Part shown: positions 1-64,000 of the stretch, in pieces | Layout: every line of letters starts with the position of its first letter | Numbering within the stretch: position 1 is the first letter of the stretch | NCBI GenBank assembly: GCA_963697205.1 | Contig: CAVONB010000009.1 | Span: forward strand, 25,833-89,832 | DNA length: 64,000 bases | Source: an uncultured Alphaproteobacteria bacterium | GTDB lineage: Bacteria > Pseudomonadota > Alphaproteobacteria > Rhizobiales > Hyphomicrobiaceae | Direction: 5' to 3' | Notes under the pieces: generated by a model | What the model saw: only the letters and a program-made list of their open reading frames with translations | What the model was told of the DNA's origin: nothing | The model's database searches: none | Position numbers and translations under genes: made by a program

Positions 1-2
1 TG

Positions 3-293
3 ATGCCCGAGGTGGCGGGCTTTCGCGACCGGCGGGCCAACCAGCTGTCGGGCGGGCAGCAGAAGCTCGTCGCGCTGGCCCGGGCCTTGTTGTGCGGTAA
101 CCGCATGCTGCTGCTCGACGAGCCGTTCGAGGGGGTGGCGCCGGCGCTGGCACAGCGGCTTGCACAGATCATCCTTAAGCTCAAGTCGGAAGGCATGGCG
201 GTGCTGATCGCCAATTCCAACGAGCAGCACGTGCGCGACATGATCGAACGAACGTTCCTGATCGAGCGTGGTACGGTGACGGTCAGAGATTGA
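3..293 (+). CDS. ABC transporter ATP-binding protein, C-terminal part (LivF/branched-chain amino acid type); 5' end outside window
   Basis: ORF open to the window edge. ABC signature LSGGQQK and Walker B LLLDEP are present. Confidence 0.8.
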   Translation: MPEVAGFRDRRANQLSGGQQKLVALARALLCGNRMLLLDEPFEGVAPALAQRLAQIILKLKSEGMAVLIANSNEQHVRDMIERTFLIERGTVTVRD

Positions 294-363
294 GGCCCAT
301 GCGCGCATCGCGGGGTGCGCTAGCGATGGTCTGGATCGGGCAGGGCCCGGCAAGGAGGAAGCG

Positions 364-1350
364 ATGGCACGGTTCCGCAACTATGTTCCCAGCGGTGTCA
401 TTCCCGCGACGCTGCTCGCGTTCAACGAGGACATGTCGATTAACTACGGCGAGATGAAGCGCCATCTCGTCCACGTCGCGGCAACACCCGGGTTGTCGGC
501 GATCACAGTGAACGGGCATTCCTCGGAGATGCACGCGTGCTCGTTCGACGAGCAGCGCGAGATCCTGGCCAAGACGCTTGAGGCCATCGGCGACAAGCTG
601 CCGATTATTGCCGGCGTCTACGCGGACGGCAGCCGCGAGGCGGCGTCACTGGCCAGGATGGCGACGGCGGAAGGCGCATCGGCACTGCTGGTGTTCCCAT
701 CGAACGCCTTGATGATGGGTGGGGACCGGCGTCCCGAACTGGCGGAAGCACATTTCTGCGCGGTGGCCGATGCCAGCGACCTGCCGCTGATCTGCTTCAA
801 TTATGCGCGCTGGACCAACCTCGCCTATCCGCTGGAGACGATCGTTCGTCTTGCAGAGGCGATCCCAACGATTCGGGCGATCAAGGACTGGACGGCGGAG
901 CCGACGGAGCACGAGCGTAATGTGCGCACGCTGCAGGCACTGCCGCGCCCCATCAACGTTCTGACGACGAACAGTGCGTGGCTGATGGCGTCGCTCGCGA
1001 TGGGTTGCAACGGATTGCTGTCGGGCGCCGGCTCGATCATCCCGGACCTGCAGGTCGCCATGTTCCGGGCCATCAAGGCCGGCGATCTGGAAACCGCGCG
1101 CGCGATCAACGATCGCATGCAGCCGGTGACGCAAGCCTTCTACGCGCCGCCGTTCCTCGACATGCACAACCGGATGAAGGAGGCGGCGGTGATGCTCGGG
1201 CGCCAGGCGCGTGCCGTTGTGCGCCCACCACTCATGCGGCTGTCGGACGCGGAGCGTGAGCGGGTCGCCGCGGCCCTCAAGGCGGCGCGCATCGGGCATG
1301 ATGGGGCGGAAGGATTGGATCTTGCGCTCACGCCGGGGCTTGCGGCCTGA
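364..1350 (+). CDS. Dihydrodipicolinate synthase / N-acetylneuraminate lyase family (class I aldolase) protein
   Basis: 328-aa ORF with ATG at 364. N-terminal GVIPATLLAFNED...INY..M..H and overall DapA-like layout. Confidence 0.8.
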   Translation: MARFRNYVPSGVIPATLLAFNEDMSINYGEMKRHLVHVAATPGLSAITVNGHSSEMHACSFDEQREILAKTLEAIGDKLPIIAGVYADGSREAASLARMATAEGASALLVFPSNALMMGGDRRPELAEAHFCAVADASDLPLICFNYARWTNLAYPLETIVRLAEAIPTIRAIKDWTAEPTEHERNVRTLQALPRPINVLTTNSAWLMASLAMGCNGLLSGAGSIIPDLQVAMFRAIKAGDLETARAINDRMQPVTQAFYAPPFLDMHNRMKEAAVMLGRQARAVVRPPLMRLSDAERERVAAALKAARIGHDGAEGLDLALTPGLAA

Positions 1351-1381
1351 GGCGGCTTCTCACTCGGAAAGGTTCGCGCCG

Positions 1382-2509
1382 ATGCGCATGAAGGCTGCCG
1401 TTCTCTACGAGCAGGGCAAGCCGCGCCCCTATGCGCGCTCTCAACCGCTGGTGATCGAGGACGTCGATCTGGAAGGGCCACGCGCGAGCGAGGTACTGGT
1501 CGAGGTGAAAGGCGCGGGGCTCTGCCACTCCGACCTGTCGACCATCGACAACTCGAGACCGCGCGCGTTGCCGGCGATCCCTGGCCACGAGGGGGCTGGC
1601 GTCGTGCGCGAGGTCGGCTCCGGCGTTGCGGGATTCGTGCCCGGCGACCACGTGGTGTTCGTGTTCGCGCCGAGCTGCGGCGTGTGCCGGCAGTGCCGCG
1701 CGGGCAAGCCCAACGTGTGTTCGGGCTTCCAGGCATCGCGCGCAAAGGGCGAACTCTACACCGGCGGCACGCGGCTGTCGGTCAAGGGCAAGCCGATCGG
1801 TCACTACAGCGGCATCTCTTGTTTCGCGGAGTATGCGGTGGTGGTGCCCCAATCCATCGTGAAGATCGACAAGGCCGTCTCGTTGGCGGATGCCGCGCTC
1901 GTCGGCTGCGCGGTGCAGACCGGGGTCGGCGCCGTCGTCAACACGGCGGGCGTCAAACCGGGCGAGAGCGTCGCCGTGATCGGGCTCGGCGGCGTCGGGC
2001 TATCGTGCCTGCTGGGATGCACGCTCGCAGGCGCTGAACGCATCATCGCCGTCGACCTGTCAGATGAGAAGCTCGCGCTCGCGCGGCAGCTCGGCGCAAC
2101 CCATACGGTGTCGGCCAGGGATCCCGATGCGGTCAAGCAGATCGCCGACCTGACAGACGGCGGCGTCGACTGGGCGTTCGAGATGGCGGGCGCCATCGCG
2201 TCGCTGGAACTCGCCTCCGCGGTCACGGCACGCGGCGGCGGCACGGTCACGGCCGGCCTGCCGGCGGCGGATAAGGCGCTCAGCCTCAACGCCTACAACT
2301 TCGTGCAAAACGAAAAGCGGCTGCTCGCCTCCTACATGGGAAGCTGCCACGCAGATCGCGATATTCCGCGGTTCGTATCGCTCTACCGTGCCGGCAAGCT
2401 GCCGATCGACCGGCTTCTCAGCGCGCGCATCCCGCTCGACGACATCAATGCCGGTTTCGACCGGCTCGCCAATGTCGCGACCGTGCGGCAGGTGGTGGTG
2501 TTCGATTGA
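1382..2509 (+). CDS. Zinc-dependent alcohol dehydrogenase family oxidoreductase
   Basis: Start moved to ATG 1382 (MRMKAAVLYEQGKP). GLCHSD and GHEGAG zinc-ligand motifs and a GLGGVG Rossmann motif. Confidence 0.85.
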   Translation: MRMKAAVLYEQGKPRPYARSQPLVIEDVDLEGPRASEVLVEVKGAGLCHSDLSTIDNSRPRALPAIPGHEGAGVVREVGSGVAGFVPGDHVVFVFAPSCGVCRQCRAGKPNVCSGFQASRAKGELYTGGTRLSVKGKPIGHYSGISCFAEYAVVVPQSIVKIDKAVSLADAALVGCAVQTGVGAVVNTAGVKPGESVAVIGLGGVGLSCLLGCTLAGAERIIAVDLSDEKLALARQLGATHTVSARDPDAVKQIADLTDGGVDWAFEMAGAIASLELASAVTARGGGTVTAGLPAADKALSLNAYNFVQNEKRLLASYMGSCHADRDIPRFVSLYRAGKLPIDRLLSARIPLDDINAGFDRLANVATVRQVVVFD

Positions 2510-2524
2510 CCGGCGAGGCGCGCC

Positions 2525-2887
2525 TCACCCGTCGCCCAAGCGCTCGGGCGGCGGTCCGATCTCGGTGACGAGATCGCGCACCAGCGGTTTGGTGGCCAGC
2601 GGCGAGACGCGCATCTCGCGCGGCTCGAGGCGGGCGAGGCAGGCGTACACGACCGCGCCGTCGACGCGCATCATGCATTCCTTACAGGCGTTCGCGCTCA
2701 GGCACGAGTAGCGGAATGCGAGGGTTGGATCGCGGTGGACACGGATCCAACGGAGACCGTCGAGCACGGACTGGCCCGGCTCGAAGGGGACGTCGAAGGC
2801 GTCGGTGCGCGGCGCGCCCGATGCCGTGCCGCGCTCGATCAGAAGACGTGCCAATTCACTCACCCGCTCAACTGCCTTCTCACTCAT
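2525..2887 (-). CDS. Small 2Fe-2S subunit resembling the N-terminal domain of SdhB/FrdB
   Basis: ATG at 2887 overlaps the upstream stop (ATGA). Cys pattern C-x5-C-x2-C-x11-C in SCLSANACKECMMRVDGAVVYAC. No 4Fe-4S/3Fe-4S domain. Confidence 0.6.
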   Translation of the reverse strand: MSEKAVERVSELARLLIERGTASGAPRTDAFDVPFEPGQSVLDGLRWIRVHRDPTLAFRYSCLSANACKECMMRVDGAVVYACLARLEPREMRVSPLATKPLVRDLVTEIGPPPERLGDG

Positions 2888-4596
2888 GGCTTTGCCTCCA
2901 CCGGCACGCGCGTGGGCGTCGCGGCGATCACCGGCTGCCCGCCGTCTAGGGTCACGATCTGATTGCGGCACCAGGCGTCGAGCATGCCCGGATTATCCTC
3001 GCGCTGATGGGCGCCGCGGCTCTCGGTGCGTTTCAGCGCAGCCTCCGTGACGACCCGCGCGACGAGGAGCATGTTGCGTAGGTCGAACCAGTCGAGGCGG
3101 GCGGTATCGAAGGCGCCCGGTGTGCCCGGCGGCGCGACGCCGAGTCGGGTTGCCAGCAACTCGATGGCGGCGCGGGCGCGTTCCAGACCTGCCGCGGTGC
3201 GGAACGGGCCGACGTCGGCGAACATAAGCGTCTGCAATTCGTGGAGCATTGCGGCGGTGTTGAGCGCCGACGGGGACGGACCTGCCGCGCGGGCGAGCGC
3301 CAGGGCGGGTGCGGCGGTGCGGGCGTCGAACCCGCGGACGGCAGCGCGGGATGTCGCCTGTCGGGCGGCCGTGCGCCCGGCCTCGCGGCCGAACACGAGC
3401 GCCTCGGTGATGGCGTTGCCCGACAGGCGGTTGGCGCCGTTGGCACCTCCGACCGCCTCGCCGGCCGCCAGCAGGCCCGGAACGCCCGTCTCCATGGCGA
3501 CGTGCACGCGGATTCCGCCCATATGGTAGTGCGCGATGGGTGCCACCTCGACGGGCATCTTCGTCAGGTCGATGCCGTTGGCGGCAAGCTTGGCGATGAC
3601 GGGGCCGAAGGCCGCCTTCAGCTCCGCTGCGCTCAGGTGCATAAAGCTCAGGTAGGCGCCGCCATGCGGCGTGCCGCGTCCGGCCGCGACCTCCTTGGTG
3701 ATGGCGTACGTGGCGTTGTCGCGCGTGATGACGTAGCGGCCGTCCTCGGCCGTGCCGTAGCGGTGCGTGAACTCCTCCATCTTGCCGTTCAACAGTCGGC
3801 CGCCAAGCTTGTAGCGGAATGGGTCCCACATGATCGGATCAAGGCCGATCAGGCGCGGGGCGAGATGGCCGATCGGGAAGAATTGCACGAACTCCATGTC
3901 GATCAGGCTGGCGCCGGCACGCAGTGCGAGCGCGTAGCCATCACCGCCCATGTTGGCGGAAGCACTGGTGCGGCTGTAGAGGCGTGTCAGGCCGCCTGTG
4001 GCGATGATGGTGACGGGGGCGGCGATGGTCACCGCGCGGCCCGTCGCCATGTCGATACCGACGGCGCCTGATACCGTGCCTTCCGCAACGACGAGATCGA
4101 CGACCAGCAGGTCACCGATACGGCGCACAATGTCGTGCTTGTGCAACTCTGTGCGCAGCGTTTTGGAAACCGCCGGGCCGGTGTTGAGGAAGTCGACGTA
4201 AACGCAGCGCGGTCGATCATGCCCCGGTGCGAATGCGGCGCGGATCTTTTCGCCGTCGCGCGCCCAGCCAACACCCCAGCGGTCCATTTCGCGGATGACC
4301 TCGGGTCCTTCTTCGCAGAGCAGGCGCGAGAGCGTCTCGTCGCAAAGGCCGCGCCCGGCCGCGAGCGTGTCGGCGAGATGGAACGCGGGATCGTCAGGTC
4401 CGTCGGACCCGAGGGCGACGGCAACAGTCATCATGGCCATGACGGTGCCGCCGCCGCGACCGATCAGGGCACGGTCGGCGAGGATCACGCGGCACCCGCC
4501 GCGAGCGGCCTCTATAGCGGCGTACATGCCGGCGCCGCCCGCGCCGATGACCAGAACGTCCGTTTCGAGGTGCACCGTTTCGAGATCGTTCGGCAA
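2884..4596 (-). CDS. FAD-binding flavoprotein of the succinate dehydrogenase/fumarate reductase/L-aspartate oxidase family
   Basis: 570 aa. DVLVIGAGGAGMYAA dinucleotide fold, HYHMGG and RxxESRGAH active-site-type motifs. TTG start preceded by AGGAG. Confidence 0.85.
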   Translation of the reverse strand: MPNDLETVHLETDVLVIGAGGAGMYAAIEAARGGCRVILADRALIGRGGGTVMAMMTVAVALGSDGPDDPAFHLADTLAAGRGLCDETLSRLLCEEGPEVIREMDRWGVGWARDGEKIRAAFAPGHDRPRCVYVDFLNTGPAVSKTLRTELHKHDIVRRIGDLLVVDLVVAEGTVSGAVGIDMATGRAVTIAAPVTIIATGGLTRLYSRTSASANMGGDGYALALRAGASLIDMEFVQFFPIGHLAPRLIGLDPIMWDPFRYKLGGRLLNGKMEEFTHRYGTAEDGRYVITRDNATYAITKEVAAGRGTPHGGAYLSFMHLSAAELKAAFGPVIAKLAANGIDLTKMPVEVAPIAHYHMGGIRVHVAMETGVPGLLAAGEAVGGANGANRLSGNAITEALVFGREAGRTAARQATSRAAVRGFDARTAAPALALARAAGPSPSALNTAAMLHELQTLMFADVGPFRTAAGLERARAAIELLATRLGVAPPGTPGAFDTARLDWFDLRNMLLVARVVTEAALKRTESRGAHQREDNPGMLDAWCRNQIVTLDGGQPVIAATPTRVPVEAKP

Positions 4597-4639
4597 TTGG
4601 GTGCTCCTGAGGCGCGCGACGGACGTCGGGCGGTTGGCG

Positions 4640-5449
4640 TCAAAAGGCGGCGAGATCCGCGTTGAGGCGATTGGTAATCAGCATCGAGCCCGGCCAGTGC
4701 GTGATGCAGAGCGGTGGCCTGGAGTTGAGAACGACGGATTGCGGGGTCACGCCGCAGGCCCAGAACACCGGTATCAACGTGTCGTCGACCACAGGCGGGG
4801 GATCGCCGTAGTCTGGCTTCATGAGATCGGCGATGCCGATTGCGGCCGGCAGGCCGAGGTGGACGGGGGCGCCATGCACATTGGGGAACCGTGAGGTGAT
4901 CTGGATCGCCTCGATCGCGTCGGCCGGCGTCATCATACGCAAGGACACCACCATCTTGCCCGAGAAGGGGCCGGCCGGGACGCAATCGATGTTGGTGCGG
5001 TACATCGGCACGACCGTATCCTCGCAAATGTGATGGATCGGGATGCCGGCGGCCAGCAGCGCTTCCTCGAAAGAGAAGGAGCAGCCGATGATGAATGCGA
5101 CAAGATCGTCGCGCCAAAGGTCACTGATATCGGTGGGCTCGTCGACGCAGCGTCCGTCACGGAAGACGCGGTAGCGCGGAACGTCGGTGCGGATGTCGAT
5201 GTCGCCGAGATCCGGCAGCGTGGGATCGCCGACCGCGCTTATGCCGATGACGGGGCAGGGCTTGGGGTTGCGCTGGCAGAAGGCTGCGAAGTCGATCGCC
5301 CAGTCACGGGGCAGGATGCACACGTTGCCCTGCACGCAACCCGGTGCTTGGCCGGCGGTGTGACCGCGGTGATGCCCCTCACGACAGGCCAAACGCGCTG
5401 CGACCGCCGCCTCGACCGGCCCCTTGCCCCTGCGATCGAATCCTGACAT
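4640..5449 (-). CDS. DUF1445 / UPF0317 family putative hydro-lyase (D-glutamate cyclase-like)
   Basis: 269 aa with ATG at 5449. Family-typical blocks [36 protein letters not shown] and FWACGVTPQ. Confidence 0.75.
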
Positions 5450-5845
5450 CGGCGAGGGTTCCTGTCCGACAATCTGGCGTCGACGGCACGGACGCCGTGC
5501 CGCCTGCGGGATGACCCGGATGGCCTTGCGTGCCCGCGGCCGCCCGCGTCCGCCTATTCAACGCGCCGCAGAGGCGCTTGTCATCATCGATGTCGCGATC
5601 GATGTCGCTCTGCCAGTAGGCAAGCGGCGTGGTGATCGGCCACGAGCCGCAACGACCGCCAGCGCAGTCACGCAGCACACGGCAACGTTGTCGAGCAATC
5701 CCGGTGCCAGTCGGATCGCGGCGCCCCATAAGCCGCGCACGTGAGACGCGCAGGTGAGACGCCTATCGAGGCTGTCGAACCCACGGCGTGACTTTGCCGT
5801 TCGACTCCCGGCAGCATGCCGCGCTGCGGGATGTACAGCGACCCC

Positions 5846-6940
5846 TTACGGCTCGATACCGAGCAGCCTAGCCGCGGTGCCGCCGAGCATCGCGATCTTG
5901 TCGGTGTCGCTGATGCCTGGGATCGACAGAATGTGCGCCACAGGCTCGGTATTCCATGGGAACGGGTAGTCGGTGCCCAGGACCACGTGCTCGGCCCCGA
6001 CCTCGGCAATGAGGTGACGCATACCCTCGCTGGTGAACATGATCGAGTCGAAGTAGAGCTGGCCGTTGCGCAGGTAGTCGGTCGGCATCTTTTTGGGTAG
6101 CGTCCCGACCCTGTTTGGGAACACTCTGCACACAGCGTCCGAGCGGTTGGCATAGGACGGCAGGAAGCCGCCGCCGTGCGCGGCGCATATCTTGAGCCCC
6201 GGAAAGCGGTCGAGCGTTCCCTCGAAAATCAGGTGCGACAGCGCGATGGTGGTTTCGAGCGGATTGCCGATCGTATTGGTCAACAGGCCGCTGCCGCCAA
6301 GCCGGCCGCTCGCCTCCAGCTCACGGACGCCGAGCGGGTGCAGGAACACCAGCACGCCCAATTCCTCGCACTTCGCCCAGAAAGGGTTGAACCTCGGGCT
6401 TGCCAATTCCTCGCCGGCCACGCTGCCGGCGACGCCGACACCGCGGAATCCGAGTTTCTTCACCGCGTGCTCGATCTGCTGCGCCGCAAGGTCGGGATAC
6501 TGCAGAGCCGCCGTCGCGAAGCCGACGAAGCGGTCGGGATGACTGGCACAGAACCCGGCCAGCGTCTCGTTCTGCACCTTGATCAGCTTCTCGGCGACGT
6601 CGCGCTCGGCGCGATACCAGTAAGGATTGATGCTCAACGCCTCGACATCGACGCCCGACTTGTCCATGTGCGCGAGACGGTCGCCGACATCCGACCAAAG
6701 CAGCTCAGGTGCTTCCAGCGGGTGATTGACCAGCTTCGCAGCGTCGGGGACGATGCAATGCGCGTGAACGTCGACGGTCTTGACCCGCTTGCCTGCGATC
6801 ACGACCTCCCAGCGCCCCTGGGAATGGGCGTGGGCATGGGAACCGCCGCCCGATCTTGCGTCGGCTGCAGCGGAAAACTCGCAATCGACAAACGCAATGC
6901 CAAGCGTTTCATTGCTGGCGGTATCAGTACCGGTCGACAT
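5846..6940 (-). CDS. Amidohydrolase-2 family protein (ACMSD-like decarboxylase/hydrolase)
   Basis: Start set to ATG 6940, preceded by GGAGGAAG. VDVHAHCIVP metal motif, ICAAHGGG, GTDYPFPW. Confidence 0.8.
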   Translation of the reverse strand: MSTGTDTASNETLGIAFVDCEFSAAADARSGGGSHAHAHSQGRWEVVIAGKRVKTVDVHAHCIVPDAAKLVNHPLEAPELLWSDVGDRLAHMDKSGVDVEALSINPYWYRAERDVAEKLIKVQNETLAGFCASHPDRFVGFATAALQYPDLAAQQIEHAVKKLGFRGVGVAGSVAGEELASPRFNPFWAKCEELGVLVFLHPLGVRELEASGRLGGSGLLTNTIGNPLETTIALSHLIFEGTLDRFPGLKICAAHGGGFLPSYANRSDAVCRVFPNRVGTLPKKMPTDYLRNGQLYFDSIMFTSEGMRHLIAEVGAEHVVLGTDYPFPWNTEPVAHILSIPGISDTDKIAMLGGTAARLLGIEP

Positions 6941-7299
6941 CTTCGCTTCCTCCCGTCTGGTCGATCTTGCTTTCGGCGTCAGCCTACACCGAACCGACGT
7001 CGGTGTACGCCTCACGCACCTATGAGACAAACAAGAACCAGACCCTCTTGTCGACCTGATCCAGAGGTCACCGAGGCAGCCAACCACGGCTTTTGCCCTT
7101 CAAAGCACGGGCGGCAACAGTCCATTCGGGGCGGTCCACGTCTCCGGCTCGATTGTTGCGGCTTGCCAAGCACCGGGGTTGCGCCGTCAAGGCGATCGGG
7201 CCGACGTGATCTAACGCGGCTTCGGCCAGACTACCGAAAATGAGGTGGTCCGGTCGCGCCTTGGATGGGATGGCCCAACAGAAGGCGTCGACGGATGCG

Positions 7300-8308
7300 T
7301 CAGGTGCCGAGGTGGCACGCTGACAGATGTCCCGGTGCAATCGCCCCAAGGACCGGCTTCTCGATGCTGCAGCGGTCGAAAGCGTGCAGACAGCGCGGGT
7401 GAAAGTGGCAGCCTGGCGGTGGCGCAAGGGGCGAGGGGATTTCACCCCGCACGGGGTGGAAGGTGCGCTTCGAGGCCGTGACGCGTGGCATCTCGTCGAG
7501 CAACGCCTGCGTGTAGGGATGGCGAGGTGCTGGCGAACACCTGCTCGTTGGGCGCAGTCTCCACAATGCGGCCGAGATACATGATGGCGACGCGGTCGCA
7601 GATGTGGCGCACGACACCCAGGTCGTGGCTGATGAAGAGGTAGGTCAGATCGAAGTCTTGGCGCAGGTCCATGAACAGGTTGATGACCTGAGCCTGGATC
7701 GACACGTCGAGCGCCGCGATCGCCTCGTCGCAGACGAGGACGCGCGGCTTGACGGCCAATGCGCGCGCGATGCCGATGCGCGCGCGTTGGCCGCCCGAGA
7801 ACTGATGAGGATAGCGCCGCATCATGGTGGGGTCGAGGCCGACGCGTCCGAGCAGGTCGGCGACATAGTCGGCGCGCTCGCTGGCGGCCACGATGCCGTG
7901 CACCACGGCCGCCTCGCCGACGATGCTCTCGACACGCTGGCGCGGGTTGAGCGAGGCCGACGGGTCCTGGAAGATCATCTGGACGGCGAGGCGGGCCCTC
8001 TTGCCCGCATCGGCGTCAAGCGTGGCACGGTCGAGGCCCTCGAACAGGACGGCGCCCTCGGTCGGCGTCATCAGGCCCGCGAGCATGCGGCCGAGCGTCG
8101 ATTTTCCGCAGCCCGATTCGCCGACGAGGCCGACGACCTCGCCCTTCCCAATGGCCAGCGAGACGCTGTCGACTGCGTGTACGGTTTCCTCGCGCTGGCC
8201 GGATCCAAGTGCGGCAGCGATGCGGCCGGCAATGTCGAGCGATTTCACGAAGCGCTTGGTAAGATCGCGCGCTTCCAGCACCGGTGTCGTGATCGGTAAC
8301 GCGCTCAT
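7300..8308 (-). pseudogene. Dipeptide/oligopeptide ABC transporter ATP-binding protein (DppF/OppF-like), reading frame broken once (pseudogene or sequence error)
   Basis: ORF 7442-8680 carries Walker A GESGCGKST, LSGGQ and Walker B. The C-terminal oligopeptide-ATPase domain (PRHPYTQALL...GCHFHPRC) lies in another frame (ORF 7300-7617). The frame switch is near 7521-7537. Length 1009 nt is not divisible by 3. Confidence 0.8.
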
Positions 8309-9312
8309 GGCATCGCCTCCATCAGCGGGCGACAGCAGCGGACCTCGCGGTTCGGTGCGATGGGTCGGGTGGGCTGCGCGGTCTCGCAACCCTCGCCGCG
8401 GTGCGCGCAGCGTGGCCGGAAGGGACAACCGGCCGGCAGATCGAGCAAGGAGGGCGCGCTGCCTGGGATCTGGGTCAGTCGCGCGCCGCGCGCATTGGCG
8501 CTCGGCACGGAGCCGAGCAGTCCGGCCGTGTAGGGATGGGCAGGGTTTGTGACCACGTCGGCGGTCGGTCCTGTTTCGACGATGCGGCCGGCGTACATGA
8601 CGGCGATCCGGTCGGCGAGCGCGGAGACGATGGCGAGATCGTGTGTGATCCAGATCATCGCCGTGCCGGTTTTTCGGCACATCTCCTGCGCGAGGTGCAG
8701 GATCTGGCCCTGGATGGTGACGTCGAGCGCGGTGGTCGGCTCGTCGGCGATGACAAGATCGGGCCGGTTGATGAAGGCAATTGCGATCGCGAGGCGCTGG
8801 CGCATACCGCCCGACAGCTCGTGGGGATAGGCGGCCAGACGGCGCTCGGGGCTCGGGATGCCGACCTCGGCGAGCGCCGCGACGGCCAGCCGGCGGGCCT
8901 CCTCGCGCGAGACCTTGCGGTGGGCGCTGATCGCCTCGATGATCTGTGTGTCGACGCGCAGGACCGGGTTGAGCGTCATCATCGGATCCTGGAAGATCAT
9001 CGCGATGCGATTGCCGCGCAGATCGCGCAGGCGCTGTGGCACAGCCGTGGTCAGGGCCTCGCCCTTGAAGCGGATCGCCCCCGACACGATGCGGCCCGGC
9101 GGATCGATCAGGCCGAGGATCGAGAAGCCGGTGATCGATTTGCCCGAGCCCGATTCGCCGACGAGGCCCAGCACCTCGCCGGCATCCACGTGGAAGGTCA
9201 CGCCGTCGACGGCCTTGACCACGCCGGCCCTGGTGAAGAAGTGCGTTGCCAGTTCGTCGACCGCGAGCGTGGCTTCTGGCGTCGGGCCCGACGTCGAGAT
9301 GGCCCCAGTCAT
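8305..9312 (-). CDS. Dipeptide/oligopeptide ABC transporter ATP-binding protein (DppD/OppD-like)
   Basis: ATG 9312 overlaps the upstream stop (ATGA). GESGSGKS, LSGGMRQR, HPYTAGLL and GCPFRPRC C-terminal motifs. Confidence 0.9.
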   Translation of the reverse strand: MTGAISTSGPTPEATLAVDELATHFFTRAGVVKAVDGVTFHVDAGEVLGLVGESGSGKSITGFSILGLIDPPGRIVSGAIRFKGEALTTAVPQRLRDLRGNRIAMIFQDPMMTLNPVLRVDTQIIEAISAHRKVSREEARRLAVAALAEVGIPSPERRLAAYPHELSGGMRQRLAIAIAFINRPDLVIADEPTTALDVTIQGQILHLAQEMCRKTGTAMIWITHDLAIVSALADRIAVMYAGRIVETGPTADVVTNPAHPYTAGLLGSVPSANARGARLTQIPGSAPSLLDLPAGCPFRPRCAHRGEGCETAQPTRPIAPNREVRCCRPLMEAMP

Positions 9313-10238
9313 CGCGAAAGCCTCGGGTTGAGCGCGTCGCGAAGGCGGTCGCCGACGAGGTTGATCGACATGATTGTGATCAGCAGCGCGAGGCCCGGGA
9401 AGAAGCTGATCCAGTACTTGCCCGACAGCATGTACTCGAAGCCGTTGGAGATGAGCAGGCCCAGCGAGGGCTCGGTCGGCGGCAGGCCGACGCCGAGGAA
9501 CGACAGCGTAGCTTCGAGCGCGATGGCGTGCGCGGTCTGCACGGCGCCGACGACGATCAGCGGCGCGAGGCAGTTGGGAAGGATGTGGCGCAACAGGATG
9601 CGCGTGTGCGACAGGCCGAGACAGCGGGCGGCCTCGACATAGTCCTTGCCCCGCTCGACGAGCGCGCTCGCGCGCACGGTGCGGGCGAAGTAGGCCCACT
9701 GTACGGTCACGAGGGCGATGATGATCTTATCGACGCCTTTGCCCAGGATTGCGATCAGCATCAGTGCGATCAGGATCGCGGGAAACGAGAGCTGCATGTC
9801 GATCAGGCGCATGATCGCCGCCTCGATGCGCCCGCCGGCGTAGGCGGCGATCAGGCCGACCACGGCGCCGAGCACCATGGCGATGAGACCCGACAGCACG
9901 CCGACGGCAAGCGAGATCCGCAGGCCGTAGAGCATGGCGGAGACGAGGTCGCGCCCGGCTCCGTCCGAGCCGAGCCAGAAAGTCATGCCCGTCATGCTCT
10001 TGCTGCCGGGCGGTTGGCGGCTGTCCATGACGTCGACGGTGGCGAGGTCATAGGGGTTCTGCGGCGCGATCCAGGGCGCAAGGACGGCAAGCACGACGAT
10101 GATCGCCAGAAGGCAGAGCGCGACGGCTGCAATACGGCTTTCGAGAAAGGCTGACAGAAATCTGCGAAAGGGTCGCTCGGCTTCGACCGCGCCCGCGCCC
10201 CCGCTGCGATCCGACGGCGTGCCGGCGTCGATGCTCAT
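9309..10238 (-). CDS. Dipeptide/oligopeptide ABC transporter permease (DppC/OppC-like)
   Basis: ATG 10238 overlaps the upstream stop. Multi-TM protein with a binding-protein-dependent transport signature (EAARCLGLSHTRILLRHILPN). Confidence 0.9.
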   Translation of the reverse strand: MSIDAGTPSDRSGGAGAVEAERPFRRFLSAFLESRIAAVALCLLAIIVVLAVLAPWIAPQNPYDLATVDVMDSRQPPGSKSMTGMTFWLGSDGAGRDLVSAMLYGLRISLAVGVLSGLIAMVLGAVVGLIAAYAGGRIEAAIMRLIDMQLSFPAILIALMLIAILGKGVDKIIIALVTVQWAYFARTVRASALVERGKDYVEAARCLGLSHTRILLRHILPNCLAPLIVVGAVQTAHAIALEATLSFLGVGLPPTEPSLGLLISNGFEYMLSGKYWISFFPGLALLITIMSINLVGDRLRDALNPRLSR

Positions 10239-11212
10239 GCGCCAGTCTCCGCCAGACGCACGCGCGGATCGAGCACCGAATAGAGGATGTCGACGACGAG
10301 ATTGATGAACACGAACAGCAGCACGATGATGACGAGGTAGGCGACAATCACCGGCCGGTCGAGCGACTGGATCGAGGTAATGAGCAGGCGCCCCATGCCG
10401 GGCCAGGCGAAGATCGTTTCTGTCACCACCGAAAAGGCGACGAGGTTGCCGAACTCGAGCCCGATAACGGTGATGACCGGAATCAGGATGTTCTTCAATA
10501 GGTGCACACCCACGACGCGCCGCTCGGACAGGCCCTTGGCGCGGGCGAAGCGGATGTAGTCCTGCAGAATGCCCTCGCGCGCGCCGGCCTGCGTCAGGCG
10601 GATGACGAGCGACATTTTGAGGAGCGCGAGGTTGAAGGCGGGCAAAGCCAGATGGCGCCAGCCGTCGAGCGTGAAGAGACTCGACGTAATGCCGAGCACC
10701 GTCGAGGTTTGTCCGCGGCCCGACGACGGCAGCCAACCGAGCATCACCGCAAACACCATGATCAGCATCAGGCCGACCCAGAATGTCGGCAGCGAGAAGC
10801 CGACGATGGACCCAGCCATGATGGACTTGCCGCCGACGCTGTCGGGCTTGAGGCCCGCGTAGAGCCCGAGCGGGATGCCGAGCACGACGGCGAACAGCAG
10901 CGCGGCGAAGGCCAGCTCGAACGTGGCCGGCATGCGCTGGAGAATAACGCGCATGGCCGGCTCGCCGAACACGAACGACTTGCCGAGGTCGCCTTCGGAC
11001 ACGCCGCCGACGAAGTGGAGGTACTGCTCCCAGAGGGGACGATCGAGGCCGAGTGCCTGGATGGCGCGATCGATCTCGGCCTGGTCGGCCTGCGGGTCGA
11101 TCAGCAGGTAGACGGGATTGCCGATCACGTGCACGCCGGCGAACACGATCACCGACATCAGCGCGATGACGAGCGCACTCTGCATCAGACGCCGGAGGAT
11201 GAAGGCGAGCAT
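10235..11212 (-). CDS. Dipeptide/oligopeptide ABC transporter permease (DppB/OppB-like)
   Basis: 325 aa. Typical N-terminus MLAFILRRLMQS and the EAA-loop-like block YIRFARAKGLSERRVV. Confidence 0.9.
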   Translation of the reverse strand: MLAFILRRLMQSALVIALMSVIVFAGVHVIGNPVYLLIDPQADQAEIDRAIQALGLDRPLWEQYLHFVGGVSEGDLGKSFVFGEPAMRVILQRMPATFELAFAALLFAVVLGIPLGLYAGLKPDSVGGKSIMAGSIVGFSLPTFWVGLMLIMVFAVMLGWLPSSGRGQTSTVLGITSSLFTLDGWRHLALPAFNLALLKMSLVIRLTQAGAREGILQDYIRFARAKGLSERRVVGVHLLKNILIPVITVIGLEFGNLVAFSVVTETIFAWPGMGRLLITSIQSLDRPVIVAYLVIIVLLFVFINLVVDILYSVLDPRVRLAETGA

Positions 11213-11268
11213 GGGCGCGCTCCGTGGGGGCGGGCGCGACGGTGTTTCTCGTCGCGCCCCCGCGTCCT

Positions 11269-12849
11269 TCAGTTCCCGCTCAGGTATTTGAGCAGCGTGT
11301 TTTCATCGGAGCGGGCCTTGTAAGTGAGACCCTTGCGCGCGGCCCACGTGCTCACCTGGTAGTGCAGCGGGATGATCGCGACATCCTCGATGGCAATCTC
11401 GGTCGCCTTGGCGAGGAGCGCCGCGCGCTTTGGATCGTCGTTGGTCACGAGTGCTTCCTCGGTCAGGCGGTCGACCTCCGCGTTGGAGTAGCGGCCACGG
11501 TTGGTGGCGCCGCGACCCGTTGCTTTGTTGAACGTCATGACGAGCGGCTTGACTGAGCCCGAGGCTTCGCCTGTGCCGGCACTCCAGCCCACGAGGATGA
11601 AGCTGAACTCGGGGCCACCGCCGGGTCCGCCGGTCGACGCGCGCGTGAAGAACGTGGCGGGTGGCAATGCCTCGATGGACGTCTCGATGCCGATGCGGGA
11701 GAGCATCTGCGCCACCGCTTCGGCGATCTTGATGTCGTTGGTGTATCGGCCGTTGGGCGTGTGCAGCGTCAACTTGAAACCGTTGGCAAGGCCTGCGTCG
11801 GCGAGAAACTTCTTGGCGCCAGCGAGGTCGTAACCCTCTGGCTTCAGCTTGTCGGAGACGCCGAAGTAGCCTTCGGGCAGGAACTGCGAGGCGGGAAGGG
11901 CTGCATTCTCCATCACACGCTCGACAATGGCGGGCCGGTTGAGCGCCTTGGACATTGCCTTCCTGACGCGCACGTCGCGCAGCGGGTTCTTGATCTCGGC
12001 GCCGTCCTTACCCTTCGCAAAGGGTGTCGTCTCCCGCGCATGATCGACGAAGAAGTAGATGACGCGGTTCGAGGTCGCCTGCGCGATTTGGAGCTTCGGA
12101 TCGTTCGTCAGGCGCGCGATGTCGGCGGTCGGCACGTCCTCGATGAAGTCGACGTCACCCGCAAGCAGTGCTGCAACGCGTGTCGGTCCGGACTTGATCA
12201 AGCGGAACGTCGCCTTTTGCCAGTCGGGCTTCTTGCCCCAGTAAGCATCGTTGCGGGCGAGCTCGACGCGGTCGCCCGGCGTGAACTTGACGAGCTTCCA
12301 GGCACCCGTACCGACTGCTGCCTTTCCGGAATTGAAGTCAGCGGTCGTGGCGCCTTCGCCATGCTTCTTCGATACGATCATGATCGTGGCGAGGTCGTTG
12401 GCCATGGTCGGGTAGACCGAGCCCGTGCTGAACCGCACAGTGTGGTCATCGACCTTGGTGACCTTCTTGCCCTTGACTGCGCCGCCGAAGCTCGACGGGC
12501 TGTTGGGCACGTTGCCGGCCCGGCCGAAAGTGAAGACGACGTCGTCGGCAGTGAACGGCGTGCCGTCGTGCCAGGTGACGCCCTTCCTCAGCTTGAACTC
12601 CCAGGTCGCATCGTCCACCACCTTCCAACTCTCGGCGAGACCCGGGATCAGACGCTGCTTCTCGTCCATCTCGATCAAGCGCTCGTAGATGTGGCTGAGA
12701 AAGGCGTTGTTCGGCGTCAGATTATGGTAGTGCGGGTCCATCGATGACGGCTCTGCGGAGAGCGCCACCTTGATCTCCTGAGCCGAGGCTCCGGCAGGCA
12801 TGACCAACATGCCGGCGATTGCCACCAGCGCGCGCATGAAGAACGACAT
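11269..12849 (-). CDS. ABC transporter substrate-binding protein, family 5 (peptide/nickel type)
   Basis: Start at ATG 12849 after GGGAGAC. Signal peptide MSFFMRALVAIAGMLVMPAGASA. Family-5 length and blocks (WHDGTPFTADDVVFTF). Confidence 0.9.
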   Translation of the reverse strand: MSFFMRALVAIAGMLVMPAGASAQEIKVALSAEPSSMDPHYHNLTPNNAFLSHIYERLIEMDEKQRLIPGLAESWKVVDDATWEFKLRKGVTWHDGTPFTADDVVFTFGRAGNVPNSPSSFGGAVKGKKVTKVDDHTVRFSTGSVYPTMANDLATIMIVSKKHGEGATTADFNSGKAAVGTGAWKLVKFTPGDRVELARNDAYWGKKPDWQKATFRLIKSGPTRVAALLAGDVDFIEDVPTADIARLTNDPKLQIAQATSNRVIYFFVDHARETTPFAKGKDGAEIKNPLRDVRVRKAMSKALNRPAIVERVMENAALPASQFLPEGYFGVSDKLKPEGYDLAGAKKFLADAGLANGFKLTLHTPNGRYTNDIKIAEAVAQMLSRIGIETSIEALPPATFFTRASTGGPGGGPEFSFILVGWSAGTGEASGSVKPLVMTFNKATGRGATNRGRYSNAEVDRLTEEALVTNDDPKRAALLAKATEIAIEDVAIIPLHYQVSTWAARKGLTYKARSDENTLLKYLSGN

Positions 12850-12953
12850 CGTAGTCTCCCTTTGCGATATCTTCCCTAGAGGCTTGCACGGATCTGGCGT
12901 CGCGTGCAATGCATCGCCGTGCCCGGAACGCGGGCAGACCAGGAGACCCCGCC

Positions 12954-14093
12954 ATGAGCGCGCTCGCAGGATCGATCGACGTCGAGGCCGTGCTGGCCGA
13001 CATCGAATGCATGGCCAGCATCGAGAGTCATACGGCCAGCCCCGAAGGGGTTAACCGCATGATGGACCTGATGATGACGTGGTTCGAGCCGCTCGGGGCC
13101 GGGCTCGAGCGGCAGAAAATCGACCCGCGGTTCGGCGATATGGTTCGTGTAGCGACTGACCCGGGGCGGGCCGGGCCGGGCATTCTCGTCCTGTCGCACC
13201 TGGATACGGTTCATCCCTTAGGAACGATTGCGCGTGATCTGCCGATCCGCCGCGACGGCGACCGGCTCTACGGGCCGGGCGTGTTCGACATGAAGGGCGG
13301 TGCGATGCTCGCGATCGCCGCATGGCGCAGCCTCGTCGCGGCCAAGGTCCGCACGCCGCTGCCGGTGACGTTTCTGTTCACGCCCGACGAGGAGAACGGG
13401 TCGGTCGGCTCGCGCCAGCACATCGAAGCCGCGGCCAGGAACGCCAAGTATGTGCTTGTCACAGAGCCCAAGCGGCATGGCGGACGCGTGGTGACGGCGC
13501 GCAAGGGCACTGGCCGTTTTCAGATCGAGGCGCGCGGCCGCCCGTCTCATGCGGGCGCCAAGCATGAGGAGGGCCGCAGCGCGATCCGCGCCATTGCGCA
13601 CGCCATTCTCGAGATCGAGGGTTGGACGGATTATGCGCGCGGTATCACTACCAATGTCGGCATCGTGCAGGGTGGGACCGGCGTCAACGTGATCCCGGAA
13701 CATGCGCGCATCAATGCCGATGTGCGCGTCTGCGATCCGCACAGCGCCGCGGAGATGGATCGCAGGTATCGCGCGCTCACCTCCAAGGTGGACGGCGTGA
13801 CGCTGAACGTCGCGGGGGGTATGACACGACCGCCGTGGACGTTCGATGCGACGGCCGAGCAGATTTTCGGCACGGCGGCGGCGATCGCGGCCGACCTCGG
13901 AATCAAGCTCGCGACGGGCCCGCGCACGGGCGGCGGATCGGACGGCAATTTCACAGCGGCGATGGGTATCCCGACGCTCGACGGCCTGGGGGTGGACGGA
14001 GAGGGCGCGCATACCCTCGACGAGCATCTATTGATCCCGTCGATCGCGCCGGGCGTTCGCCTGCTCCAGGGTCTGTTCGAGCGGTTGAGTTGA
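12954..14093 (+). CDS. M20 family metallopeptidase (glutamate carboxypeptidase/CPG2-like)
   Basis: ATG 12954. SHLDTV, GPGVFDMKGG, PDEENGS and RGRPSHAG motifs typical of M20 dimerising peptidases. Confidence 0.85.
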   Translation: MSALAGSIDVEAVLADIECMASIESHTASPEGVNRMMDLMMTWFEPLGAGLERQKIDPRFGDMVRVATDPGRAGPGILVLSHLDTVHPLGTIARDLPIRRDGDRLYGPGVFDMKGGAMLAIAAWRSLVAAKVRTPLPVTFLFTPDEENGSVGSRQHIEAAARNAKYVLVTEPKRHGGRVVTARKGTGRFQIEARGRPSHAGAKHEEGRSAIRAIAHAILEIEGWTDYARGITTNVGIVQGGTGVNVIPEHARINADVRVCDPHSAAEMDRRYRALTSKVDGVTLNVAGGMTRPPWTFDATAEQIFGTAAAIAADLGIKLATGPRTGGGSDGNFTAAMGIPTLDGLGVDGEGAHTLDEHLLIPSIAPGVRLLQGLFERLS

Positions 14094-14505
14094 AGCGTCG
14101 AACCACAACGTGGCCAAAGCTCCGCAACGCCCGGGCAATGCCCTGGCTGAAGAGGGGTCGGCGCACTGACTTGCCCTCGATCTGGCGGCGTTACGCCGAC
14201 CGCCTTGCCCAATCCCACATGGCCAGGACCGATATGGCTCCGCCTCAACCAGCAACGGTTGGAAGGTCAGCGTTTTCCATAACCTGTGTGTCGACCAAAC
14301 GGCTCGAGCAACCCAGTCCCGTTGCCTTCGGCGCGGCTCATCAAAAGACTGAAATCGGCTCCCTCATTGAAGGGGGGGCTGTAGCTTTCTGAAGCGCAGT
14401 TGATGACTTGGTGCGCTGCAAAAGGCGCAATCTCCCTGGACACGCGGCGCCCTTCCGGAATATCCACTATTCGCGGGGCGTTCGTCCCGGCGAGGGGGAG
14501 GGGGT

Positions 14506-16266
14506 ATGCCAATACGTCGGCACTTGGCGGTCGCGGCTGCGTGCGCTGTCGGCCTATTCGCGCTCCAGGCGGAGGCGCTTGCTGATCAGGATTGGCTGGC
14601 CGAACGCTTCGGGGGCGGTGCGGCAAAGCCCCCGCAAGTGGGCAAAAATGCTGATCCGAATCCTCCGGGCACTGCGCAGGCCAAACCTGAACTTCTCCAA
14701 CCCAAGCTGCCCCCCTCGTTCGGGAAGTGGCGCTGGAGAATTACCAAGACGTCTTGGTCCGAGACGGACGAGAAAGGCTTCGAAGCTTTCATCACAGCGA
14801 TCGGCGAGAGCGACTGCGGGACGGTCCACGACTGCATAAACTCGCCACAGGCCAATCCAAGATTTCAGGCTGGCAACCCACCGTATTACCGGTTTTACGC
14901 CGACTGTGCCGATCTCCCCTATTTTCTGAGGGCCTACTACGCCTCGCGCAACGGGCTGCCCTACTCTTTCTCATATCGGTACTCGGCTCATCCTCGCGGC
15001 ACGCGAAACAAGACGGCGATTACCGGCAACAGGATCACCGAACGCCACGATATCGTGGGGCCCGGTCCCGACATGCGAATTGCATGGGCCGAGATCGGCC
15101 GGTTCGTCTCATCGGAGCATTTTCGCACGCCGGCCCAATACTCGGCCAAATTGCTGCCCGACCATTATCCGGTCCAGCTGACGCGCGACAGCATCCGCCC
15201 CGGCACCGTGATCTTCGATCCGGATGGCCATCTGGCGATCGTCTATAAGGTTACGGATGACGGCCGCATCCATTACATCGACTCCCATCCCGACAACTCC
15301 TTGACGCGCGGCGTCTACAATCGGGAGTTCGCACGGGTGGAGCCGGAGATGGGATCCGGCTTCAAGCGCTTCCGTCCATTCGTGCTGAAAGGCGCCAGAC
15401 GGGCCGCCGACGGCACGCTGATCGGCGGCAAGATCGTCCACAAAACCGACAAGGAACTCTCCGACTGGTCCCTCGAGCAGTTCTACGGCAACGAGCCGAC
15501 ACGGCCGGGCAAGTGGAGCGAAGGCAAGTTCGTCCTCAACGGCAAGACATACGATTACTACGATTACCTGCGGTTCAAGCTCGCCTATGCCGGCTTCAAG
15601 TACAAGCCGGTCGATGAGGCCCGCGAGGCAATTCGCGGGATTTGCCAAGATCTGCGCTACCGGGTCGACATGGTTCAGATCGCGGTCAAGGCGGGTATCC
15701 ATCGTCGTCCTCAGCCAAACAAGCTGCCCGACAACATCTATGCGACAAAGGGCGACTGGGAGACCTACTCGACGCCCTCGCGAGATGCTCGGCTGAAGAC
15801 CTCGTTCGAGGAGCTGCGCGACGAAATCGCACGCTTCATAGATCTCCACAAGAGCGGCAGCGATCTTCTGAGCTACGACGGCACCAGCCTTCGCGACGAT
15901 CTGGCAAAGGTCTACCGGCAGGAGACCGCGGCGTGCGCGATCACCTACCTAAGGTCCGATGGGTCGGCAAAAACGCTGTCCTACCACGAGGTCGAGAAGC
16001 GGCTCTTCGACCTTTCCTTCGACCCGCATCACTGTCCGGAACTGAGATGGGGAGCGCGCAGCTCCGAAGAGCTGGCCACCTGTCCGGACGATGCCAACAA
16101 GCGGGCCTGGTACACCGCGCAGGACCGCTTGCGCAATCAGGTCACCCGCACATACGGGGAGCCGATGGGCTGGACGCTTGGCCAGCTTCGTAACCCAAAG
16201 CTCGACATCGGCATCGCAGAAGTCCCAGATGTGAATGTGCTGGCCGCCTTGGGTGCGAGTGACTGA
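14506..16266 (+). CDS. Secreted hypothetical protein (possible Cys/His hydrolase fold)
   Basis: 586 aa. ATG preceded by GGGGGAGGGGG. Signal peptide MPIRRHLAVAAACAVGLFALQAEALA. No family recognised with certainty. Confidence 0.7.
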   Translation: MPIRRHLAVAAACAVGLFALQAEALADQDWLAERFGGGAAKPPQVGKNADPNPPGTAQAKPELLQPKLPPSFGKWRWRITKTSWSETDEKGFEAFITAIGESDCGTVHDCINSPQANPRFQAGNPPYYRFYADCADLPYFLRAYYASRNGLPYSFSYRYSAHPRGTRNKTAITGNRITERHDIVGPGPDMRIAWAEIGRFVSSEHFRTPAQYSAKLLPDHYPVQLTRDSIRPGTVIFDPDGHLAIVYKVTDDGRIHYIDSHPDNSLTRGVYNREFARVEPEMGSGFKRFRPFVLKGARRAADGTLIGGKIVHKTDKELSDWSLEQFYGNEPTRPGKWSEGKFVLNGKTYDYYDYLRFKLAYAGFKYKPVDEAREAIRGICQDLRYRVDMVQIAVKAGIHRRPQPNKLPDNIYATKGDWETYSTPSRDARLKTSFEELRDEIARFIDLHKSGSDLLSYDGTSLRDDLAKVYRQETAACAITYLRSDGSAKTLSYHEVEKRLFDLSFDPHHCPELRWGARSSEELATCPDDANKRAWYTAQDRLRNQVTRTYGEPMGWTLGQLRNPKLDIGIAEVPDVNVLAALGASD

Positions 16267-16549
16267 CCAGCGAGCCTCGGCAGATCCACGCTACAGCCAT
16301 TCTATTGAGCAGGTGCAGCAGCGGCTGGCCAGATTGCAGCGGCGCAACAGATACCGAAAAATCTGACGTTTCGGCTTGGAATATCGCTTGCCTGCTCACG
16401 GAGTATGGCCCGTTCCTATCCTCGGGATTGGTTCGTCGTTTACCAAGCGGATCTCAGGGGTGGGATCTGCTGTGCCGTGTGGATTATGCATTGGATCGAC
16501 CGGGGGCATTCCCTACCTTCGGCGGAACCTGGGGAAATGCGCAGCGTCC

Positions 16550-19500
16550 ATGGACCACTCAAGCGCTCGTCATGCCGGCGCGTTCCTGCGCGGCCGCGAT
16601 CACCCGGACCTGATCCGCTCCGAAACACTCGTAGACATCTTTCGAGCCACCGCCAGTCGGGCTCCCGACAAGACCGCGATCGCGTTGATCGGGGGCGGGC
16701 AGGCGCTGACCTATTGCGAACTCGAAGCCCGGACCCAGCGGGTGGGACGGGCGCTCGCCGCGCGGGGCGTGCGCCGCGGCCAGCGCGTCGGCCTGTGGGT
16801 GTCGCGCTCGCTCGATTTGCACGTCCTGCTCCTTGGCATTCTCGCAGCGGGCGCCGCCTACGTTCCCTTCGACGCCGATACACCGGCTGCACGCGTTCTG
16901 GACTGTCTCGCTGATTGCGGCGCCAATTGGCTGGTCACCGATTCGGTCGATCCTCTCCCCGCTGAAGAGCCGCGCATTGTGACCTTGACGCTTGGGCAGT
17001 TGCTCGAAAGCGATGATGTTGGAGCCAAACTGGATACGCCACGCCCTGACGACGCCGCCTATGTGATCTACACATCCGGCTCCACCGGTCGGCCTAAGGG
17101 CATCGAGATAACCCACCGCGGCATCTGTCATTATCTGCGGGCCGGCAACGCCGTGCTCGGCATCGACGCAAGCGACGTCGTTCTGCAGCAGGCATCCGTC
17201 GCATTCGACTTGTCGCTCGAGGAAATCTTCGTTCCTTACCTCGTTGGTGCGACGCTGAAGGTTGCCCCTCCCAATTTTCTTCAACGCACGGACCGGCTGG
17301 CCGACGTGCTCGAGACGGAGGGTATCACGGTCGTCGACACGGTCCCCACGCTGCTGTCGTTGCTGGAGCGGGACCCAGCGAGCGTCAGGCTGATCATCCT
17401 CGGCGGTGAAGCGTGCCCGGCGCCGCTCGCAGAGCGTTTCGCGCGCAGCGGACGGCGGATCGTCAACACCTATGGGCCGACGGAGGCCACGGTCGTCGCG
17501 ACGACCTGCGAATTGCGCCCAGGTGAACCGGTCACGATTGGTACTCCGATTGCCAATACGGTCGTCTGCGTCGTCGATGAGGAGATGCGTCCTGTCGCGC
17601 CCGGCGACGTCGGAGAGCTGCTGATCGGTGGTCCGGGCGTGGCGTCGGGATACATCGGCCTTCCCGAGCTCACGGCACAGAAGTTCATCAACAACCCGTT
17701 CGAGGAGGAGGCCGATCGACACCCCGTGCTTTACCGCTCGGGCGATGCCGTTCGCATCAATTCCGAAGGCATGCTCGAATTCCACGGTCGCATCGACTCG
17801 CAGGTCAAGATCCGCGGCTATCGCATCGAGCTGGGGGAGATCGAGTCCGCCTTGTCGGACCAGCCCGAGGTCGAGGTGGCAGCCGTGGTCGTCCACAAGC
17901 AGCCGGTGGTCGGCGACATGCTGGTTGCGTATGTCGTGGCCGGCATTGCGTTCGATCTCGATAAAACGCGGGCGTTGCTCGCCGAGCGTCTGCCGGCCTA
18001 CATGCTGCCGCAGCATTGGCGCATGCGCGCTGAACTGCCGCGATTGCCCTCCGGCAAGATCGATCGCAACAGTCTAGCCGCCGAGCCGATCGAAATCCGC
18101 ACTTCGCGTGATCAACAGGAAAGCCCGTCGACGCTCACCGAGGGCGTGCTGCTCAAGGCGGCGCAAGACGTACTCGGGCAGCCGGTGATCGACCTCGACG
18201 CAGATTTCTTCGAGGATCTCAGTGGACATTCGCTGCTCGCGGCGAATTTCGTATCTGAGGTCCGCAAAACAACAGCGCTCGCTGGAATCGCGTTGCAGGA
18301 CGTTTACGGCGAGCGCACCCTTCGTAAGATCGCAGCGGCGCTCGATGCGCGGACGCACGGCTCGTCAATTCCTCATCAGGATCTGTCTTTCGAACCGCCG
18401 CCGTTTCGCCGCCGCTTCATCTGCGGGCTGGCGCAGGCTGCCGCACTGCCTTTCATCATAGCGATCGTCACGCTGCAGTGGATGGGCCTTCTGCTCTCGT
18501 CGATCTACTTGATCCGCGCAGAAACCCCGCTCTGGAAGGAAGTCGTGATCCTGTGCGGAATTTTCGCTGGTCTGAACCTCGGCTCGAAGCTTCTGGTGGT
18601 GGCACTCAAGTGGCTCGTCATCGGACGCACGAAGCCCGGTGTCTACCCGCTCTGGGGAGCCTACTATTACCGCATCTGGCTTATGCAGCGGATCGTGCAC
18701 CTGACCGGGCACAAGTTCCTTCAGGGTACACCTCTGATGCGGATCTACCTGCGCGCGTTGGGTGCCAAAGTCGGACGCGACGCGATCATTCACGAGTTCG
18801 AGGAGGGCGCCATCGACCTGATCTCGATCGGCGCTCGGGTATCGACAGGGCAGAAGGTGCGCTTTGCGAATGTGGAGGTGATCGGCAACGAGGTGCATGT
18901 CGGTTGCACATCGATCGGCGACGACGCGGTTATCGGAAACGCCTGCGTTCTGGAGGGCGACGTCGTGATAGGCGCCGGCGCGGAGATTGCCGATCTCACC
19001 TCTATTCCGGCCGGGATGCGCGTGGGCAGTCACGAGCGCTGGGACGGTGCACCCGGACGATACGTCGGCCATGTGCAGCCGCACGGGCTGCCGCCGCATC
19101 CGGAAGCCGGATCACTGCTGCGCGCGTGGCATGTCGTGCGCTACTTCGTGACGTATAACCTCGCCATGATGATCGGGCTGTTGCCCATCTTCCCCGCGTT
19201 CTACATCCTGACCGAGCTCGACGATTTCACATTCGGCGACCGGGATCACGTCGTGCCCTGGGAGTGGGTGTTCGTGCTCGCATGGCCTGCAGCCATGATT
19301 TTGATCCTCAGCTCGATCCTGCTGATCGTCGTGATGCGTTGGGCTCTTCTTCCTGTCGTTCGCCCAGGCACCCACTCGATTTTTTCCGGGTTCTATTTCC
19401 GTAAGTGGGTGATGAGCCTGGCTACGGAGACTGTGCTCGAGACGCTCAACTCCCTTTATGCCACGCTGTTCATGCGCAACTGGTACCGGCTGATGGGGAC

Positions 19501-20602
19501 GAAGATCGGGCGTGGTACGGAGATATCCTCGAATTTTGCGGGCCGCTACGATCTCATCGAGCTTGGCGAGGACAATTTCCTCGGCGATGAGGCAATCTTT
19601 GGCGATGAGGACGTTCGTGGCGGCTGGATGACGCTGGATCGCGTGAAGACTGGCAATCTTTGCTTTTTTGGGAACTTATCGGTTGTCGCCAAGGGGGCCC
19701 AAATCGATGATGGAGCCCTGATCGGCGTGAAGTCGAAACTTCCCGAGAGCGGCAGGGTTGGTGCGAATGAGACCTGGTTCGGCAGTCCGCCGATCGAGAT
19801 CCCGAACCGCCAGCGTGTGGTTCTCGGCAACAGTCTGACGTACCGTCCACCGTTGAGGATGCGCGCGCTGCGGACCGGTTTCGAGGCGCTGCATACCTCC
19901 CTGCCGACCGCTGTCCTGATCACGCTTGCCTACGTTTCTGCCGACGTCATGGAGTTCCCCATCGACGCGGGCGACTGGGGCATGGCTATCGCGATCTTCT
20001 TCGTCGCCGGCTTGCTCGTTTCGCTCGCGATGGTCCTGGTGTCGGTTGGCTTCAAGTGGCTCCTCATGGGCGCCTATCGTCCAACCGTGCGGCCGATGTG
20101 GTCGTGGTGGGCGATGCGTACCGAGGCCGTCGCCGTGCTCTATGGCGGCTTGTCGAGTAAAGTGATGCTCGACTATCTGAGGGGCACGCCATTCCTACCG
20201 ATGATGCTCCGCCTTTACGGTACCAAGATCGGCAAGGGAACCTATCTGAACAGCCCGGATCTGACCGAGTTTGATTGTGTCGAGATCGGTGATTTCGCGG
20301 TCGTCAACATGCTTGCCAGTCCGCAAACCCATCTCTACGAGGACCGCGTCATGAAGGTCGGACGCATCAAGATTGGTCGTGGCGTTACGATCGGAACCGC
20401 AGCGATCGTCCTGTACGACAGCGAGATCGGCGATTTTGCTCGGTTATCTCCACTGACCGTCGTGATGAAGGGGGAGAGCATCCCACCGCACACAGTGTGG
20501 ACCGGCGCGCCGGCACGAAGGGTCGTTGAGGAGACGCCATCAATCCTGGACGAGAGTGTTCCGGAACCCGGCAACGCCCAACTGGCAGCGGCTGTCGCGT
20601 AA
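16550..20602 (+). CDS. Pls-type non-ribosomal peptide synthetase: A domain, carrier domain, then three [2 TM + LbH-like] repeats (homopoly(amino acid) synthetase-like)
   Basis: A-domain cores YTSGSTGRPKG, NTYGPTE, GELLIGG, YRSGD, GRIDSQVKIRGYRIELGEIE and PSGKIDR. Carrier motif DLSGHSLLA. Three-fold C-terminal repeat marked by LRALGAKVGRDAII, YRLMGTKIGRGTEI and LRLYGTKIGKGTYL, interleaved with hydrophobic helix pairs. Start chosen at ATG 16550. Confidence 0.85.
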   Translation: MDHSSARHAGAFLRGRDHPDLIRSETLVDIFRATASRAPDKTAIALIGGGQALTYCELEARTQRVGRALAARGVRRGQRVGLWVSRSLDLHVLLLGILAAGAAYVPFDADTPAARVLDCLADCGANWLVTDSVDPLPAEEPRIVTLTLGQLLESDDVGAKLDTPRPDDAAYVIYTSGSTGRPKGIEITHRGICHYLRAGNAVLGIDASDVVLQQASVAFDLSLEEIFVPYLVGATLKVAPPNFLQRTDRLADVLETEGITVVDTVPTLLSLLERDPASVRLIILGGEACPAPLAERFARSGRRIVNTYGPTEATVVATTCELRPGEPVTIGTPIANTVVCVVDEEMRPVAPGDVGELLIGGPGVASGYIGLPELTAQKFINNPFEEEADRHPVLYRSGDAVRINSEGMLEFHGRIDSQVKIRGYRIELGEIESALSDQPEVEVAAVVVHKQPVVGDMLVAYVVAGIAFDLDKTRALLAERLPAYMLPQHWRMRAELPRLPSGKIDRNSLAAEPIEIRTSRDQQESPSTLTEGVLLKAAQDVLGQPVIDLDADFFEDLSGHSLLAANFVSEVRKTTALAGIALQDVYGERTLRKIAAALDARTHGSSIPHQDLSFEPPPFRRRFICGLAQAAALPFIIAIVTLQWMGLLLSSIYLIRAETPLWKEVVILCGIFAGLNLGSKLLVVALKWLVIGRTKPGVYPLWGAYYYRIWLMQRIVHLTGHKFLQGTPLMRIYLRALGAKVGRDAIIHEFEEGAIDLISIGARVSTGQKVRFANVEVIGNEVHVGCTSIGDDAVIGNACVLEGDVVIGAGAEIADLTSIPAGMRVGSHERWDGAPGRYVGHVQPHGLPPHPEAGSLLRAWHVVRYFVTYNLAMMIGLLPIFPAFYILTELDDFTFGDRDHVVPWEWVFVLAWPAAMILILSSILLIVVMRWALLPVVRPGTHSIFSGFYFRKWVMSLATETVLETLNSLYATLFMRNWYRLMGTKIGRGTEISSNFAGRYDLIELGEDNFLGDEAIFGDEDVRGGWMTLDRVKTGNLCFFGNLSVVAKGAQIDDGALIGVKSKLPESGRVGANETWFGSPPIEIPNRQRVVLGNSLTYRPPLRMRALRTGFEALHTSLPTAVLITLAYVSADVMEFPIDAGDWGMAIAIFFVAGLLVSLAMVLVSVGFKWLLMGAYRPTVRPMWSWWAMRTEAVAVLYGGLSSKVMLDYLRGTPFLPMMLRLYGTKIGKGTYLNSPDLTEFDCVEIGDFAVVNMLASPQTHLYEDRVMKVGRIKIGRGVTIGTAAIVLYDSEIGDFARLSPLTVVMKGESIPPHTVWTGAPARRVVEETPSILDESVPEPGNAQLAAAVA

Positions 20603-20624
20603 TTCTGATTAGTGGGTTTCTGCG

Positions 20625-21314
20625 ATGCCATCCGACTGGCCAGGAACCGCCTTGCGTCTCGATCATTCGATCGCGGTGTTGACATTCGAGGGCTTGGCCG
20701 CGGTGGCACCGGCTGACCGCATCGCGCGGGTACAGCATCTCCTGCGACGGGCTGCAGGGCGAGACGACATCATCGTCGGGCGGAGACCAAGTGGTCGTCC
20801 CTGCCTCGGGCCGCCGCTCCCAGAGCTTGGGATTTCGGTCGCGCACAGCGGCTGCTCAAGTCTGATCGGTCTTTCCTGCAGTCGCGCTGTCGGCGTCGAT
20901 CTCGAACAGGAGACGAGATTTGAGCGTCTTGATGTCCGGCGACTGGCCCGCGATCACTTTTCGCCCGGTGAGCGGGCAGCAATCGCATCGCGCAAGGATG
21001 CCGAAGCAAAAGCGCTGTTCATGGCGCTTTGGGTGGCGAAGGAATCGATCTTGAAGCTCAGCGGCCGTGGCATAGTCGATGGGCTGGCCATGCCAGATTT
21101 GTCGGGTCATGTGGAGGCGCTGATGTCCGCGCATCTGACCGCGAACCAGCCTATCCCGATCGCTGTCGCCGACCTGTCTCTGATCGTCATCCGCATGGTT
21201 GCGGCGAGGAGGCCAACCGTCGTCGCTGCGCTTTGCCACGCTCAGGATCAAGTGCCGATCGACGCGGTAGGGCCGGAAGCAGCCGCCAGTCCTAGGCTTC
21301 GGTTTGAGCCTTGA
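20625..21314 (+). CDS. 4'-phosphopantetheinyl transferase (Sfp type)
   Basis: Starts 22 nt after the synthetase stop. GVDLEQ and WVAKESILKLSG motifs. Confidence 0.8.
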   Translation: MPSDWPGTALRLDHSIAVLTFEGLAAVAPADRIARVQHLLRRAAGRDDIIVGRRPSGRPCLGPPLPELGISVAHSGCSSLIGLSCSRAVGVDLEQETRFERLDVRRLARDHFSPGERAAIASRKDAEAKALFMALWVAKESILKLSGRGIVDGLAMPDLSGHVEALMSAHLTANQPIPIAVADLSLIVIRMVAARRPTVVAALCHAQDQVPIDAVGPEAAASPRLRFEP

Positions 21315-21482
21315 GGGGTTGCTGAGATCTTCGCGGCGACACCGCCTGCTTCTGGCCCGTCACGTCGGCGGCCTGACGGTCGGTATCGGATCACTTCGAC
21401 CGAAGCCGCGGCAGTTGCGGGCGGCGACACTGAAAGCGCCATCCACCGTGTCGGGTCTCTGGGATATCGCGTCAGCAGAGCA

Positions 21483-21800
21483 AATATCGATCTTCTCTGC
21501 GATCTCTAGGGCGTCATTCACCTCGATGCCGAGGCATGGAACTGTGATCCCGATCTTCGAGCGGCCGAGCAGAAGTTGCACCGCCCTGCCGGTTTTCTTC
21601 GGGCGTCTCGTCACCCGTTCCAGCGAATAGCCGCCCGGCGCGACATCATCGCCTTTGACGGCGACGACATCGCAACCTCGCAATTTACTGCCGGTCGCAT
21701 GTTGAACAACACGAGGCTCCTCGACTTGACCTCGATCTGCAGCTTGGCTCGGCCCCACCGGTGGCTTCGAGCCGACGAGCCTGCCCTTGTTCCAGGGTAC
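21483..21800 (-). pseudogene. Tyrosine recombinase/integrase remnant with internal deletion
   Basis: VPWNKGRLVGSKPP (N-terminal block) and SKLRGCDVVAVKGDDV are joined directly to the C-terminal block RAVQLLLGRSKIGITVPCLGIEVNDALEIAEKIDI. The catalytic core between them is missing. Confidence 0.6.
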
Positions 21801-22064
21801 GCGGGCCGGTTTCACGGCTAGGGGTGGAGGCTGTCCCGTGGATTGTCTCCACGATTCACGGGCAAGCCAAGTTGCGCCCGTCGCCGGCGAGCCGTCTCCG
21901 GTTGAAGCCAAGGCGCCGAGCGCACCAACAATAGCTAGCGGTGTCCGGCCAACGGTGACAGCGCAAGGGGTGGGCACAAAGCGAGATTGCCATCGACAGG
22001 CGTCGGCCTCGGCTGCGACTATATTTTCGTTGACAGCGATGCTCAATTGTCGACAGTCCTTGGC

Positions 22065-22349
22065 ATGCACTCGGGGATCGGTCGCAGAACCAGCAGAACG
22101 GGTCTGGCAGCCATGTTGCTGGCGGCGGTTATGCTGTCGTTTGGTGGCATGTTTGCATCATTGGCGATGGCCTCCACCGTGCAGTCTACGTATGGCGACT
22201 ATCAGCATTGCCATGGGCGCTCGGCCATCGGCGCCGCCAGCACAACGACCTCCCAAGCGCCCGGCCTCATGATGCACGAGCATGCCGTTCACCGGCTTGG
22301 CACCGATCGTGGCCCGTCCGGCGACGTGCCGTCACCCGGCGCAAAGTAA
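22065..22349 (+). CDS. Small hypothetical His-containing membrane-anchored/secreted protein
   Basis: 94-aa ORF with an N-terminal hydrophobic segment LAAMLLAAVMLSFGGMFASLAMA and HCH / HEHAVH clusters. Lies upstream of the metal efflux genes. Weak coding support only. Confidence 0.3.
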   Translation: MHSGIGRRTSRTGLAAMLLAAVMLSFGGMFASLAMASTVQSTYGDYQHCHGRSAIGAASTTTSQAPGLMMHEHAVHRLGTDRGPSGDVPSPGAK

Positions 22350-22586
22350 TTCCATTCGGCCTGCTGTCCACCAGCAGGTTTGGCCGTCCTGCCGCAACTG
22401 GCGCCCGTCGGCGGCCACAGCAGTCCGCGCGATGACAAGCTCGCGCTGGTTGAGGCTCAGGTCCCTGCCGGGCATACCCCGGAAGGGCCCCGCAAGCCCC
22501 CGCGAACGCCCGACCAGGTCTGATAGCGGGCGTGCAGCCATGCTGCGCACCCCGCTGGTGTCGAGCAACCGATTCGGGAATTTCCG

Positions 22587-24242
22587 ATGTCCATCGCAGT
22601 CTCGCTGCAAGCGCAGGCGATCGCCTTGCGTTTTGCCGTCCTCGTATTCGTCCTGCTGGCTCTGCCCGCCGTCGCCCACGAGGGGCATGACCATGGGCCG
22701 CCGGCGCCCGCGCTGCCGACCACGATCAAGCCGAGGCTCGCCGTGCACACCGACACATACGAGCTCGTCGCGATCCGTCAGGGCGCGCGGCTGTCGATCT
22801 TCCTCGACCGCTACGCCACCAACGCGCCCGTCACGGACGCCAAGCTGGCCGTCATGGCTGGGGCCGAGACCTATGCCGCCGAGCCGCGCCCCGACGGCAC
22901 CTACCGGGTCGACGTGCCGAGCCTTGCCGAAGCCGGACGGCACGAGCTGATTTTCACCGTAGCCCATGCCCTCGGCGACGACCTCCTCGCCGGCGAGATC
23001 GTGACCGAGCCGGGGCCGCCCGTCGCGCCGCCCCCCCCAAGCCCCGACGGCCACTCTGCGCAGACGTGGTGGGCCGCAGCGTTGGCCCTCGTCGCGGGCC
23101 TCGCACTCGGCAGCCTGGTGCGACGGCGGGCCGCCGCGCCTCTCCTGATCGCTGCCGTCGCCTTGGCGTTGTCCCCGCCTGCAGCCCAAGCACACGAGGG
23201 CCACGCGCTGAGCCCCGCACCGGCAAGCGAAAGCCTGTCGGGAGATATTCCGCGCCGGCTGCCGGACGGCAGCGTGTTCCTTCCGAAACCGACGCAGCGG
23301 CTGCTGTCGATACGCAGTCAGCTCGCCGTGGAGGCGGAAGTGCCGCGCAGCACCCGCCTAGTCGGTCGGATCATTGCCGATCCCAACAGGTCCGGCCTGG
23401 TGCAAAGCATCGCCGGCGGGCGCGTCAGCGCGCCGGCCGGCGGCTTGCCTCTGCTCGGTCAAACCGTGCGAAAGGGCGAGACCCTGGCGACCGTGACGCC
23501 CGCGCTGCCGCTGGCCGACCAGTCGACGCTGCTCGAAAAGCAGCGCGAGCTGGAAGGTGCGCTTCTGCTCGCACGCCAACGCCTCGCCCGCCTGACGCGC
23601 CTCGAAGCGACCAGTACGCCACGGGCGCAGATAGAGGACATCGACCAGGAGATCGCAAATCTCGAGCAGCGCCTGGCAAGCCTGAAAGCGGCCAAGATCA
23701 GCCCGGAAATCCTGGAGGCGCCGATCGACGGCGTCGTCTCCGCCACGCGCGTAGCGATCGGTCAGGTGGTGCAGGGCCAGGACGTGCTGTTTCAGATCGT
23801 CGATCCTGCGCGCCTATGGGTCGAAGCGCTCTTGTTCGATCCGCTCGACCCCGCGCGCATCGAGGAGGCCAGCGCGACCATGCCGGACGGCAAAGTCGTG
23901 CCGCTCGTCTACAAGGGTCGCGGTCGCGCCGTGCAGTCGCAGGCGGCCCTGATCCAGTTCGCGATGACTGCAACACCCGCAAGCGCGCTGATCGGGCTGC
24001 CCGTGACCGTGCATGCCAGGAACGCGCAGCGCATCAAGGGCATGCTACTGCCGCGCGACGCTGTGGTGCGCGGTCCGGCCGGCGAGAGCATCGTCTGGCA
24101 CCATGTCGACCCCGAGCGCTTCGTCGCGCGGCCCGTTCGCATTGTGACCTACGACGGCGCGCAGGTGGTGGTAACGGCTGGCATCACAGCCAATGACCGG
24201 ATCGTCGTGCATGCCGCCGAGCTCATCTCGCAGGTCAGGTGA
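22587..24242 (+). CDS. RND efflux periplasmic adaptor (HlyD/CusB/CzcB family) with an extra N-terminal periplasmic module
   Basis: 551 aa. The C-terminal ~330 aa is a typical membrane-fusion protein with a coiled coil and beta-barrel blocks. The N-terminus has signal peptide + HEGHDHG + a ~130-aa domain, then two TM segments before the adaptor part. Confidence 0.85.
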   Translation: MSIAVSLQAQAIALRFAVLVFVLLALPAVAHEGHDHGPPAPALPTTIKPRLAVHTDTYELVAIRQGARLSIFLDRYATNAPVTDAKLAVMAGAETYAAEPRPDGTYRVDVPSLAEAGRHELIFTVAHALGDDLLAGEIVTEPGPPVAPPPPSPDGHSAQTWWAAALALVAGLALGSLVRRRAAAPLLIAAVALALSPPAAQAHEGHALSPAPASESLSGDIPRRLPDGSVFLPKPTQRLLSIRSQLAVEAEVPRSTRLVGRIIADPNRSGLVQSIAGGRVSAPAGGLPLLGQTVRKGETLATVTPALPLADQSTLLEKQRELEGALLLARQRLARLTRLEATSTPRAQIEDIDQEIANLEQRLASLKAAKISPEILEAPIDGVVSATRVAIGQVVQGQDVLFQIVDPARLWVEALLFDPLDPARIEEASATMPDGKVVPLVYKGRGRAVQSQAALIQFAMTATPASALIGLPVTVHARNAQRIKGMLLPRDAVVRGPAGESIVWHHVDPERFVARPVRIVTYDGAQVVVTAGITANDRIVVHAAELISQVR

Positions 24243-24251
24243 GGTGCCGTC

Positions 24252-27200
24252 ATGTTCAATTTCCTCGTCACCAAGAGCCTCCAGAACAGGTTGTTGGTCA
24301 TCGCAGCGGCCATGCTGTTGGTGCTCTATGGCGCCTTCGTGCTGCCGAAGGTGCCGGTCGACGTCTTCCCCGACCTGAACAAGCCGACCGTCACGATCAT
24401 GACGGAGGCCGAAGGCCTCGCGCCCGAGGAGGTCGAGCTCAACGTCACCAATCGCATCGAGACCGCCATGAACGGTTTGCCGGGCGTCACGCGCGTACGC
24501 TCTGTCTCCGGCATCGGCCTGTCGATCATCTATGTCGAGTTCGAATGGGGCAGCGACATCTGGCGCAACCGCCAGCTTGTCGCAGAGCGGATGACCTCGA
24601 TCGGCAGTCAGCTGCCGCCGGGCATCACGCCGCAGATGGGACCGGTGACGTCGATCATGGGCGAGATCATGCTGATCGCGCTTCAGTCGGAGACGGTCTC
24701 GCCGATGGAGCTGCGCGAGATCGCCGACTACACGCTGCGCCCGCAACTGTTGACCATAGCCGGCGTGTCGCAGGTGATCCCGATCGGCGGCGAGGTGCGC
24801 CAGTTCCGCATCTCGCCCATGCCGGGCGCCATGCGCGCCGCGGGCGTATCGGCCGGCGAGATCGAGCGCGCGGCCCAACGCTTCGGCCAGAATGTCGCCG
24901 GGGGCTTCGTCGATCAGCAGGGCCGCGAGTTTCTCATCCGCGGCGTCGGCCTGACGCGTCGGCTCGATGACCTACGCAACGTTGTCGTGTCGACCCGTGA
25001 CGGCCAGCCGATCCTGATGCGGCAGGTGGCAAGCGTGGAGTTTGCCGCCCGCGTGAAGCGTGGCGAGGCCGGCTACCAGGGCAAGCCCGCCGTCATCGTC
25101 TCGGTCCAGAAGCAGCCAAACGCCGACACGATTGAACTGACGAAGCGCATCGAAGCCGTGCTCGAAGCTATGCAGGCGACATTGCCGCAAGGTGTCTCGG
25201 CCGACAACGTGCAGTTTCGTCAGGCGACCTTCATAGAGACGTCGATCGCCAATCTGAAATCGGTGCTGATCGAGGCGACCGCGGTGGTCGCCGTCGTGCT
25301 GTTCCTGTTTCTGATGAACTGGCGCGCCACGGTCATCTCTTTGACCGCCATCCCGGTCTCTATCCTGACCACGATCGTGATTTTCTCGCTGTTCGGCCTC
25401 ACCATCAACACGATGTCGCTCGGCGGACTGGCCATCGCGGTCGGGGAGCTGGTCGACGATGCCGTCGTCGACGTGGAGAACATCCTGCGGCGGCTGCGCG
25501 AGAACCGGGAGCGCGCCAAGCCACGTCCTGTGCTCGACGTGGTCGCCGCTGCCAGCCAGGAGGTGCGCTCCGGCATCGTCTACGCCACCGCGATCGTCAT
25601 CCTTGTGTTCGTGCCGCTGTTCGCGCTTTCGGGAATCGAGGGGCGCCTGTTCTCCCCGCTTGGCGTCGCCTACATCATCGCGATCCTGGCCTCGCTCGTC
25701 ACCGCCGTCACTTTGACCCCCGTAATGGCCTACTACCTGCTGGGAATACGAGCGAACGCGCATCGTGGCGACAATCCGCTGGTGCGGACGCTTAAATCGG
25801 CGAACCGCTCGGCCATGCTCTTCGCGTTCTCCAATCGTGCGTTGGTGCTGATGCTGGCCGCCGGTGCAGTAGCCGGCGCGGTGCTCGCCGCCCAATCCTT
25901 GCCGCGCAGCTTTCTGCCGCCCTTCAACGAGGGTACGCTGACGGTGAACGTGCTCTACGATCCCGGCATCAGCCTGAAGGAATCGAACCGCCTCGGCCTC
26001 GTCGCCGAGCAGCTCTTGCTCGGCGTGCCCGAAGTGAAGTCGGTCGGCCGGCGAACGGGGCGGGCGGAACTCGACGAGCACGCGGAAGGCGTCCACTCAT
26101 CCGAGATCGACATCGACCTCGTGCGCTCGGCCCGCTCCAAGGCAGAGGTCCTGGCCGACATCCGCCTGCGGCTGTCGGCGCTGCCCGTCGCGGTGAACGT
26201 CGGCCAGCCGATCTCTCACCGGCTCGATCATCTGCTTTCCGGCATCCGGGCCGAAATCGCGCTCAAGATCTATGGCGAGGATATCGACACGCTCCGCACG
26301 CTGGCGGAGGCGTTCCGCGAGCGGTTGTCGGCGCTGCCAGAGCTGGTTGACCTGCAGATCGAAAAGCAGGTGCGCATTCCCCAGGTGCGCGTCGCGGTCG
26401 ACTATCAGCGGGCCGCCCTCTACGGCCTGACGGCAGCCTCGGTCACGGAAGCCCTCGAGACGCTGTCGGCCGGGCGCGTGGTCTCGACCATCGCCGATGG
26501 GCTGAAGACATTCGAGGTCGTTGTCCGCCTCGCCGATGCCGACCGCTCCACCGCGGGGCTCGGTGCCATGCTGATCTCCACCCCTGCCGGCGTGATACCG
26601 CTGCGGCTCGTCGCCGACATCGAGGAGACCGAAGGACCCAACCAGATCCAGCGCGAGAACACGCGGCGCAGGATCGTCGTGTTCGCCAACACCGCCGACG
26701 GCGCCGATATGGCGCGCGTCGTCGCAGCCATCCGCGGCGAGATCGCAAAGGCAACGCTCCCTTCCGGCTATGCGGTGGCGCTCGAGGGCACGTTCGCGGC
26801 GCAGGAGCAGGCGTCCAAGCTGATAGGCATGCTGTCGCTCGTCTCCCTGGCGCTGATCTTCCTCATTCTGGCCTCGCGCTATCGCTCGGCCGTGCTGGCA
26901 CTCGTCATCATGGGAATCATTCCGATGGCGCTCGTCGGCAGCGTCGCCGGGCTGTACATCGCTGGCCAGCCGCTGTCGGTGGCCTCGATGATCGGTTTCG
27001 TGACGCTGGCGGGCATTACCGCGCGCAACGGCATTCTCAAGATCAGCCACGCGATCAATATCGCGATTGCCGAGCAGCTGCCGTTCGGGCCGGATCTCGT
27101 GATCCGCGCGAGCCTGGAGCGGCTGACGCCCGTACTGATGACGGCATTGTCAGCCGGCCTCGCCCTGCTCCCCCTGCTGTGGGCGGCCGATGCGCCCGGC

Positions 27201-27374
27201 CGCGAGATCCTGCACCCGGTCGCCGTCACGATTTTCGGCGGCCTTGTCTCCGCGACACTTCTGGACCTGGTCCTTACCCCGCTTCTGCTCCTGATGCTCG
27301 GGCAATCCGCCGTCACGCGGCTCGCGCAGGGGGGCGCCGCGAGCGCCGGTCTAAAGCCCGCCGAAGCTTACTGA
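24252..27374 (+). CDS. CusA/CzcA family heavy-metal efflux RND transporter
   Basis: 1040 aa with a 12-TM RND layout. N-terminus [27 protein letters not shown] and conserved blocks [16 protein letters not shown]. Confidence 0.92.
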
Positions 27375-27397
27375 TCGTCGACCACGAGGAGAGACAG

Positions 27398-27787
27398 ATG
27401 CTGACGAAACGAACACTGGTGGCCGGGCTGACGCTTGCGGCGATCGCCGCGCTCGTGGCACCGGCATCGGCCCACGAGAGCGAGAAGGGCCCGAACGGCG
27501 GGCCGATGGTGGAGGTGAAGGGACTGCATCTGGAGTTGGTCGCGAAGGATGGGGAACTCGCCGTCTTGCTCAGCGATGCCGGCCATGCGCCGCTCGCCAG
27601 CAAGGGCGCCAGCGCCCGCGCCGTGATCCTCGAGGGCGGCAGTCAGAGAACCGTGCAGCTGGCGCCGGCGGAGCCCGACCGGCTCAGCGCAAGGCTGGAC
27701 AAGCCCTTGGCGAAGGGTGCCCGCATCGTCGTCTCGGCCAAGCTCGCAAGCGGTCAGGATCTGCTGGCGCGTTTCGTCGTCAAATAG
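27398..27787 (+). CDS. Small periplasmic protein, paralogous to the N-terminal module of the adaptor at 22587
   Basis: ATG 27398 after AGGAGAG. Signal peptide ending ASA-HESEKG. By-eye similarity to adaptor residues ~30-150. Confidence 0.6.
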   Translation: MLTKRTLVAGLTLAAIAALVAPASAHESEKGPNGGPMVEVKGLHLELVAKDGELAVLLSDAGHAPLASKGASARAVILEGGSQRTVQLAPAEPDRLSARLDKPLAKGARIVVSAKLASGQDLLARFVVK

Positions 27788-27839
27788 CGACCCGCAAACC
27801 GATGGACCTTCTCAAACCAAACGCAAGGAAACGAGGCCA

Positions 27840-28316
27840 ATGTCGAAGTCGCCCATCCTGATCGCGCTGCTGGCGCTGCTCACGATCACGCCCGTTCAAG
27901 CGCACGGGCCGTCCGGCCACGGCGATCACAAGCATGCCGCCTATGGCGTGCCCGGCGATCCCGCAAAGCCCTCGCGCGACATCGTGGTCCTTATGAAGGA
28001 GGCCGACGGTCGGATGCTCTTTGAGCCGTCCCTGATCGAAATCCGCAAGGGTTAGCAGATCCGCTTCCGGCTTGAGAATGTCGGTGAGCTCGCTCACGAG
28101 TTTCTGCTCGGAACGGCTCAGGAGATCGAGGAACACGCCGACATGATGAAGGCGATGCCCGAGATGAAGCACGACGATCCCAACGCGAAACAAGTGGCGG
28201 CGAAGGCGAGGGGCGATCTCCTCTGGCGGTTCACGGAAGCGGGCGAGTTCGATTTCGCCTGCCTGATTCCCGGCCACCGCGAGGCTGGCATGTTCGGCAA
28301 GATCGCCGTCAAGTGA
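27840..28316 (+). pseudogene. Cupredoxin (plastocyanin-like) copper-binding protein interrupted by an in-frame TAG
   Basis: Signal peptide + HGPSGHGDHKH. In-frame TAG at 28053-28055. The same frame stays open to TGA 28314-28316 and encodes the type-1 copper ligands (HEF ... FACLIPGHREAGM). Confidence 0.75.
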
Positions 28317-28508
28317 TGAGAGGGCGCGGGCGTCAAGGTGTCGAGCGCCGTGCCGGCCCACAGCCGCCCAGCTGCCCGCGGTCCATGGGCAGCTGTGGTC
28401 GACTTGGAACGGCCGCCTTGACGCACTCCGCTCGCGAAGCTGCTGAAACAGGCTTGTCACACAAATCAGCCAGGATCCATCGTACGTCACCGGAGGGACC
28501 GCCCACAA

Positions 28509-29681
28509 ATGATGGATCAGCTCGCTGGGATGCTGCTGTTCTTCGCCGCCGCCGCGACCGCAGCCCACCTCGTGACGACCGCCTTGATGATGCGACGCGT
28601 ATACACCAGCCGCCTCATCCCCGCGAAACGGTTTCGCGACGTTTCCGTTTCGCTCCTCCGTCCCATCTGTGGCCTGGAGGATTGCGAGCGGGAAACCCTG
28701 GCGTCGACGTTTGCCCTGTCACATGTGCCACTGGAAACGATTTTTTGTTGCGAGGACGCGGCGGATCCTGCCATCGCGCATATCGCGCACGTGCGCCCTC
28801 AAGCCGACACGTCCTCTCGGATTCTCGTGGGGCGCCAGACCGACGGACCCAACCCGAAACTCAACAATCTGTTGAAGGGCTGGCGAGTGGCATCTCACGA
28901 CTGGGTTGTTCTGGCCGACAGCAACGTCAGTCTTCCAAGGGAGACGATCGCCCATCTGTTGCAGACGTGGCGCGCCGACACCGGCCTCGTGTGTGCGCCG
29001 CCAATCGGTGACAACCCCAACGGCTTTTGGGCGGCGGTGGAATGCGCCTTCCTGAATACGTACCAGGCCCGCTGGCAGTATGCGGCTGACGCCTTCGGTT
29101 ACGGCTTCGCGCAGGGCAAGATCATGCTGTGTCGACGCGGCCTCGTTGACCGCGCGGGCGGATTGCAGGCGCTGAGCCGCGAGCTGGCGGAGGACGCCGC
29201 GGCGACCAAACTCGTGCGCGAGGCGGGGCTACGGGTTCGCCTCAGTGATCCAGTGTTCAGACAGCCACTCGGCCATCGCTCTTATGCGCAGGTGATCAAC
29301 CGTCAGCTTCGCTGGGCGCAGTTGCGGCGTCTGTCGTTCCCGATGCACTTCGCGCTGGAGGTCCTCACCGGAGCGCTGCTGCCTGTCATGGCCGGATCAA
29401 TCGGTGCCGGCCTGACAGGGGGAGATGCGCTGCTGACCGGCTGCGTCATGGCAAGCGTATGGTATGGCGCCGAAGCTGTCCTGGCGCGCTACGCGAAATG
29501 GCCGTTGGCGATCTGGAGCCCCTTGGCGTGGCTCGCACGTGATCTGCTGATACTGGTGATCTGGGCTCGTGGCTGGACGACGCGCGTTTACGAATGGCGC
29601 GGCCATACGATCGTCATCAGCAGAAGAGGCGCAGGTGAATTGGTCGAGCCACCGATCGATGCCGGTGCCCGTGCAACCTAG
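28509..29681 (+). CDS. Glycosyltransferase family 21 (ceramide glucosyltransferase / processive lipid glycosyltransferase-like)
   Basis: 390 aa, membrane-anchored. SLLRPICGLE, NPKLNNL, LADSNV and QLRWAQLRR (Q-x-x-RW) blocks. Confidence 0.8.
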   Translation: MMDQLAGMLLFFAAAATAAHLVTTALMMRRVYTSRLIPAKRFRDVSVSLLRPICGLEDCERETLASTFALSHVPLETIFCCEDAADPAIAHIAHVRPQADTSSRILVGRQTDGPNPKLNNLLKGWRVASHDWVVLADSNVSLPRETIAHLLQTWRADTGLVCAPPIGDNPNGFWAAVECAFLNTYQARWQYAADAFGYGFAQGKIMLCRRGLVDRAGGLQALSRELAEDAAATKLVREAGLRVRLSDPVFRQPLGHRSYAQVINRQLRWAQLRRLSFPMHFALEVLTGALLPVMAGSIGAGLTGGDALLTGCVMASVWYGAEAVLARYAKWPLAIWSPLAWLARDLLILVIWARGWTTRVYEWRGHTIVISRRGAGELVEPPIDAGARAT

Positions 29682-29741
29682 CCTAGGTTGCGGACACCAA
29701 GAGCATGGACCCGCAGCGAACGGAAGAGGAGTGGCAACGCG

Positions 29742-30170
29742 ATGAAGGTAGCACTTGTCGAGGACGACGAGGCCATCGCTTGCCTGCTGCGTTACAATTT
29801 CGAAGTGTCTGGCTGGATCGTGGAGCTTTTCCAGACTGGGCACTCCGCTTTAGAGGGCCTCCATTGCGCAAAACCTGATCTGGTGGTCCTCGACTGGAAT
29901 CTGCCGGGACTGTCGGGAATCGAGCTGCTGCGCCGCCTGAGGGCAACACCACACACGCGCACTCTGCCCGTGGTGATGCTGACCGGGCGCTGTGAACCAG
30001 CCGACCGGACGCGTGCGCTTGAGAGCGGCGTGGACGCGTTCTTCTCAAAGCCGTTCTCTGTTTCCGTGCTCGTGGACGACATCACGCGTCTCCTGCAGTG
30101 CAGGATCGCGGCCACTCATGGTCACGCGTCACCGCCAATGGAGACGTGCCCAACGGGCCCTGCACGCTGA
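29742..30170 (+). CDS. Single-domain response regulator (CheY-like receiver)
   Basis: ATG 29742 after GGAAGAGGAG. VEDDE acidic pocket, phospho-acceptor context LVVLDWNLPG, and MLTG ... KPF. Confidence 0.8.
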   Translation: MKVALVEDDEAIACLLRYNFEVSGWIVELFQTGHSALEGLHCAKPDLVVLDWNLPGLSGIELLRRLRATPHTRTLPVVMLTGRCEPADRTRALESGVDAFFSKPFSVSVLVDDITRLLQCRIAATHGHASPPMETCPTGPAR

Positions 30171-30221
30171 ACACCCACGCGCGTTGTCTGTCACGTAGCT
30201 GCAATCAGAATCCCCTACGGC

Positions 30222-31085
30222 ATGTCCAGCGCCAAATTGGCATCGGGAGCGCTCGCCATGCAGGATATGTCGCCCATGCGTTCGACGGGTGAGCCCGCCG
30301 TCCGGCACTATCGGACTATATTCGTTTCAGATCTCCACCTTGGGACCCGGAACGCACAGGCCGGCGCCTTCCTCGAATTCCTCAGAACAACAGAATCCGA
30401 TACGATCTACCTCGTTGGAGATATCGTCGACTTCTGGAAGGTGCGCCGTGGCCCCTATTGGCCGCAGTCTCACAACGACTTAATCCAGAAGATTCTGCGC
30501 AAGGTCCGAAAGGGTACGCGCATCATCTACATACCCGGCAATCACGACGAGGGACTACGCGACTATTGCGGTGCCCATTTCGGTGGAATCGAGATCGCAC
30601 GCGACTTCGTTCACGTGACGGCGGCGGGCAAGCGATACCTTGTCATGCACGGCGACGAGTTCGATGTCATCGTACGCTATGCACACTGGCTCGCGTTTCT
30701 TGGGGACCTGTCCTACGAGACCCTGCTGCGATGCAATGCGCCATTGAACTGGGTGTGGCGGCATATGGGCTGGGGCTATTGGTCTCTGTCGGCTTACCTC
30801 AAGCTGCGGGTGAAGAAGGCCGTGAGCTTCATTGGAGAGTTCGAGGAAGCTCTTGCCGATGAAGCGCGCCGCCGTAGCGTCGACGGCATCATCTGCGGTC
30901 ATATTCATCATGCCGCCGACCGGATGATCGGCGACATCCGCTACCTGAACTGCGGGGACTGGGTCGAAAGCGGAACGGCGCTCGTCGAGGGCGCAGATGG
31001 GACGATTTCACTCATCTACTATCTGGACACCGCCATCGATGCGGCGACGTCGACACCCACGTCCCCGCAACCAGTCATCCCATAA
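30222..31085 (+). CDS. LpxH-type metallophosphoesterase (UDP-2,3-diacylglucosamine hydrolase family; possibly PlcP-like phospholipase C)
   Basis: VSDLHLG, GDIVDFW, GNHDE, MHGDEFD and CGHIHH calcineurin-like motifs. Confidence 0.85.
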   Translation: MSSAKLASGALAMQDMSPMRSTGEPAVRHYRTIFVSDLHLGTRNAQAGAFLEFLRTTESDTIYLVGDIVDFWKVRRGPYWPQSHNDLIQKILRKVRKGTRIIYIPGNHDEGLRDYCGAHFGGIEIARDFVHVTAAGKRYLVMHGDEFDVIVRYAHWLAFLGDLSYETLLRCNAPLNWVWRHMGWGYWSLSAYLKLRVKKAVSFIGEFEEALADEARRRSVDGIICGHIHHAADRMIGDIRYLNCGDWVESGTALVEGADGTISLIYYLDTAIDAATSTPTSPQPVIP

Positions 31086-31123
31086 CCCTGCAGTCACAAG
31101 ATTGAAGGATATGACAGCTATCA

Positions 31124-31131
31124 AAGATAAT
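31124..31131. repeat. Target-site duplication AAGATAAT (left copy) of the IS1595-family element
   Basis: An identical 8-mer directly abuts both IS termini. Confidence 0.8.
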
Positions 31132-32176
31132 GGCTCTGTTCCGCTTCAATGTAGCAGGGCCCGCTGCCCCATCGCTCCGGCGAGGCAATGTCGCGGCGTG
31201 AGCGCGTCACCGTCGCGCTCGATCATGCGGCGCCAGCCCAGGTAGCTCGGCAGATACTTCGACGCCACGCCCTTGAATCGAGCCATCCATCCCTTGAAGC
31301 GGCTCTGGTAGGCGTTGACGTTCTGGATGTGATAGCAGCCGATCGTCCGTTCGCCGGCGCTGGCGACGAGCGCAATCTGGACGATGTCTGTCGCAGCCGC
31401 GAATGCCTCGTAGGCCCTGTTGCCGTCGGTCACGAGCACGGCGTCCTTGGCGACGACGGGCTTTAGGTGCGACCCGATCGTCTCCCCGCTGAGGTCGAAG
31501 AGGATCGCGTCGGTGGTCTCGCCATGGCGGTCGCGCACGATCAGGATGGCATCGTGCTCATCGGTGGAAAGGCCCGGCTTCTTGGCTTTTCCGCCGCGCT
31601 TCCTGGGCGCGCGGCCGACCAGCTTGCGCGAGCCCTTCGCGGACTTGAGGATGAACGTCTCGTCCGCCTCGACGATGCCGGTCACCGCGCTCGCCTTCTT
31701 GTCCCTGGCCGTCGCGAGGAAGCGATGGCGCCAGCGGAACGATGTGTCCAGACGGATGCCGGTGCGCGCCGCCGCCTTGCGCAGGCTGACGCCGTCGACC
31801 AGCGAGCGGGCATAGTCGAGCCACTTCTCGCGCAGGCGCAGACCCGCCAGCGGCGTGCCGGTCAGCGCGTTGAAGGTGCGCCCGCACGCCTTGCACATAT
31901 AGCGTTTGAGATCCGAGGCCGAGCCCCACGGCTTGAAGTCAACCTCGCCGCAATGGCCGCAGGCCGGCGCTGCCGCGAACCGCGTTTCGATCATGGCGAC
32001 GACCTCCTCGCCGGCCCCCTTCGCAGACAGCGCCTCAACCAGCGCGTCGCGCTGGACCTGGCTGAGGTCGCCCAGTTGCTCGACAAGTGCCCGGAAGTCT
32101 TGCGCTTTCATGATATCCCCGCTGCCGCCAAATCAGTGGTCAGCAAGGTCTCACAACACTGAGGCGGAACAGAGCC
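31132..32176 (-). mobile_element. IS1595-family insertion sequence, apparently intact (1045 bp)
   Basis: Imperfect terminal inverted repeats GGCTCTGTTCCGC(T/C)TCA(A/G)TGT at 31132 and (reverse complement) 32176. Single transposase ORF, flanked by an 8-bp direct repeat. Confidence 0.85.
31146..32111 (-). CDS. IS1595 family transposase (ISXO2-like DDE)
   Basis: 321 aa. N-terminal zinc-ribbon CGHCG...CKACGRTF and DDE-type core (VEADETF ... LVTDGNRAY). Confidence 0.9.
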   Translation of the reverse strand: MKAQDFRALVEQLGDLSQVQRDALVEALSAKGAGEEVVAMIETRFAAAPACGHCGEVDFKPWGSASDLKRYMCKACGRTFNALTGTPLAGLRLREKWLDYARSLVDGVSLRKAAARTGIRLDTSFRWRHRFLATARDKKASAVTGIVEADETFILKSAKGSRKLVGRAPRKRGGKAKKPGLSTDEHDAILIVRDRHGETTDAILFDLSGETIGSHLKPVVAKDAVLVTDGNRAYEAFAAATDIVQIALVASAGERTIGCYHIQNVNAYQSRFKGWMARFKGVASKYLPSYLGWRRMIERDGDALTPRHCLAGAMGQRALLH

Positions 32177-32184
32177 AAGATAAT
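32177..32184. repeat. Target-site duplication AAGATAAT (right copy)
   Basis: Identical to 31124-31131. Confidence 0.8.
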
Positions 32185-32221
32185 CAGTGTCGCATCAGTG
32201 CGAGGCGCTGACGACCATCTC

Positions 32222-32833
32222 CTAGCGCCCGCAGGCCGATTGCAGAAACGCTTCGCGCGCGCGCTGGCCGGCAGTGGCCGTTTCCAGGCTGACAAGCTGC
32301 CGGCACCATTCGTAGTGATGATCGAAATCCCCACTCCATTCGGGGCCGGACACGCCGCAGCGAAGCCGGCGCGCTCGCGCATATTGATCAATGGCGTTGC
32401 GCGCATACGCGAAGCATTGTGACGGACTTTGGCTACGCGTCTGCGGACAGCAGTAAGCTTTGTTGCCTCTCCGGCACGCCTTGCCATCGCCACTGACATC
32501 GCGCAGCGCCTGATAGTATCCAATGGGGCACGATCCATTGCAGAATGGTGCCGTGCCGAACCAACGGCAGTCGCCTGGGCGAAGGTAGGAGGCCTCTGCG
32601 GGAACCGAGCAGCGCATGCGACGCATTGGTGTTGTCTCGCATGCCACCAGGGTGCAATTCGTCACGGTCCCATTCACACAATCGCAACGATTGCAGCCGT
32701 CCGACATGACGCGGCAATGCCAGGGACAGCTTTCGGCGCGCGCGGGAGCGCTGTCGGTGGCAATGGAAAGGACGCTCATGATGAGCGCGCACAGCGAACA
32801 CAATGCGCGCCGGAACGCACGGGGCATCCTCAC
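32222..32833 (-). CDS. Secreted cysteine-rich hypothetical protein
   Basis: 203 aa. Signal peptide MRMPRAFRRALCSLCALIMSVLSIATDSAPARA. More than 20 Cys in clustered patterns (CPWHC..CNRCDC, WFGTAPFCNGSCP...AYCC). Confidence 0.6.
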   Translation of the reverse strand: MRMPRAFRRALCSLCALIMSVLSIATDSAPARAESCPWHCRVMSDGCNRCDCVNGTVTNCTLVACETTPMRRMRCSVPAEASYLRPGDCRWFGTAPFCNGSCPIGYYQALRDVSGDGKACRRGNKAYCCPQTRSQSPSQCFAYARNAIDQYARARRLRCGVSGPEWSGDFDHHYEWCRQLVSLETATAGQRAREAFLQSACGR

Positions 32834-33104
32834 GCCCCATCCATTGCCAGAACCGCTGCCGTCGCCCGCCGCGGGCCGGAAATGATATCCGTTTTCGCAG
32901 CCGTACGCCCTGGCGGGGCGGGAACGGCCAGAAGTGCTGCGAAGGGCAATTGATCCGCCAATTCTCGCATCGCGTGCTCCACGGGTTCCAGGTGTGCGGA
33001 AATGAAGGCACCAGAAAATGAGGTCATTTCGAACCAGCTTGCCAATCGCGTCAAGCTATGGATACTCATAGTTCGTAAGCGTATCGATTGACGATTTCGT
33101 TTGA

Positions 33105-34178
33105 TTGGACAGGTGTAGCGAGCATGCCAAGCGACGGTCTTCCGGCGTTCGCCCTCGTGCCGCCACCCCGGTATTTGGATGTCCCGCCATGGTCACGCTG
33201 ACCCCGCGAGAACGCGATTGCCTGCGACTGCTTGGCCAGGGACTGTCGACGGCGGATGTCGCCACCGACCTCGGCATCCGAAAGTCCACGCTGGAGTCCC
33301 ACCTCGCCGCCGCCCGCCGCAAACTCGGGGTCGCAACGACCCGTCAGGCGGTCTTGGTGAGCGCACTGCAATCCAGGCCCAGCCCCGCGGGTGGTTCAGC
33401 TGTCAATGGCGAGGCGCTGCGCCGGTTCGCCGAGCACTCTGCTCTCGCAACGGATGTTGCCGACGTCCTCATGCGTAGTAGCTGCTTCAAACAGGGTTGG
33501 GACGCTCTGGTCGATGCAGTCGGAGCACTGGGCGTGCAGCACCTCAGCCTCGGCTTGATCGCCGAGCCCGAAGGCACGCTGTCAAATGGCGGGCGGCGAA
33601 TCGCAACGAGCTTCCTTCCGCAGGAATTTTCCAAAGAGATAGGCGATCCCGACGACTTCTCGCGCGATCCAATCGGGAAATACGTCACCAGTCACCGACA
33701 GGGCCGCGTACTCGACTCCGTCAGCATTCTCGATCCGGATGATCAGAGCGTCCACGAGAACTTGCGTGCCATCGCCAGCGCCTACATGGATTGCGGTCTT
33801 CGCTACGTCTACTGCCAACCGGGGCGCGATGCCGCGACGATGGCGGCACATGCGCTTTTCTACAGTCTGGATGGGACGGCGGTGAGAGATTGGGCGCGCG
33901 ATCATGCAGCTCTGCATGACGAATGCAGCGCCATCTCGGATCTCTTTTGGACGATCGCTCAGGAGCGTCGGTGGCTGGCACCCTTCTCGGAATTGACACT
34001 GGCACAAGCAGCAGCGCTGCGCTGCCTTGCCCGAGGTTTTACAAGTGCCGAGGCCGCTGAGCAGCTCGGCGTCTCTCTGCGCGGCTTCGAAAAGCATCTG
34101 GCGGGCGCGCGCGTGAATCTCAAGGCGCGCACGAATGCGCAGGCGGTGTACCGGGCGATGGTGTACCGGGCGCTTTGA
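33105..34178 (+). CDS. LuxR-family regulator with N- and C-terminal GerE-type HTH modules (copy 1)
   Basis: N-terminal LTPRERDCLRLLGQGLSTADVATDLGIRKSTLESHLAAARRKL, central ligand-domain-like region, C-terminal LTLAQAAALRCLARGFTSAEAAEQLGVS. The start is uncertain (33105 or ATG 33189). Confidence 0.75.
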   Translation: MDRCSEHAKRRSSGVRPRAATPVFGCPAMVTLTPRERDCLRLLGQGLSTADVATDLGIRKSTLESHLAAARRKLGVATTRQAVLVSALQSRPSPAGGSAVNGEALRRFAEHSALATDVADVLMRSSCFKQGWDALVDAVGALGVQHLSLGLIAEPEGTLSNGGRRIATSFLPQEFSKEIGDPDDFSRDPIGKYVTSHRQGRVLDSVSILDPDDQSVHENLRAIASAYMDCGLRYVYCQPGRDAATMAAHALFYSLDGTAVRDWARDHAALHDECSAISDLFWTIAQERRWLAPFSELTLAQAAALRCLARGFTSAEAAEQLGVSLRGFEKHLAGARVNLKARTNAQAVYRAMVYRAL

Positions 34179-34411
34179 GGCGTCGACGGCGGACGTGCAG
34201 CGGGGCTGGATGAGGAAGAAGAGATGAAGCGGCGTCCTTCGTTCGATGATGTGCTGACCCCGCGCGAACGCGATTGCCTGCGACTGCTTGGCCAGGGACT
34301 GTCGACGGCGGATGTCGCCACCGACCTCGGCATCCGAAAGTCCACGCTGGAGTCCCACCTCGCCGCCGCCCGCCGCAAACTCAGCGTCTCAACCACCCGG
34401 CAGGCGGTTGT
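34125..34411. repeat. ~287-bp near-identical repeat spanning the gene 1 / gene 2 junction of the LuxR array (partner at 35166-35452)
   Basis: By-eye alignment at a 1041-bp offset gives 2 mismatches (gtg/gcg at ~34251, tcc/ttc at ~34353). Confidence 0.8.
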
Positions 34412-35219
34412 TGTTCTACAGGATGACCGAAGTCCAGAAATGATGGCCCATCCGCAAGAGCAAGTGCTTCTGATCAGGGCGCAACTCTCTTCCATCGATA
34501 GCCATCTGCCCGATCTGCAAGGCGCAACGAGCCTGGCCCAGGCATGGCGACGGTTCTGCCGCGCGATGGAGGAGCTCGGTGTTGCGGGCGTAAACTTTGG
34601 TGTTATCGCGGAACCCGAAGCAGTCACGACGGTCGACAATTGGTACTTTAGATCCTCGCTTCCGCACGAGGTTTCGTCCCTTTACCTGCAATGTGGAGGC
34701 GTCGCGACCGACCCCAACGTTCCGCGTTTCGCCTGCAGTCGCGCTCCTTTCCTGATTGATGCCGCAAGCCTGAAGGGGCAGTTCTCTACGCTGCCGCCGT
34801 CGGCACGGCGCTTGGCCACGAGCATGCTCGACCACCACCTGACACTTTCGGTTTGTGCACCTTTGCGGGACGAGACAACCAGAGCACTTATGGGGGCGGC
34901 GTTCGTGCTCGATCCGTCCGAGCATTCCGCCGTGCAGCGGCACCGCTCGGAACGGACGGCGCTTCTTCAAAGCGCGGCGGTCTACTTCGCGGCCTGCGTC
35001 CGCAACCAGCGGCTTCTTTCGGACATCCCCGGACTGACCCAGAGAGAAGTCGCAGCCCTTAAGCTCCTGGTGCGAGGGTTCAGCATGCAGTGCGCGGCCG
35101 AGCGCTCGGGTCTATCGCAGCGCGGATATGAGAAAGTCCTAGCCGTGGTGCGCGCGAAGCTGGGCGCGCGCACGAATGCGCAGGCGGTGTACCGGGCGAT
35201 GGTGTACCGGGCGCTTTGA
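34224..35219 (+). CDS. LuxR-family regulator with N- and C-terminal GerE-type HTH modules (copy 2)
   Basis: 331 aa. Same terminal modules as copy 1 with a divergent central domain. Confidence 0.8.
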   Translation: MKRRPSFDDVLTPRERDCLRLLGQGLSTADVATDLGIRKSTLESHLAAARRKLSVSTTRQAVVVLQDDRSPEMMAHPQEQVLLIRAQLSSIDSHLPDLQGATSLAQAWRRFCRAMEELGVAGVNFGVIAEPEAVTTVDNWYFRSSLPHEVSSLYLQCGGVATDPNVPRFACSRAPFLIDAASLKGQFSTLPPSARRLATSMLDHHLTLSVCAPLRDETTRALMGAAFVLDPSEHSAVQRHRSERTALLQSAAVYFAACVRNQRLLSDIPGLTQREVAALKLLVRGFSMQCAAERSGLSQRGYEKVLAVVRAKLGARTNAQAVYRAMVYRAL

Positions 35220-35452
35220 GGCGTCGACGGCGGACGTGCAGCGGGGCTGGATGAGGAAGAAGAGATGAAGCGGCGTCCTTCGTTCGATGATGCGCTGACC
35301 CCGCGCGAACGCGATTGCCTGCGACTGCTTGGCCAGGGACTGTCGACGGCGGATGTCGCCACCGACCTCGGCATCCGAAAGTCCACGCTGGAGTTCCACC
35401 TCGCCGCCGCCCGCCGCAAACTCAGCGTCTCAACCACCCGGCAGGCGGTTGT
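35166..35452. repeat. ~287-bp near-identical repeat spanning the gene 2 / gene 3 junction of the LuxR array
   Basis: Partner of 34125-34411. Confidence 0.8.
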
Positions 35453-36272
35453 CGCGCTATTCACCCCGAAGCCGGCAACAGCTAGCACGACCTGTGATAG
35501 CGAGTGGCCGCTTTTGGACGCAGCTGAGCCCGACCGTCTCGCCGCTGATGCTGGCAGCGCTTTGGCAGGCGCTGTTGGACTGAATGATGGCTGGAATCGT
35601 CTCGTGCGACACGTCGCGACGTTCGGTGCGGTCGAAACGACGATAGGCGTGATCGCGGAACCCGAGGGCACGTTTTCGATCGGCGGACGGCTTCTGCGGT
35701 CGACCTTTCTGCAGCCCAACGTCACCGACAATCTGGCCGAACCCCCCGATATGGCCAACAATCCCATCGGCTCCCACTTCGCGCACCAGCAGGTCGGACG
35801 GCTTTTCGACTGTGAAGAATGCTTCGGCCCGATGAGCCAGAACGTCAATCCTGTGCTTCGTAGCATCGCCCTGGCGTTTCTCGAGCAGGGCCGGCGCTAC
35901 CACTACTGTCAGCCCGGGCGCGACCCCGTGACGACCGCGCCCTACGTCCTGTTCTTCAGTCTCGACCACACCGCGAGCACCGACATACGCAAGGGACGAT
36001 CAAACGTGCCGGCCGCGCTGCAGGCAGTGTCCGAGGTCATGTGGCGAATGGCGCAGGAGCACCGCTGGCTCGCCGGCTATGCGGGTCTGACCGGCGCGCA
36101 GACCGCCGCACTCAAGCTCCTGGCCCGCGGCTTCTCGATGGCGGAGGCGGCCGAGCACTGCGGAGTTTCGCAACGTGGCTTCGATAAGGTGCTGGCCGCG
36201 GCCCGAACGCGGCTCGATGCGCGGACCAATGCGCAAGCGCTCTTCCGCGCGATGGTGTACCGGGCATTCTAG
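35265..36272 (+). CDS. LuxR-family regulator with N- and C-terminal GerE-type HTH modules (copy 3)
   Basis: 335 aa. Same terminal modules with a divergent central domain. Confidence 0.8.
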   Translation: MKRRPSFDDALTPRERDCLRLLGQGLSTADVATDLGIRKSTLEFHLAAARRKLSVSTTRQAVVALFTPKPATASTTCDSEWPLLDAAEPDRLAADAGSALAGAVGLNDGWNRLVRHVATFGAVETTIGVIAEPEGTFSIGGRLLRSTFLQPNVTDNLAEPPDMANNPIGSHFAHQQVGRLFDCEECFGPMSQNVNPVLRSIALAFLEQGRRYHYCQPGRDPVTTAPYVLFFSLDHTASTDIRKGRSNVPAALQAVSEVMWRMAQEHRWLAGYAGLTGAQTAALKLLARGFSMAEAAEHCGVSQRGFDKVLAAARTRLDARTNAQALFRAMVYRAF

Positions 36273-36442
36273 GCCAAAGGTGCGAAATTCCCCAAGGGGT
36301 GCAGCGCAGCCCGCATTTCGCAGGTTCGCAACGCCGGCCCCGACGAGCCCTCCTGATACCAGAAAAAAAATCGGGTCCTGGTGCGGAAAACCACACCGAT
36401 CTCCAAGTTTTGAAGGATTGTGCCGCGCCCAGCCTGCGCCAC

Positions 36443-36748
36443 ATGATGCGCGAGCCACCCGAAGCGAATTCAGTGACAGGGCTCACGATGCAGGATTTCG
36501 CATTGCCGCTAGACGATGAAACCGAACGGCCAGCGTCCGGCCACGCCGACGTGACGCTTTCGACCCGCGAGGCGGAGTGTCTTTTATGGCTCGCCCGCGG
36601 GCTGAGATCGGCAGCCATCGCCGAGAGGTTGTCGCTCGCCGTTGTCACGGTGGAGCTGCACATCAAGAACGCGCGGGTCAAGCTCGGCGCTACGACGCGC
36701 GAGCATGCGGTCGCAAAGGCCATAACGCTCGGCCTGATCGCGCCGTGA
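36443..36748 (+). CDS. Small LuxR/GerE-type HTH protein (DNA-binding domain only)
   Basis: LSTREAECLLWLARGLRSAAIAERLSLAVVTVELHIKNARVKLGATTREHAV. The start is uncertain (ATG 36443 or 36488). Confidence 0.65.
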   Translation: MMREPPEANSVTGLTMQDFALPLDDETERPASGHADVTLSTREAECLLWLARGLRSAAIAERLSLAVVTVELHIKNARVKLGATTREHAVAKAITLGLIAP

Positions 36749-36832
36749 CTGGCAGGCGGCGCGATAGGCGACGAGCGGCCACCTACGCAATTCCATAGGT
36801 CGTCTCGTGTGAAACATTGCGGGAGAGAGGAA

Positions 36833-38332
36833 ATGGCGGCATTGCGATCGTCACGGGTCATCGGCCAGGCACTGGCCATCTCATCGGCGCTGTCCATCTG
36901 GACGACCACGGCACTGGGGTGCGGACCTGGCCCGTTCATCGTCAACGACGCCGGCGAGCCCACCGGCGCATTGACGGCGTGCGCCAACCGCTCGGTCCGT
37001 TGTACGTTGCGGGACGCGGTCAACGCCGCCAACCAGTGCGCCGGACGCGGCATGCGCACGATCCGCATCACCGGTATGACCGCGCGATTGTCGCGCGAGC
37101 CGAATAACAACGAGCCGGGCGGCTACGCTCGTCAGGACGGCCGCTCGGCGCTCACGATCAATGAAAACGTGCAGGTGACCATCAGCGGCGGTGGACGAAT
37201 CGAGCGCGCCGGTAACAACGCATTCCGCCTCTTCCGCGTGGCTCCGCGCGCAAGCCTCACGATCGTGGGCATGACGCTGTCGAAAGGACGGCTGCCGCTT
37301 GGACGTGGGGCGGAAGGCGAAGGCGCGGCTATCCTCAACCGGGGCACGCTTACGATCAGGGGGCCACGCGCCTATCTCGTCGACAGTTCGGCAACGCAGA
37401 GCGGCGGCGCCATCGCGACCTATGGACGTCTCGAGATTGTCGACGCTGAACTGAGCGGGAACCGATCCGGCATCGGCGGTGCTGGTGGCGGCGCCCTCTT
37501 CGTGGCGCCCGGAGCGGAGGCGACGCTCACCAGGGTCAAGTTCCGCACGAACGCGGCGGGCTCGTTCGGCGGTGCCGTCGATACACACGGTCGCCTGACC
37601 GTCTCGCAATCGACCTTCGAGGAAAACAATGGAACTGACGGCGGCGCCATCACGGTGCGTGCGATGGGAACGCTCGACGTCAGCCAATCGCTGTTCCGCG
37701 CCAACACGGCATCCAGCTCGGCCGCCATCCGCCTCCTGCCTAATTCCAACGCCCTCTCGACCATTTCCGCGTCGACCTTCTCCGCCAACCGCGCGTCACG
37801 TATCGGCGGGGCTATCGAGGTCTCGTCGGGACGCGCAAAGCTTCACGACTTGACAATCACGCAGAACTCGGCGCCGACCGGCTCAGGCCTTGTTTCAGGT
37901 TCAAGCGGCCGGGTCGAGATCATCAACTCGATCATCGCTGACAATCGCGTCGGACCAAGCTGTGCAATGACGATGGCGCCGACGTTGCAGAACCCGAACC
38001 TCAACGACGACGGCTCGTGTGCCGGCATGTCCGTGAGAGGCGCTCCGAAGCTGCAACCACTCAGGCTGGCAGGCGGCGCAACCGCCGTGCATCTGCCCTT
38101 CCCGGGCAGTCCGGCGATTGAGAGCGGGGCCGGCTGCCTCAGCGTCGATCAGCGGGGCCGAGCGAGACCGTCAACGCCGACCGCGAGCCAGGGACGATGC
38201 GAAATCGGCGCGGCCGAGGTGACCACTGCCACCGACCTCGGGCATCGCACGCCCCTGCCGCCCGGCAAAGCCGACGATGTTCTGAAGGAGCCCCGCATGC
38301 TGCCGGGCGGCGGGCCGCTCAAGCGCTTCTGA
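36833..38332 (+). CDS. Secreted right-handed beta-helix repeat protein (Pmp-repeat / choice-of-anchor-Q-like)
   Basis: ATG 36833 after GGGAGAGAGGAA. Signal peptide. CTLRDAVNAAN head motif, repeated GGAI/GGAL-containing ~25-aa turns, C-terminal DQRGRARP...CEIGAAE. Confidence 0.75.
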   Translation: MAALRSSRVIGQALAISSALSIWTTTALGCGPGPFIVNDAGEPTGALTACANRSVRCTLRDAVNAANQCAGRGMRTIRITGMTARLSREPNNNEPGGYARQDGRSALTINENVQVTISGGGRIERAGNNAFRLFRVAPRASLTIVGMTLSKGRLPLGRGAEGEGAAILNRGTLTIRGPRAYLVDSSATQSGGAIATYGRLEIVDAELSGNRSGIGGAGGGALFVAPGAEATLTRVKFRTNAAGSFGGAVDTHGRLTVSQSTFEENNGTDGGAITVRAMGTLDVSQSLFRANTASSSAAIRLLPNSNALSTISASTFSANRASRIGGAIEVSSGRAKLHDLTITQNSAPTGSGLVSGSSGRVEIINSIIADNRVGPSCAMTMAPTLQNPNLNDDGSCAGMSVRGAPKLQPLRLAGGATAVHLPFPGSPAIESGAGCLSVDQRGRARPSTPTASQGRCEIGAAEVTTATDLGHRTPLPPGKADDVLKEPRMLPGGGPLKRF

Positions 38333-38422
38333 GGAACCGATGCGGGAGGTCTGTCGCAGCCCTTCAGTCTCCAAGCAGCAACTCTGCATTAGGTGCATTT
38401 TCGAATTCCGGGAAAACAATCC

Positions 38423-40204
38423 ATGCATTCATTTACTGCAGCGTCGAACCTGTCTCAGATCGTTCGCACCCTCGCGGCAGCCGGCATCCTTGTCATCGCA
38501 GCAACCCCGTCAGATGCGCAGTCCTTCAAAATCGAGAAGGGCACGACCTACCCCGGCGGGACCTACAAGCGGTTTGCGCCGGGCAGCGGAGCACTCGCGG
38601 CGTGCGAGAAGGCGTGCGCATCGGATGTCAAGTGCATCGCGTTCACCTACGATCGGCCGGACAAGAAAATCCCCCAGGGCCAGTGCTCGCTCAAATCGCA
38701 GATCGTGCAACGGCGGCCGGCCGAATGCTGCACGTCGGGCCTCAAGCAAGCGGCCTCGCGACCCGATCAACGCGGTAAGCATCCGGGCTTCCCCGTCGGC
38801 GACGCCCTTCCTCGCGGCGCCCTGGCCGGCAAGATTGCAACCGGCGTGCCCGCCTCGGCGTCGCGGGACCCCATGTTCGTCCGCGGCATCGAGGCACCGT
38901 TCGCCAAAGCCATGCTGCACCTGCCCGGCGCGCGAACCGCGCGGGAGGTGCACTATCAGCTCGTCGACGGCGTCGCCGTCATGGAAGGCGACATCGTGCT
39001 CGGCCGGCCGCAAGACTTCGCCCGCCGTTTCAAACCGCCGCAGCCGCCTCTCGTCGTGCAGCCGCTACCGCCGCGTCAGGGCGACATCGGCGGTCGCAGC
39101 GATCCGCTCGTGGCCACCAACCGCCTCGAGTTTTTGTGGGGGGGAGGTGTCATCCCCTACACGATCGATCGCGCCTTCTCGGCTTCGGAGACGGCGAGCA
39201 TCGTCAGCGCCATCACGACGCTGAACGGTTACGGCACCCCCGTGCAGCTGCGCCCGCGGAACGGCGAGCGCGACTTCATTCGCTTGAAGAAGGTGACGAA
39301 CAAACCCTATTGCGGCATGTCTCCGCTCGGACGTCAGGGCGGACCGCAGGACATCGAGATCGACCAGTCGTGCGTAGGCACTCCCGGGGTCATTATGCAC
39401 GAGATCCTGCACTCGGCAGGCGTCTACCACGAGCACACGCGTGCCGATCGGGACCGCTTCATTCAGATCAACTGGTCGAACATCGAGCGGAGGTTCCGGC
39501 CGCAGTTTCTGGGATCGGGCGAAACGATGGACATCGGGCCCTATGATTTCAACTCTGTGATGCATTACGGTGGGTTTGCCTTTGCGAAGCAGGACGGCAA
39601 CGGCAACGCTCTGCCCACGATCGTGCGCCGGGACGGCCAGCCGGTCATCGCAAACCGCGCTGGGCTCAGCGCCAGCGACATCGCGGCCCTTCGCCTGCTT
39701 TATGCGAACCCCGGCGATGCTCCACTGCCGGTCAACCAGACACGCCTCCTGTCCGTGACGATCGAAGGCCTGCTCGCCCGATCGACAGACAGCTGCAACG
39801 GGAAGATGGATTTCTACGCCATCGTCGAGGTCGGCGCGGGCTGGACATGGCGGGTGAACGAGAGTGGTCCCCGCAGTCGGCGCAAGTTCCCGGTCGTGCA
39901 GGGCAACAACATCCGGCCCAACTGGACGTTGTCGGGGAACGTGCCAGCCCTCATAGACAACGCCAAGGTCACGATACGCGTCATGGACAACGACGACCTT
40001 GTTTGTGGCGGCGACGATGACGTCGTCGACGTCAATCCCGACACCAACCGCACCCACCTCGAGTTGCTCGTCAATACGGTCACAGGTCAAGTCTGGCGCG
40101 ACAGCCCGGACCATCCGGTCGGTTGGCTCGGCGACAGTTTCCTCTTCGCCGGCTCGCACGGCCGCGAGAACGCCGCCATTCTCGTGCGCCTCGGCTTGCG
40201 CTGA
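38423..40204 (+). CDS. Secreted astacin-family (M12A) zinc metallopeptidase with N-terminal PAN/Apple-like domain
   Basis: Signal peptide. Cys-rich CEKACASDVKCIAFTY...QGQCSLKS. Zinc motif HEILHSAGVYHEHTRADRD and Met-turn SVMHY. Confidence 0.85.
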   Translation: MHSFTAASNLSQIVRTLAAAGILVIAATPSDAQSFKIEKGTTYPGGTYKRFAPGSGALAACEKACASDVKCIAFTYDRPDKKIPQGQCSLKSQIVQRRPAECCTSGLKQAASRPDQRGKHPGFPVGDALPRGALAGKIATGVPASASRDPMFVRGIEAPFAKAMLHLPGARTAREVHYQLVDGVAVMEGDIVLGRPQDFARRFKPPQPPLVVQPLPPRQGDIGGRSDPLVATNRLEFLWGGGVIPYTIDRAFSASETASIVSAITTLNGYGTPVQLRPRNGERDFIRLKKVTNKPYCGMSPLGRQGGPQDIEIDQSCVGTPGVIMHEILHSAGVYHEHTRADRDRFIQINWSNIERRFRPQFLGSGETMDIGPYDFNSVMHYGGFAFAKQDGNGNALPTIVRRDGQPVIANRAGLSASDIAALRLLYANPGDAPLPVNQTRLLSVTIEGLLARSTDSCNGKMDFYAIVEVGAGWTWRVNESGPRSRRKFPVVQGNNIRPNWTLSGNVPALIDNAKVTIRVMDNDDLVCGGDDDVVDVNPDTNRTHLELLVNTVTGQVWRDSPDHPVGWLGDSFLFAGSHGRENAAILVRLGLR

Positions 40205-40298
40205 GCGCACGTGGGCCGCGCGATCGGCGCTTCAGAGCCACATACTGATGAAATGGCATGGCTCGCACGATGGGCATGATGCTTGGAGACGAGAGTCC

Positions 40299-41054
40299 AT
40301 GATCGGTGTTTCCAGACCTTTTGCCCTGTGCCTAGCCCTCGTCGGACTGACAATTGCCGCGGAACCGGCCTGGAGTCAAAACTCGCTGAGTGTCGACTGC
40401 CCTTGTTTGAAAGAGCGATTGGAGTTTCGTTTTCAGCCGCCACCGGGTTGGACAAAGAGCTTTGATTCCATATCCCCCAGTTGTGGAACGGCAGAGATTC
40501 TGGACAGGCCGAGCTATTATGGTCGATTGCAGTGCACGTATTTACCGCAAATCTTTGTTCAACATCGCATTCCTGCAGATTTCCCAAATTGCACGGTCAA
40601 TACGTCCGGGAAGGCGGGATTCACCTGCACGAACAACCTGCCGACGGTCCTTGCAGAGTTCTCGTTCGAGGTGCGGCCCAGTTATATGTTCAAGCGAGGA
40701 AACATACGGGACCTGCGCGGAAGCCTCAAAGAGGGCTGGCCCAGTGGTCAGCCGCTCTTTTGGAACAACGCCATCTCAAACACGCAGCAGAACCTGGAGT
40801 CGCCTCCAGATCGGAATAATCGGCTTGCGGTTTTCGGACCTAGCGAGCCGACTACCGCGCAATGCCTTCAAGCCCTGCAGGCGCGAGGCGCAAACAGGGT
40901 CTCGTTCAGGGCCTTGCAGCCGGGGCGCTGGGTTTGTCTGCAGGAAATATCATGGACCGTTTTCCTCATCCGCGTCGATCGTCTGGACGGGGCCGGCGAA
41001 CGTCCAAAAACCATCGTTGGATTTGCAAAGGCTACCCGGGCGTCAAGTCGATAG
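40299..41054 (+). CDS. Secreted hypothetical protein
   Basis: ATG 40299. Signal peptide MIGVSRPFALCLALVGLTIAAEPAWS. Locally reduced GC. No family recognised. Confidence 0.6.
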   Translation: MIGVSRPFALCLALVGLTIAAEPAWSQNSLSVDCPCLKERLEFRFQPPPGWTKSFDSISPSCGTAEILDRPSYYGRLQCTYLPQIFVQHRIPADFPNCTVNTSGKAGFTCTNNLPTVLAEFSFEVRPSYMFKRGNIRDLRGSLKEGWPSGQPLFWNNAISNTQQNLESPPDRNNRLAVFGPSEPTTAQCLQALQARGANRVSFRALQPGRWVCLQEISWTVFLIRVDRLDGAGERPKTIVGFAKATRASSR

Positions 41055-41348
41055 GGCACTGGCCAGCCAGCAGGATCGCGAGGGGCCGGGCTTTCCATTG
41101 TTCTGCGGAGGTGCGCCTCCTTCGTGCGGTCAACAGCGCAAGAGGGTCGGACATTGTCGGGATGCCTGACTGCTGAGGCTGAGACCAATCGAAAGGACTT
41201 CGATCTGGCGAAGTTACAGACACGTGCTGATGACAAATGCGCTGGTCCGTCGATACCTTTCGCAATATGGACTTCCATAGATTGACAGGTCAAATCTTTG
41301 AAGATGGAATTGAATAGACATTTTCAGTCTACTGGGGGAGTTGCCTCG

Positions 41349-41942
41349 ATGTTCATGCGTTCTTTGATCGTAGCCGCCATGACCGTTGTCGCTATCGACT
41401 GCAATACACAGGCCCAAGCCGCGAATTGCTCCGGCGCCGTCGGCAAGGTGACGGCGGTGAGCACGGACCGCATGGTGCGGCCGAGCGCGAACTACGCTGG
41501 CGACCGGCGGCTCGCACCCGTGCTCAGCGCCAGGGTCGTGCTCGACAAGCCGGTCACCTGCGTTGTCGTGCACGTCAGTGCATATATCCAACCGGCGGAC
41601 AATCACGCAGCCTTTCAGGTGACGATCGATGGCGCGCCGATGGCGGGGCATGCTGCGACGTTTCCGGGAACGAATTACAACATCCCGGCAGTATCAGAGC
41701 CTGTTCACAATCTGCCCAAATGGGTGTGGCGCTTGGCACCGGAAGTGAAGCCGCGGCCGCCAGCCTATCCCGCGCGTGAGAGCTTCCACGATGTGCCGCG
41801 CACGGTTGGATATATGTTCTTTCAAACGGTCAGCGGTCAAAAGACAGCCGTCATCCAGCTATCGATCGCGGACTGCTGCTCGCCGCGTCAAGGGGGCGGC
41901 AACACGCTGGTTCATGCGGCAACTCTCACCGTGTTTCACTGA
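41349..41942 (+). CDS. Secreted hypothetical protein
   Basis: ATG 41349 after GGGGGAG. Signal peptide MFMRSLIVAAMTVVAIDCNTQAQA. No family recognised. Confidence 0.55.
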   Translation: MFMRSLIVAAMTVVAIDCNTQAQAANCSGAVGKVTAVSTDRMVRPSANYAGDRRLAPVLSARVVLDKPVTCVVVHVSAYIQPADNHAAFQVTIDGAPMAGHAATFPGTNYNIPAVSEPVHNLPKWVWRLAPEVKPRPPAYPARESFHDVPRTVGYMFFQTVSGQKTAVIQLSIADCCSPRQGGGNTLVHAATLTVFH

Positions 41943-42253
41943 AGCGCTGCATCAAGGCGGGCCCTCCCGCGGCGCTGCTGCAATCGTTCGGGGGCACCGG
42001 GCGTGGGGAGGGCGCAGCGATCTTCTGCGCCGTCTTGGCGATGTCCGCCTTTGAGGCGATGTCGCCCAGGCCGTTGAAGCCAAATGTGATTGACCGGCAG
42101 AAGCCCTGCGCAGGTGCAGCTGGGCCCCGGGCGACTGGACTTCATATGGGGAGTGTCGGATAAGGCGGCCGTGTCGGATGGCGTCCCGCAGCCTCGGGTG
42201 CGGTTTGCCCGTCCCCAGTCCGCCCGCCCCCTTCATCATCCCAGAGTAGCCCC

Positions 42254-43522
42254 GTGACCGACCTTTCCCGCCGCGCGCTCAACATCGCCGATTTGCGCCT
42301 AATGGCGAAGCGACGCCTCACCAAGGCACTGTTCGACTTCTGCGACCGCGGCAGCGAGGAAGAAGTTATGACGCGGGCCAACCGCGCCATTCTCGATGCG
42401 ATCAAGCTGCTGCCGCGCCAACTCGTCGACACGACGCAGCGCACGCCGGCCACCACCCTGTTCGGCAAGCCGCATGCCCTGCCGCTGGTCATCGGACCGA
42501 CTGGCATCGCCGGCTGGACCTGGTACCGCGCCGAGATTGCCATGGCGCGCGCGGCTGGGGCGGCCAACATCCCGTTCACGCTGGCCAGCAGCTCCAACAC
42601 GCCGATGGAGCGCGTCAGGTCCGAGGGCGGCGGCACGCAGTGGTTCCACCTTTATGTCTGGCGCGATGTCGAAGCGGCGATGGTCACGGTCGACCGGGCG
42701 CGCGATGCCGGCTTCGATGCGCTGGTTGTGACGGTGGATTCGCCGACCTACAACAATCGCGAGATCGACATCCGAAATGGTGCGACGCTACCGCCGCGCA
42801 TCACGCCGAAGAGCGTCGTCGACAGCTTGCGTCACCCCCGCTGGCTGTTCGGCACGATGTTGCCCTACCTGCTCGCCGAGCGCGGTATGCCCGGCTGGCC
42901 GAACATCCACATCCCCGAAGGGCAGTCGAACGCCGGATACGGATCGGGGCAGATCGACAGCTTCATGACGCGCAATGCTTCGCTCACCTGGGACTGGCTG
43001 AAGCGGATTCGCGACCGCTGGCCGGGCACGCTGCTCGTCAAGGGCATCCTGCATCCTGATGACGCCGTCCTGACCGCTGATTGCGGTGCCAACGGCATCT
43101 TCGTTTCCAACCATGCCGGCAATGTGCTCGACGGTGCCGCGCTGTCGATGGAGATGCTGCCGCATGTCCGCGCCGCCGTCGGCGACCGGCTGACGATCAT
43201 CGTCGACAGCGGATTCCGGCGCGGTTCCGACGTGCTCAAGGGTCTGGCACTGGGTGCGGACGCCGTCGCCATTGGCCGCGCCTCGCTCTATGGCGTGGGG
43301 GCCGCCGGCGAGGCCGGCGTCGCCCGCGCGCTTGAGATCTTCCGCTCGGAGATCACCCGCACGATGGGCAATCTGGGCGTCAGCCGGATCAGCGACATCA
43401 CCCGCGACCACGTCCTGCTGCCGGGCGAGACGCCCCGCTATCGTACTGCTGCAGGAAGCGGAGGTCGGCGTCTCGGCGGTCCTTCGGATTGGCGACAGGC
43501 CGATCGCGCAGATCGTGCCTGA
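42254..43522 (+). CDS. FMN-dependent alpha-hydroxy acid dehydrogenase/oxidase (L-lactate/mandelate dehydrogenase family)
   Basis: GTG start. IADLRLMAKRRL, LVVTVDSP, SNHAGN, VDSGFRRGSDVLKGLALGA. Confidence 0.85.
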   Translation: MTDLSRRALNIADLRLMAKRRLTKALFDFCDRGSEEEVMTRANRAILDAIKLLPRQLVDTTQRTPATTLFGKPHALPLVIGPTGIAGWTWYRAEIAMARAAGAANIPFTLASSSNTPMERVRSEGGGTQWFHLYVWRDVEAAMVTVDRARDAGFDALVVTVDSPTYNNREIDIRNGATLPPRITPKSVVDSLRHPRWLFGTMLPYLLAERGMPGWPNIHIPEGQSNAGYGSGQIDSFMTRNASLTWDWLKRIRDRWPGTLLVKGILHPDDAVLTADCGANGIFVSNHAGNVLDGAALSMEMLPHVRAAVGDRLTIIVDSGFRRGSDVLKGLALGADAVAIGRASLYGVGAAGEAGVARALEIFRSEITRTMGNLGVSRISDITRDHVLLPGETPRYRTAAGSGGRRLGGPSDWRQADRADRA

Positions 43523-43613
43523 GTAAGGTCCCGGCTACTCGCAACTCAACCGCTCTCGTTATCAGCCGGCGGCTCGTCGGCTCCGGCCGTCCCACGCAGC
43601 GGTGACGCTCTGC

Positions 43614-44225
43614 TCAAAAGCCGCTATCTCGAACGAGAACCATCAGCACGCGCCGCCAGACCCGGGCGAGCAGGCTCTCGCGATCGGCTTCGACTAGCAG
43701 GACACCGTATTCGAGATGTTGTGCGGCGTCGCTGCCGCTGACAGTGCCGACGTCTCTGCATGCGCGTGATAATGCCGTGCGACCGGCACCGCTTGCCGCT
43801 TGTTGTTGAGGGTCGTCGGGATCGTGCCGCCGAAGCTCTCCGAAAGCGGCAACTGATCGATCAAGGCGACGTTGGCGCCGGAAGTTGAATCCCGCCCCGA
43901 TGGAAGTGACCGTGGCGCTGATGCGCGACCGCATCAGATCGGACGGAATGAACCACGCTTCCATGCCAGGTCGGACGCGGCCCCGGACGTCGGCATCGAC
44001 CAGCCCTCGGACCCGTCGCGTGCCAGCGCCATGCATCACGACAAGCGGCTCGGATGTCGTCACCCAGCGGACGGAAACCGCATACGCGGGCGGACTGTCC
44101 ACGACGCCGTCAATGGGCGCCGCAACGGTCAACTCCGACGCCACAAGGTAGGGCGTCGGCCCAGTTGCACCGCCTGTCGGGGAAAAGTCCGCCAATCCGC
44201 CCCGCCCTTCAGCCGCCTCCACCAA
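43614..44225 (-). pseudogene. HlyD-family type I secretion adaptor remnant (C-terminal part only, degenerate)
   Basis: LTVAAPIDGVV ... VRPGMEA ... LVEADRESLLARVW resemble the barrel and C-terminal blocks of T1SS membrane fusion proteins. No N-terminal TM or coiled-coil part upstream. Confidence 0.45.
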
Positions 44226-44598
44226 AAGGGTGATGCGCGAGGGTGCGCCCCGCCTTTAGATGGTCATCGGCACAAGAGGCACAGCAATCTGGAAGATAAG
44301 TATATCCCCTGATTGTCGAATTTCGAGGCCGAGTGGTTTGATCAAGCAGTTCGACAAATTGTGCCGAACAGTGCGCGTTTTTAGGAAGTGCGGGAGAGTT
44401 CGATGACGAAGAGCCAAAACGCCTCGGCCGCAACGGCCGCGCCTCACACATGCCCACGGCATTGGCCAGCAGTTCCAGCCGTGAGCGCGCCGCCCGGTGC
44501 GCTTTGCGCAGCCTAGGCTCAACAATTTTCAGACATCGACGCGGCGGCGCCTCCAGCGCTCGCTGAGAGAGCATTTCTCCATTTTCAGGAACAAAGCC

Positions 44599-47500
44599 AT
44601 GGCATCCCCAACCGATATCCTCGTCTCCGGCGGCATCGTGCGCGAGCGCGAGATCAACGGCGTCGTCATCGCGACTCTGGCGACGGTCGACGCCGATCCG
44701 GGTGACACCTTCACGTACGCGATCACCAACGATCCGTCGGGCGCCTTCACGATCGTGGGCGACGAGATCCGCGTGCTCGATGGAACCGCGATCGACTACG
44801 AGACCGCCGATAGCATGCAGGTGACCGTCGAGGTGACGGATTCCCAATTCAACACGTTCTCCAAGATCGTCACGATCTCGGTCCTGAACCTCAACGAAAT
44901 CGACGGTGATGGAAATCCGAACACCATTCCCGGCACGGTGGGCGACGACGTTATCGATGGTCTGGCGGGCAACGATTCGATCACGGGCGATGCCGGCTCC
45001 GACATCCTCTACGGCGGCGCGGGGCTCGACACGCTGCGCGGCGGCTTCGGCGATGATTACCTCGACGGCGGCACGGAGAACGATCAGCTCTACGGTGACA
45101 CGGGCGCGGATACGCTGATCGGCGGCGACGGCAACGACCGGCTTGAAGCGCGGGGCGCGGGCAGCTCGCTCGACGGCGGCGAGGGCAACGATCAGCTCTA
45201 CAATTTTGCCACCTCCGGGACCGCGACCCTGGTAGGCGGCGGGGGCAATGACACGCTCCGGGCGTCGACCTCCAACTCGGCAATCAACGAGACCCTCTCC
45301 GGCGGCGCCGACGACGACCGGATTGAATATGTCGGTCTTTATTCCAGCGACACCGTCGATGCCGGGACCGGGAATGACACGGTGCTGTTATACGGATACA
45401 CGAACAGCGGACAGGTCAGCACGCTGACCCTCGGCGACGGCCAGGACACCATTGGCTTCTTTGCGTCCAACCCTCAGCTCAATGTCCAGCACGCCACGGT
45501 CACCGACTTCGCGACGGGCGCGGGCGGCGACCGGCTCGACCTCACATTCATCCTGAGCAACCTCACCGGCTACGGCGGCACCAACCCGTTCGGCTCGGGC
45601 TTCCTGCAACTCGTCGCGGATGGCGTCGACACGCTGCTGCAGGTCGACGCCAACGGCGCGACGGGTGGCTCCAGCTGGACGACGCTGTTCCGCTTCCAGA
45701 ACACCGCCCCTGGCGATTTCACTGCCGACAACTTCACGCCCGCATGGCCGACCGACGGCAGCGCGCCGGCTGGACAGAACATCGTCGGCACGCCCGGCAA
45801 CGACCAGGGTCTGACGCAGATCGTCGGCACGCTCGGCGACGACACCATCGATGGCCTGGGCGGCAACGATTCGATCACGGGTGACGCCGGCTCCGACACC
45901 ATTTACGGCGGTGCGGGTCTCGACACGCTGCGCGGCGGCTTCGGCGACGATTACCTCGACGGCGGCACGGAGAACGATCAGCTCTACGGTGACACAGGCA
46001 CGGATACGCTGATCGGCGGCGACGGCAACGACCGGCTTGAAGCGCGGGGCGCGGGCAGCTCGCTCGACGGTGGTGAGGGCAACGATCAGCTCTACAATTT
46101 TGCCACCTCCGGGACCGCGACCCTGGTAGGCGGCGGGGGCAATGACACGCTCCGGGCGTCGACCTCCAACTCGGCAATCAACGAGACCCTCTCCGGCGGC
46201 GCCGACGACGACCGGATTGAATATGTCGGTTTTTATTCCAGCGACACCGTCGATGCCGGGACCGGGAATGACACGGTGCTGTTGTACAGCTTCACGAACA
46301 GCGGACAGGTCAGCACGCTGACCCTCGGCGACGGCCAGGACACCATTGGCTTCTTTGCGTCCAACCCTCAGCTCAATGTCCAGCACGCCACGGTCACCGA
46401 CTTCGCGACGGGCGCGGGCGGCGACCGGCTCGACATCACATTTATCCTGAGCAACCTGACCGGCTACGGCGGCACCAATCCGTTCGGCTCGGGCTTCCTG
46501 CAACTGGTCGCGGATGGCGTCGACACGCTGTTGCAGGTCGATGCCAACGGCGCGACGGGCGGCTCCACCTGGACGACGCTGTTCCGCTTCCAGAACACCG
46601 ACCCCGGCGATTTCACTGCCGACAACTTCACGCCCGCATGGCCGACCGACGGCGACTCGTCACGGGCGGCGGCAACATCGATTCGCTCGCCGGCGATTCC
46701 GGTAACGACGGCTATTACCTTCGACGGAAGCGCCAGCGCGCCGGCTGGACGAGAACATCGTCGGCACGCCCGGCAACGACCAGGGTCTGACGCAGATCGT
46801 CGGCACGCTCGGCGACGACACCATCGATGGCCTGGGCGGCAACGATTCGATCACGGGTGACGCCGGCTCCGACACCATTTACGGCGGTGCGGGTCTCGAC
46901 ACGCTGCGCGGCAACGACGGAAACGACACCCTGACCGGCGGACCGGGTGTCGACGAACAGCACGGCGAGGCCGGCGACGACGTCTTCATCGTCACCGCAG
47001 CTGATCTTGCGCCCGGCGAGATCATCGACGGGGGCGCGGACATCGACACCCTGCGCATCGAGGGTGGCGGCACCGTCGACCTCACCACCGGCATCACGCT
47101 GACGAGCATTGAGCAGATCGAACTTGCAGGTCCAGGCAACACGACCGCCTTAGTCACCGCCGCCCAGGCCGCGCTGATCACCAGTGCGGCCGGCGCCAAC
47201 GACATCGTCCAGATCGCGAGCGGCAGCCCCAATGAGGCACTGGTGAAGCAGCTGATCGACGCCGGCGTCGAACGCGTCGAATGGTCGATCCCGGGATTCG
47301 CGTCCGCAGTGGAGGCCGTGCCCGACGGTCTCGGTGGCTTCATCATCTCCTACGACGACGGCGACGACCTGAAGCCCTGGGATACGATCGACGCCCAATA
47401 CGACAGCTTCGGCCGCAAGGTCTCGCAGACCAACGACTACGACTTCCCGGGGCCCGAGGGCGGCATCACATCGAACTACACCTTCGATCCCGCGACGGGG

Positions 47501-48139
47501 TTCGCGACGACGATCGTCCATACCGACGGCCATTTGACCCGCACGTTCTCCACCATCACGACGACGCTGGAGAACGGCGTCGTCACCGAGGTCGATACGG
47601 TCAACGACAACGACACGCTCGTGGAGCAGTTCTTCACGGCCGGGGTCATCACATTGGAGCGCACGACCGACACCTCGAGCGCCAACGCCGGCAAGCCCTG
47701 GCTCTACCAGGACCGCGAGTATGACGGCGGCGTGACGCAGATCTTCCGCACGTTCTGGGACGCAGGCGTCAACGGCGGCGGCCAGCACGTCGTTGGCACG
47801 GCCGGATCGCAGGTGATCGAGGGCGTTGCGCTCGGCGGCGGCGTGTCGACCACCAACGACGCCCTGATCGGCGGCGCCGGCTCAGATACGTTCCGCTTCG
47901 TCGACGGCTTCGGCCACGACACCATCTACGACTTCGCCGACGGCGCCGATCTGTTGGACCTCAGCTCATACGCGGCCGGCATCGAAACGCTGGCCGAGCT
48001 GCAGAACGCTGCGAGCATCACCCAGGTGGCGTTCGGGGCGGGATTCAACACCGTGATCGATTTCAATGCTTCGGACGACCAGATCACCATCCGCAACTTC
48101 CTCATCGCCCAGCTCGGCGACGGCGACTTCGCGGTCTAG
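44599..48139 (+). pseudogene. Large cadherin-domain / RTX (hemolysin-type calcium-binding repeat) protein, reading frame broken near 46751 (pseudogene or repeat mis-assembly)
   Basis: ATG 44599. Cadherin-like N-terminus, many GGxGxDxL nonapeptides. The frame changes after an 81-nt insertion (46654-46734) and one extra G (46751). The next frame stays open to 48139, whose C-terminus has T1SS-substrate character. Confidence 0.75.
44950..46915. repeat. Tandem 894-bp (298-codon) intragenic duplication: two near-identical copies plus the start of a third
   Basis: atttacggcggtgcgggtctcgacacgctgcgcggc recurs at 45901 and 46877 (894 + 82 nt apart), with a slightly diverged copy about 894 nt upstream. 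The two full translated copies differ at only a handful of residues. Confidence 0.85.
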
Positions 48140-48445
48140 CGGTCGGACGGGCGCGTGCGCCTCGACCATCCGCTGGCACGACCGCGCTGCACACCCGAAG
48201 TGTGTGCGTAGAGCCCGCGTGCCCGGCCTTCGTGAACAGCCTTGTCGGTCAATCCTTCCGGCAACCACCGCGCGGGCACGATTAGCGCGCTCATCCATCC
48301 CCTGATCCCGACCATGACCTCATGCCGGAGCCCAGTCCTGGGCCTCGGCCCATCTCCTGTCAGGCGAGCTTTTCAGTATTGTCCGCGCCCGAGATTTGCT
48401 GCAATAAGTGATTGATAACTCAAACGCAGGCATATGCCGTAAAAA

Positions 48446-49153
48446 ATGCACAACTTAACGGATTCATTCAGCGTGGCCCTGGGGTTGGTCCTCTCCGGCA
48501 ACGCTGAGCTGCTTGAAATCATTACGTTGTCGCTGCGCGTCAGCCTGACGGCGATGGTTATTGCTTGCGCCATCGGCTTCCCACTGGGCGCGGGCCTGGC
48601 TGTGGCGCGCTTTCGCGGTCGAAACGCAGCGTTGATCGTCCTTAATGCCCTGATGGGCTTGCCGCCCGTGGTCGTCGGCCTGCTCGTCTACATCCATTTG
48701 TCGCGGTCCGGCCCGTTTGGCTGGCTGGGGCTCCTTTACACGCCGACCGCTATGATCATCGCGCAGGTGATCCTGATCACGCCCATCGTCGCGGCACTGT
48801 CGCGGCAGGTGCTGGAGGATCTGAACACTGAGTACGCCGAACTCTTTCGCTCGCTCTCCGTTTCGACGCGCACCGCCGTCGGTGCCCTGATCTGGGATGC
48901 GCGCTATTCCCTGCTGACCGTCGCGCTCGCAGGCTTCGGCCGTGCGGTGGCCGAGGTCGGCGCCGTCATCATCGTCGGCGGCAACATCGATCATCTGACA
49001 CGCGTCATGACGACGGCGATCGCGCTGGAGACCTCGAAAGGCGATCTGGCGCTGGCGCTGGCACTCGGCATCGTGCTTCTGAGCATCGCGCTTGCGATCA
49101 ACGCGCTGGTCATGGGGCTGCGCTTGTCCGCGCAGCGGACCGCTTATGCTTGA
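48446..49153 (+). CDS. tupB: Tungstate-type ABC transporter permease
   Basis: 235 aa, about 6 TM. Context with a TupA-like binding protein. Typical MHNLTDSFSVALGLV...AELLEI N-terminus. Confidence 0.75.
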   Translation: MHNLTDSFSVALGLVLSGNAELLEIITLSLRVSLTAMVIACAIGFPLGAGLAVARFRGRNAALIVLNALMGLPPVVVGLLVYIHLSRSGPFGWLGLLYTPTAMIIAQVILITPIVAALSRQVLEDLNTEYAELFRSLSVSTRTAVGALIWDARYSLLTVALAGFGRAVAEVGAVIIVGGNIDHLTRVMTTAIALETSKGDLALALALGIVLLSIALAINALVMGLRLSAQRTAYA

Positions 49154-49913
49154 TCGCCCGCCCGCGCGCCCCCTTGAGCTCGCCGCGCCGGCCACCGGCC
49201 GCGCCCCGCCGCTGTTCCCCTTGCACGTGGAGGGCCTGGTGTTGGAGGCCGAGGGGCGCCGGCTGATCGACGGCCTGGACCTGGCGTTATCGGCGGACCG
49301 CCTGACCGTGGTCATGGGACCCAATGGCGCGGGAAAGAGCCTGCTGCTGCGGCTGCTGCACGGCCTCATCGTGCCGACCGCTGGTCGGATCTCATGGGGC
49401 GGACAGAATGTGTCTGAGGCGGTAAGGCGGCGACAGGCGCTTGTCTTCCAGCGTCCCGTGCTTTTGCGCCGCTCCGTCGCCGCCAATATCGATTTCGTCC
49501 TGGGGCTGCGCGGCACCGTGGACCCGAGCCGGCGGGCCGACATCCTCGAGCACGTCGGCTTGCACGATCGGGCCCAGCAGCCCGCCCGCCTGCTCTCCGG
49601 TGGCGAGCAGCAGCGTCTTGCCATCGGCCGCGCGCTCGCCATGGCGCCCGAGGTGCTGTTCCTCGACGAGCCGACCGCAAGCCTCGATCCAGCCTCCGTG
49701 CTCGCGATCGAGGAGATCGTGCAGGCGACCCACCGGCGCGGCACCAAGGTCATCTTCGTCACGCACGACGTCGGCCAAGCCAAGCGCCTCGCCGACGAGA
49801 TCGTGTTCGTGCATCGCGGACGGATCGCGGAATGCGCGCCCGTAGAGACGTTCTTCGACGCACCGTCATCCGATGCGGCCGCAGCATATCTGGCGGGCCG
49901 GATCGTGTTGTGA
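49146..49913 (+). CDS. tupC: Tungstate-type ABC transporter ATP-binding protein
   Basis: ATG 49146 overlaps the tupB end. GPNGAGKS, LSGGEQQR, LFLDEPT. Confidence 0.75.
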   Translation: MLDRPPARPLELAAPATGRAPPLFPLHVEGLVLEAEGRRLIDGLDLALSADRLTVVMGPNGAGKSLLLRLLHGLIVPTAGRISWGGQNVSEAVRRRQALVFQRPVLLRRSVAANIDFVLGLRGTVDPSRRADILEHVGLHDRAQQPARLLSGGEQQRLAIGRALAMAPEVLFLDEPTASLDPASVLAIEEIVQATHRRGTKVIFVTHDVGQAKRLADEIVFVHRGRIAECAPVETFFDAPSSDAAAAYLAGRIVL

Positions 49914-49932
49914 AGACCATGGCTTGGAGGAG

Positions 49933-50772
49933 ATGAGCATGAAGCTTGGAAAGACGCTCGCGCGTGCGCTTGCCGCGCTGTCGATCGCAGCCTTTGCCGC
50001 ATCGGCCGGCGCACAGGAGAAATCCATCATCGTGCAGTCGACCACGTCGACCAAGAACTCGGGCCTATACGAGCACCTCCTGCCGAAGTTCAAGGCCGAC
50101 AGCGGCATCACCGTCAACGTCGTGGCCGTCGGCACCGGTCAGGCGATCAAGAACGCGCAGAACTGCGACGGCGACGTGCTTCTCGTGCACGCCAAGGCCT
50201 CCGAGGACAAGTTCGTCGCCGACGGCTTCGGCGTGAAGCGCTTCGACCTCATGTACAACGACTTCGTGATCGTCGGACCGCCCGCCGACGCCGTCGGCAT
50301 CATGGGCAGCAAGAACGCCGCCGATGCCTTGAAAAAGATCGCCGCCAAGAGCGCGCTCTTTGCTTCGCGCGGCGACGACAGCGGCACGCACAAAAAGGAG
50401 CTGTCGCTTTGGAAGGCGGCGGGCGTCGACCCCACGACCGGCTCCGGCAAGTGGTACCGCGAGACGGGCTCGGGCATGGGCGCCACCCTCAATGCTGGTG
50501 TCGGCATGGGCGCCTACGTGTTGACCGACCGCGCCACATGGATCGCCTTCAAGAACAAGGGTGACTTCAAGATCGCCGTCGAGGGCGACAAGTCGCTGTT
50601 CAATCAATACGGCGTCATCCTGGTCAACAAGGCCAAGTGCCCGAGTGTCAAGGTTGACCTCGGCCAGACGTTCGTCGATTGGCTGATCTCGGCCAAGGGC
50701 CAGACCGCCATCAAGGGCTACCAGCAGAACGGCCAGCAGCTGTTCTTCCCGAATGCGGCCGCCACGCAGTAA
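49933..50772 (+). CDS. tupA: Tungstate ABC transporter substrate-binding protein
   Basis: ATG 49933 after GGAGGAG. Signal peptide. TTSTKNSGL motif characteristic of TupA and RGDDSGTHKKE. Confidence 0.75.
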   Translation: MSMKLGKTLARALAALSIAAFAASAGAQEKSIIVQSTTSTKNSGLYEHLLPKFKADSGITVNVVAVGTGQAIKNAQNCDGDVLLVHAKASEDKFVADGFGVKRFDLMYNDFVIVGPPADAVGIMGSKNAADALKKIAAKSALFASRGDDSGTHKKELSLWKAAGVDPTTGSGKWYRETGSGMGATLNAGVGMGAYVLTDRATWIAFKNKGDFKIAVEGDKSLFNQYGVILVNKAKCPSVKVDLGQTFVDWLISAKGQTAIKGYQQNGQQLFFPNAAATQ

Positions 50773-50934
50773 TAGGCTTTCAGCAATGCGCACCAGTTAT
50801 ACGGCGCGACGGTGTGGGATCGGCTGAGTGCGCGTGTCGACGGCGAGCGAGCCACGCTTTCGCACCGCACCCAGGACCGGGCGCGCTCTTCGCTGGATCG
50901 CACCCGGTTCCGACAAAGGTGTCGCGTGGCAGAG

Positions 50935-51477
50935 CTATCGCACGATCCCCAGACGGAGGCAGATTTCCGACACGATCGCGCACACGTCGCCGTCGATCGC
51001 CACCACCAGTGCTCCTTCGTCGGCTGCAGGCTCTTCCAGCGTGGCGAACTGGCTGTCGAGCAACGCAGCCGGCATGAAGTGGTCGCGGCGCGCGGCCATC
51101 CGCGCCCCGATCACGGCGCGATCGCCCTTCAAATAGACGAGGCGCACACCCGCGCGCCCCGCCATCAGGCGTGCGCGATAGGCACGCTTCAGCGCCGAGC
51201 ACGACACGATGACCGGCGACGCCCCCGCGCGCGCCGCGCCGATCCATGTCGCGATCGCGTCGAGCCAGGGCCAGCGGTCGTCATCGCTGAGCGGCGTGCC
51301 GGCCGACATCTTGGAGATGTTGGCGGGCGGATGAAAAGTGTCGGCGTCGCGGAACTGCCAGCCGAGTCTCTCGGCCAGTGCATTGCCCACGCTAGTCTTG
51401 CCCGAGCCCGCCACGCCCATCACGACGATGGCCTGGAGACCGTCGGGCGCACGTATGGACACGGTGTCGGTGGTCAT
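50935..51477 (-). CDS. gntK: Gluconokinase
   Basis: 180 aa. GVAGSGKTSVG P-loop, DADTFHPPANISKM, DDDRWPWL, SCSALKRAYR. Confidence 0.85.
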   Translation of the reverse strand: MTTDTVSIRAPDGLQAIVVMGVAGSGKTSVGNALAERLGWQFRDADTFHPPANISKMSAGTPLSDDDRWPWLDAIATWIGAARAGASPVIVSCSALKRAYRARLMAGRAGVRLVYLKGDRAVIGARMAARRDHFMPAALLDSQFATLEEPAADEGALVVAIDGDVCAIVSEICLRLGIVR

Positions 51478-51495
51478 CGTGGGTACCGATCTGTC

Positions 51496-52489
51496 TCAGC
51501 TCTTGCTTGACGGCGGCGCCGGCTCGACATGTCCGCCGAAGCCCGCGCGCATGGCCGACAGAACCTTCTCCGCAAACGTATGATCCTGGCGCGACCGGAA
51601 GCGGGCGTAAAGTGCAGCCGTCAGCACCTCCGCCGGCACCGCTTCCTCGACCGCGGCCTGCACCGTCCAGCGCCCTTCGCCCGAATCCTCCACATGCCCC
51701 GAATAGCCGGCAAGCTCGCCGTCGCGCGCCAGCGCCGCCGCCGTCAGGTCGAGCAGCCACGAGGTGACCACGCTGCCGCGCCGCCACACCTCCGTCACGT
51801 CGGCGACGTCGATCAAGAGCCGATGCTCGTGCGGCAGGGCAGGGCTGGCGGCGTGTTTCAGGATGTCGAGGCCTTCCGCGATCGCCTGCATCATGCCGTA
51901 CTCGATGCCGTTGTGGATCATCTTGACGAAGTGTCCCGCGCCGCATCGGGCCGGCGTGCAGATAGCCGTCCGCGACGCGGGCATCGCGCGTCTCCCGTCC
52001 CGGCGTCGGCGCAATGTCGCCGCGCCCGGGTGCCAGCGCCTTGAAGATCGGATCGAGACGGCGCACGGCCGCATCCGCGCCGCCGATCATCAGGCAATAG
52101 CCGCGCTCCAGCCCCCACACACCGCCGGAGGTGCCGACGTCGAGGTAGTTGAGCCCCAGACCGCTCAAGGTCGCCGCACGCCGCACGTCGTCCTTCCAGA
52201 ACGTGTTACCGCCGTCGATGATCGTGTCGTCCGCCGACAGCAGTCCCGCCAGCGCCTCGATCGTCGCCTCGGTCACCGCGCCGGCCGGCAGCATCACCCA
52301 GACCGTGCGCGGCGGCTGCAGCCGGGCGACGAGATCGGCAAGATCGTTGGCGGCAACCGCGCCTTCGGCCTGCAACTGAGCCACAGGGGCGGGATCTCGG
52401 TCCGTGACGACGCACGCATGTCCCGCCCGCATCAGACGGCGCGCGATGTTGGCGCCCATCCGCCCGAGCCCCACGATTCCGATTTGCAT
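51496..52489 (-). pseudogene. gnd: Decarboxylating 6-phosphogluconate dehydrogenase (short YqeC/Gnd-like form), one frameshift (pseudogene or sequence error)
   Basis: The N-terminal part (MQIGIVGLGRMGANIARRL ... GYLHAGP) is in ORF 51392-52576. The continuation [19 protein letters not shown] is in ORF 51496-52074. The switch is at ~51943-51947. Length 994 nt is not divisible by 3. Confidence 0.8.
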
Positions 52490-52674
52490 GATGCCTCCTG
52501 TGCGGCCCAGCGGCTCCGGCGTCTTGCCCGCGGCGCCGTGTGCGCTCAGGAAGCGGACTTGGGCGCGGATTGTCAAACGCCGGGTGCCCAGAATGAAAAG
52601 TGCCCGGCCGAAGGACCGGGCACCGTCGTTGCGTCTTGCGTGGCGTATGCGGCGGACGGCCGCCCGCCGCGGCG

Positions 52675-53685
52675 CTATTTGCGCTTGATGCCGGCCTTGG
52701 AGATGACGTCCTTGAACATCGGCACCTCCTTGGCGATACGCGCCTTAAGCCCATCGGGACCCAGCGCGCGCACGATGAAGGCGTTCTTCTCCAGAAGCGC
52801 GGTCGTGTCGGGCTTCTTCAGGCCTTCCACCATCGCCTTGGAGAGCTTTTCGGTGATGTCCTTCGGCGTCTTGGCCGGCGCCAGCAGGGCAAGGAACGTC
52901 TCGAAGACGAAGCCCGGATAGCCGGCCTCCACCATCGTCGGGATGTCCGGCGCGCCCGGATAGCGGCTCTCGCTCATGATCGCCAGCGCCTGGATCTTGC
53001 CGGCATCGATGTGCGGCTTGGCCGGCGCGAGCACGCCTGCCGACACCTGAGCCGCGCCCGACAGCAGCTGCTGCAACGCAACGCCGCCGCCGGTGTTGAC
53101 GATCACACCGGTGTTGTTGAGGCCTTCCAGCGAGCGCAGATACTCCACCGCCACCTGCGGCGTCGTGCCGACCGGCGGCGTCGTGAAGTTGAACTTCGAC
53201 TGGTCCGCCTTCATCAGCGCGACCAGCTCCTTCATCGACTTCACCCCGAACTTGGGATCGGTGGTGACCACGTTGGGCGAGGTCGCGATCTCGCAAATCG
53301 GCTCGAAGTCCTTGAAGGGGTCATAGGGCAGCTTCTCGTAGAGGCTCGGGTTCACGACATATGCCGACGTGATCAGCAGCAGCGTGTAGCCGTCGGGCTC
53401 CGAGCGCGCGGCCGCGCCCATGCCGATGTTGCCGCCGCCGCCGCCCTTGTTCTCCACGAAGAACGAGCCGCCGAGCGCATTCTGGAGCATCGGCGCCACG
53501 ATGCGCGCCAGGATGTCGGAGGGGCCACCGGCCGAGTTCGGCACGATGATCTTGACCGGCCGCTCCGGCCACGCTGCGTGTGCCGCGCCCATTTTGCCGA
53601 TGAACGGCGATGCCACGGTGCCGGCTGCGACTGCGCTGGCACCCTTCAGGAATTGCCGGCGACCGGCACGCACTTTGTCTGCCAT
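52675..53685 (-). CDS. Bug family (TctC-like) tripartite tricarboxylate transporter substrate-binding protein
   Basis: Tat-like signal RRQFLKG. WPERPVKIIVP and GGGGNIG motifs. Confidence 0.9.
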   Translation of the reverse strand: MADKVRAGRRQFLKGASAVAAGTVASPFIGKMGAAHAAWPERPVKIIVPNSAGGPSDILARIVAPMLQNALGGSFFVENKGGGGGNIGMGAAARSEPDGYTLLLITSAYVVNPSLYEKLPYDPFKDFEPICEIATSPNVVTTDPKFGVKSMKELVALMKADQSKFNFTTPPVGTTPQVAVEYLRSLEGLNNTGVIVNTGGGVALQQLLSGAAQVSAGVLAPAKPHIDAGKIQALAIMSESRYPGAPDIPTMVEAGYPGFVFETFLALLAPAKTPKDITEKLSKAMVEGLKKPDTTALLEKNAFIVRALGPDGLKARIAKEVPMFKDVISKAGIKRK

Positions 53686-53725
53686 GAGGCGTAGTCTCCC
53701 TTTCGTTTCGGTTGCAGTGATGGGG

Positions 53726-54736
53726 TCAGCGCGGCTTCACACCGGCCTGCGTGACGATCTCCTTGAGCATCGGCACTTCCTTGGCGATGCGCGCCTTGAG
53801 TTCTGCCGGGCCGCGCGCGTTGACGTCGAAGCCGGCCGCATTGAGCTTGGCTGTCGTCTCCGGCCGCTTCAGGATTTCGATGCTGGCCGTGGCAAGCTTG
53901 TCGACGACCGCCTTCGGCGTTCCCGGCGGCGCGAGGAACAGCTGGGCGGTCTCAAGCACGAAATCCTTGTAGCCGAGCTCCAGCATGGTCGGGACCTCGG
54001 GCAGGCCGATCCAGCGCTTCTCGCCTGTGACCGCGAGGCCGACGAGCTTGCCCGCCTGAATGTGGGGCTGCGCCGGCGGCAGGGCGACGCAGGCGACCGG
54101 CACCGTGCCGGCGAGCAGGGCCTGCACGGCCGGAGCCGCACCGGCATGCACCACCTGCGCGGCCTGGATCTTTTCGCGCACTTTGAGGAGCTCGAACGAC
54201 AGCATTGGCGTCGTGCCGATGCCAGGGCTGCCGTAGTTCAGTTTGTCGGGATCCTTGCGCGCCAGCGCAACGAGGTCGGCAATCGACTTCACGCCGAGGT
54301 CGGGGCGTGCGACGAACACGTTCGTCGACGTGCCAAGGTCGGCGATCGGCTCGAAGGCGTGGGGATCGTAGGGGATCTTAGCGTAAAGGCTCGGGTTCAG
54401 GACGAACGCGCTCGAGGAGATCAGCAGCGTGTAGCCGTCGGGCGCTGCCTGGGCGACGGCGCCGATGCCGATGTTGCCGCCCGCGCCGCCCTTGTTCTCC
54501 ACCACGAAGGCGCTGCCGCCGAAGGCCTCTTGCAGGCCGGCCGCGACAATGCGCGCGATCACGTCAGTCGGGCCGCCGGCTGCGAACGGCGCCACGATCT
54601 TGACCGGCCGCTCCGGCCAGGCCGCGGCGGCGCTGCCGATGCGTCCGACGAAGGGTGCAGCCAGCGTGCCGGCCGCTGTTGCGCCGGCGCCCTTCAGGAA
54701 CCGGCGGCGACTCTGGGATCTACGGGCTATTGACAT
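53726..54736 (-). CDS. Bug family (TctC-like) substrate-binding protein, second copy
   Basis: ATG 54736 after GGGAGGA. RRRFLKG, WPERPVKIVAP, GGAGGNIG. Confidence 0.9.
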   Translation of the reverse strand: MSIARRSQSRRRFLKGAGATAAGTLAAPFVGRIGSAAAAWPERPVKIVAPFAAGGPTDVIARIVAAGLQEAFGGSAFVVENKGGAGGNIGIGAVAQAAPDGYTLLISSSAFVLNPSLYAKIPYDPHAFEPIADLGTSTNVFVARPDLGVKSIADLVALARKDPDKLNYGSPGIGTTPMLSFELLKVREKIQAAQVVHAGAAPAVQALLAGTVPVACVALPPAQPHIQAGKLVGLAVTGEKRWIGLPEVPTMLELGYKDFVLETAQLFLAPPGTPKAVVDKLATASIEILKRPETTAKLNAAGFDVNARGPAELKARIAKEVPMLKEIVTQAGVKPR

Positions 54737-54936
54737 ATGGTTAAATCCTCCCATTTTCGCGAACGCTGTTTGCGGAGCGCGGTAGCTAACACGATGGGAC
54801 GACGAGAATATTTAAGAGGCCGGTCGCCCTGGCGCGGCGACTCTTCTAGCGGTAATTCCTTACGGCTCAAAGCCCAATAAAATCGCCCCGATGCCGCAGG
54901 GCACCGGGGCGTCCAATCGATGCGAGGAGGATGCTA

Positions 54937-55929
54937 TCAGCGTACCGCGATGGGGTTGATCGGAGAGCCGACGGCGCCCGTGATCGGCAGGGCGGGACCG
55001 CAGAAGAAGAAGTCCCACAGCTTGTCCTTGGCGCAAGCCTCGGACAGCGTGTCGAGCTTGAAGATCTCGCCCATCGTCAGGCCCATGATCGGGATGCAGA
55101 TCCAGTGCCAGGGCTGGTTGACCTTGCCCTCGTGCTCGGTCTCGTTGGGCCGGACTTCCACGCCCCAGGTATCCGTCGCTACGGCCGCCACCTGCTTGTC
55201 CTGCAGCCAATCGAGCGTTTCGAACGCGAGCCCGGGAGCATCGCCGCCCGGATAGCCGTCCCAGCTCTTCACATTGAGGCACTTCTCCAGCTGGCCCGTG
55301 CGGATGAACAAGTGGTCGCCGCGGCCGACCGACGTCTTCTGCGCCTTGCACACGTCGTCGAGCATGTCGTTGGTGATCGCGAAGCCGTCCTCCAGGCAAT
55401 CGGTCTTGAAGTGACGGGCGATGTCGAGTAGCACCCCGCGGCCGACGAACTTCTCCTTGGTATGCTGGATGCCGCACTGGTGCGCGCCGAAGGAGTTGAC
55501 TTCGCGGCAATCGTAGCCGTTCCACATATGGTTGCCGTAGAAGATGTGGCCGAGACCGTCCCAGTGCGTGCCGCACTGCAGGGGAAACAGCACGATGTCG
55601 TCGGCGGAACGGATGCCGCGCTTGTCGAGGATGCCGGAGTAGGCGTCGGCGCCCGAGCGAGTCATCAGGTGTACGGGATTGAACCGCCCGACCGGCGGGA
55701 ATTTCGTCTTGCCGCCCTGCGGACCGGTGCTGTCGTAGTTGAGAGCGAGGCTGATGACCTGTCCTTTGCGGATCAGCGAGGCCGCCTTCACGATGTCGTC
55801 GGGCGTGGTGTAGTTGAGCGTACCGATCTGGTCGTTTTTGCCCCACTTGCCCCAGTTTTTCAGCCGCTCGGCGGCGGCCTCCACATCCTTGAGCGTCAGT
55901 TTTTTCGGTTTGCCGGACTTCTTGGCCAT
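54937..55929 (-). CDS. Cyclase family protein (kynurenine formamidase-like fold)
   Basis: Start ATG 55929. QCGTHWDGLGH metal motif. About 330 aa. Confidence 0.75.
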   Translation of the reverse strand: MAKKSGKPKKLTLKDVEAAAERLKNWGKWGKNDQIGTLNYTTPDDIVKAASLIRKGQVISLALNYDSTGPQGGKTKFPPVGRFNPVHLMTRSGADAYSGILDKRGIRSADDIVLFPLQCGTHWDGLGHIFYGNHMWNGYDCREVNSFGAHQCGIQHTKEKFVGRGVLLDIARHFKTDCLEDGFAITNDMLDDVCKAQKTSVGRGDHLFIRTGQLEKCLNVKSWDGYPGGDAPGLAFETLDWLQDKQVAAVATDTWGVEVRPNETEHEGKVNQPWHWICIPIMGLTMGEIFKLDTLSEACAKDKLWDFFFCGPALPITGAVGSPINPIAVR

Positions 55930-56218
55930 GGGCGTTTCCCAATCTTGAGTGATGTTTGAACGTCGGTTGGCGAGAGGTGCACCGTCGTCGGAAGGGGCGC
56001 AACTAAGCAGGAATGTGCCGCAAAGCCAACGGGTTCCGGTGCCTGCGGCGTTGGTTTCAGGCCCCGCGATGGCGCTCGGCCGTCGCAGCCCGCAAGTGGC
56101 GCGCCCGCGCGCGCGGTCCTTGGGCTTTGTCAAAGTGCGATGAGGGAGGCCGAGGTATGAAGGCGGGCGGCGGTGAAACGCGTTTTCATGGCCACCGAAC
56201 CGAGCACGCGGCAGGACG

Positions 56219-57538
56219 ATGAACCCACGATTGCTATTGGCCGCATACGTTATTGTGACCATGCTGCCGCTGCTGCTGGTCGCAGTGACCGGCTGGCCGC
56301 CGCGCGCGTTCTGGGACGAGTTGGCGACCGCAGCGGGCCTCGTCGCCTTCGCCGCGATCCTCGTAGAGTTCGCGCTGTCGGGCCGGTTTCGCAGTGTGTC
56401 GCGCGGCATGGGCATGGACGTGACCATGCGCCTGCATCAGCTGTTCGCGCGAACCGCACTCGCCTTCGTGCTCGTGCATCCCTTTCTCTATCGCTCGCCG
56501 GGGCGGATGGGCTTGCCCTGGGATGAGACGCGCCAATTGACGATCACCTTCGACCTGTCGAGCCTGGCAAGCGGCGTCCTCGCATTTGTGCTCCTGCCCG
56601 TGCTCGTCCTCACGGCGATCGGCCGCGACAAGCTGCCTTACACATACGAGACGTGGCGCCTCATCCACGGCGTGATGGCTTTGCTCATCGCCGCGCTGAC
56701 GCTTCATCACGCCTTGAGCGCGGGACGTTATAGCGGACATGGCGCATTGCTCGTCTTCTGGATGGCCCTGTCGTTGGGCGCAGCCGCCTCGCTCGCCTAC
56801 GTCTACGTCCTGAAGCCGCTGTCGCAGCGCCGCCGGCCCTGGTCGGTAGTGCACGTTCGCCCGGTCGCGCTCAAGACCTGGGAGCTCGTGCTCCGGCCTG
56901 ACGGGCATCGCGGTCTCGACTTCGAAGCCGGGCAGTTCGTCTGGATCAACGTCGGCCACAGCCCGTTCCGTCTCGACGAGAACCCATTCTCGATCAGCTC
57001 CGCCCCGGGGCAGCGTGGCGAGCTTCAGTTCGTCATCAAGGAACTTGGCGACTTCACGCGATCACTGGGCGGGATCGCGCCGGGCACGCGAGCCTATGTC
57101 GACGGCCCGCACGGCAATCTCGTCGTCTCGTCACGTTCTGCGCCGGGTGTCGCGCTGATCGCCGGTGGTGTCGGCATCGCACCCCTCCTGTCGATCCTTC
57201 GGCAGATGCAGACTGAGGACGATCCTCGGCCGGTGACGCTGGTCTACGGCAATCGCCTCGCCACACAGATGGTCTATCGCGAGGAAATGCAGGATTTCGC
57301 CGCGCGCGGCCGCCTCGATTTCGTGCCGGTGCTGTCCGAGCCCGACGCGGACTGGGATGGCCGGACCGGATGGATCGACGCCGCCACGATTCGCGACGTC
57401 TTCTCCGGCCCCGAGGCCACGTCCTGGCTCTACGTGCTGTGTGGTCCGCCGGAGATGATGACGGAGGTCGAGGCTGCGCTGATCGATATGGGCGTGCCCT
57501 CGCATCGCATTCTGCTCGAAAGGTTCAACTATGATTGA
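56219..57538 (+). CDS. Ferric-reductase-domain membrane flavocytochrome (bacterial NOX-like: 6 TM + FAD + NAD(P)H domains)
   Basis: His pairs 14 and 13 residues apart in two TM helices (HQLFARTALAFVLVH; HGVMALLIAALTLH). NPFSISS, GGVGIAP and CGPPEM motifs. Confidence 0.8.
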   Translation: MNPRLLLAAYVIVTMLPLLLVAVTGWPPRAFWDELATAAGLVAFAAILVEFALSGRFRSVSRGMGMDVTMRLHQLFARTALAFVLVHPFLYRSPGRMGLPWDETRQLTITFDLSSLASGVLAFVLLPVLVLTAIGRDKLPYTYETWRLIHGVMALLIAALTLHHALSAGRYSGHGALLVFWMALSLGAAASLAYVYVLKPLSQRRRPWSVVHVRPVALKTWELVLRPDGHRGLDFEAGQFVWINVGHSPFRLDENPFSISSAPGQRGELQFVIKELGDFTRSLGGIAPGTRAYVDGPHGNLVVSSRSAPGVALIAGGVGIAPLLSILRQMQTEDDPRPVTLVYGNRLATQMVYREEMQDFAARGRLDFVPVLSEPDADWDGRTGWIDAATIRDVFSGPEATSWLYVLCGPPEMMTEVEAALIDMGVPSHRILLERFNYD

Positions 57539-57664
57539 GCGCGTATCGCGCTGGCAGCTGCATCGGCGTATCGATGCGGTCTTCTACGCCGTGACCGTCG
57601 TGTGGTGTCTCGCCCTGTTGGTCTTCGCAGTGCGCTGATCCGCGTGGCCGTAAAGGCCGCAGCT

Positions 57665-58879
57665 TCAGGCCGCCGCCGGCACACGCCGCCACGCCCACCA
57701 CAGCACCAGCATCGCAACAAGTCCTTCGATGGCGATCACCGCGAGCGCGTGCGTGGATGGCAGCCAGTCAAACATCAGGCCGGTATGGAAATGCCCGATC
57801 GTGGACAGGCTGATGAAGAGAGACAGGACTCCCGTGGCTCGCCCCCGCGTTTCAGGCTTCGCCAGGGCGTAGACCAGTCCGTATTGCGTTGCCGAGAAAC
57901 ACGCCGCGCACACGCCGATCAGTAGGAATCCGGCGACCGCCGAGCCGACCGTCAGATGGGTCGACATCACCAGCAGGAGCACGAGGAACCCGGCTGTGCC
58001 GTAGAAATAGATGCGGAAGAGTTGGCTCTGCGACGCCAGCGTGCCGACCAGCAGCGCGCCCATCGTACCGCCGATGCCGTCGCACGCTGCCAGCGCGCCG
58101 ACGGCAGCCGGCGCCAGCGAAAAATCCTTCTGCGCGATCACGGGCACCATGCCCAGAACCGGAAAGCACCACAGATTGTAGACCGCCGTGACGCCGAGGA
58201 AGACGAGGAACGTGCGATCCCGGATCAGTTCCGGCGGCGGCACGATTAGCGTGCGCAGGCGGGGTCGGACAGCCGTTGTCGCCGCAGGCGTGGTATCGAT
58301 CTCGATGCGTGCGGCGAGCCACGCCGAGATCGTGTAGATGATCGCCGATAGCGAGAAGATGCCTTCGACGCCGAGCCACTGATAGATGACGCCGCCGAGC
58401 AGCGGGCCGATGGCGCGCGTGGCATAATTTGTGGCGTTGTCGAAGCCCAGCGCGGCCGGGATCCGGTCCATCGTGACCGCGTCGGCCATCATACGCCGTC
58501 GCACGGGCATGTCGGTGACCCAAAGCAGCCCGAGCGTTCCCGTGACGATCAGCACGACGGGGTAGCTTGCAAGACCCGCGCGCGCCAGCATCGCCATCGC
58601 ACCCGCGGTAAAGACCGCGAGCACCAGGTTGATGAGCAAGAGCCGCTTGCGGTCGATGTGATCGGCAAGTGCGGCCACGACGAGCCCGCAGAAGGCGTAA
58701 GGCAGCATCCGCACGATCGCCGTCAGCGCGACCAGCGCCGGCGACCCCGTGAGCTGGAAGACGTAGATGCCGAGCGCCAGCATCTCCAGCCAGCGGCCGA
58801 CGCCGACGCACGCGCCGATCCCCCACAGCCGGCGGTAGTCGGCGAGCGCGAAGACGGCTGGGACGCGAAAACGGCGCAT
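57665..58879 (-). CDS. MFS transporter
   Basis: 404 aa, about 12 TM, typical MFS loop motifs. Confidence 0.85.
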   Translation of the reverse strand: MRRFRVPAVFALADYRRLWGIGACVGVGRWLEMLALGIYVFQLTGSPALVALTAIVRMLPYAFCGLVVAALADHIDRKRLLLINLVLAVFTAGAMAMLARAGLASYPVVLIVTGTLGLLWVTDMPVRRRMMADAVTMDRIPAALGFDNATNYATRAIGPLLGGVIYQWLGVEGIFSLSAIIYTISAWLAARIEIDTTPAATTAVRPRLRTLIVPPPELIRDRTFLVFLGVTAVYNLWCFPVLGMVPVIAQKDFSLAPAAVGALAACDGIGGTMGALLVGTLASQSQLFRIYFYGTAGFLVLLLVMSTHLTVGSAVAGFLLIGVCAACFSATQYGLVYALAKPETRGRATGVLSLFISLSTIGHFHTGLMFDWLPSTHALAVIAIEGLVAMLVLWWAWRRVPAAA

Positions 58880-59060
58880 GGGCGGGGCGGCTCGACGAGG
58901 GGCGTTGGCTGAGTGGGGCCGCAGACTGCGGCGTTGGCGGATCGGCCGCGCACTCTAGGCGAGCCCGTGCGTTCTTGCGACGGCGCTCGCTGCATGGCGC
59001 GCCCGCAGCGCCTGCATTAGGCTATCGGCACCAACCGCCCCAACCCGAGGAGACCGAGCG

Positions 59061-64000: not shown

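Follow-up and report, generated by a model that had tools for sequence, protein, structure and literature searches.

Gene content and domain organization

In the window, a stretch of 64,000 nucleotides of alphaproteobacterial DNA, positions 14506–21314 hold a 6.8-kb cassette of three ORFs, behind which lie the remains of an integrase gene. The central gene encodes a non-ribosomal peptide synthetase (NRPS); it is preceded by a gene for a secreted protein, named UP586 here, and followed by a gene for a phosphopantetheinyl transferase (PPTase). The features are:

14506..16266, plus strand: UP586, which opens the cassette; 586 aa, unannotated family, secreted or periplasmic
16550..20602, plus strand: membrane NRPS of the Pls/PosA family with a single module (A-T-terminal domain), 1350 aa
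16640..18058, plus strand: adenylation (A) domain of the NRPS, aa 31–503
18149..18343, plus strand: carrier (PP-binding) domain of the NRPS, aa 534–598, with the phosphopantetheine Ser561 in the motif LSGHSLL
18431..20515, plus strand: Pls/PosA terminal domain of the NRPS, aa 628–1322, three tandem units
20625..21314, plus strand: Sfp-type 4'-phosphopantetheinyl transferase, 229 aa
21444..21833, minus strand: tyrosine recombinase (integrase) relic found by tblastn, about 130 codons recognisable, no intact ORF

The start of the synthetase gene was placed at ATG 16550, which is favoured by the database copy and by the homologues; the longest ORF opens at TTG 16376. The ORF and the Pfam matches give a 1350-aa product with one A and one carrier domain, as a sequence-only reading of this DNA had proposed, and the strings which that reading quoted from the protein (FFEDLSGHSLLA, LRALGAKVGRDAII, YRLMGTKIGRGTEI and LRLYGTKIGKGTYL) are all found in the translation. 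The Pfam matches are AMP-binding (aa 31–368, E 7e-84), AMP-binding_C, PP-binding (aa 534–598) and Hexapep (aa 787–814), and TIGR01733 (amino-acid adenylation domain) also matches. A Pfam scan of the 1350-aa protein returned no Condensation, Epimerase or Thioesterase model, in keeping with the earlier statement that condensation, epimerisation and thioesterase domains are missing. A check for a defective carrier serine or defective A-domain cores found both Ser561 and cores A1–A10 undamaged.

The C-terminal part of the synthetase matches TIGR02353 ('Pls/PosA family NRPS') with a score of 580.9 bits, the cutoff being 423.1, over aa 628–1322 and positions 2–695 of the 695 in the model. Each of its three units is formed by a pair of transmembrane (TM) helices followed by a soluble segment of the left-handed beta-helix type. 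The three-fold repeat described earlier is borne out by pairwise matches among the units (E 4e-20, 2e-18 and 5e-13); the tail measures about 735 aa, not the 780 aa or so first given. The TM helices were counted from Kyte-Doolittle hydropathy together with the repeat alignment. Five hydrophobic segments exceed 1.6, and a sixth (aa 1120–1138) reaches 1.43 and aligns with TM1 and TM3, so the paired helices proposed for each unit were recovered.

The PPTase gene begins 22 nt beyond the synthetase stop codon, exactly as reported before, and a spacer of 283 nt separates UP586 from the synthetase. The PPTase matches PF01648 (ACPS; E 1e-13, 51.5 bits, cutoff 25), shows partial matches to HetI, AcpT and AusB that fall under their equivalog cutoffs, and carries the motifs GISVAHS, VGVD and WVAKESILK at aa 69, 89 and 136, all of which fit an Sfp-type (group II) enzyme. 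With this match, the TIGR02353, AMP-binding, PP-binding and ACPS profile HMMs, against which the earlier proposal could be checked, all score above their cutoffs.

The layout is that of Pls, the epsilon-poly-L-lysine synthetase of Streptomyces albulus and founder of TIGR02353, which is likewise built with six TM helices and three soluble domains in tandem, and the assignment of a Pls-type architecture was sound. The same order of A, carrier and terminal domains occurs in PosA, the delta-poly-L-ornithine synthetase of Acinetobacter baumannii, which is colinear end to end with the synthetase described here (36% identity over 1322 columns) and whose A domain is the best match among single-A-domain PDB entries (345 bits vs 283 for Pls). 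PosA also works in a Gram-negative host, whereas the host of Pls is Gram-positive. Unlike PosA, the present synthetase has a PPTase and a secreted protein attached. The family HMM, the single A and single carrier domain, the TM and repeat layout and an Asp/Glu pocket in the A domain all place the enzyme in the Pls/PosA family and, judged by its sequence, the core of the cassette is probably a functional synthetase of a cationic homopoly(amino acid) (CHPA).

Substrate pocket and predicted product

The specificity code of the A domain reads DLEDIGTVVK, composed of D220, L221, E224, D263, I283, G285, T307, V315, V316 and K503, and this mapping was confirmed through an alignment with PosA, in which D220 and E224 correspond to D217 and E221. 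The code has both the Asp235 of the alpha-amine and the Glu239 of the side-chain amine, plus an Asp at position 4, and it is kept as DLED[IVL]G[TS][VI]VK in 120/120 of the closest homologues (the best 120 of more than 7,900). In PosA, the A-domain structures of which are available (8G95–8G98; Patel & Gulick 2023, PMC10522769), code positions 1 and 3 are occupied by Asp and Glu, which have been shown to bind the two amines. The PosA code, DMEHNGTVSK, shares Asp, Glu and Thr at positions 1, 3 and 7 and differs by the replacement of Met218 by Leu, His260 by Asp and Ser313 by Val. When S313 of PosA is mutated, the Km for Orn becomes about 130-fold higher and, as Val stands at this place here, the pocket is not simply PosA-like.

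Position 2 of the code acts as a 'ruler', where Phe goes with Dap/Dab, Met with Orn and Ala with Lys; the last of these is found in Pls, whose A domain is more distant than that of PosA. The Leu found here takes up about as much space as the Met in the Orn enzyme; the Ala in the Lys enzyme is smaller. Codes of the form D.ED.GTV[VT]K correspond to Lys or Orn in modular NRPSs. The best guess from the pocket is L-ornithine or another C4–C5 diamino acid, followed by Lys, and the substrate is probably to be sought among Orn, Lys and Dab.

The DLEDIGTVVK pocket has been catalogued as uncharacterised (Patel & Gulick 2023, PMC10522769). The same source gives uncharacterised alphaproteobacterial CHPA synthetases the code D-L-E-D-I/L-G-T-V-T/V/I-K, and Rhizobium hainanense WP_075855952.1 has the identical 10-residue code (Suppl. 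Table 2, PMC10522769). The R. hainanense locus (L015) is 59–60% identical to the synthetase reported here. The Rhizobium clade lacks UP586 and carries genes of a two-component system upstream, whereas the Hyphomicrobiaceae-like clade to which the present locus belongs carries UP586, NRPS and PPTase together. Literature searches turned up no study after 2023 that characterises the DLED clade.

The novelty of the enzyme was overstated: PosA, from a Gram-negative host, is characterised, the exact code stands in PMC10522769 and the synthetase has more than 7,900 homologues, which NCBI already labels 'Pls/PosA family non-ribosomal peptide synthetase'. Enzymes of this type have been described before, Gram-negative bacteria included, and automatic annotation already recognises them; the understanding of the enzyme class is not changed by this locus. 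The locus is a useful lead towards a new polymer. Cationic isopeptide homopolymers such as epsilon-polylysine serve as industrial preservatives and cell-penetrating carriers, and few of their monomers and synthetases have been characterised. For the large clade in Alphaproteobacteria that has this code, the cassette offers a compact and seemingly complete expression unit, and its own PPTase should make heterologous expression straightforward.

By analogy with the characterised homologues Pls and PosA, the adjacent Sfp-type PPTase would convert the carrier domain to the holo form at Ser561. The single A domain would then adenylate one cationic alpha-amino acid and load it as a thioester. The membrane-embedded terminal domain, in which six TM helices and three beta-helix segments would pack into a single pseudo-trimeric unit, would repeatedly hand the loaded residue on to a side-chain amine, either that of a free monomer or that of the growing chain. 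The homopolymer so formed would be isopeptide-linked and would pass into the periplasm through the membrane domain or along it.

A different use of the same chemistry has to be weighed, in which the Pls-type terminal domain charges an acceptor in the envelope (a lipid, a glycan or a periplasmic molecule) with aminoacyl or short oligo-cationic tails and no free polymer is formed; the purpose would then be modification of surface charge and there would be no antibiotic polymer. In Beijerinckiaceae, Azospirillum and other Hyphomicrobiales, many orthologues stand alone amid housekeeping genes such as fabI and aroC and lack neighbouring genes for export or immunity, which resembles a physiological envelope function more than a secondary-metabolite cluster, and the products of PosA are only 7–12 residues in length. 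Against this, a free homopolymer is the product of every characterised member of the family (Pls, PosA and the Dap, Dab and beta-Lys enzymes), with free monomer or polymer as the acceptor, and no sequence feature sets the present synthetase apart from them. We regard the charging of an envelope acceptor as quite improbable, and retain the synthesis of a free cationic homopolymer as the preferred reading.

Distribution and probable mobility of the cassette

Homologues of the synthetase are frequent in Hyphomicrobiales, Rhizobium and Azospirillum, and the best database matches are metagenome-assembled genomes of Hyphomicrobiaceae. The order UP586-NRPS-PPTase, on the same strand, recurs at 55–74% identity in at least nine further assemblies, where the flanks are unrelated. 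UP586 lies directly 5' of the synthetase in loci L001, L002, L004, L008, L009, L020, L081/L082 and L084, and a PPTase homologue lies directly 3' of the synthetase in both the closest clade and the Rhizobium clade. A tblastx comparison of synteny with the relatives was uninformative, the high GC content giving matches everywhere.

The cassette also differs in composition from its surroundings, with a GC content of 0.617 and a GC3 of 0.67–0.76 as against 0.65–0.66 and 0.81–0.86 in the flanks. The relic downstream of the PPTase gave tblastn matches to plasmids in 318 records, the best of them annotated 'tyrosine-type recombinase/integrase'; the best matches have 42–46% identity, with E values down to 7e-10, and each comes in two pieces. 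The same segment has no Pfam match at E up to 10 and no PHROGs match, and it does not contain an intact PF00589 catalytic domain with the residues R-H-R-Y, so it is to be read as a relic and not as a gene. A decayed integrase had been announced from the letters alone; the relic is real, and its place had to be corrected to the minus strand at 21444–21833. The lower GC and GC3, the integrase relic and the presence of the same cassette in unrelated flanks together support acquisition as a mobile block, as the sequence-only reading had supposed. A 17-nt direct repeat (16/17 identical) at 14168 and 21723 flanks the island; it is short and may be due to chance. No tRNA gene that might have served as an integration site was found.

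The cassette might also be silent or in decay, the leftover of an integrative element that is dead, and produce nothing in its host. Only a fragment of the integrase is left, a scan for sigma-70-like promoters and terminators gave no excess over shuffled sequences, and the PPTase has the lowest GC3 of the cassette (0.67). The three ORFs are, on the other hand, full-length by comparison with their homologues and their catalytic motifs are undamaged, and decay of the integrase is normal in an island that has become fixed. A dead remnant is accordingly very unlikely, and a functional acquired cassette is the reading that is kept here.

The locus has no gene dedicated to outer-membrane export or immunity. 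An HlyD/RND pump (22587–27374) was considered as polymer exporter and rejected; the integrase relic stands between it and the cassette, its GC3 is host-like and it is never beside the cassette in 86 related loci. Also rejected was an M20 peptidase encoded upstream, taken as an analogue of the polymer hydrolase PldII of Streptomyces albulus. It has no signal peptide and a host-like GC3, belongs with a divergent dipeptide ABC transporter and is missing from the other cassettes. The 283-nt spacer between UP586 and the synthetase was searched for a riboswitch or leader, with no Rfam match and no block conserved across eight cassettes.

UP586, a candidate polymer hydrolase

The protein encoded upstream had been called a secreted orphan. 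Its N-terminus, MPIRRHLAVAAACAVGLFALQAEALA|DQ, resembles a Sec signal peptide, which makes secretion plausible; the protein is no orphan, since its homologues, all of them 'hypothetical', number more than 2,100, with 911 clusters at 50% identity, and it is a recurrent partner of the synthetase. UP586 has no match in Pfam, NCBIfam or PHROGs, and a profile of 50 homologues compared with all PDB sequences gave a single chance match (E = 1). Among UP586 and 128 diverse relatives, Cys134 is kept in 124/129 and His242 in 128/129. In an AF2 model with a pLDDT of 87, Cys134 lies at the N-terminus of helix 137–148 and His242 opens strand 243–249.

This arrangement, in a protein with a plausible signal for secretion, would fit the papain-fold enzymes of the CHAP and NlpC-P60 families, which have a Cys at the N-terminus of a helix and a His at the start of a strand. 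PgdS, the poly-gamma-glutamate hydrolase encoded beside the pgs operon, is one such enzyme. In three Foldseek runs CHAP/papain-like structures were recurrent among the top matches at sub-significant level (best E 0.33, 0.10 and 0.57), and nothing reached E <= 0.001 with the full model against PDB and BFVD or with a domain-only model (aa 70–305, pLDDT 69.6) against PDB. An hhalign comparison with E. coli MepS yielded a 15-column 'RxGD-hhhF' stretch at a probability of 0.1. Unlike CHAP proteins, UP586 is about 560 aa long, has large extra helical domains and has a Cys-His spacing of about 108 residues, whereas the spacing in typical CHAP domains is shorter. UP586 is not counted as a member of the CHAP or NlpC-P60 families, there being no significant profile-HMM or fold match.

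UP586 may be a Cys/His (CHAP-like) hydrolase acting on the polymer, as the signal peptide, the model, the conserved residues, the recurrent CHAP/papain-like matches and the fusion of relatives to a polysaccharide deacetylase domain suggest, and this is the weakest step of the explanation. As an extracytoplasmic enzyme it would trim or degrade the polymer, in control of chain length or in self-protection, and its role would parallel that of the unrelated Zn-peptidase PldII beside pls in Streptomyces albulus. The pairing of a synthetase with an extracytoplasmic hydrolase, for chain length and self-protection, would be common to Pls-PldII and NRPS-UP586; PldII is a Zn metallopeptidase encoded 3' of pls, whereas UP586 is of an unrelated Cys/His type and is encoded 5' of the synthetase. 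UP586 is thus a concrete candidate for the means by which a Gram-negative producer controls or tolerates a periplasmic polymer and, if it is a hydrolase, this would be the first function for an unannotated family of about 900 clusters at 50% identity.

The new element of the locus is the UP586 gene. Against its proposed role on the polymer can be set the view that the synthetase is as described and UP586 is a mere neighbour that came along with the mobile block, a periplasmic hydrolase or binding protein of the envelope (acting, for example, on peptidoglycan or exopolysaccharide) independently of the polymer. Homologues of UP586 at about 55% identity are also encoded by themselves, in unrelated neighbourhoods without the synthetase; some close synthetase relatives (L005–L007) and all of the more distant clades have no UP586, which shows that it is not an obligate partner; and the unconserved spacer of 283 nt contrasts with the 22 nt between synthetase and PPTase. 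Fusions of UP586 relatives to a polysaccharide deacetylase domain indicate an envelope context, and further fusions are to FGE-sulfatase-like domains. The recurrence of the same order and strand amid different flanks described above is, however, hard to explain without selection for linkage, and at least 24 contigs are common to the match lists of the synthetase and UP586 (the best 120 of each). An independent envelope function for UP586 is a real possibility to which we assign somewhat less than an even chance. We consider it likely that positions 14506–21314 form a horizontally acquired three-gene cassette built around a Pls/PosA synthetase, with UP586 as the proposed polymer hydrolase.

A bolder combined proposal, that the DLED clade makes a cationic isopeptide polymer outside the six known and that UP586 founds a new family of periplasmic Cys/His isopeptidases devoted to such polymers, seems to us unlikely. 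Its monomer may be arginine, a hydroxy-diamino acid or another non-canonical residue, or the linkage may be a different one. If it were true, the cassette would be a self-contained mobile 'make-and-trim' module, by which Gram-negative bacteria could safely produce a membrane-active polycation.

Domain architecture and family membership of the synthetase

The locus is formed by three genes in the same orientation and a gene remnant on the opposite strand:

14506-16266, plus strand: UP586, a secreted-type protein of 586 aa
16550-20602, plus strand: the synthetase, 1350 aa
20625-21314, plus strand: Sfp-type PPTase, 229 aa
21444-21833, minus strand: tyrosine-recombinase relic, in two pieces (tblastn to annotated integrases: 42-46% identity, lowest E 7e-10)

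All ORFs were found, and the peptide strings quoted in the sequence-only reading are all present in the translation of the synthetase. In its longest reading the middle ORF starts at TTG 16376, and the predicted start at ATG 16550 is supported by an identical database protein (P0001) and by all homologues of 1340-1360 aa. The following Pfam domains were detected in the product:

aa 31-368: AMP-binding (E 7e-84)
aa 430-503: AMP-binding_C
aa 534-598: PP-binding
aa 787-814: Hexapep, one repeat

The Pfam scan agrees with the initial description of one adenylation and one carrier domain, and found no condensation, epimerisation or thioesterase domain in the 1350 aa. Neither active region is defective: TIGR01733 (amino-acid adenylation domain, NCBIfam) scores above its cutoff, all ten cores of the A domain were recovered, and LSGHSLL contains the carrier serine, Ser561. 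The three-fold repeat and its two hydrophobic helices per unit were likewise recovered, though in the C-terminal 735 aa and not the ~780 estimated at first. The units match each other with E values of 4e-20, 2e-18 and 5e-13, and each opens with paired hydrophobic helices, five of the six exceeding 1.6 on the Kyte-Doolittle scale and the sixth, at the equivalent repeat position, reaching 1.43. Taken as a whole, the architecture first described is confirmed, and lies far beyond chance. The resemblance of this region to the terminal domain of Pls (epsilon-poly-L-lysine synthetase of Streptomyces albulus) and PosA (delta-poly-L-ornithine synthetase of Acinetobacter baumannii) was borne out by TIGR02353 ('Pls/PosA family non-ribosomal peptide synthetase', NCBIfam), whose full-length model matches aa 628-1322 with 580.9 bits, the curated cutoff being 423.1. 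The layout is that described for the family, in which six TM helices and three beta-helix segments pack in AlphaFold models as one pseudo-threefold domain (PMC10522769). Aligned with PosA, the synthetase is colinear over residues 13-1322 (36% identity, 779 bits); the PosA sequence used came from machine-read supplementary text of Patel & Gulick 2023 (PMC10522769), in which a few residues are missing. Among solved structures with a single A domain, that of PosA (8G95/8G96) is the top match with 345 bits, and that of Pls (7WEW) scores 283 bits. As its sequence shows, the locus encodes an intact A-T-terminal-domain enzyme with a cationic-substrate pocket and membrane anchoring, together with an intact adjacent Sfp-type PPTase, and every feature of the Pls/PosA family of cationic homopoly(amino acid) (CHPA) synthetases that sequence can address was found in it.

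By analogy with characterised homologues, Ser561 would be phosphopantetheinylated and one cationic amino acid would be adenylated and then thioesterified. The terminal domain would transfer it iteratively onto the side-chain amine of a free monomer or of the polymer, which would be released on the periplasmic side.

Specificity code and predicted monomer

Stachelhaus positions, taken from the core motifs and checked against the PosA alignment, give the code DLEDIGTVVK (D220, L221, E224, D263, I283, G285, T307, V315, V316, K503). In PosA crystal structures the Asp of position 1 binds the alpha-amine and the Glu of position 3 the side-chain amine, and both are kept in all CHPA synthetases (PMC10522769). 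Position 2, which is Leu in the window, was proposed as a chain-length ruler, Phe going with Dap/Dab, Met with Orn, Ala with Lys and Gly with beta-Lys (PMC10522769). The D-x-E-D-x-G-T-V-V-K skeleton points to a Lys/Orn-type pocket, since the codes of modular NRPSs surveyed in 2025 include DGEDHGTVVK for Lys, DGEDHGTVTK for Orn and DMEDVGSVDK for Orn/Lys (PMC12283262). There are differences from PosA: Ser313, mutation of which raises the Km for Orn ~130-fold (PMC10522769), is replaced by Val, and His260 by Asp, so the second amine contact would come from a different pocket wall. The pattern DLED[IVL]G[TS][VI]VK is found in all 120 of the 120 closest homologues, which suggests that this alphaproteobacterial (DLED) clade shares one substrate, and the absence of precursor-supply genes from the cassette favours a primary metabolite as monomer. 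From the code we infer only a tentative ranking, with Orn placed before Dab, then Lys, and finally Arg or something else.

Distribution of the family and mobility of the cassette

A word-indexed search with the synthetase returned 7,992 proteins at E <= 1e-50 among 8,000 candidates scored, including relatives from Labrys, Rhizobium, Agrobacterium rhizogenes, Microvirga, Enterovirga, Alsobacter, Camelimonas, Azospirillum and Hyphomicrobiaceae MAGs, most of which NCBI already names 'Pls/PosA family non-ribosomal peptide synthetase'. At least 504 loci were confirmed in a scan of one genome per species with the terminal-domain alignment as query, and the best 80 of these are all from Alphaproteobacteria. 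The closest relatives among the matches listed are Hyphomicrobiaceae/Hyphomicrobiales MAGs (62-81% identity in the terminal domain), in line with the alphaproteobacterium-like host that had been guessed. The novelty then suggested for such an enzyme was overstated: enzyme type, Gram-negative occurrence and wide alphaproteobacterial spread are already in the literature and in NCBI annotation rules, as is the exact code, listed for Rhizobium hainanense WP_075855952.1 and marked '#' for an uncharacterised binding pocket (PMC10522769, Supplementary Table 2); the main text of that paper names 'Archaea, Rhizobia, Methylobacterium' as carriers of the signature. No paper characterising the DLED clade was found in the literature, as the remark on the lack of a characterised product had anticipated. 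The present work adds two things: it delimits a three-gene cassette that is mobile, and it offers a role that can be tested for a large protein family so far without annotation; the locus is a good genome-mining target, and would not surprise a specialist.

Window proteins were compared by tblastn with 80 genome loci and six further ones (L001-L086). In the closest clade (L001, L002, L004, L008, L009, L020, L081/L082 and L084), UP586 lies directly upstream and the PPTase directly downstream of the synthetase, and the flanking genes differ from locus to locus: L081 has CreA plus a serine recombinase on one flank and an S9 peptidase opposite, and the neighbours in L084 are an ABC transporter and a 2-hydroxyacid dehydrogenase. 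The top-120 lists of UP586 and the synthetase share at least 24 contigs, taken as shared where their lengths are identical. Of the genes that flank the cassette in the window (dipeptide ABC transporter, M20 peptidase, HlyD/RND pump), none was found next to it in the 80 plus six loci. Because the gene order recurs within differing flanks, and in these loci without those of the window, UP586-NRPS-PPTase is taken as the unit, and as one that has moved between genomes. The cassette is also low in GC (0.617 vs 0.65-0.66 in the flanks) and GC3 (0.67-0.76 vs 0.81-0.86), which together with the tyrosine-recombinase relic supports a foreign origin and upholds the suggested horizontal acquisition. The decayed integrase said to follow the block is indeed there by tblastn, on the minus strand and with no Pfam match. 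No tRNA genes were found at the cassette borders. A 17-nt direct repeat brackets the cassette (14168-14184, GACTTGCCCTCGATCTG; 21723-21739, GACTTGACCTCGATCTG; 16/17 identical), its right copy inside the relic. The repeat may be left over from an att site or be fortuitous, and is not a convincing border mark. An IS1595-family (ISXO2-like) transposase gene at 31146-32111 (minus strand) is another sign of a mosaic region.

Other clades are organised differently. In Rhizobium the PPTase is retained, though absent from some loci (e.g. L010, L026, L043), and a sensor kinase and response regulator stand upstream in place of UP586. In L010-L016, L021, L022 and other Rhizobium loci (~5.6-7.7 kb in locus coordinates) a conserved pair of genes, for a sensor histidine kinase of ~463 aa and a response regulator of 223 aa, precedes the synthetase on the opposite strand, which suggests dedicated two-component regulation. 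L023-L080 come from Beijerinckiaceae, Azospirillum, Methylocella and others. In them the synthetase stands alone: its place on the chromosome is conserved, the neighbours are housekeeping genes (fabI and a histidine phosphatase on the upstream side, aroC and ribB on the downstream side), and neither PPTase nor UP586 is present; there it looks like a core-genome gene and not an island gene.

UP586 and neighbouring genes

The upstream protein had been called a secreted orphan. Secretion is consistent with its N-terminus (basic n-region, 14-residue hydrophobic core, A-L-A cleavage motif), but an orphan it is not: the word-indexed search gave 2,118 matches, and an exhaustive search 911 clusters (50% identity), of which 280 reach E <= 1e-30. 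No name or Pfam domain was found among these homologues. The seven cysteines of the mature protein are all conserved. An AlphaFold2 model built with 50 homologues (pLDDT 87, pTM 0.85; residues 20-61 disordered) had no significant structural match in PDB or BFVD. In three independent searches the best local matches, all non-significant, were recurrently CHAP or papain-fold proteins, e.g. Staphylococcus aureus CHAP amidase 5T1Q (E 0.33), PcsB 4CGK (E 0.57), several phage 'CHAP domain protein' entries (E 0.1-1), C39-like peptidase domains and S. saprophyticus CHAP 2K3A. When UP586 is aligned with 128 diverse relatives (33-53% identity), Cys134 of the motif D-C-A-D-L-P is kept in 124 of 129 sequences (the rest being four gaps and one Val), His242 (G-H) in 128, Asp259 in 109 and His261 in 114. 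In the model Cys134 lies just before helix 137-148 and His242 starts strand 243-249, a placement that would fit a papain-like nucleophile/base pair, and we propose UP586 as a candidate secreted Cys/His hydrolase. It is not assigned to CHAP or NlpC-P60, whose defining HMM and fold matches were looked for and not found. Some longer relatives have a further domain fused to them, FGE-sulfatase-like at the C-terminus of P0245 and polysaccharide deacetylase at the N-terminus of P0264; these fusions hint at an extracytoplasmic, envelope- or polysaccharide-related role.

Such a hydrolase might act in the periplasm to trim or degrade the polymer. The gene for the Zn-peptidase PldII of S. albulus, pldII, adjoins pls and is translationally coupled to it; the enzyme works outside the membrane, determines chain length and shields the producer (PMC9223678). 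This pair is a direct functional precedent for a synthetase coupled with an extracytoplasmic hydrolase. The association is not obligate, since relatives of UP586 at ~55% identity occur without a synthetase, close synthetases in L005-L007 lack UP586, and no conservation was found in the 283-nt spacer between it and the synthetase. An M20 peptidase 3 kb upstream of a stand-alone homologue (L086, 2858-4003) is 48% identical to that of the window, which may be coincidence.

Among the remaining genes, the cytoplasmic M20 peptidase (12909-14093) borders the island on the left, divergent to a dipeptide/oligopeptide ABC transporter (minus strand; ATPase 8305-9699, permease 10235-11212, SBP 11269-12909). 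Just past the relic, an HlyD-type membrane-fusion protein (22587-24242, plus) and an AcrB-type RND transporter (24252-27374, plus) have host-like GC3 and no adjoining outer-membrane factor gene; never seen beside the cassette in related loci, they are probably unrelated to polymer export. A family-21 glycosyltransferase (28509-29681, plus) is followed by a stand-alone response-regulator receiver protein (29688-30170, plus), whose homologues cluster with the Rhizobium-clade regulators near the synthetase, probably through general receiver-domain similarity only. Astacins are uncommon in bacteria; a PAN-domain member (M12A metallopeptidase, 38393-40204, plus) adjoins a right-handed beta-helix protein (36809-38332, plus), both probably secreted. 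Finally, genes for a fumarate reductase/succinate dehydrogenase-type flavoprotein (2884-4596), D-glutamate cyclase (4640-5449) and an Amidohydro_2 protein (5846-7087), all within 2884-7087 on the minus strand, may form a small D-amino-acid or lactam catabolic cluster.

Follow-up and report, generated by a model that had tools for sequence, protein, structure and literature searches.

Tandem LuxR-type regulators with a helix-turn-helix domain at each end belong to a rare subfamily known from uncultured alphaproteobacteria

Three tandem genes in a 64,000-nucleotide stretch of alphaproteobacterial DNA (the window) encode proteins that each run from an N-terminal GerE/LuxR-type helix-turn-helix (HTH) domain through a variable linker and a ligand-binding core of the LuxR-receptor type to a second LuxR-type HTH at the C-terminus. 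These two-HTH proteins are an undescribed and rare subfamily of the well-known LuxR family, and all members known to date come from a few uncultured, Hyphomicrobiales-like alphaproteobacteria of soil and water. We think it fairly probable that they are functional LuxR-type receptor/transcription factors in which an extra N-terminal GerE HTH has joined a canonical sensor and C-terminal HTH, and that both HTHs act. Table 1 gives the features discussed.

Table 1. Features of the regulator array and its surroundings (window positions)
Feature	Position	Strand	Basis or detail
Divergent intergenic region, gene 1/Cys-rich secreted-protein gene	32834..33188	.	Candidate promoter and dyads
Gene 1, two-HTH LuxR-type regulator	33189..34178	+	329 aa from ATG 33189; maximal ORF 357 aa from TTG 33105
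Gene 1 N-terminal GerE/LuxR-type HTH	33195..33359	+	GerE 51.5 bits, segment scanned alone, profile positions 2-56 of 57
Gene 1 ligand-binding-type core	~33480-33950	+	Equivalent of gene 2 core
Gene 1 C-terminal divergent LuxR-type HTH	33993..34151	+	GerE 18.9 bits scanned alone, below cut-off; family-profile alignment with SdiA, TraR, RhlR DNA-binding domains
Homogenised junction segment: gene 1 3' end, 45-nt spacer, gene 2 N-terminal HTH	34053..34352	+	Repeat
Gene 2, two-HTH LuxR-type regulator	34224..35219	+	331 aa ORF; Pfam GerE and Autoind_bind, AlphaFold, Foldseek
Gene 2 N-terminal GerE/LuxR-type HTH	34248..34415	+	GerE residues 9-64; model helices 13-23, 28-35, 39-52, 58-68
Gene 2 ligand-binding-type core (Autoind_bind fold)	34536..34994	+	Autoind_bind residues 105-257, 26.8-28 bits
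Gene 2 C-terminal divergent LuxR-type HTH	35034..35192	+	GerE 20.1 bits, below cut-off; model helices 273-283, 288-294, 299-313, 318-327
Homogenised junction segment, second copy (gene 2/gene 3)	35094..35393	+	Repeat of 34053-34352
Gene 3, two-HTH LuxR-type regulator	35265..36272	+	335 aa ORF; Pfam GerE, AlphaFold, Foldseek
Gene 3 N-terminal GerE/LuxR-type HTH	35292..35453	+	GerE residues 10-63; four helices in model
Gene 3 ligand-binding-type core	~35580-36050	+	Equivalent of gene 2 core
Gene 3 C-terminal divergent LuxR-type HTH	36093..36257	+	HTH_23 21.8 bits; four model helices at 277-331; Foldseek to full-length receptors
Fourth gene, small LuxR-family protein	36299..36748	+	GerE 49.8 bits, residues 86-140
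Candidate target: Cys-rich protein, signal-peptide-like N-terminus	32222..32833	-	ORF divergent from gene 1; faint Pacifastin_I match only
Candidate target: right-handed beta-helix protein, signal-peptide-like N-terminus	36809-38332	+	Pfam Beta_helix
Candidate target: PAN and astacin metalloprotease, signal-peptide-like N-terminus	38393-40204	+	Astacin 125.8 bits, PAN_4

The tandem open reading frames were present in the ORF list as the first-pass annotation had described them, each open and uninterrupted, and the block LTPRERDCLRLLGQGLSTADVATDLGIRKSTLE(S/F)HLAAARRKL does open all three proteins. The 357 residues given earlier for gene 1 stand as the maximal ORF, but the database protein (P0002, N-terminus MVTLTPRERD) begins at the ATG. 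A Shine-Dalgarno-like GAGGAAG was found with the ATG of genes 2 and 3 (7-13 nt upstream in gene 2), and the start codon lies ~9-12 residues ahead of the N-terminal HTH in all relatives checked. Pfam GerE matched the N-terminal block of genes 1-3 strongly, at 51-64 bits (63.7 for gene 2, 53.7 for gene 3; E 1e-14 to 1e-17), bearing out the proposed N-terminal HTH; two stretches matched GerE when full-length gene 1 was scanned, and in genes 1-3 as in 44 of 44 family members the domain at residues ~3-64 was the stronger of the two. Its pN/pS between orthologues was 0.25-0.54, and 0.25-0.35 in eight of nine pairs. The values of ~0.3, together with the Shine-Dalgarno-like site and ATG, indicate that the N-terminal HTH is translated and under purifying selection, and so is coding, as had been supposed, and not untranslated leader. 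An artefact, in which this module would be such a leader, a pseudogene remnant or an assembly duplication, could appeal to the uncertain start of gene 1 and to the near-identical N-terminal and junction repeats, a possible product of mis-assembly. It is, however, largely refuted and very improbable, given the continuous frame of all three genes, the ribosome-binding-type signal directly upstream of the HTH, the selection acting on it, and the recurrence of the architecture at 33-47% identity in MAGs and metagenomes of independent origin; the unique, divergent sequence that separates the repeats also speaks against collapse or duplication during assembly.

Against the Pfam GerE cut-off of 23.5 bits the C-terminal HTH falls short in genes 1 and 2, and that of gene 3, scanned alone, gave generic HTH matches and none to GerE. 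In the family profile residues ~100-338 align end to end with RhlR, LasR, QscR and TraR, and the domain is likewise supported by hhalign and by AlphaFold with Foldseek (QscR, TraR, RhlR, SdiA). The second LuxR-type HTH claimed for each C-terminus is thus real by profile and by structure prediction, but divergent and below the Pfam cut-off. That the divergent HTH of the two is the C-terminal one had escaped the first reading. Its recognition helix reads S-x-R-x-x-E-K-x-L against the usual S-x-x-T-V-x-x-H, its unusual tail, YRAMVYRAL, is highly conserved across the two-HTH family, and at the equivalent of TraR E178 the sequences of genes 1 and 3 and the family consensus have glutamine; at those of L182 and G188 the Leu and Gly are kept. 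The low score and the glutamine suggest that canonical DNA binding may have been lost from this domain.

These features would suit a division of labour, in which the N-terminal HTH (a canonical GerE at 51-64 bits, beside 0-20 bits for its partner) reads DNA and the C-terminal HTH, with its altered recognition helix, conserved tail and glutamine, has taken on another role (dimerisation, RNA-polymerase contact or autoinhibition, for instance) and has lost lux-box-type recognition. We regard this as possible but unlikely, since mean pairwise family identity is about the same in the C-terminal as in the N-terminal HTH (49% vs 53%; core 26%) and purifying selection is similar (pN/pS 0.2-0.5 between orthologues), the four-helix fold and the Leu/Gly pair are retained, and the nearest single-HTH relatives carry a similar domain (RTVEKRLA...AVYKA) as their sole DNA-binding domain.

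AlphaFold models of gene 2 (pLDDT 91.5, pTM 0.79) and gene 3 (pLDDT 88.8, pTM 0.74) both contain the C-terminal four-helix bundle, and the top Foldseek matches, with QscR, TraR and RhlR leading for each model, were QscR, TraR, RhlR, LasR, SdiA, CviR and CepR2 (probability 1.00), with alignments of ~240 columns to full-length QscR, TraR, RhlR and SdiA. In fold, the core of these models resembles the sensor domains of LasR, CepR2 and QscR, and the gene 2 core region matched the LasR ligand-binding domain at TM 0.7-0.78. Gene 2 alone of the three reached the Pfam Autoind_bind (PF03472) cut-off, and the sensor cores of genes 1 and 3 had no Pfam match; comparison of the family core with canonical ~245-aa LuxR-type proteins by hhalign (99.5%, E 7e-23) showed a homologous ligand domain, so that the core first called ligand-domain-like has indeed the autoinducer-binding-domain fold. 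The cores were also correctly described as highly divergent between copies (23-39% identity); their pN/pS between orthologues is 0.2-0.6, and the motifs RDPIGKYV and CGLRYVYCQPG were both located in gene 1.

Pocket residues were mapped by HMM alignment to LasR with family column counts, the reference for an AHL pocket being TraR W57, Y61, D70, P71, W85 and G113, of which the first five were mapped (LasR equivalents W60, Y64, D73, P74, W88). In genes 1, 2 and 3, respectively, the equivalent of LasR W60 is V, F and V (L, V or I in the family), that of Y64 is I, Y and L, the tyrosine being kept in gene 2 only, and that of D73 is D, D and N. P74 is kept, and the Asp-Pro pair is intact in genes 1 and 2 and in most family members. 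The equivalent of W88 is L, I or F and that of Y56 is L, and these replacements, with those at W60, extend to all three genes and nearly the whole family. AHL appears to be an unlikely ligand because most AHL-contacting residues, the aromatics included, are substituted. These proteins could still be ordinary AHL receptors with a LuxI partner elsewhere in the genome and an extra HTH that is the neutral passenger of an old gene fusion, for their fold and closest solved structures are those of AHL receptors, genes 1 and 2 retain the Asp-Pro pair, and the DNA examined is one 64-kb window. We hold this to be quite improbable in view of the substitutions at Y56, W60 and W88 and the Asn of gene 3 at D73, and since no Autoind_synth match was obtained in the ~35 of roughly 50 window ORFs scanned with Pfam; a neutral passenger is moreover incompatible with the pN/pS of ~0.3 and the 53% mean family identity of the N-terminal HTH. 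The earlier label of solo-type stands for those scanned ORFs only.

Between the N-terminal HTH and the core lies a linker of ~40 residues that evolves fast and nearly neutrally (pN/pS 0.5-1.2) and has low model confidence. Such a linker argues against a pseudo-dimer, in which the two HTHs of one chain would pair and a monomer would read a two-half-site operator, with the core setting the geometry. GerE-type domains usually act in pairs, as in the GerE, NarL and TraR structures, the high pTM values of the three-domain chain (0.79, 0.74) suggest that the N-terminal HTH might be docked, and a 10-bp direct repeat occurs in a promoter block of relatives (below). However, LuxR-type sensor domains generally dimerise, and the repeat is confined to closely related promoters and may reflect shared ancestry; the pseudo-dimer seems to us rather improbable.

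The HTH-sensor-HTH architecture, a survey of which had been proposed, proved to be conserved in ~45 protein clusters and not a one-off: a search of 1.84 billion proteins yielded ~35 close clusters and 11 distant ones (50% identity). Profile search returned 39 proteins at E<1e-30; ~35 full-length proteins (327-390 aa) cover both HTHs, and a second clade (n=11) has the same span. In Pfam scans GerE was detected in 44 of 44 family members, and Autoind_bind, at E<=1e-3, in 17 of the 44. Seven intact loci and one frameshifted locus were found in 185,579 species genomes, all in alphaproteobacterial MAGs, and one locus (L004) has a tandem pair of two-HTH genes. By sequence, the core and C-terminal HTH are closest (E 1e-13 to 1e-25) to single-HTH proteins of ~245 aa (P0053, P0057, P0058, P0065 and others), which share the motif TLP..L...Y...GG...DP and a similar C-terminal HTH, and of which four of four tested have Pfam Autoind_bind and GerE; unlike the window proteins, they are without the N-terminal HTH and linker. 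Judged from these comparisons, the core and C-terminal HTH descend from this clade, and the two-HTH family probably originated through a fusion, with the single-HTH form as its ancestral state.

The history of the three paralogues is uneven along their length. The 300-nt junction repeat is 89% identical between its copies, its N-terminal HTH part recurs at 33197-33352 as a 156-nt repeat of 96% identity, and both intergenic spacers are identical. Synonymous divergence (dS) is 0-0.10 in the N-terminal HTH and junctions and >1.6 (saturated) elsewhere in the genes, and the cores of gene 2 and gene 1 are closest to P0009 (45%) and P0012 (43%), respectively, with a mutual identity of 23%. On this sequence evidence the three genes are anciently diverged paralogues, of which the N-terminal HTHs and gene junctions have recently been homogenised by gene conversion; the N-terminal HTHs are identical for that reason and not through slow divergence, a point overlooked in the first-pass annotation. 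Old, divergent cores joined to a repeatedly homogenised DNA-binding head make a clear case of single-module concerted evolution in a regulator, and suggest selection, or at least opportunity, for target sharing among paralogues.

A fourth gene, missed at first reading, begins 26 nt downstream of gene 3; its maximal ORF of 149 aa may be longer than the protein, with translation starting at an internal ATG, and in Pfam its C-terminal HTH is the sole recognised domain, with no sensor domain. Secreted-protein genes flank the array on both sides, and family genes elsewhere are usually adjacent to RTX or other secreted-protein genes (RTX-repeat genes adjoin L001-L006, and a Calx-beta protein gene adjoins L082). 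By position the gene at 32222-32833 is a candidate target of the regulators, as are the genes of 36809-40204 by position and by the secreted-protein neighbours of relatives. The divergent intergenic region contains a promoter-like match, TTGCCA-16-GATACT, at 33039-33066, and putative overlapping dyads at 33036-33073. Upstream of relatives there is a conserved, single-copy promoter block with the 10-bp direct repeat AATGGCaAGA / AATGGCtAGA, and this block is absent from the window. A 16-bp palindrome at three island promoters, chosen post hoc, was not significant (3 observed vs 0.82 expected; 9 of 100 shuffles reach 3) and was absent from related loci. None of these elements (the relatives' block, the palindrome or the dyads) established an operator.

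In the explanation we favour, in which both HTHs act, the proteins would dimerise through the sensor domain by analogy with TraR and LasR, giving four HTHs per dimer, a C-terminal and an N-terminal pair, and with both pairs on DNA the dimer would occupy a bipartite or extended operator. The identical N-terminal HTHs would direct all three paralogues to one kind of site, and the divergent cores would answer different non-AHL cues, or none; the regulators would, by position, control the exoprotein genes nearby as well as their own operon. The earlier proposal of DNA bridging or looping in response to three different ligands is purely speculative. More speculatively too, and with a low likelihood in our estimation, a dimer with four DNA-reading heads might bridge two operator sites, and N-terminal heads made identical by gene conversion might let receptors with divergent cores, possibly in mixed dimers, share one anchor site and so integrate several chemical cues at secreted-protein (RTX-type) promoters. 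LuxR-type receptors, common parts in synthetic biology, are the textbook example of signal-responsive regulators with one sensor and one HTH. A second canonical HTH across the sensor would alter the stoichiometry of DNA recognition to four heads per dimer, and a two-HTH variant could reveal how bipartite operators are read, or DNA is looped, under the control of a ligand. Practical impact is modest for now, pending experimental study of a member, because the family is small and confined to uncultured alphaproteobacteria.

Among known systems, VisN/VisR are also encoded by adjacent LuxR-type paralogue genes and, acting as a heterodimer in Sinorhizobium, offer a precedent for joint action, but they are without a second HTH; NCBIfam matches to VisR/VisN were weak (E 1e-6 to 6e-3), falling well short of the cut-offs, so genes 1-3 are not members. 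Nor are they NarL/FixJ response regulators, there being no Response_reg match and only HTH-restricted NCBIfam matches to MctR, MadR and NarL, far below cut-offs. The non-AHL LuxR solos, such as the plant-signal group OryR/XccR/PsoR and PluR/PauR of Photorhabdus, resemble the window proteins in their sensor and HTH, pocket substitutions, absence of an adjacent synthase and frequent, sometimes tandem, paralogues, but have the standard two-domain layout of ~240-260 aa with a single C-terminal DNA-binding domain, from which genes 1-3 depart. Tandem LuxR solos in Rhizobiales are noted in a survey (PMC4338825) that lists no domain architecture with an N-terminal HTH. The canonical receptors TraR, LasR, RhlR, QscR, SdiA and CviR provide the best structural and profile matches, having an Autoind_bind-fold sensor ahead of a four-helix GerE-type HTH at the C-terminus. 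The window proteins differ from them in that the AHL-contacting aromatics are mostly replaced, the divergent C-terminal HTH stays below the Pfam cut-off, and no LuxI was seen near the array, and above all in the added N-terminal GerE HTH and ~40-residue linker, through which a dimer would carry four HTHs.

Three consecutive genes in the window (genes 1 to 3) encode LuxR-type regulators with a helix-turn-helix at each end (the N-HTH and C-HTH), a ligand-binding-type sensor core between them, and a linker of ~40 residues from the N-HTH to the core. In all three the N-HTH lies within ~10 residues of the start and is a full-length GerE/LuxR-type HTH (Pfam, E 1e-14 to 1e-17), and the gene 1 N-terminal segment by itself reaches 51.5 bits; the full-length GerE score of this block therefore confirms the first-pass annotation, in which such a domain was seen to open each of the tandem proteins. 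The length of 357 aa given there for gene 1 holds for the maximal ORF, from the earliest possible start (TTG 33105), and not for the protein on record, which has 329 aa from ATG 33189. The idea that the start codons are wrong and the N-HTH is untranslated leader was ruled out by the open frame and by a Shine-Dalgarno-like site with ATG (GAGGAAG, 7-13 nt upstream of the ATG in genes 2 and 3), and the conserved architecture and a pN/pS of ~0.3 also stand against it. The start codon is ~9-12 residues ahead of the HTH in every relative examined. Between orthologues from different genomes, pN/pS of the N-HTH is 0.25-0.54 (0.25-0.35 in eight of nine pairs), compared with 0.2-0.6 for the core, 0.2-0.5 for the C-HTH and an almost neutral 0.5-1.2 for the linker, and mean pairwise identity among 33 close members of the two-HTH family is 53% in the N-HTH, 49% in the C-HTH, 26% in the core and 16% in the linker. 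The pN/pS range and the family identities show that both HTHs are kept by selection, and the N-HTH is translated and functional; that the N-terminal module is an artefact is barely credible.

Profile alignment, hhalign and AlphaFold/Foldseek comparison, three independent lines, show the core and C-terminus to be a LuxR-type receptor. Residues ~100-338 of the family profile align end to end with the RhlR, LasR, QscR and TraR PDB chains, and the core alone matches twenty single-HTH relatives of ~245 aa (hhalign probability 99.5%, E 7e-23), Autoind_bind and GerE being found in all four single-HTH relatives tested. AlphaFold models of gene 2 (pLDDT 91.5, pTM 0.79) and gene 3 (pLDDT 88.8, pTM 0.74) have a four-helix bundle at either end and, between the two, the linker followed by an alpha/beta/alpha sensor, with QscR, TraR, RhlR, LasR, SdiA, CviR and CepR2 as best Foldseek matches at probability 1.00. 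Under Pfam, Autoind_bind is passed by the gene 2 core only (26.8-28 bits), and the C-terminal 70 residues scanned alone fall under the GerE cut-off in genes 1 (18.9 bits) and 2 (20.1 bits) and give no GerE match in gene 3. The second LuxR-type HTH described earlier at the C-terminus is sub-cut-off in Pfam, and is upheld by the profile alignment and the structural models.

LasR residues were mapped onto the cores through the HMM alignment and family column counts. The equivalent of Y56 is L; in genes 1, 2 and 3, respectively, W60 becomes F, V and V, Y64 becomes I, Y and L, D73 becomes D, D and N, and W88 becomes L, I and F, and P74 is retained. Both of the tryptophans by which AHL receptors are defined are missing in the whole family and in the closest single-HTH relatives, and from this loss, AHL sensing by genes 1-3 is unlikely; the pocket may bind another ligand, or none. 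No Autoind_synth match was found among the ~35 window ORFs, of roughly 50, that were scanned with Pfam. With a receptor-type core on one side and the lost tryptophans and the constrained N-HTH on the other, it is improbable that genes 1-3 are ordinary AHL receptors carrying a passenger domain.

The history of the array differs along its length. Between genes 1-3, dS is saturated (> 1.6) in linker, core and C-HTH and 0.00-0.10 in the N-HTH, and the two 300-nt junctions (gene 3' end, spacer and next N-HTH) are 89% identical. The gene 2 core is 45% identical to P0009, a database protein from another sample, versus 23-25% to genes 1 and 3, and the gene 1 core is nearest to the database protein P0012 (43%). 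On these divergences genes 1-3 are old paralogues, and a mosaic of this kind is the hallmark of gene conversion, or of unequal exchange, restricted to the junctions. A recent tandem duplication, considered for the identical N-termini, was rejected on the saturated dS elsewhere and on cores nearer to proteins of other samples, and a recent insertion of an HTH cassette before three ordinary luxR genes was likewise rejected; both misfit because the orthologues P0009 and P0012 already carry diverged N-HTHs of their own. A tandem pair in another genome (L004) has a weaker trend of the same kind, with DNA identity of 90-97% at the ends and 56-70% in the cores, and third-codon-position identity of 77-90% in the N-HTH versus 42-57% in the core. 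Four residues are missing from the AEP motif of the second L004 copy, a motif that is elsewhere invariant. Homogenisation of the N-HTH may be merely mechanical, or may be favoured by a shared DNA site or by pairing through the N-HTH. A takeover of DNA reading by the N-HTH, with another role for the divergent C-HTH, is a lesser possibility, to be weighed with the strong GerE match of the N-HTH and the sub-cut-off C-HTH on the one hand and the constraint on the C-HTH on the other. The small gene after gene 3, with GerE at 49.8 bits (residues 86-140 of its maximal ORF), is probably in one operon with gene 3; fusion of an HTH-only gene with a sensor-plus-HTH gene just downstream could give the two-HTH architecture.

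Coordinates of the array, its surroundings and candidate sites (in the window unless a locus in another genome is named)
Feature	Coordinates	Strand	Remarks
Genes 1-3	33.1-36.3 kb	+	three consecutive ORFs; 45-nt spacers identical
Fourth small LuxR-family gene	36299-36748	+	26 nt after gene 3; GerE sole recognised domain
IS1595-family transposase	31146-32111	-	DDE_Tnp_IS1595 and zinc ribbon; just upstream of array
Cys-rich protein	32222-32833	-	signal-peptide-like N-terminus; divergent from array
Right-handed beta-helix protein	36809-38332	+	signal-peptide-like N-terminus
PAN and astacin (M12A) metalloprotease	38393-40204	+	signal-peptide-like N-terminus
Two proteins without Pfam match	~40300-41054; 41298-41942	+	signal-peptide-like N-termini
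RTX and cadherin protein	44497-46860
Palindrome CTATGG-N4-CCATAG	33056-33071; 36783-36798; 41265-41280		16 bp, 1-2 mismatches; all in island promoter regions
~47-nt promoter block	L001 1179-1230; L002 9836; L004 9847; L005 9880; L007 9846; L008 2853
L004 tandem family genes	9974-10978; 11127-12116		Methyloceanibacter MAG; flanked by four RTX-repeat genes

Gene position suggests what the regulators may control. One or more RTX (calcium-binding-repeat secreted-protein) genes adjoin the family gene in six relatives with flanks (L001-L006), divergently in five of the six, and at a further locus (L082) it adjoins the gene of a Calx-beta protein that runs to at least 1062 aa before the contig ends; comparison of the window with relatives found no orthologous neighbours beyond secreted/RTX proteins nearby. 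In the window, further small proteins with signal-peptide-like N-termini flank the array beside the Cys-rich protein, the beta-helix protein and the metalloprotease; astacin-family proteases are uncommon in bacteria. From these positions, the simplest guess is that the regulators control exoprotein genes. GC3 is 0.67-0.80 for the genes at ~27.8-42 kb versus 0.81-0.91 in the flanks, a difference that would fit an island gained by horizontal transfer or expressed weakly. At L005 the two-HTH regulator gene is followed after 24 nt by an AI-2E family transporter gene (PF01594; 10975-12450, +), which is possibly co-transcribed with it. Elsewhere in the window, 16376-21314 (+) encodes a 1408-aa stand-alone adenylation and carrier protein with a hexapeptide-transferase region, then a 4'-phosphopantetheinyl transferase, followed by an RND efflux pair (HlyD-like, 22587-24242; AcrB, 24252-27374); a small compound, acylated or aminoacyl, is a possible product of the genes at 16376-21314.

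Searches for a conserved promoter block and for palindromes found no operator for genes 1-3. Upstream of family genes at six loci (L001, L002, L004, L005, L007, L008), at a distance of 90-130 nt, is a ~47-nt block, GCCAATGGCAAGAAATGGNTAGATCGG...CATAAAAT (in full, GCCAATGGCAAGAAATGGNTAGATCGGTNCGGNAATCCGCATAAAAT), with one copy per locus, in which a 10-bp direct repeat (AATGGCaAGA / AATGGCtAGA) abuts a -35/-10-like pair (TAGAYC-16-TAnAAT). The block, a candidate site of autoregulation, is absent upstream of the RTX genes and from the window. The tabulated palindrome was rejected as an operator, its count not being significant (3 observed versus 0.82 expected; at least 3 in 9 of 100 shuffles), the pattern having been picked post hoc, and related loci lacking it.

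The two-HTH family is conserved, translated and selected, and appears small. Among 5.8 billion proteins, a word-indexed search turned up the layout in only four, those of genes 1-3 and a metagenomic relative. A profile search run exhaustively over 1.84 billion cluster representatives gave ~35 full-length proteins of 327-390 aa covering both HTHs (E 1e-54 to 1e-161) and, further off, another clade of 11 proteins (344-359 aa) in which both are also covered. GerE is found in 44 of 44 aligned members and Autoind_bind in 17. In a pattern scan of 185,579 species, one genome each, seven MAGs proved to have full-length genes and an eighth a frameshifted one; the count is a minimum, since exact peptide patterns were required. 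All eight are Alphaproteobacteria (Bauldia, Methyloceanibacter, unclassified), and the genes at L004 form a tandem pair. No relatives were found among PLSDB plasmids, and no description of an HTH-sensor-HTH LuxR protein was found in the literature searched, which was thin in subscription journals. An N-terminal GerE domain alone is not unique, occurring also in Caulobacter and Phenylobacterium proteins, where an unrelated region comes after it. Proteins of ~250-280 aa from Caulobacter, Phenylobacterium and Brevundimonas (L012, L014, L015, L017, L042, L052; match at ~10001) have an N-terminal LTPRERDCL-type GerE HTH and then ~200 further residues, and in the database protein P0005 a comparable N-terminal HTH precedes a hydrophobic stretch at the C-terminus. 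The family profile search also gave many chains with 4-16 separate GerE-type matches (P0040, P0048, P0050, P0066 and others; one chain of 478 aa has 6 matches, one of 584 aa has 7 and one of 2854 aa has 13), which may be true proteins with many HTHs or the result of gene calls run together.

Architecture and selection are established, as are ancestry and gene conversion, and the mechanism is inferred. DNA looping in response to three ligands, put forward for genes 1-3 in the first-pass annotation, has the standing of a hypothesis. Both HTHs of one chain might form a pseudo-dimer, but this is rather unlikely. The reading preferred here, by a modest balance of judgement, is that both HTH pairs would contact DNA at a bipartite operator, with genes 1-3 sharing an N-HTH site in this genome and their cores differing in what they sense; the two pairs would be exposed if the proteins, like TraR and LasR, dimerise through the sensor.
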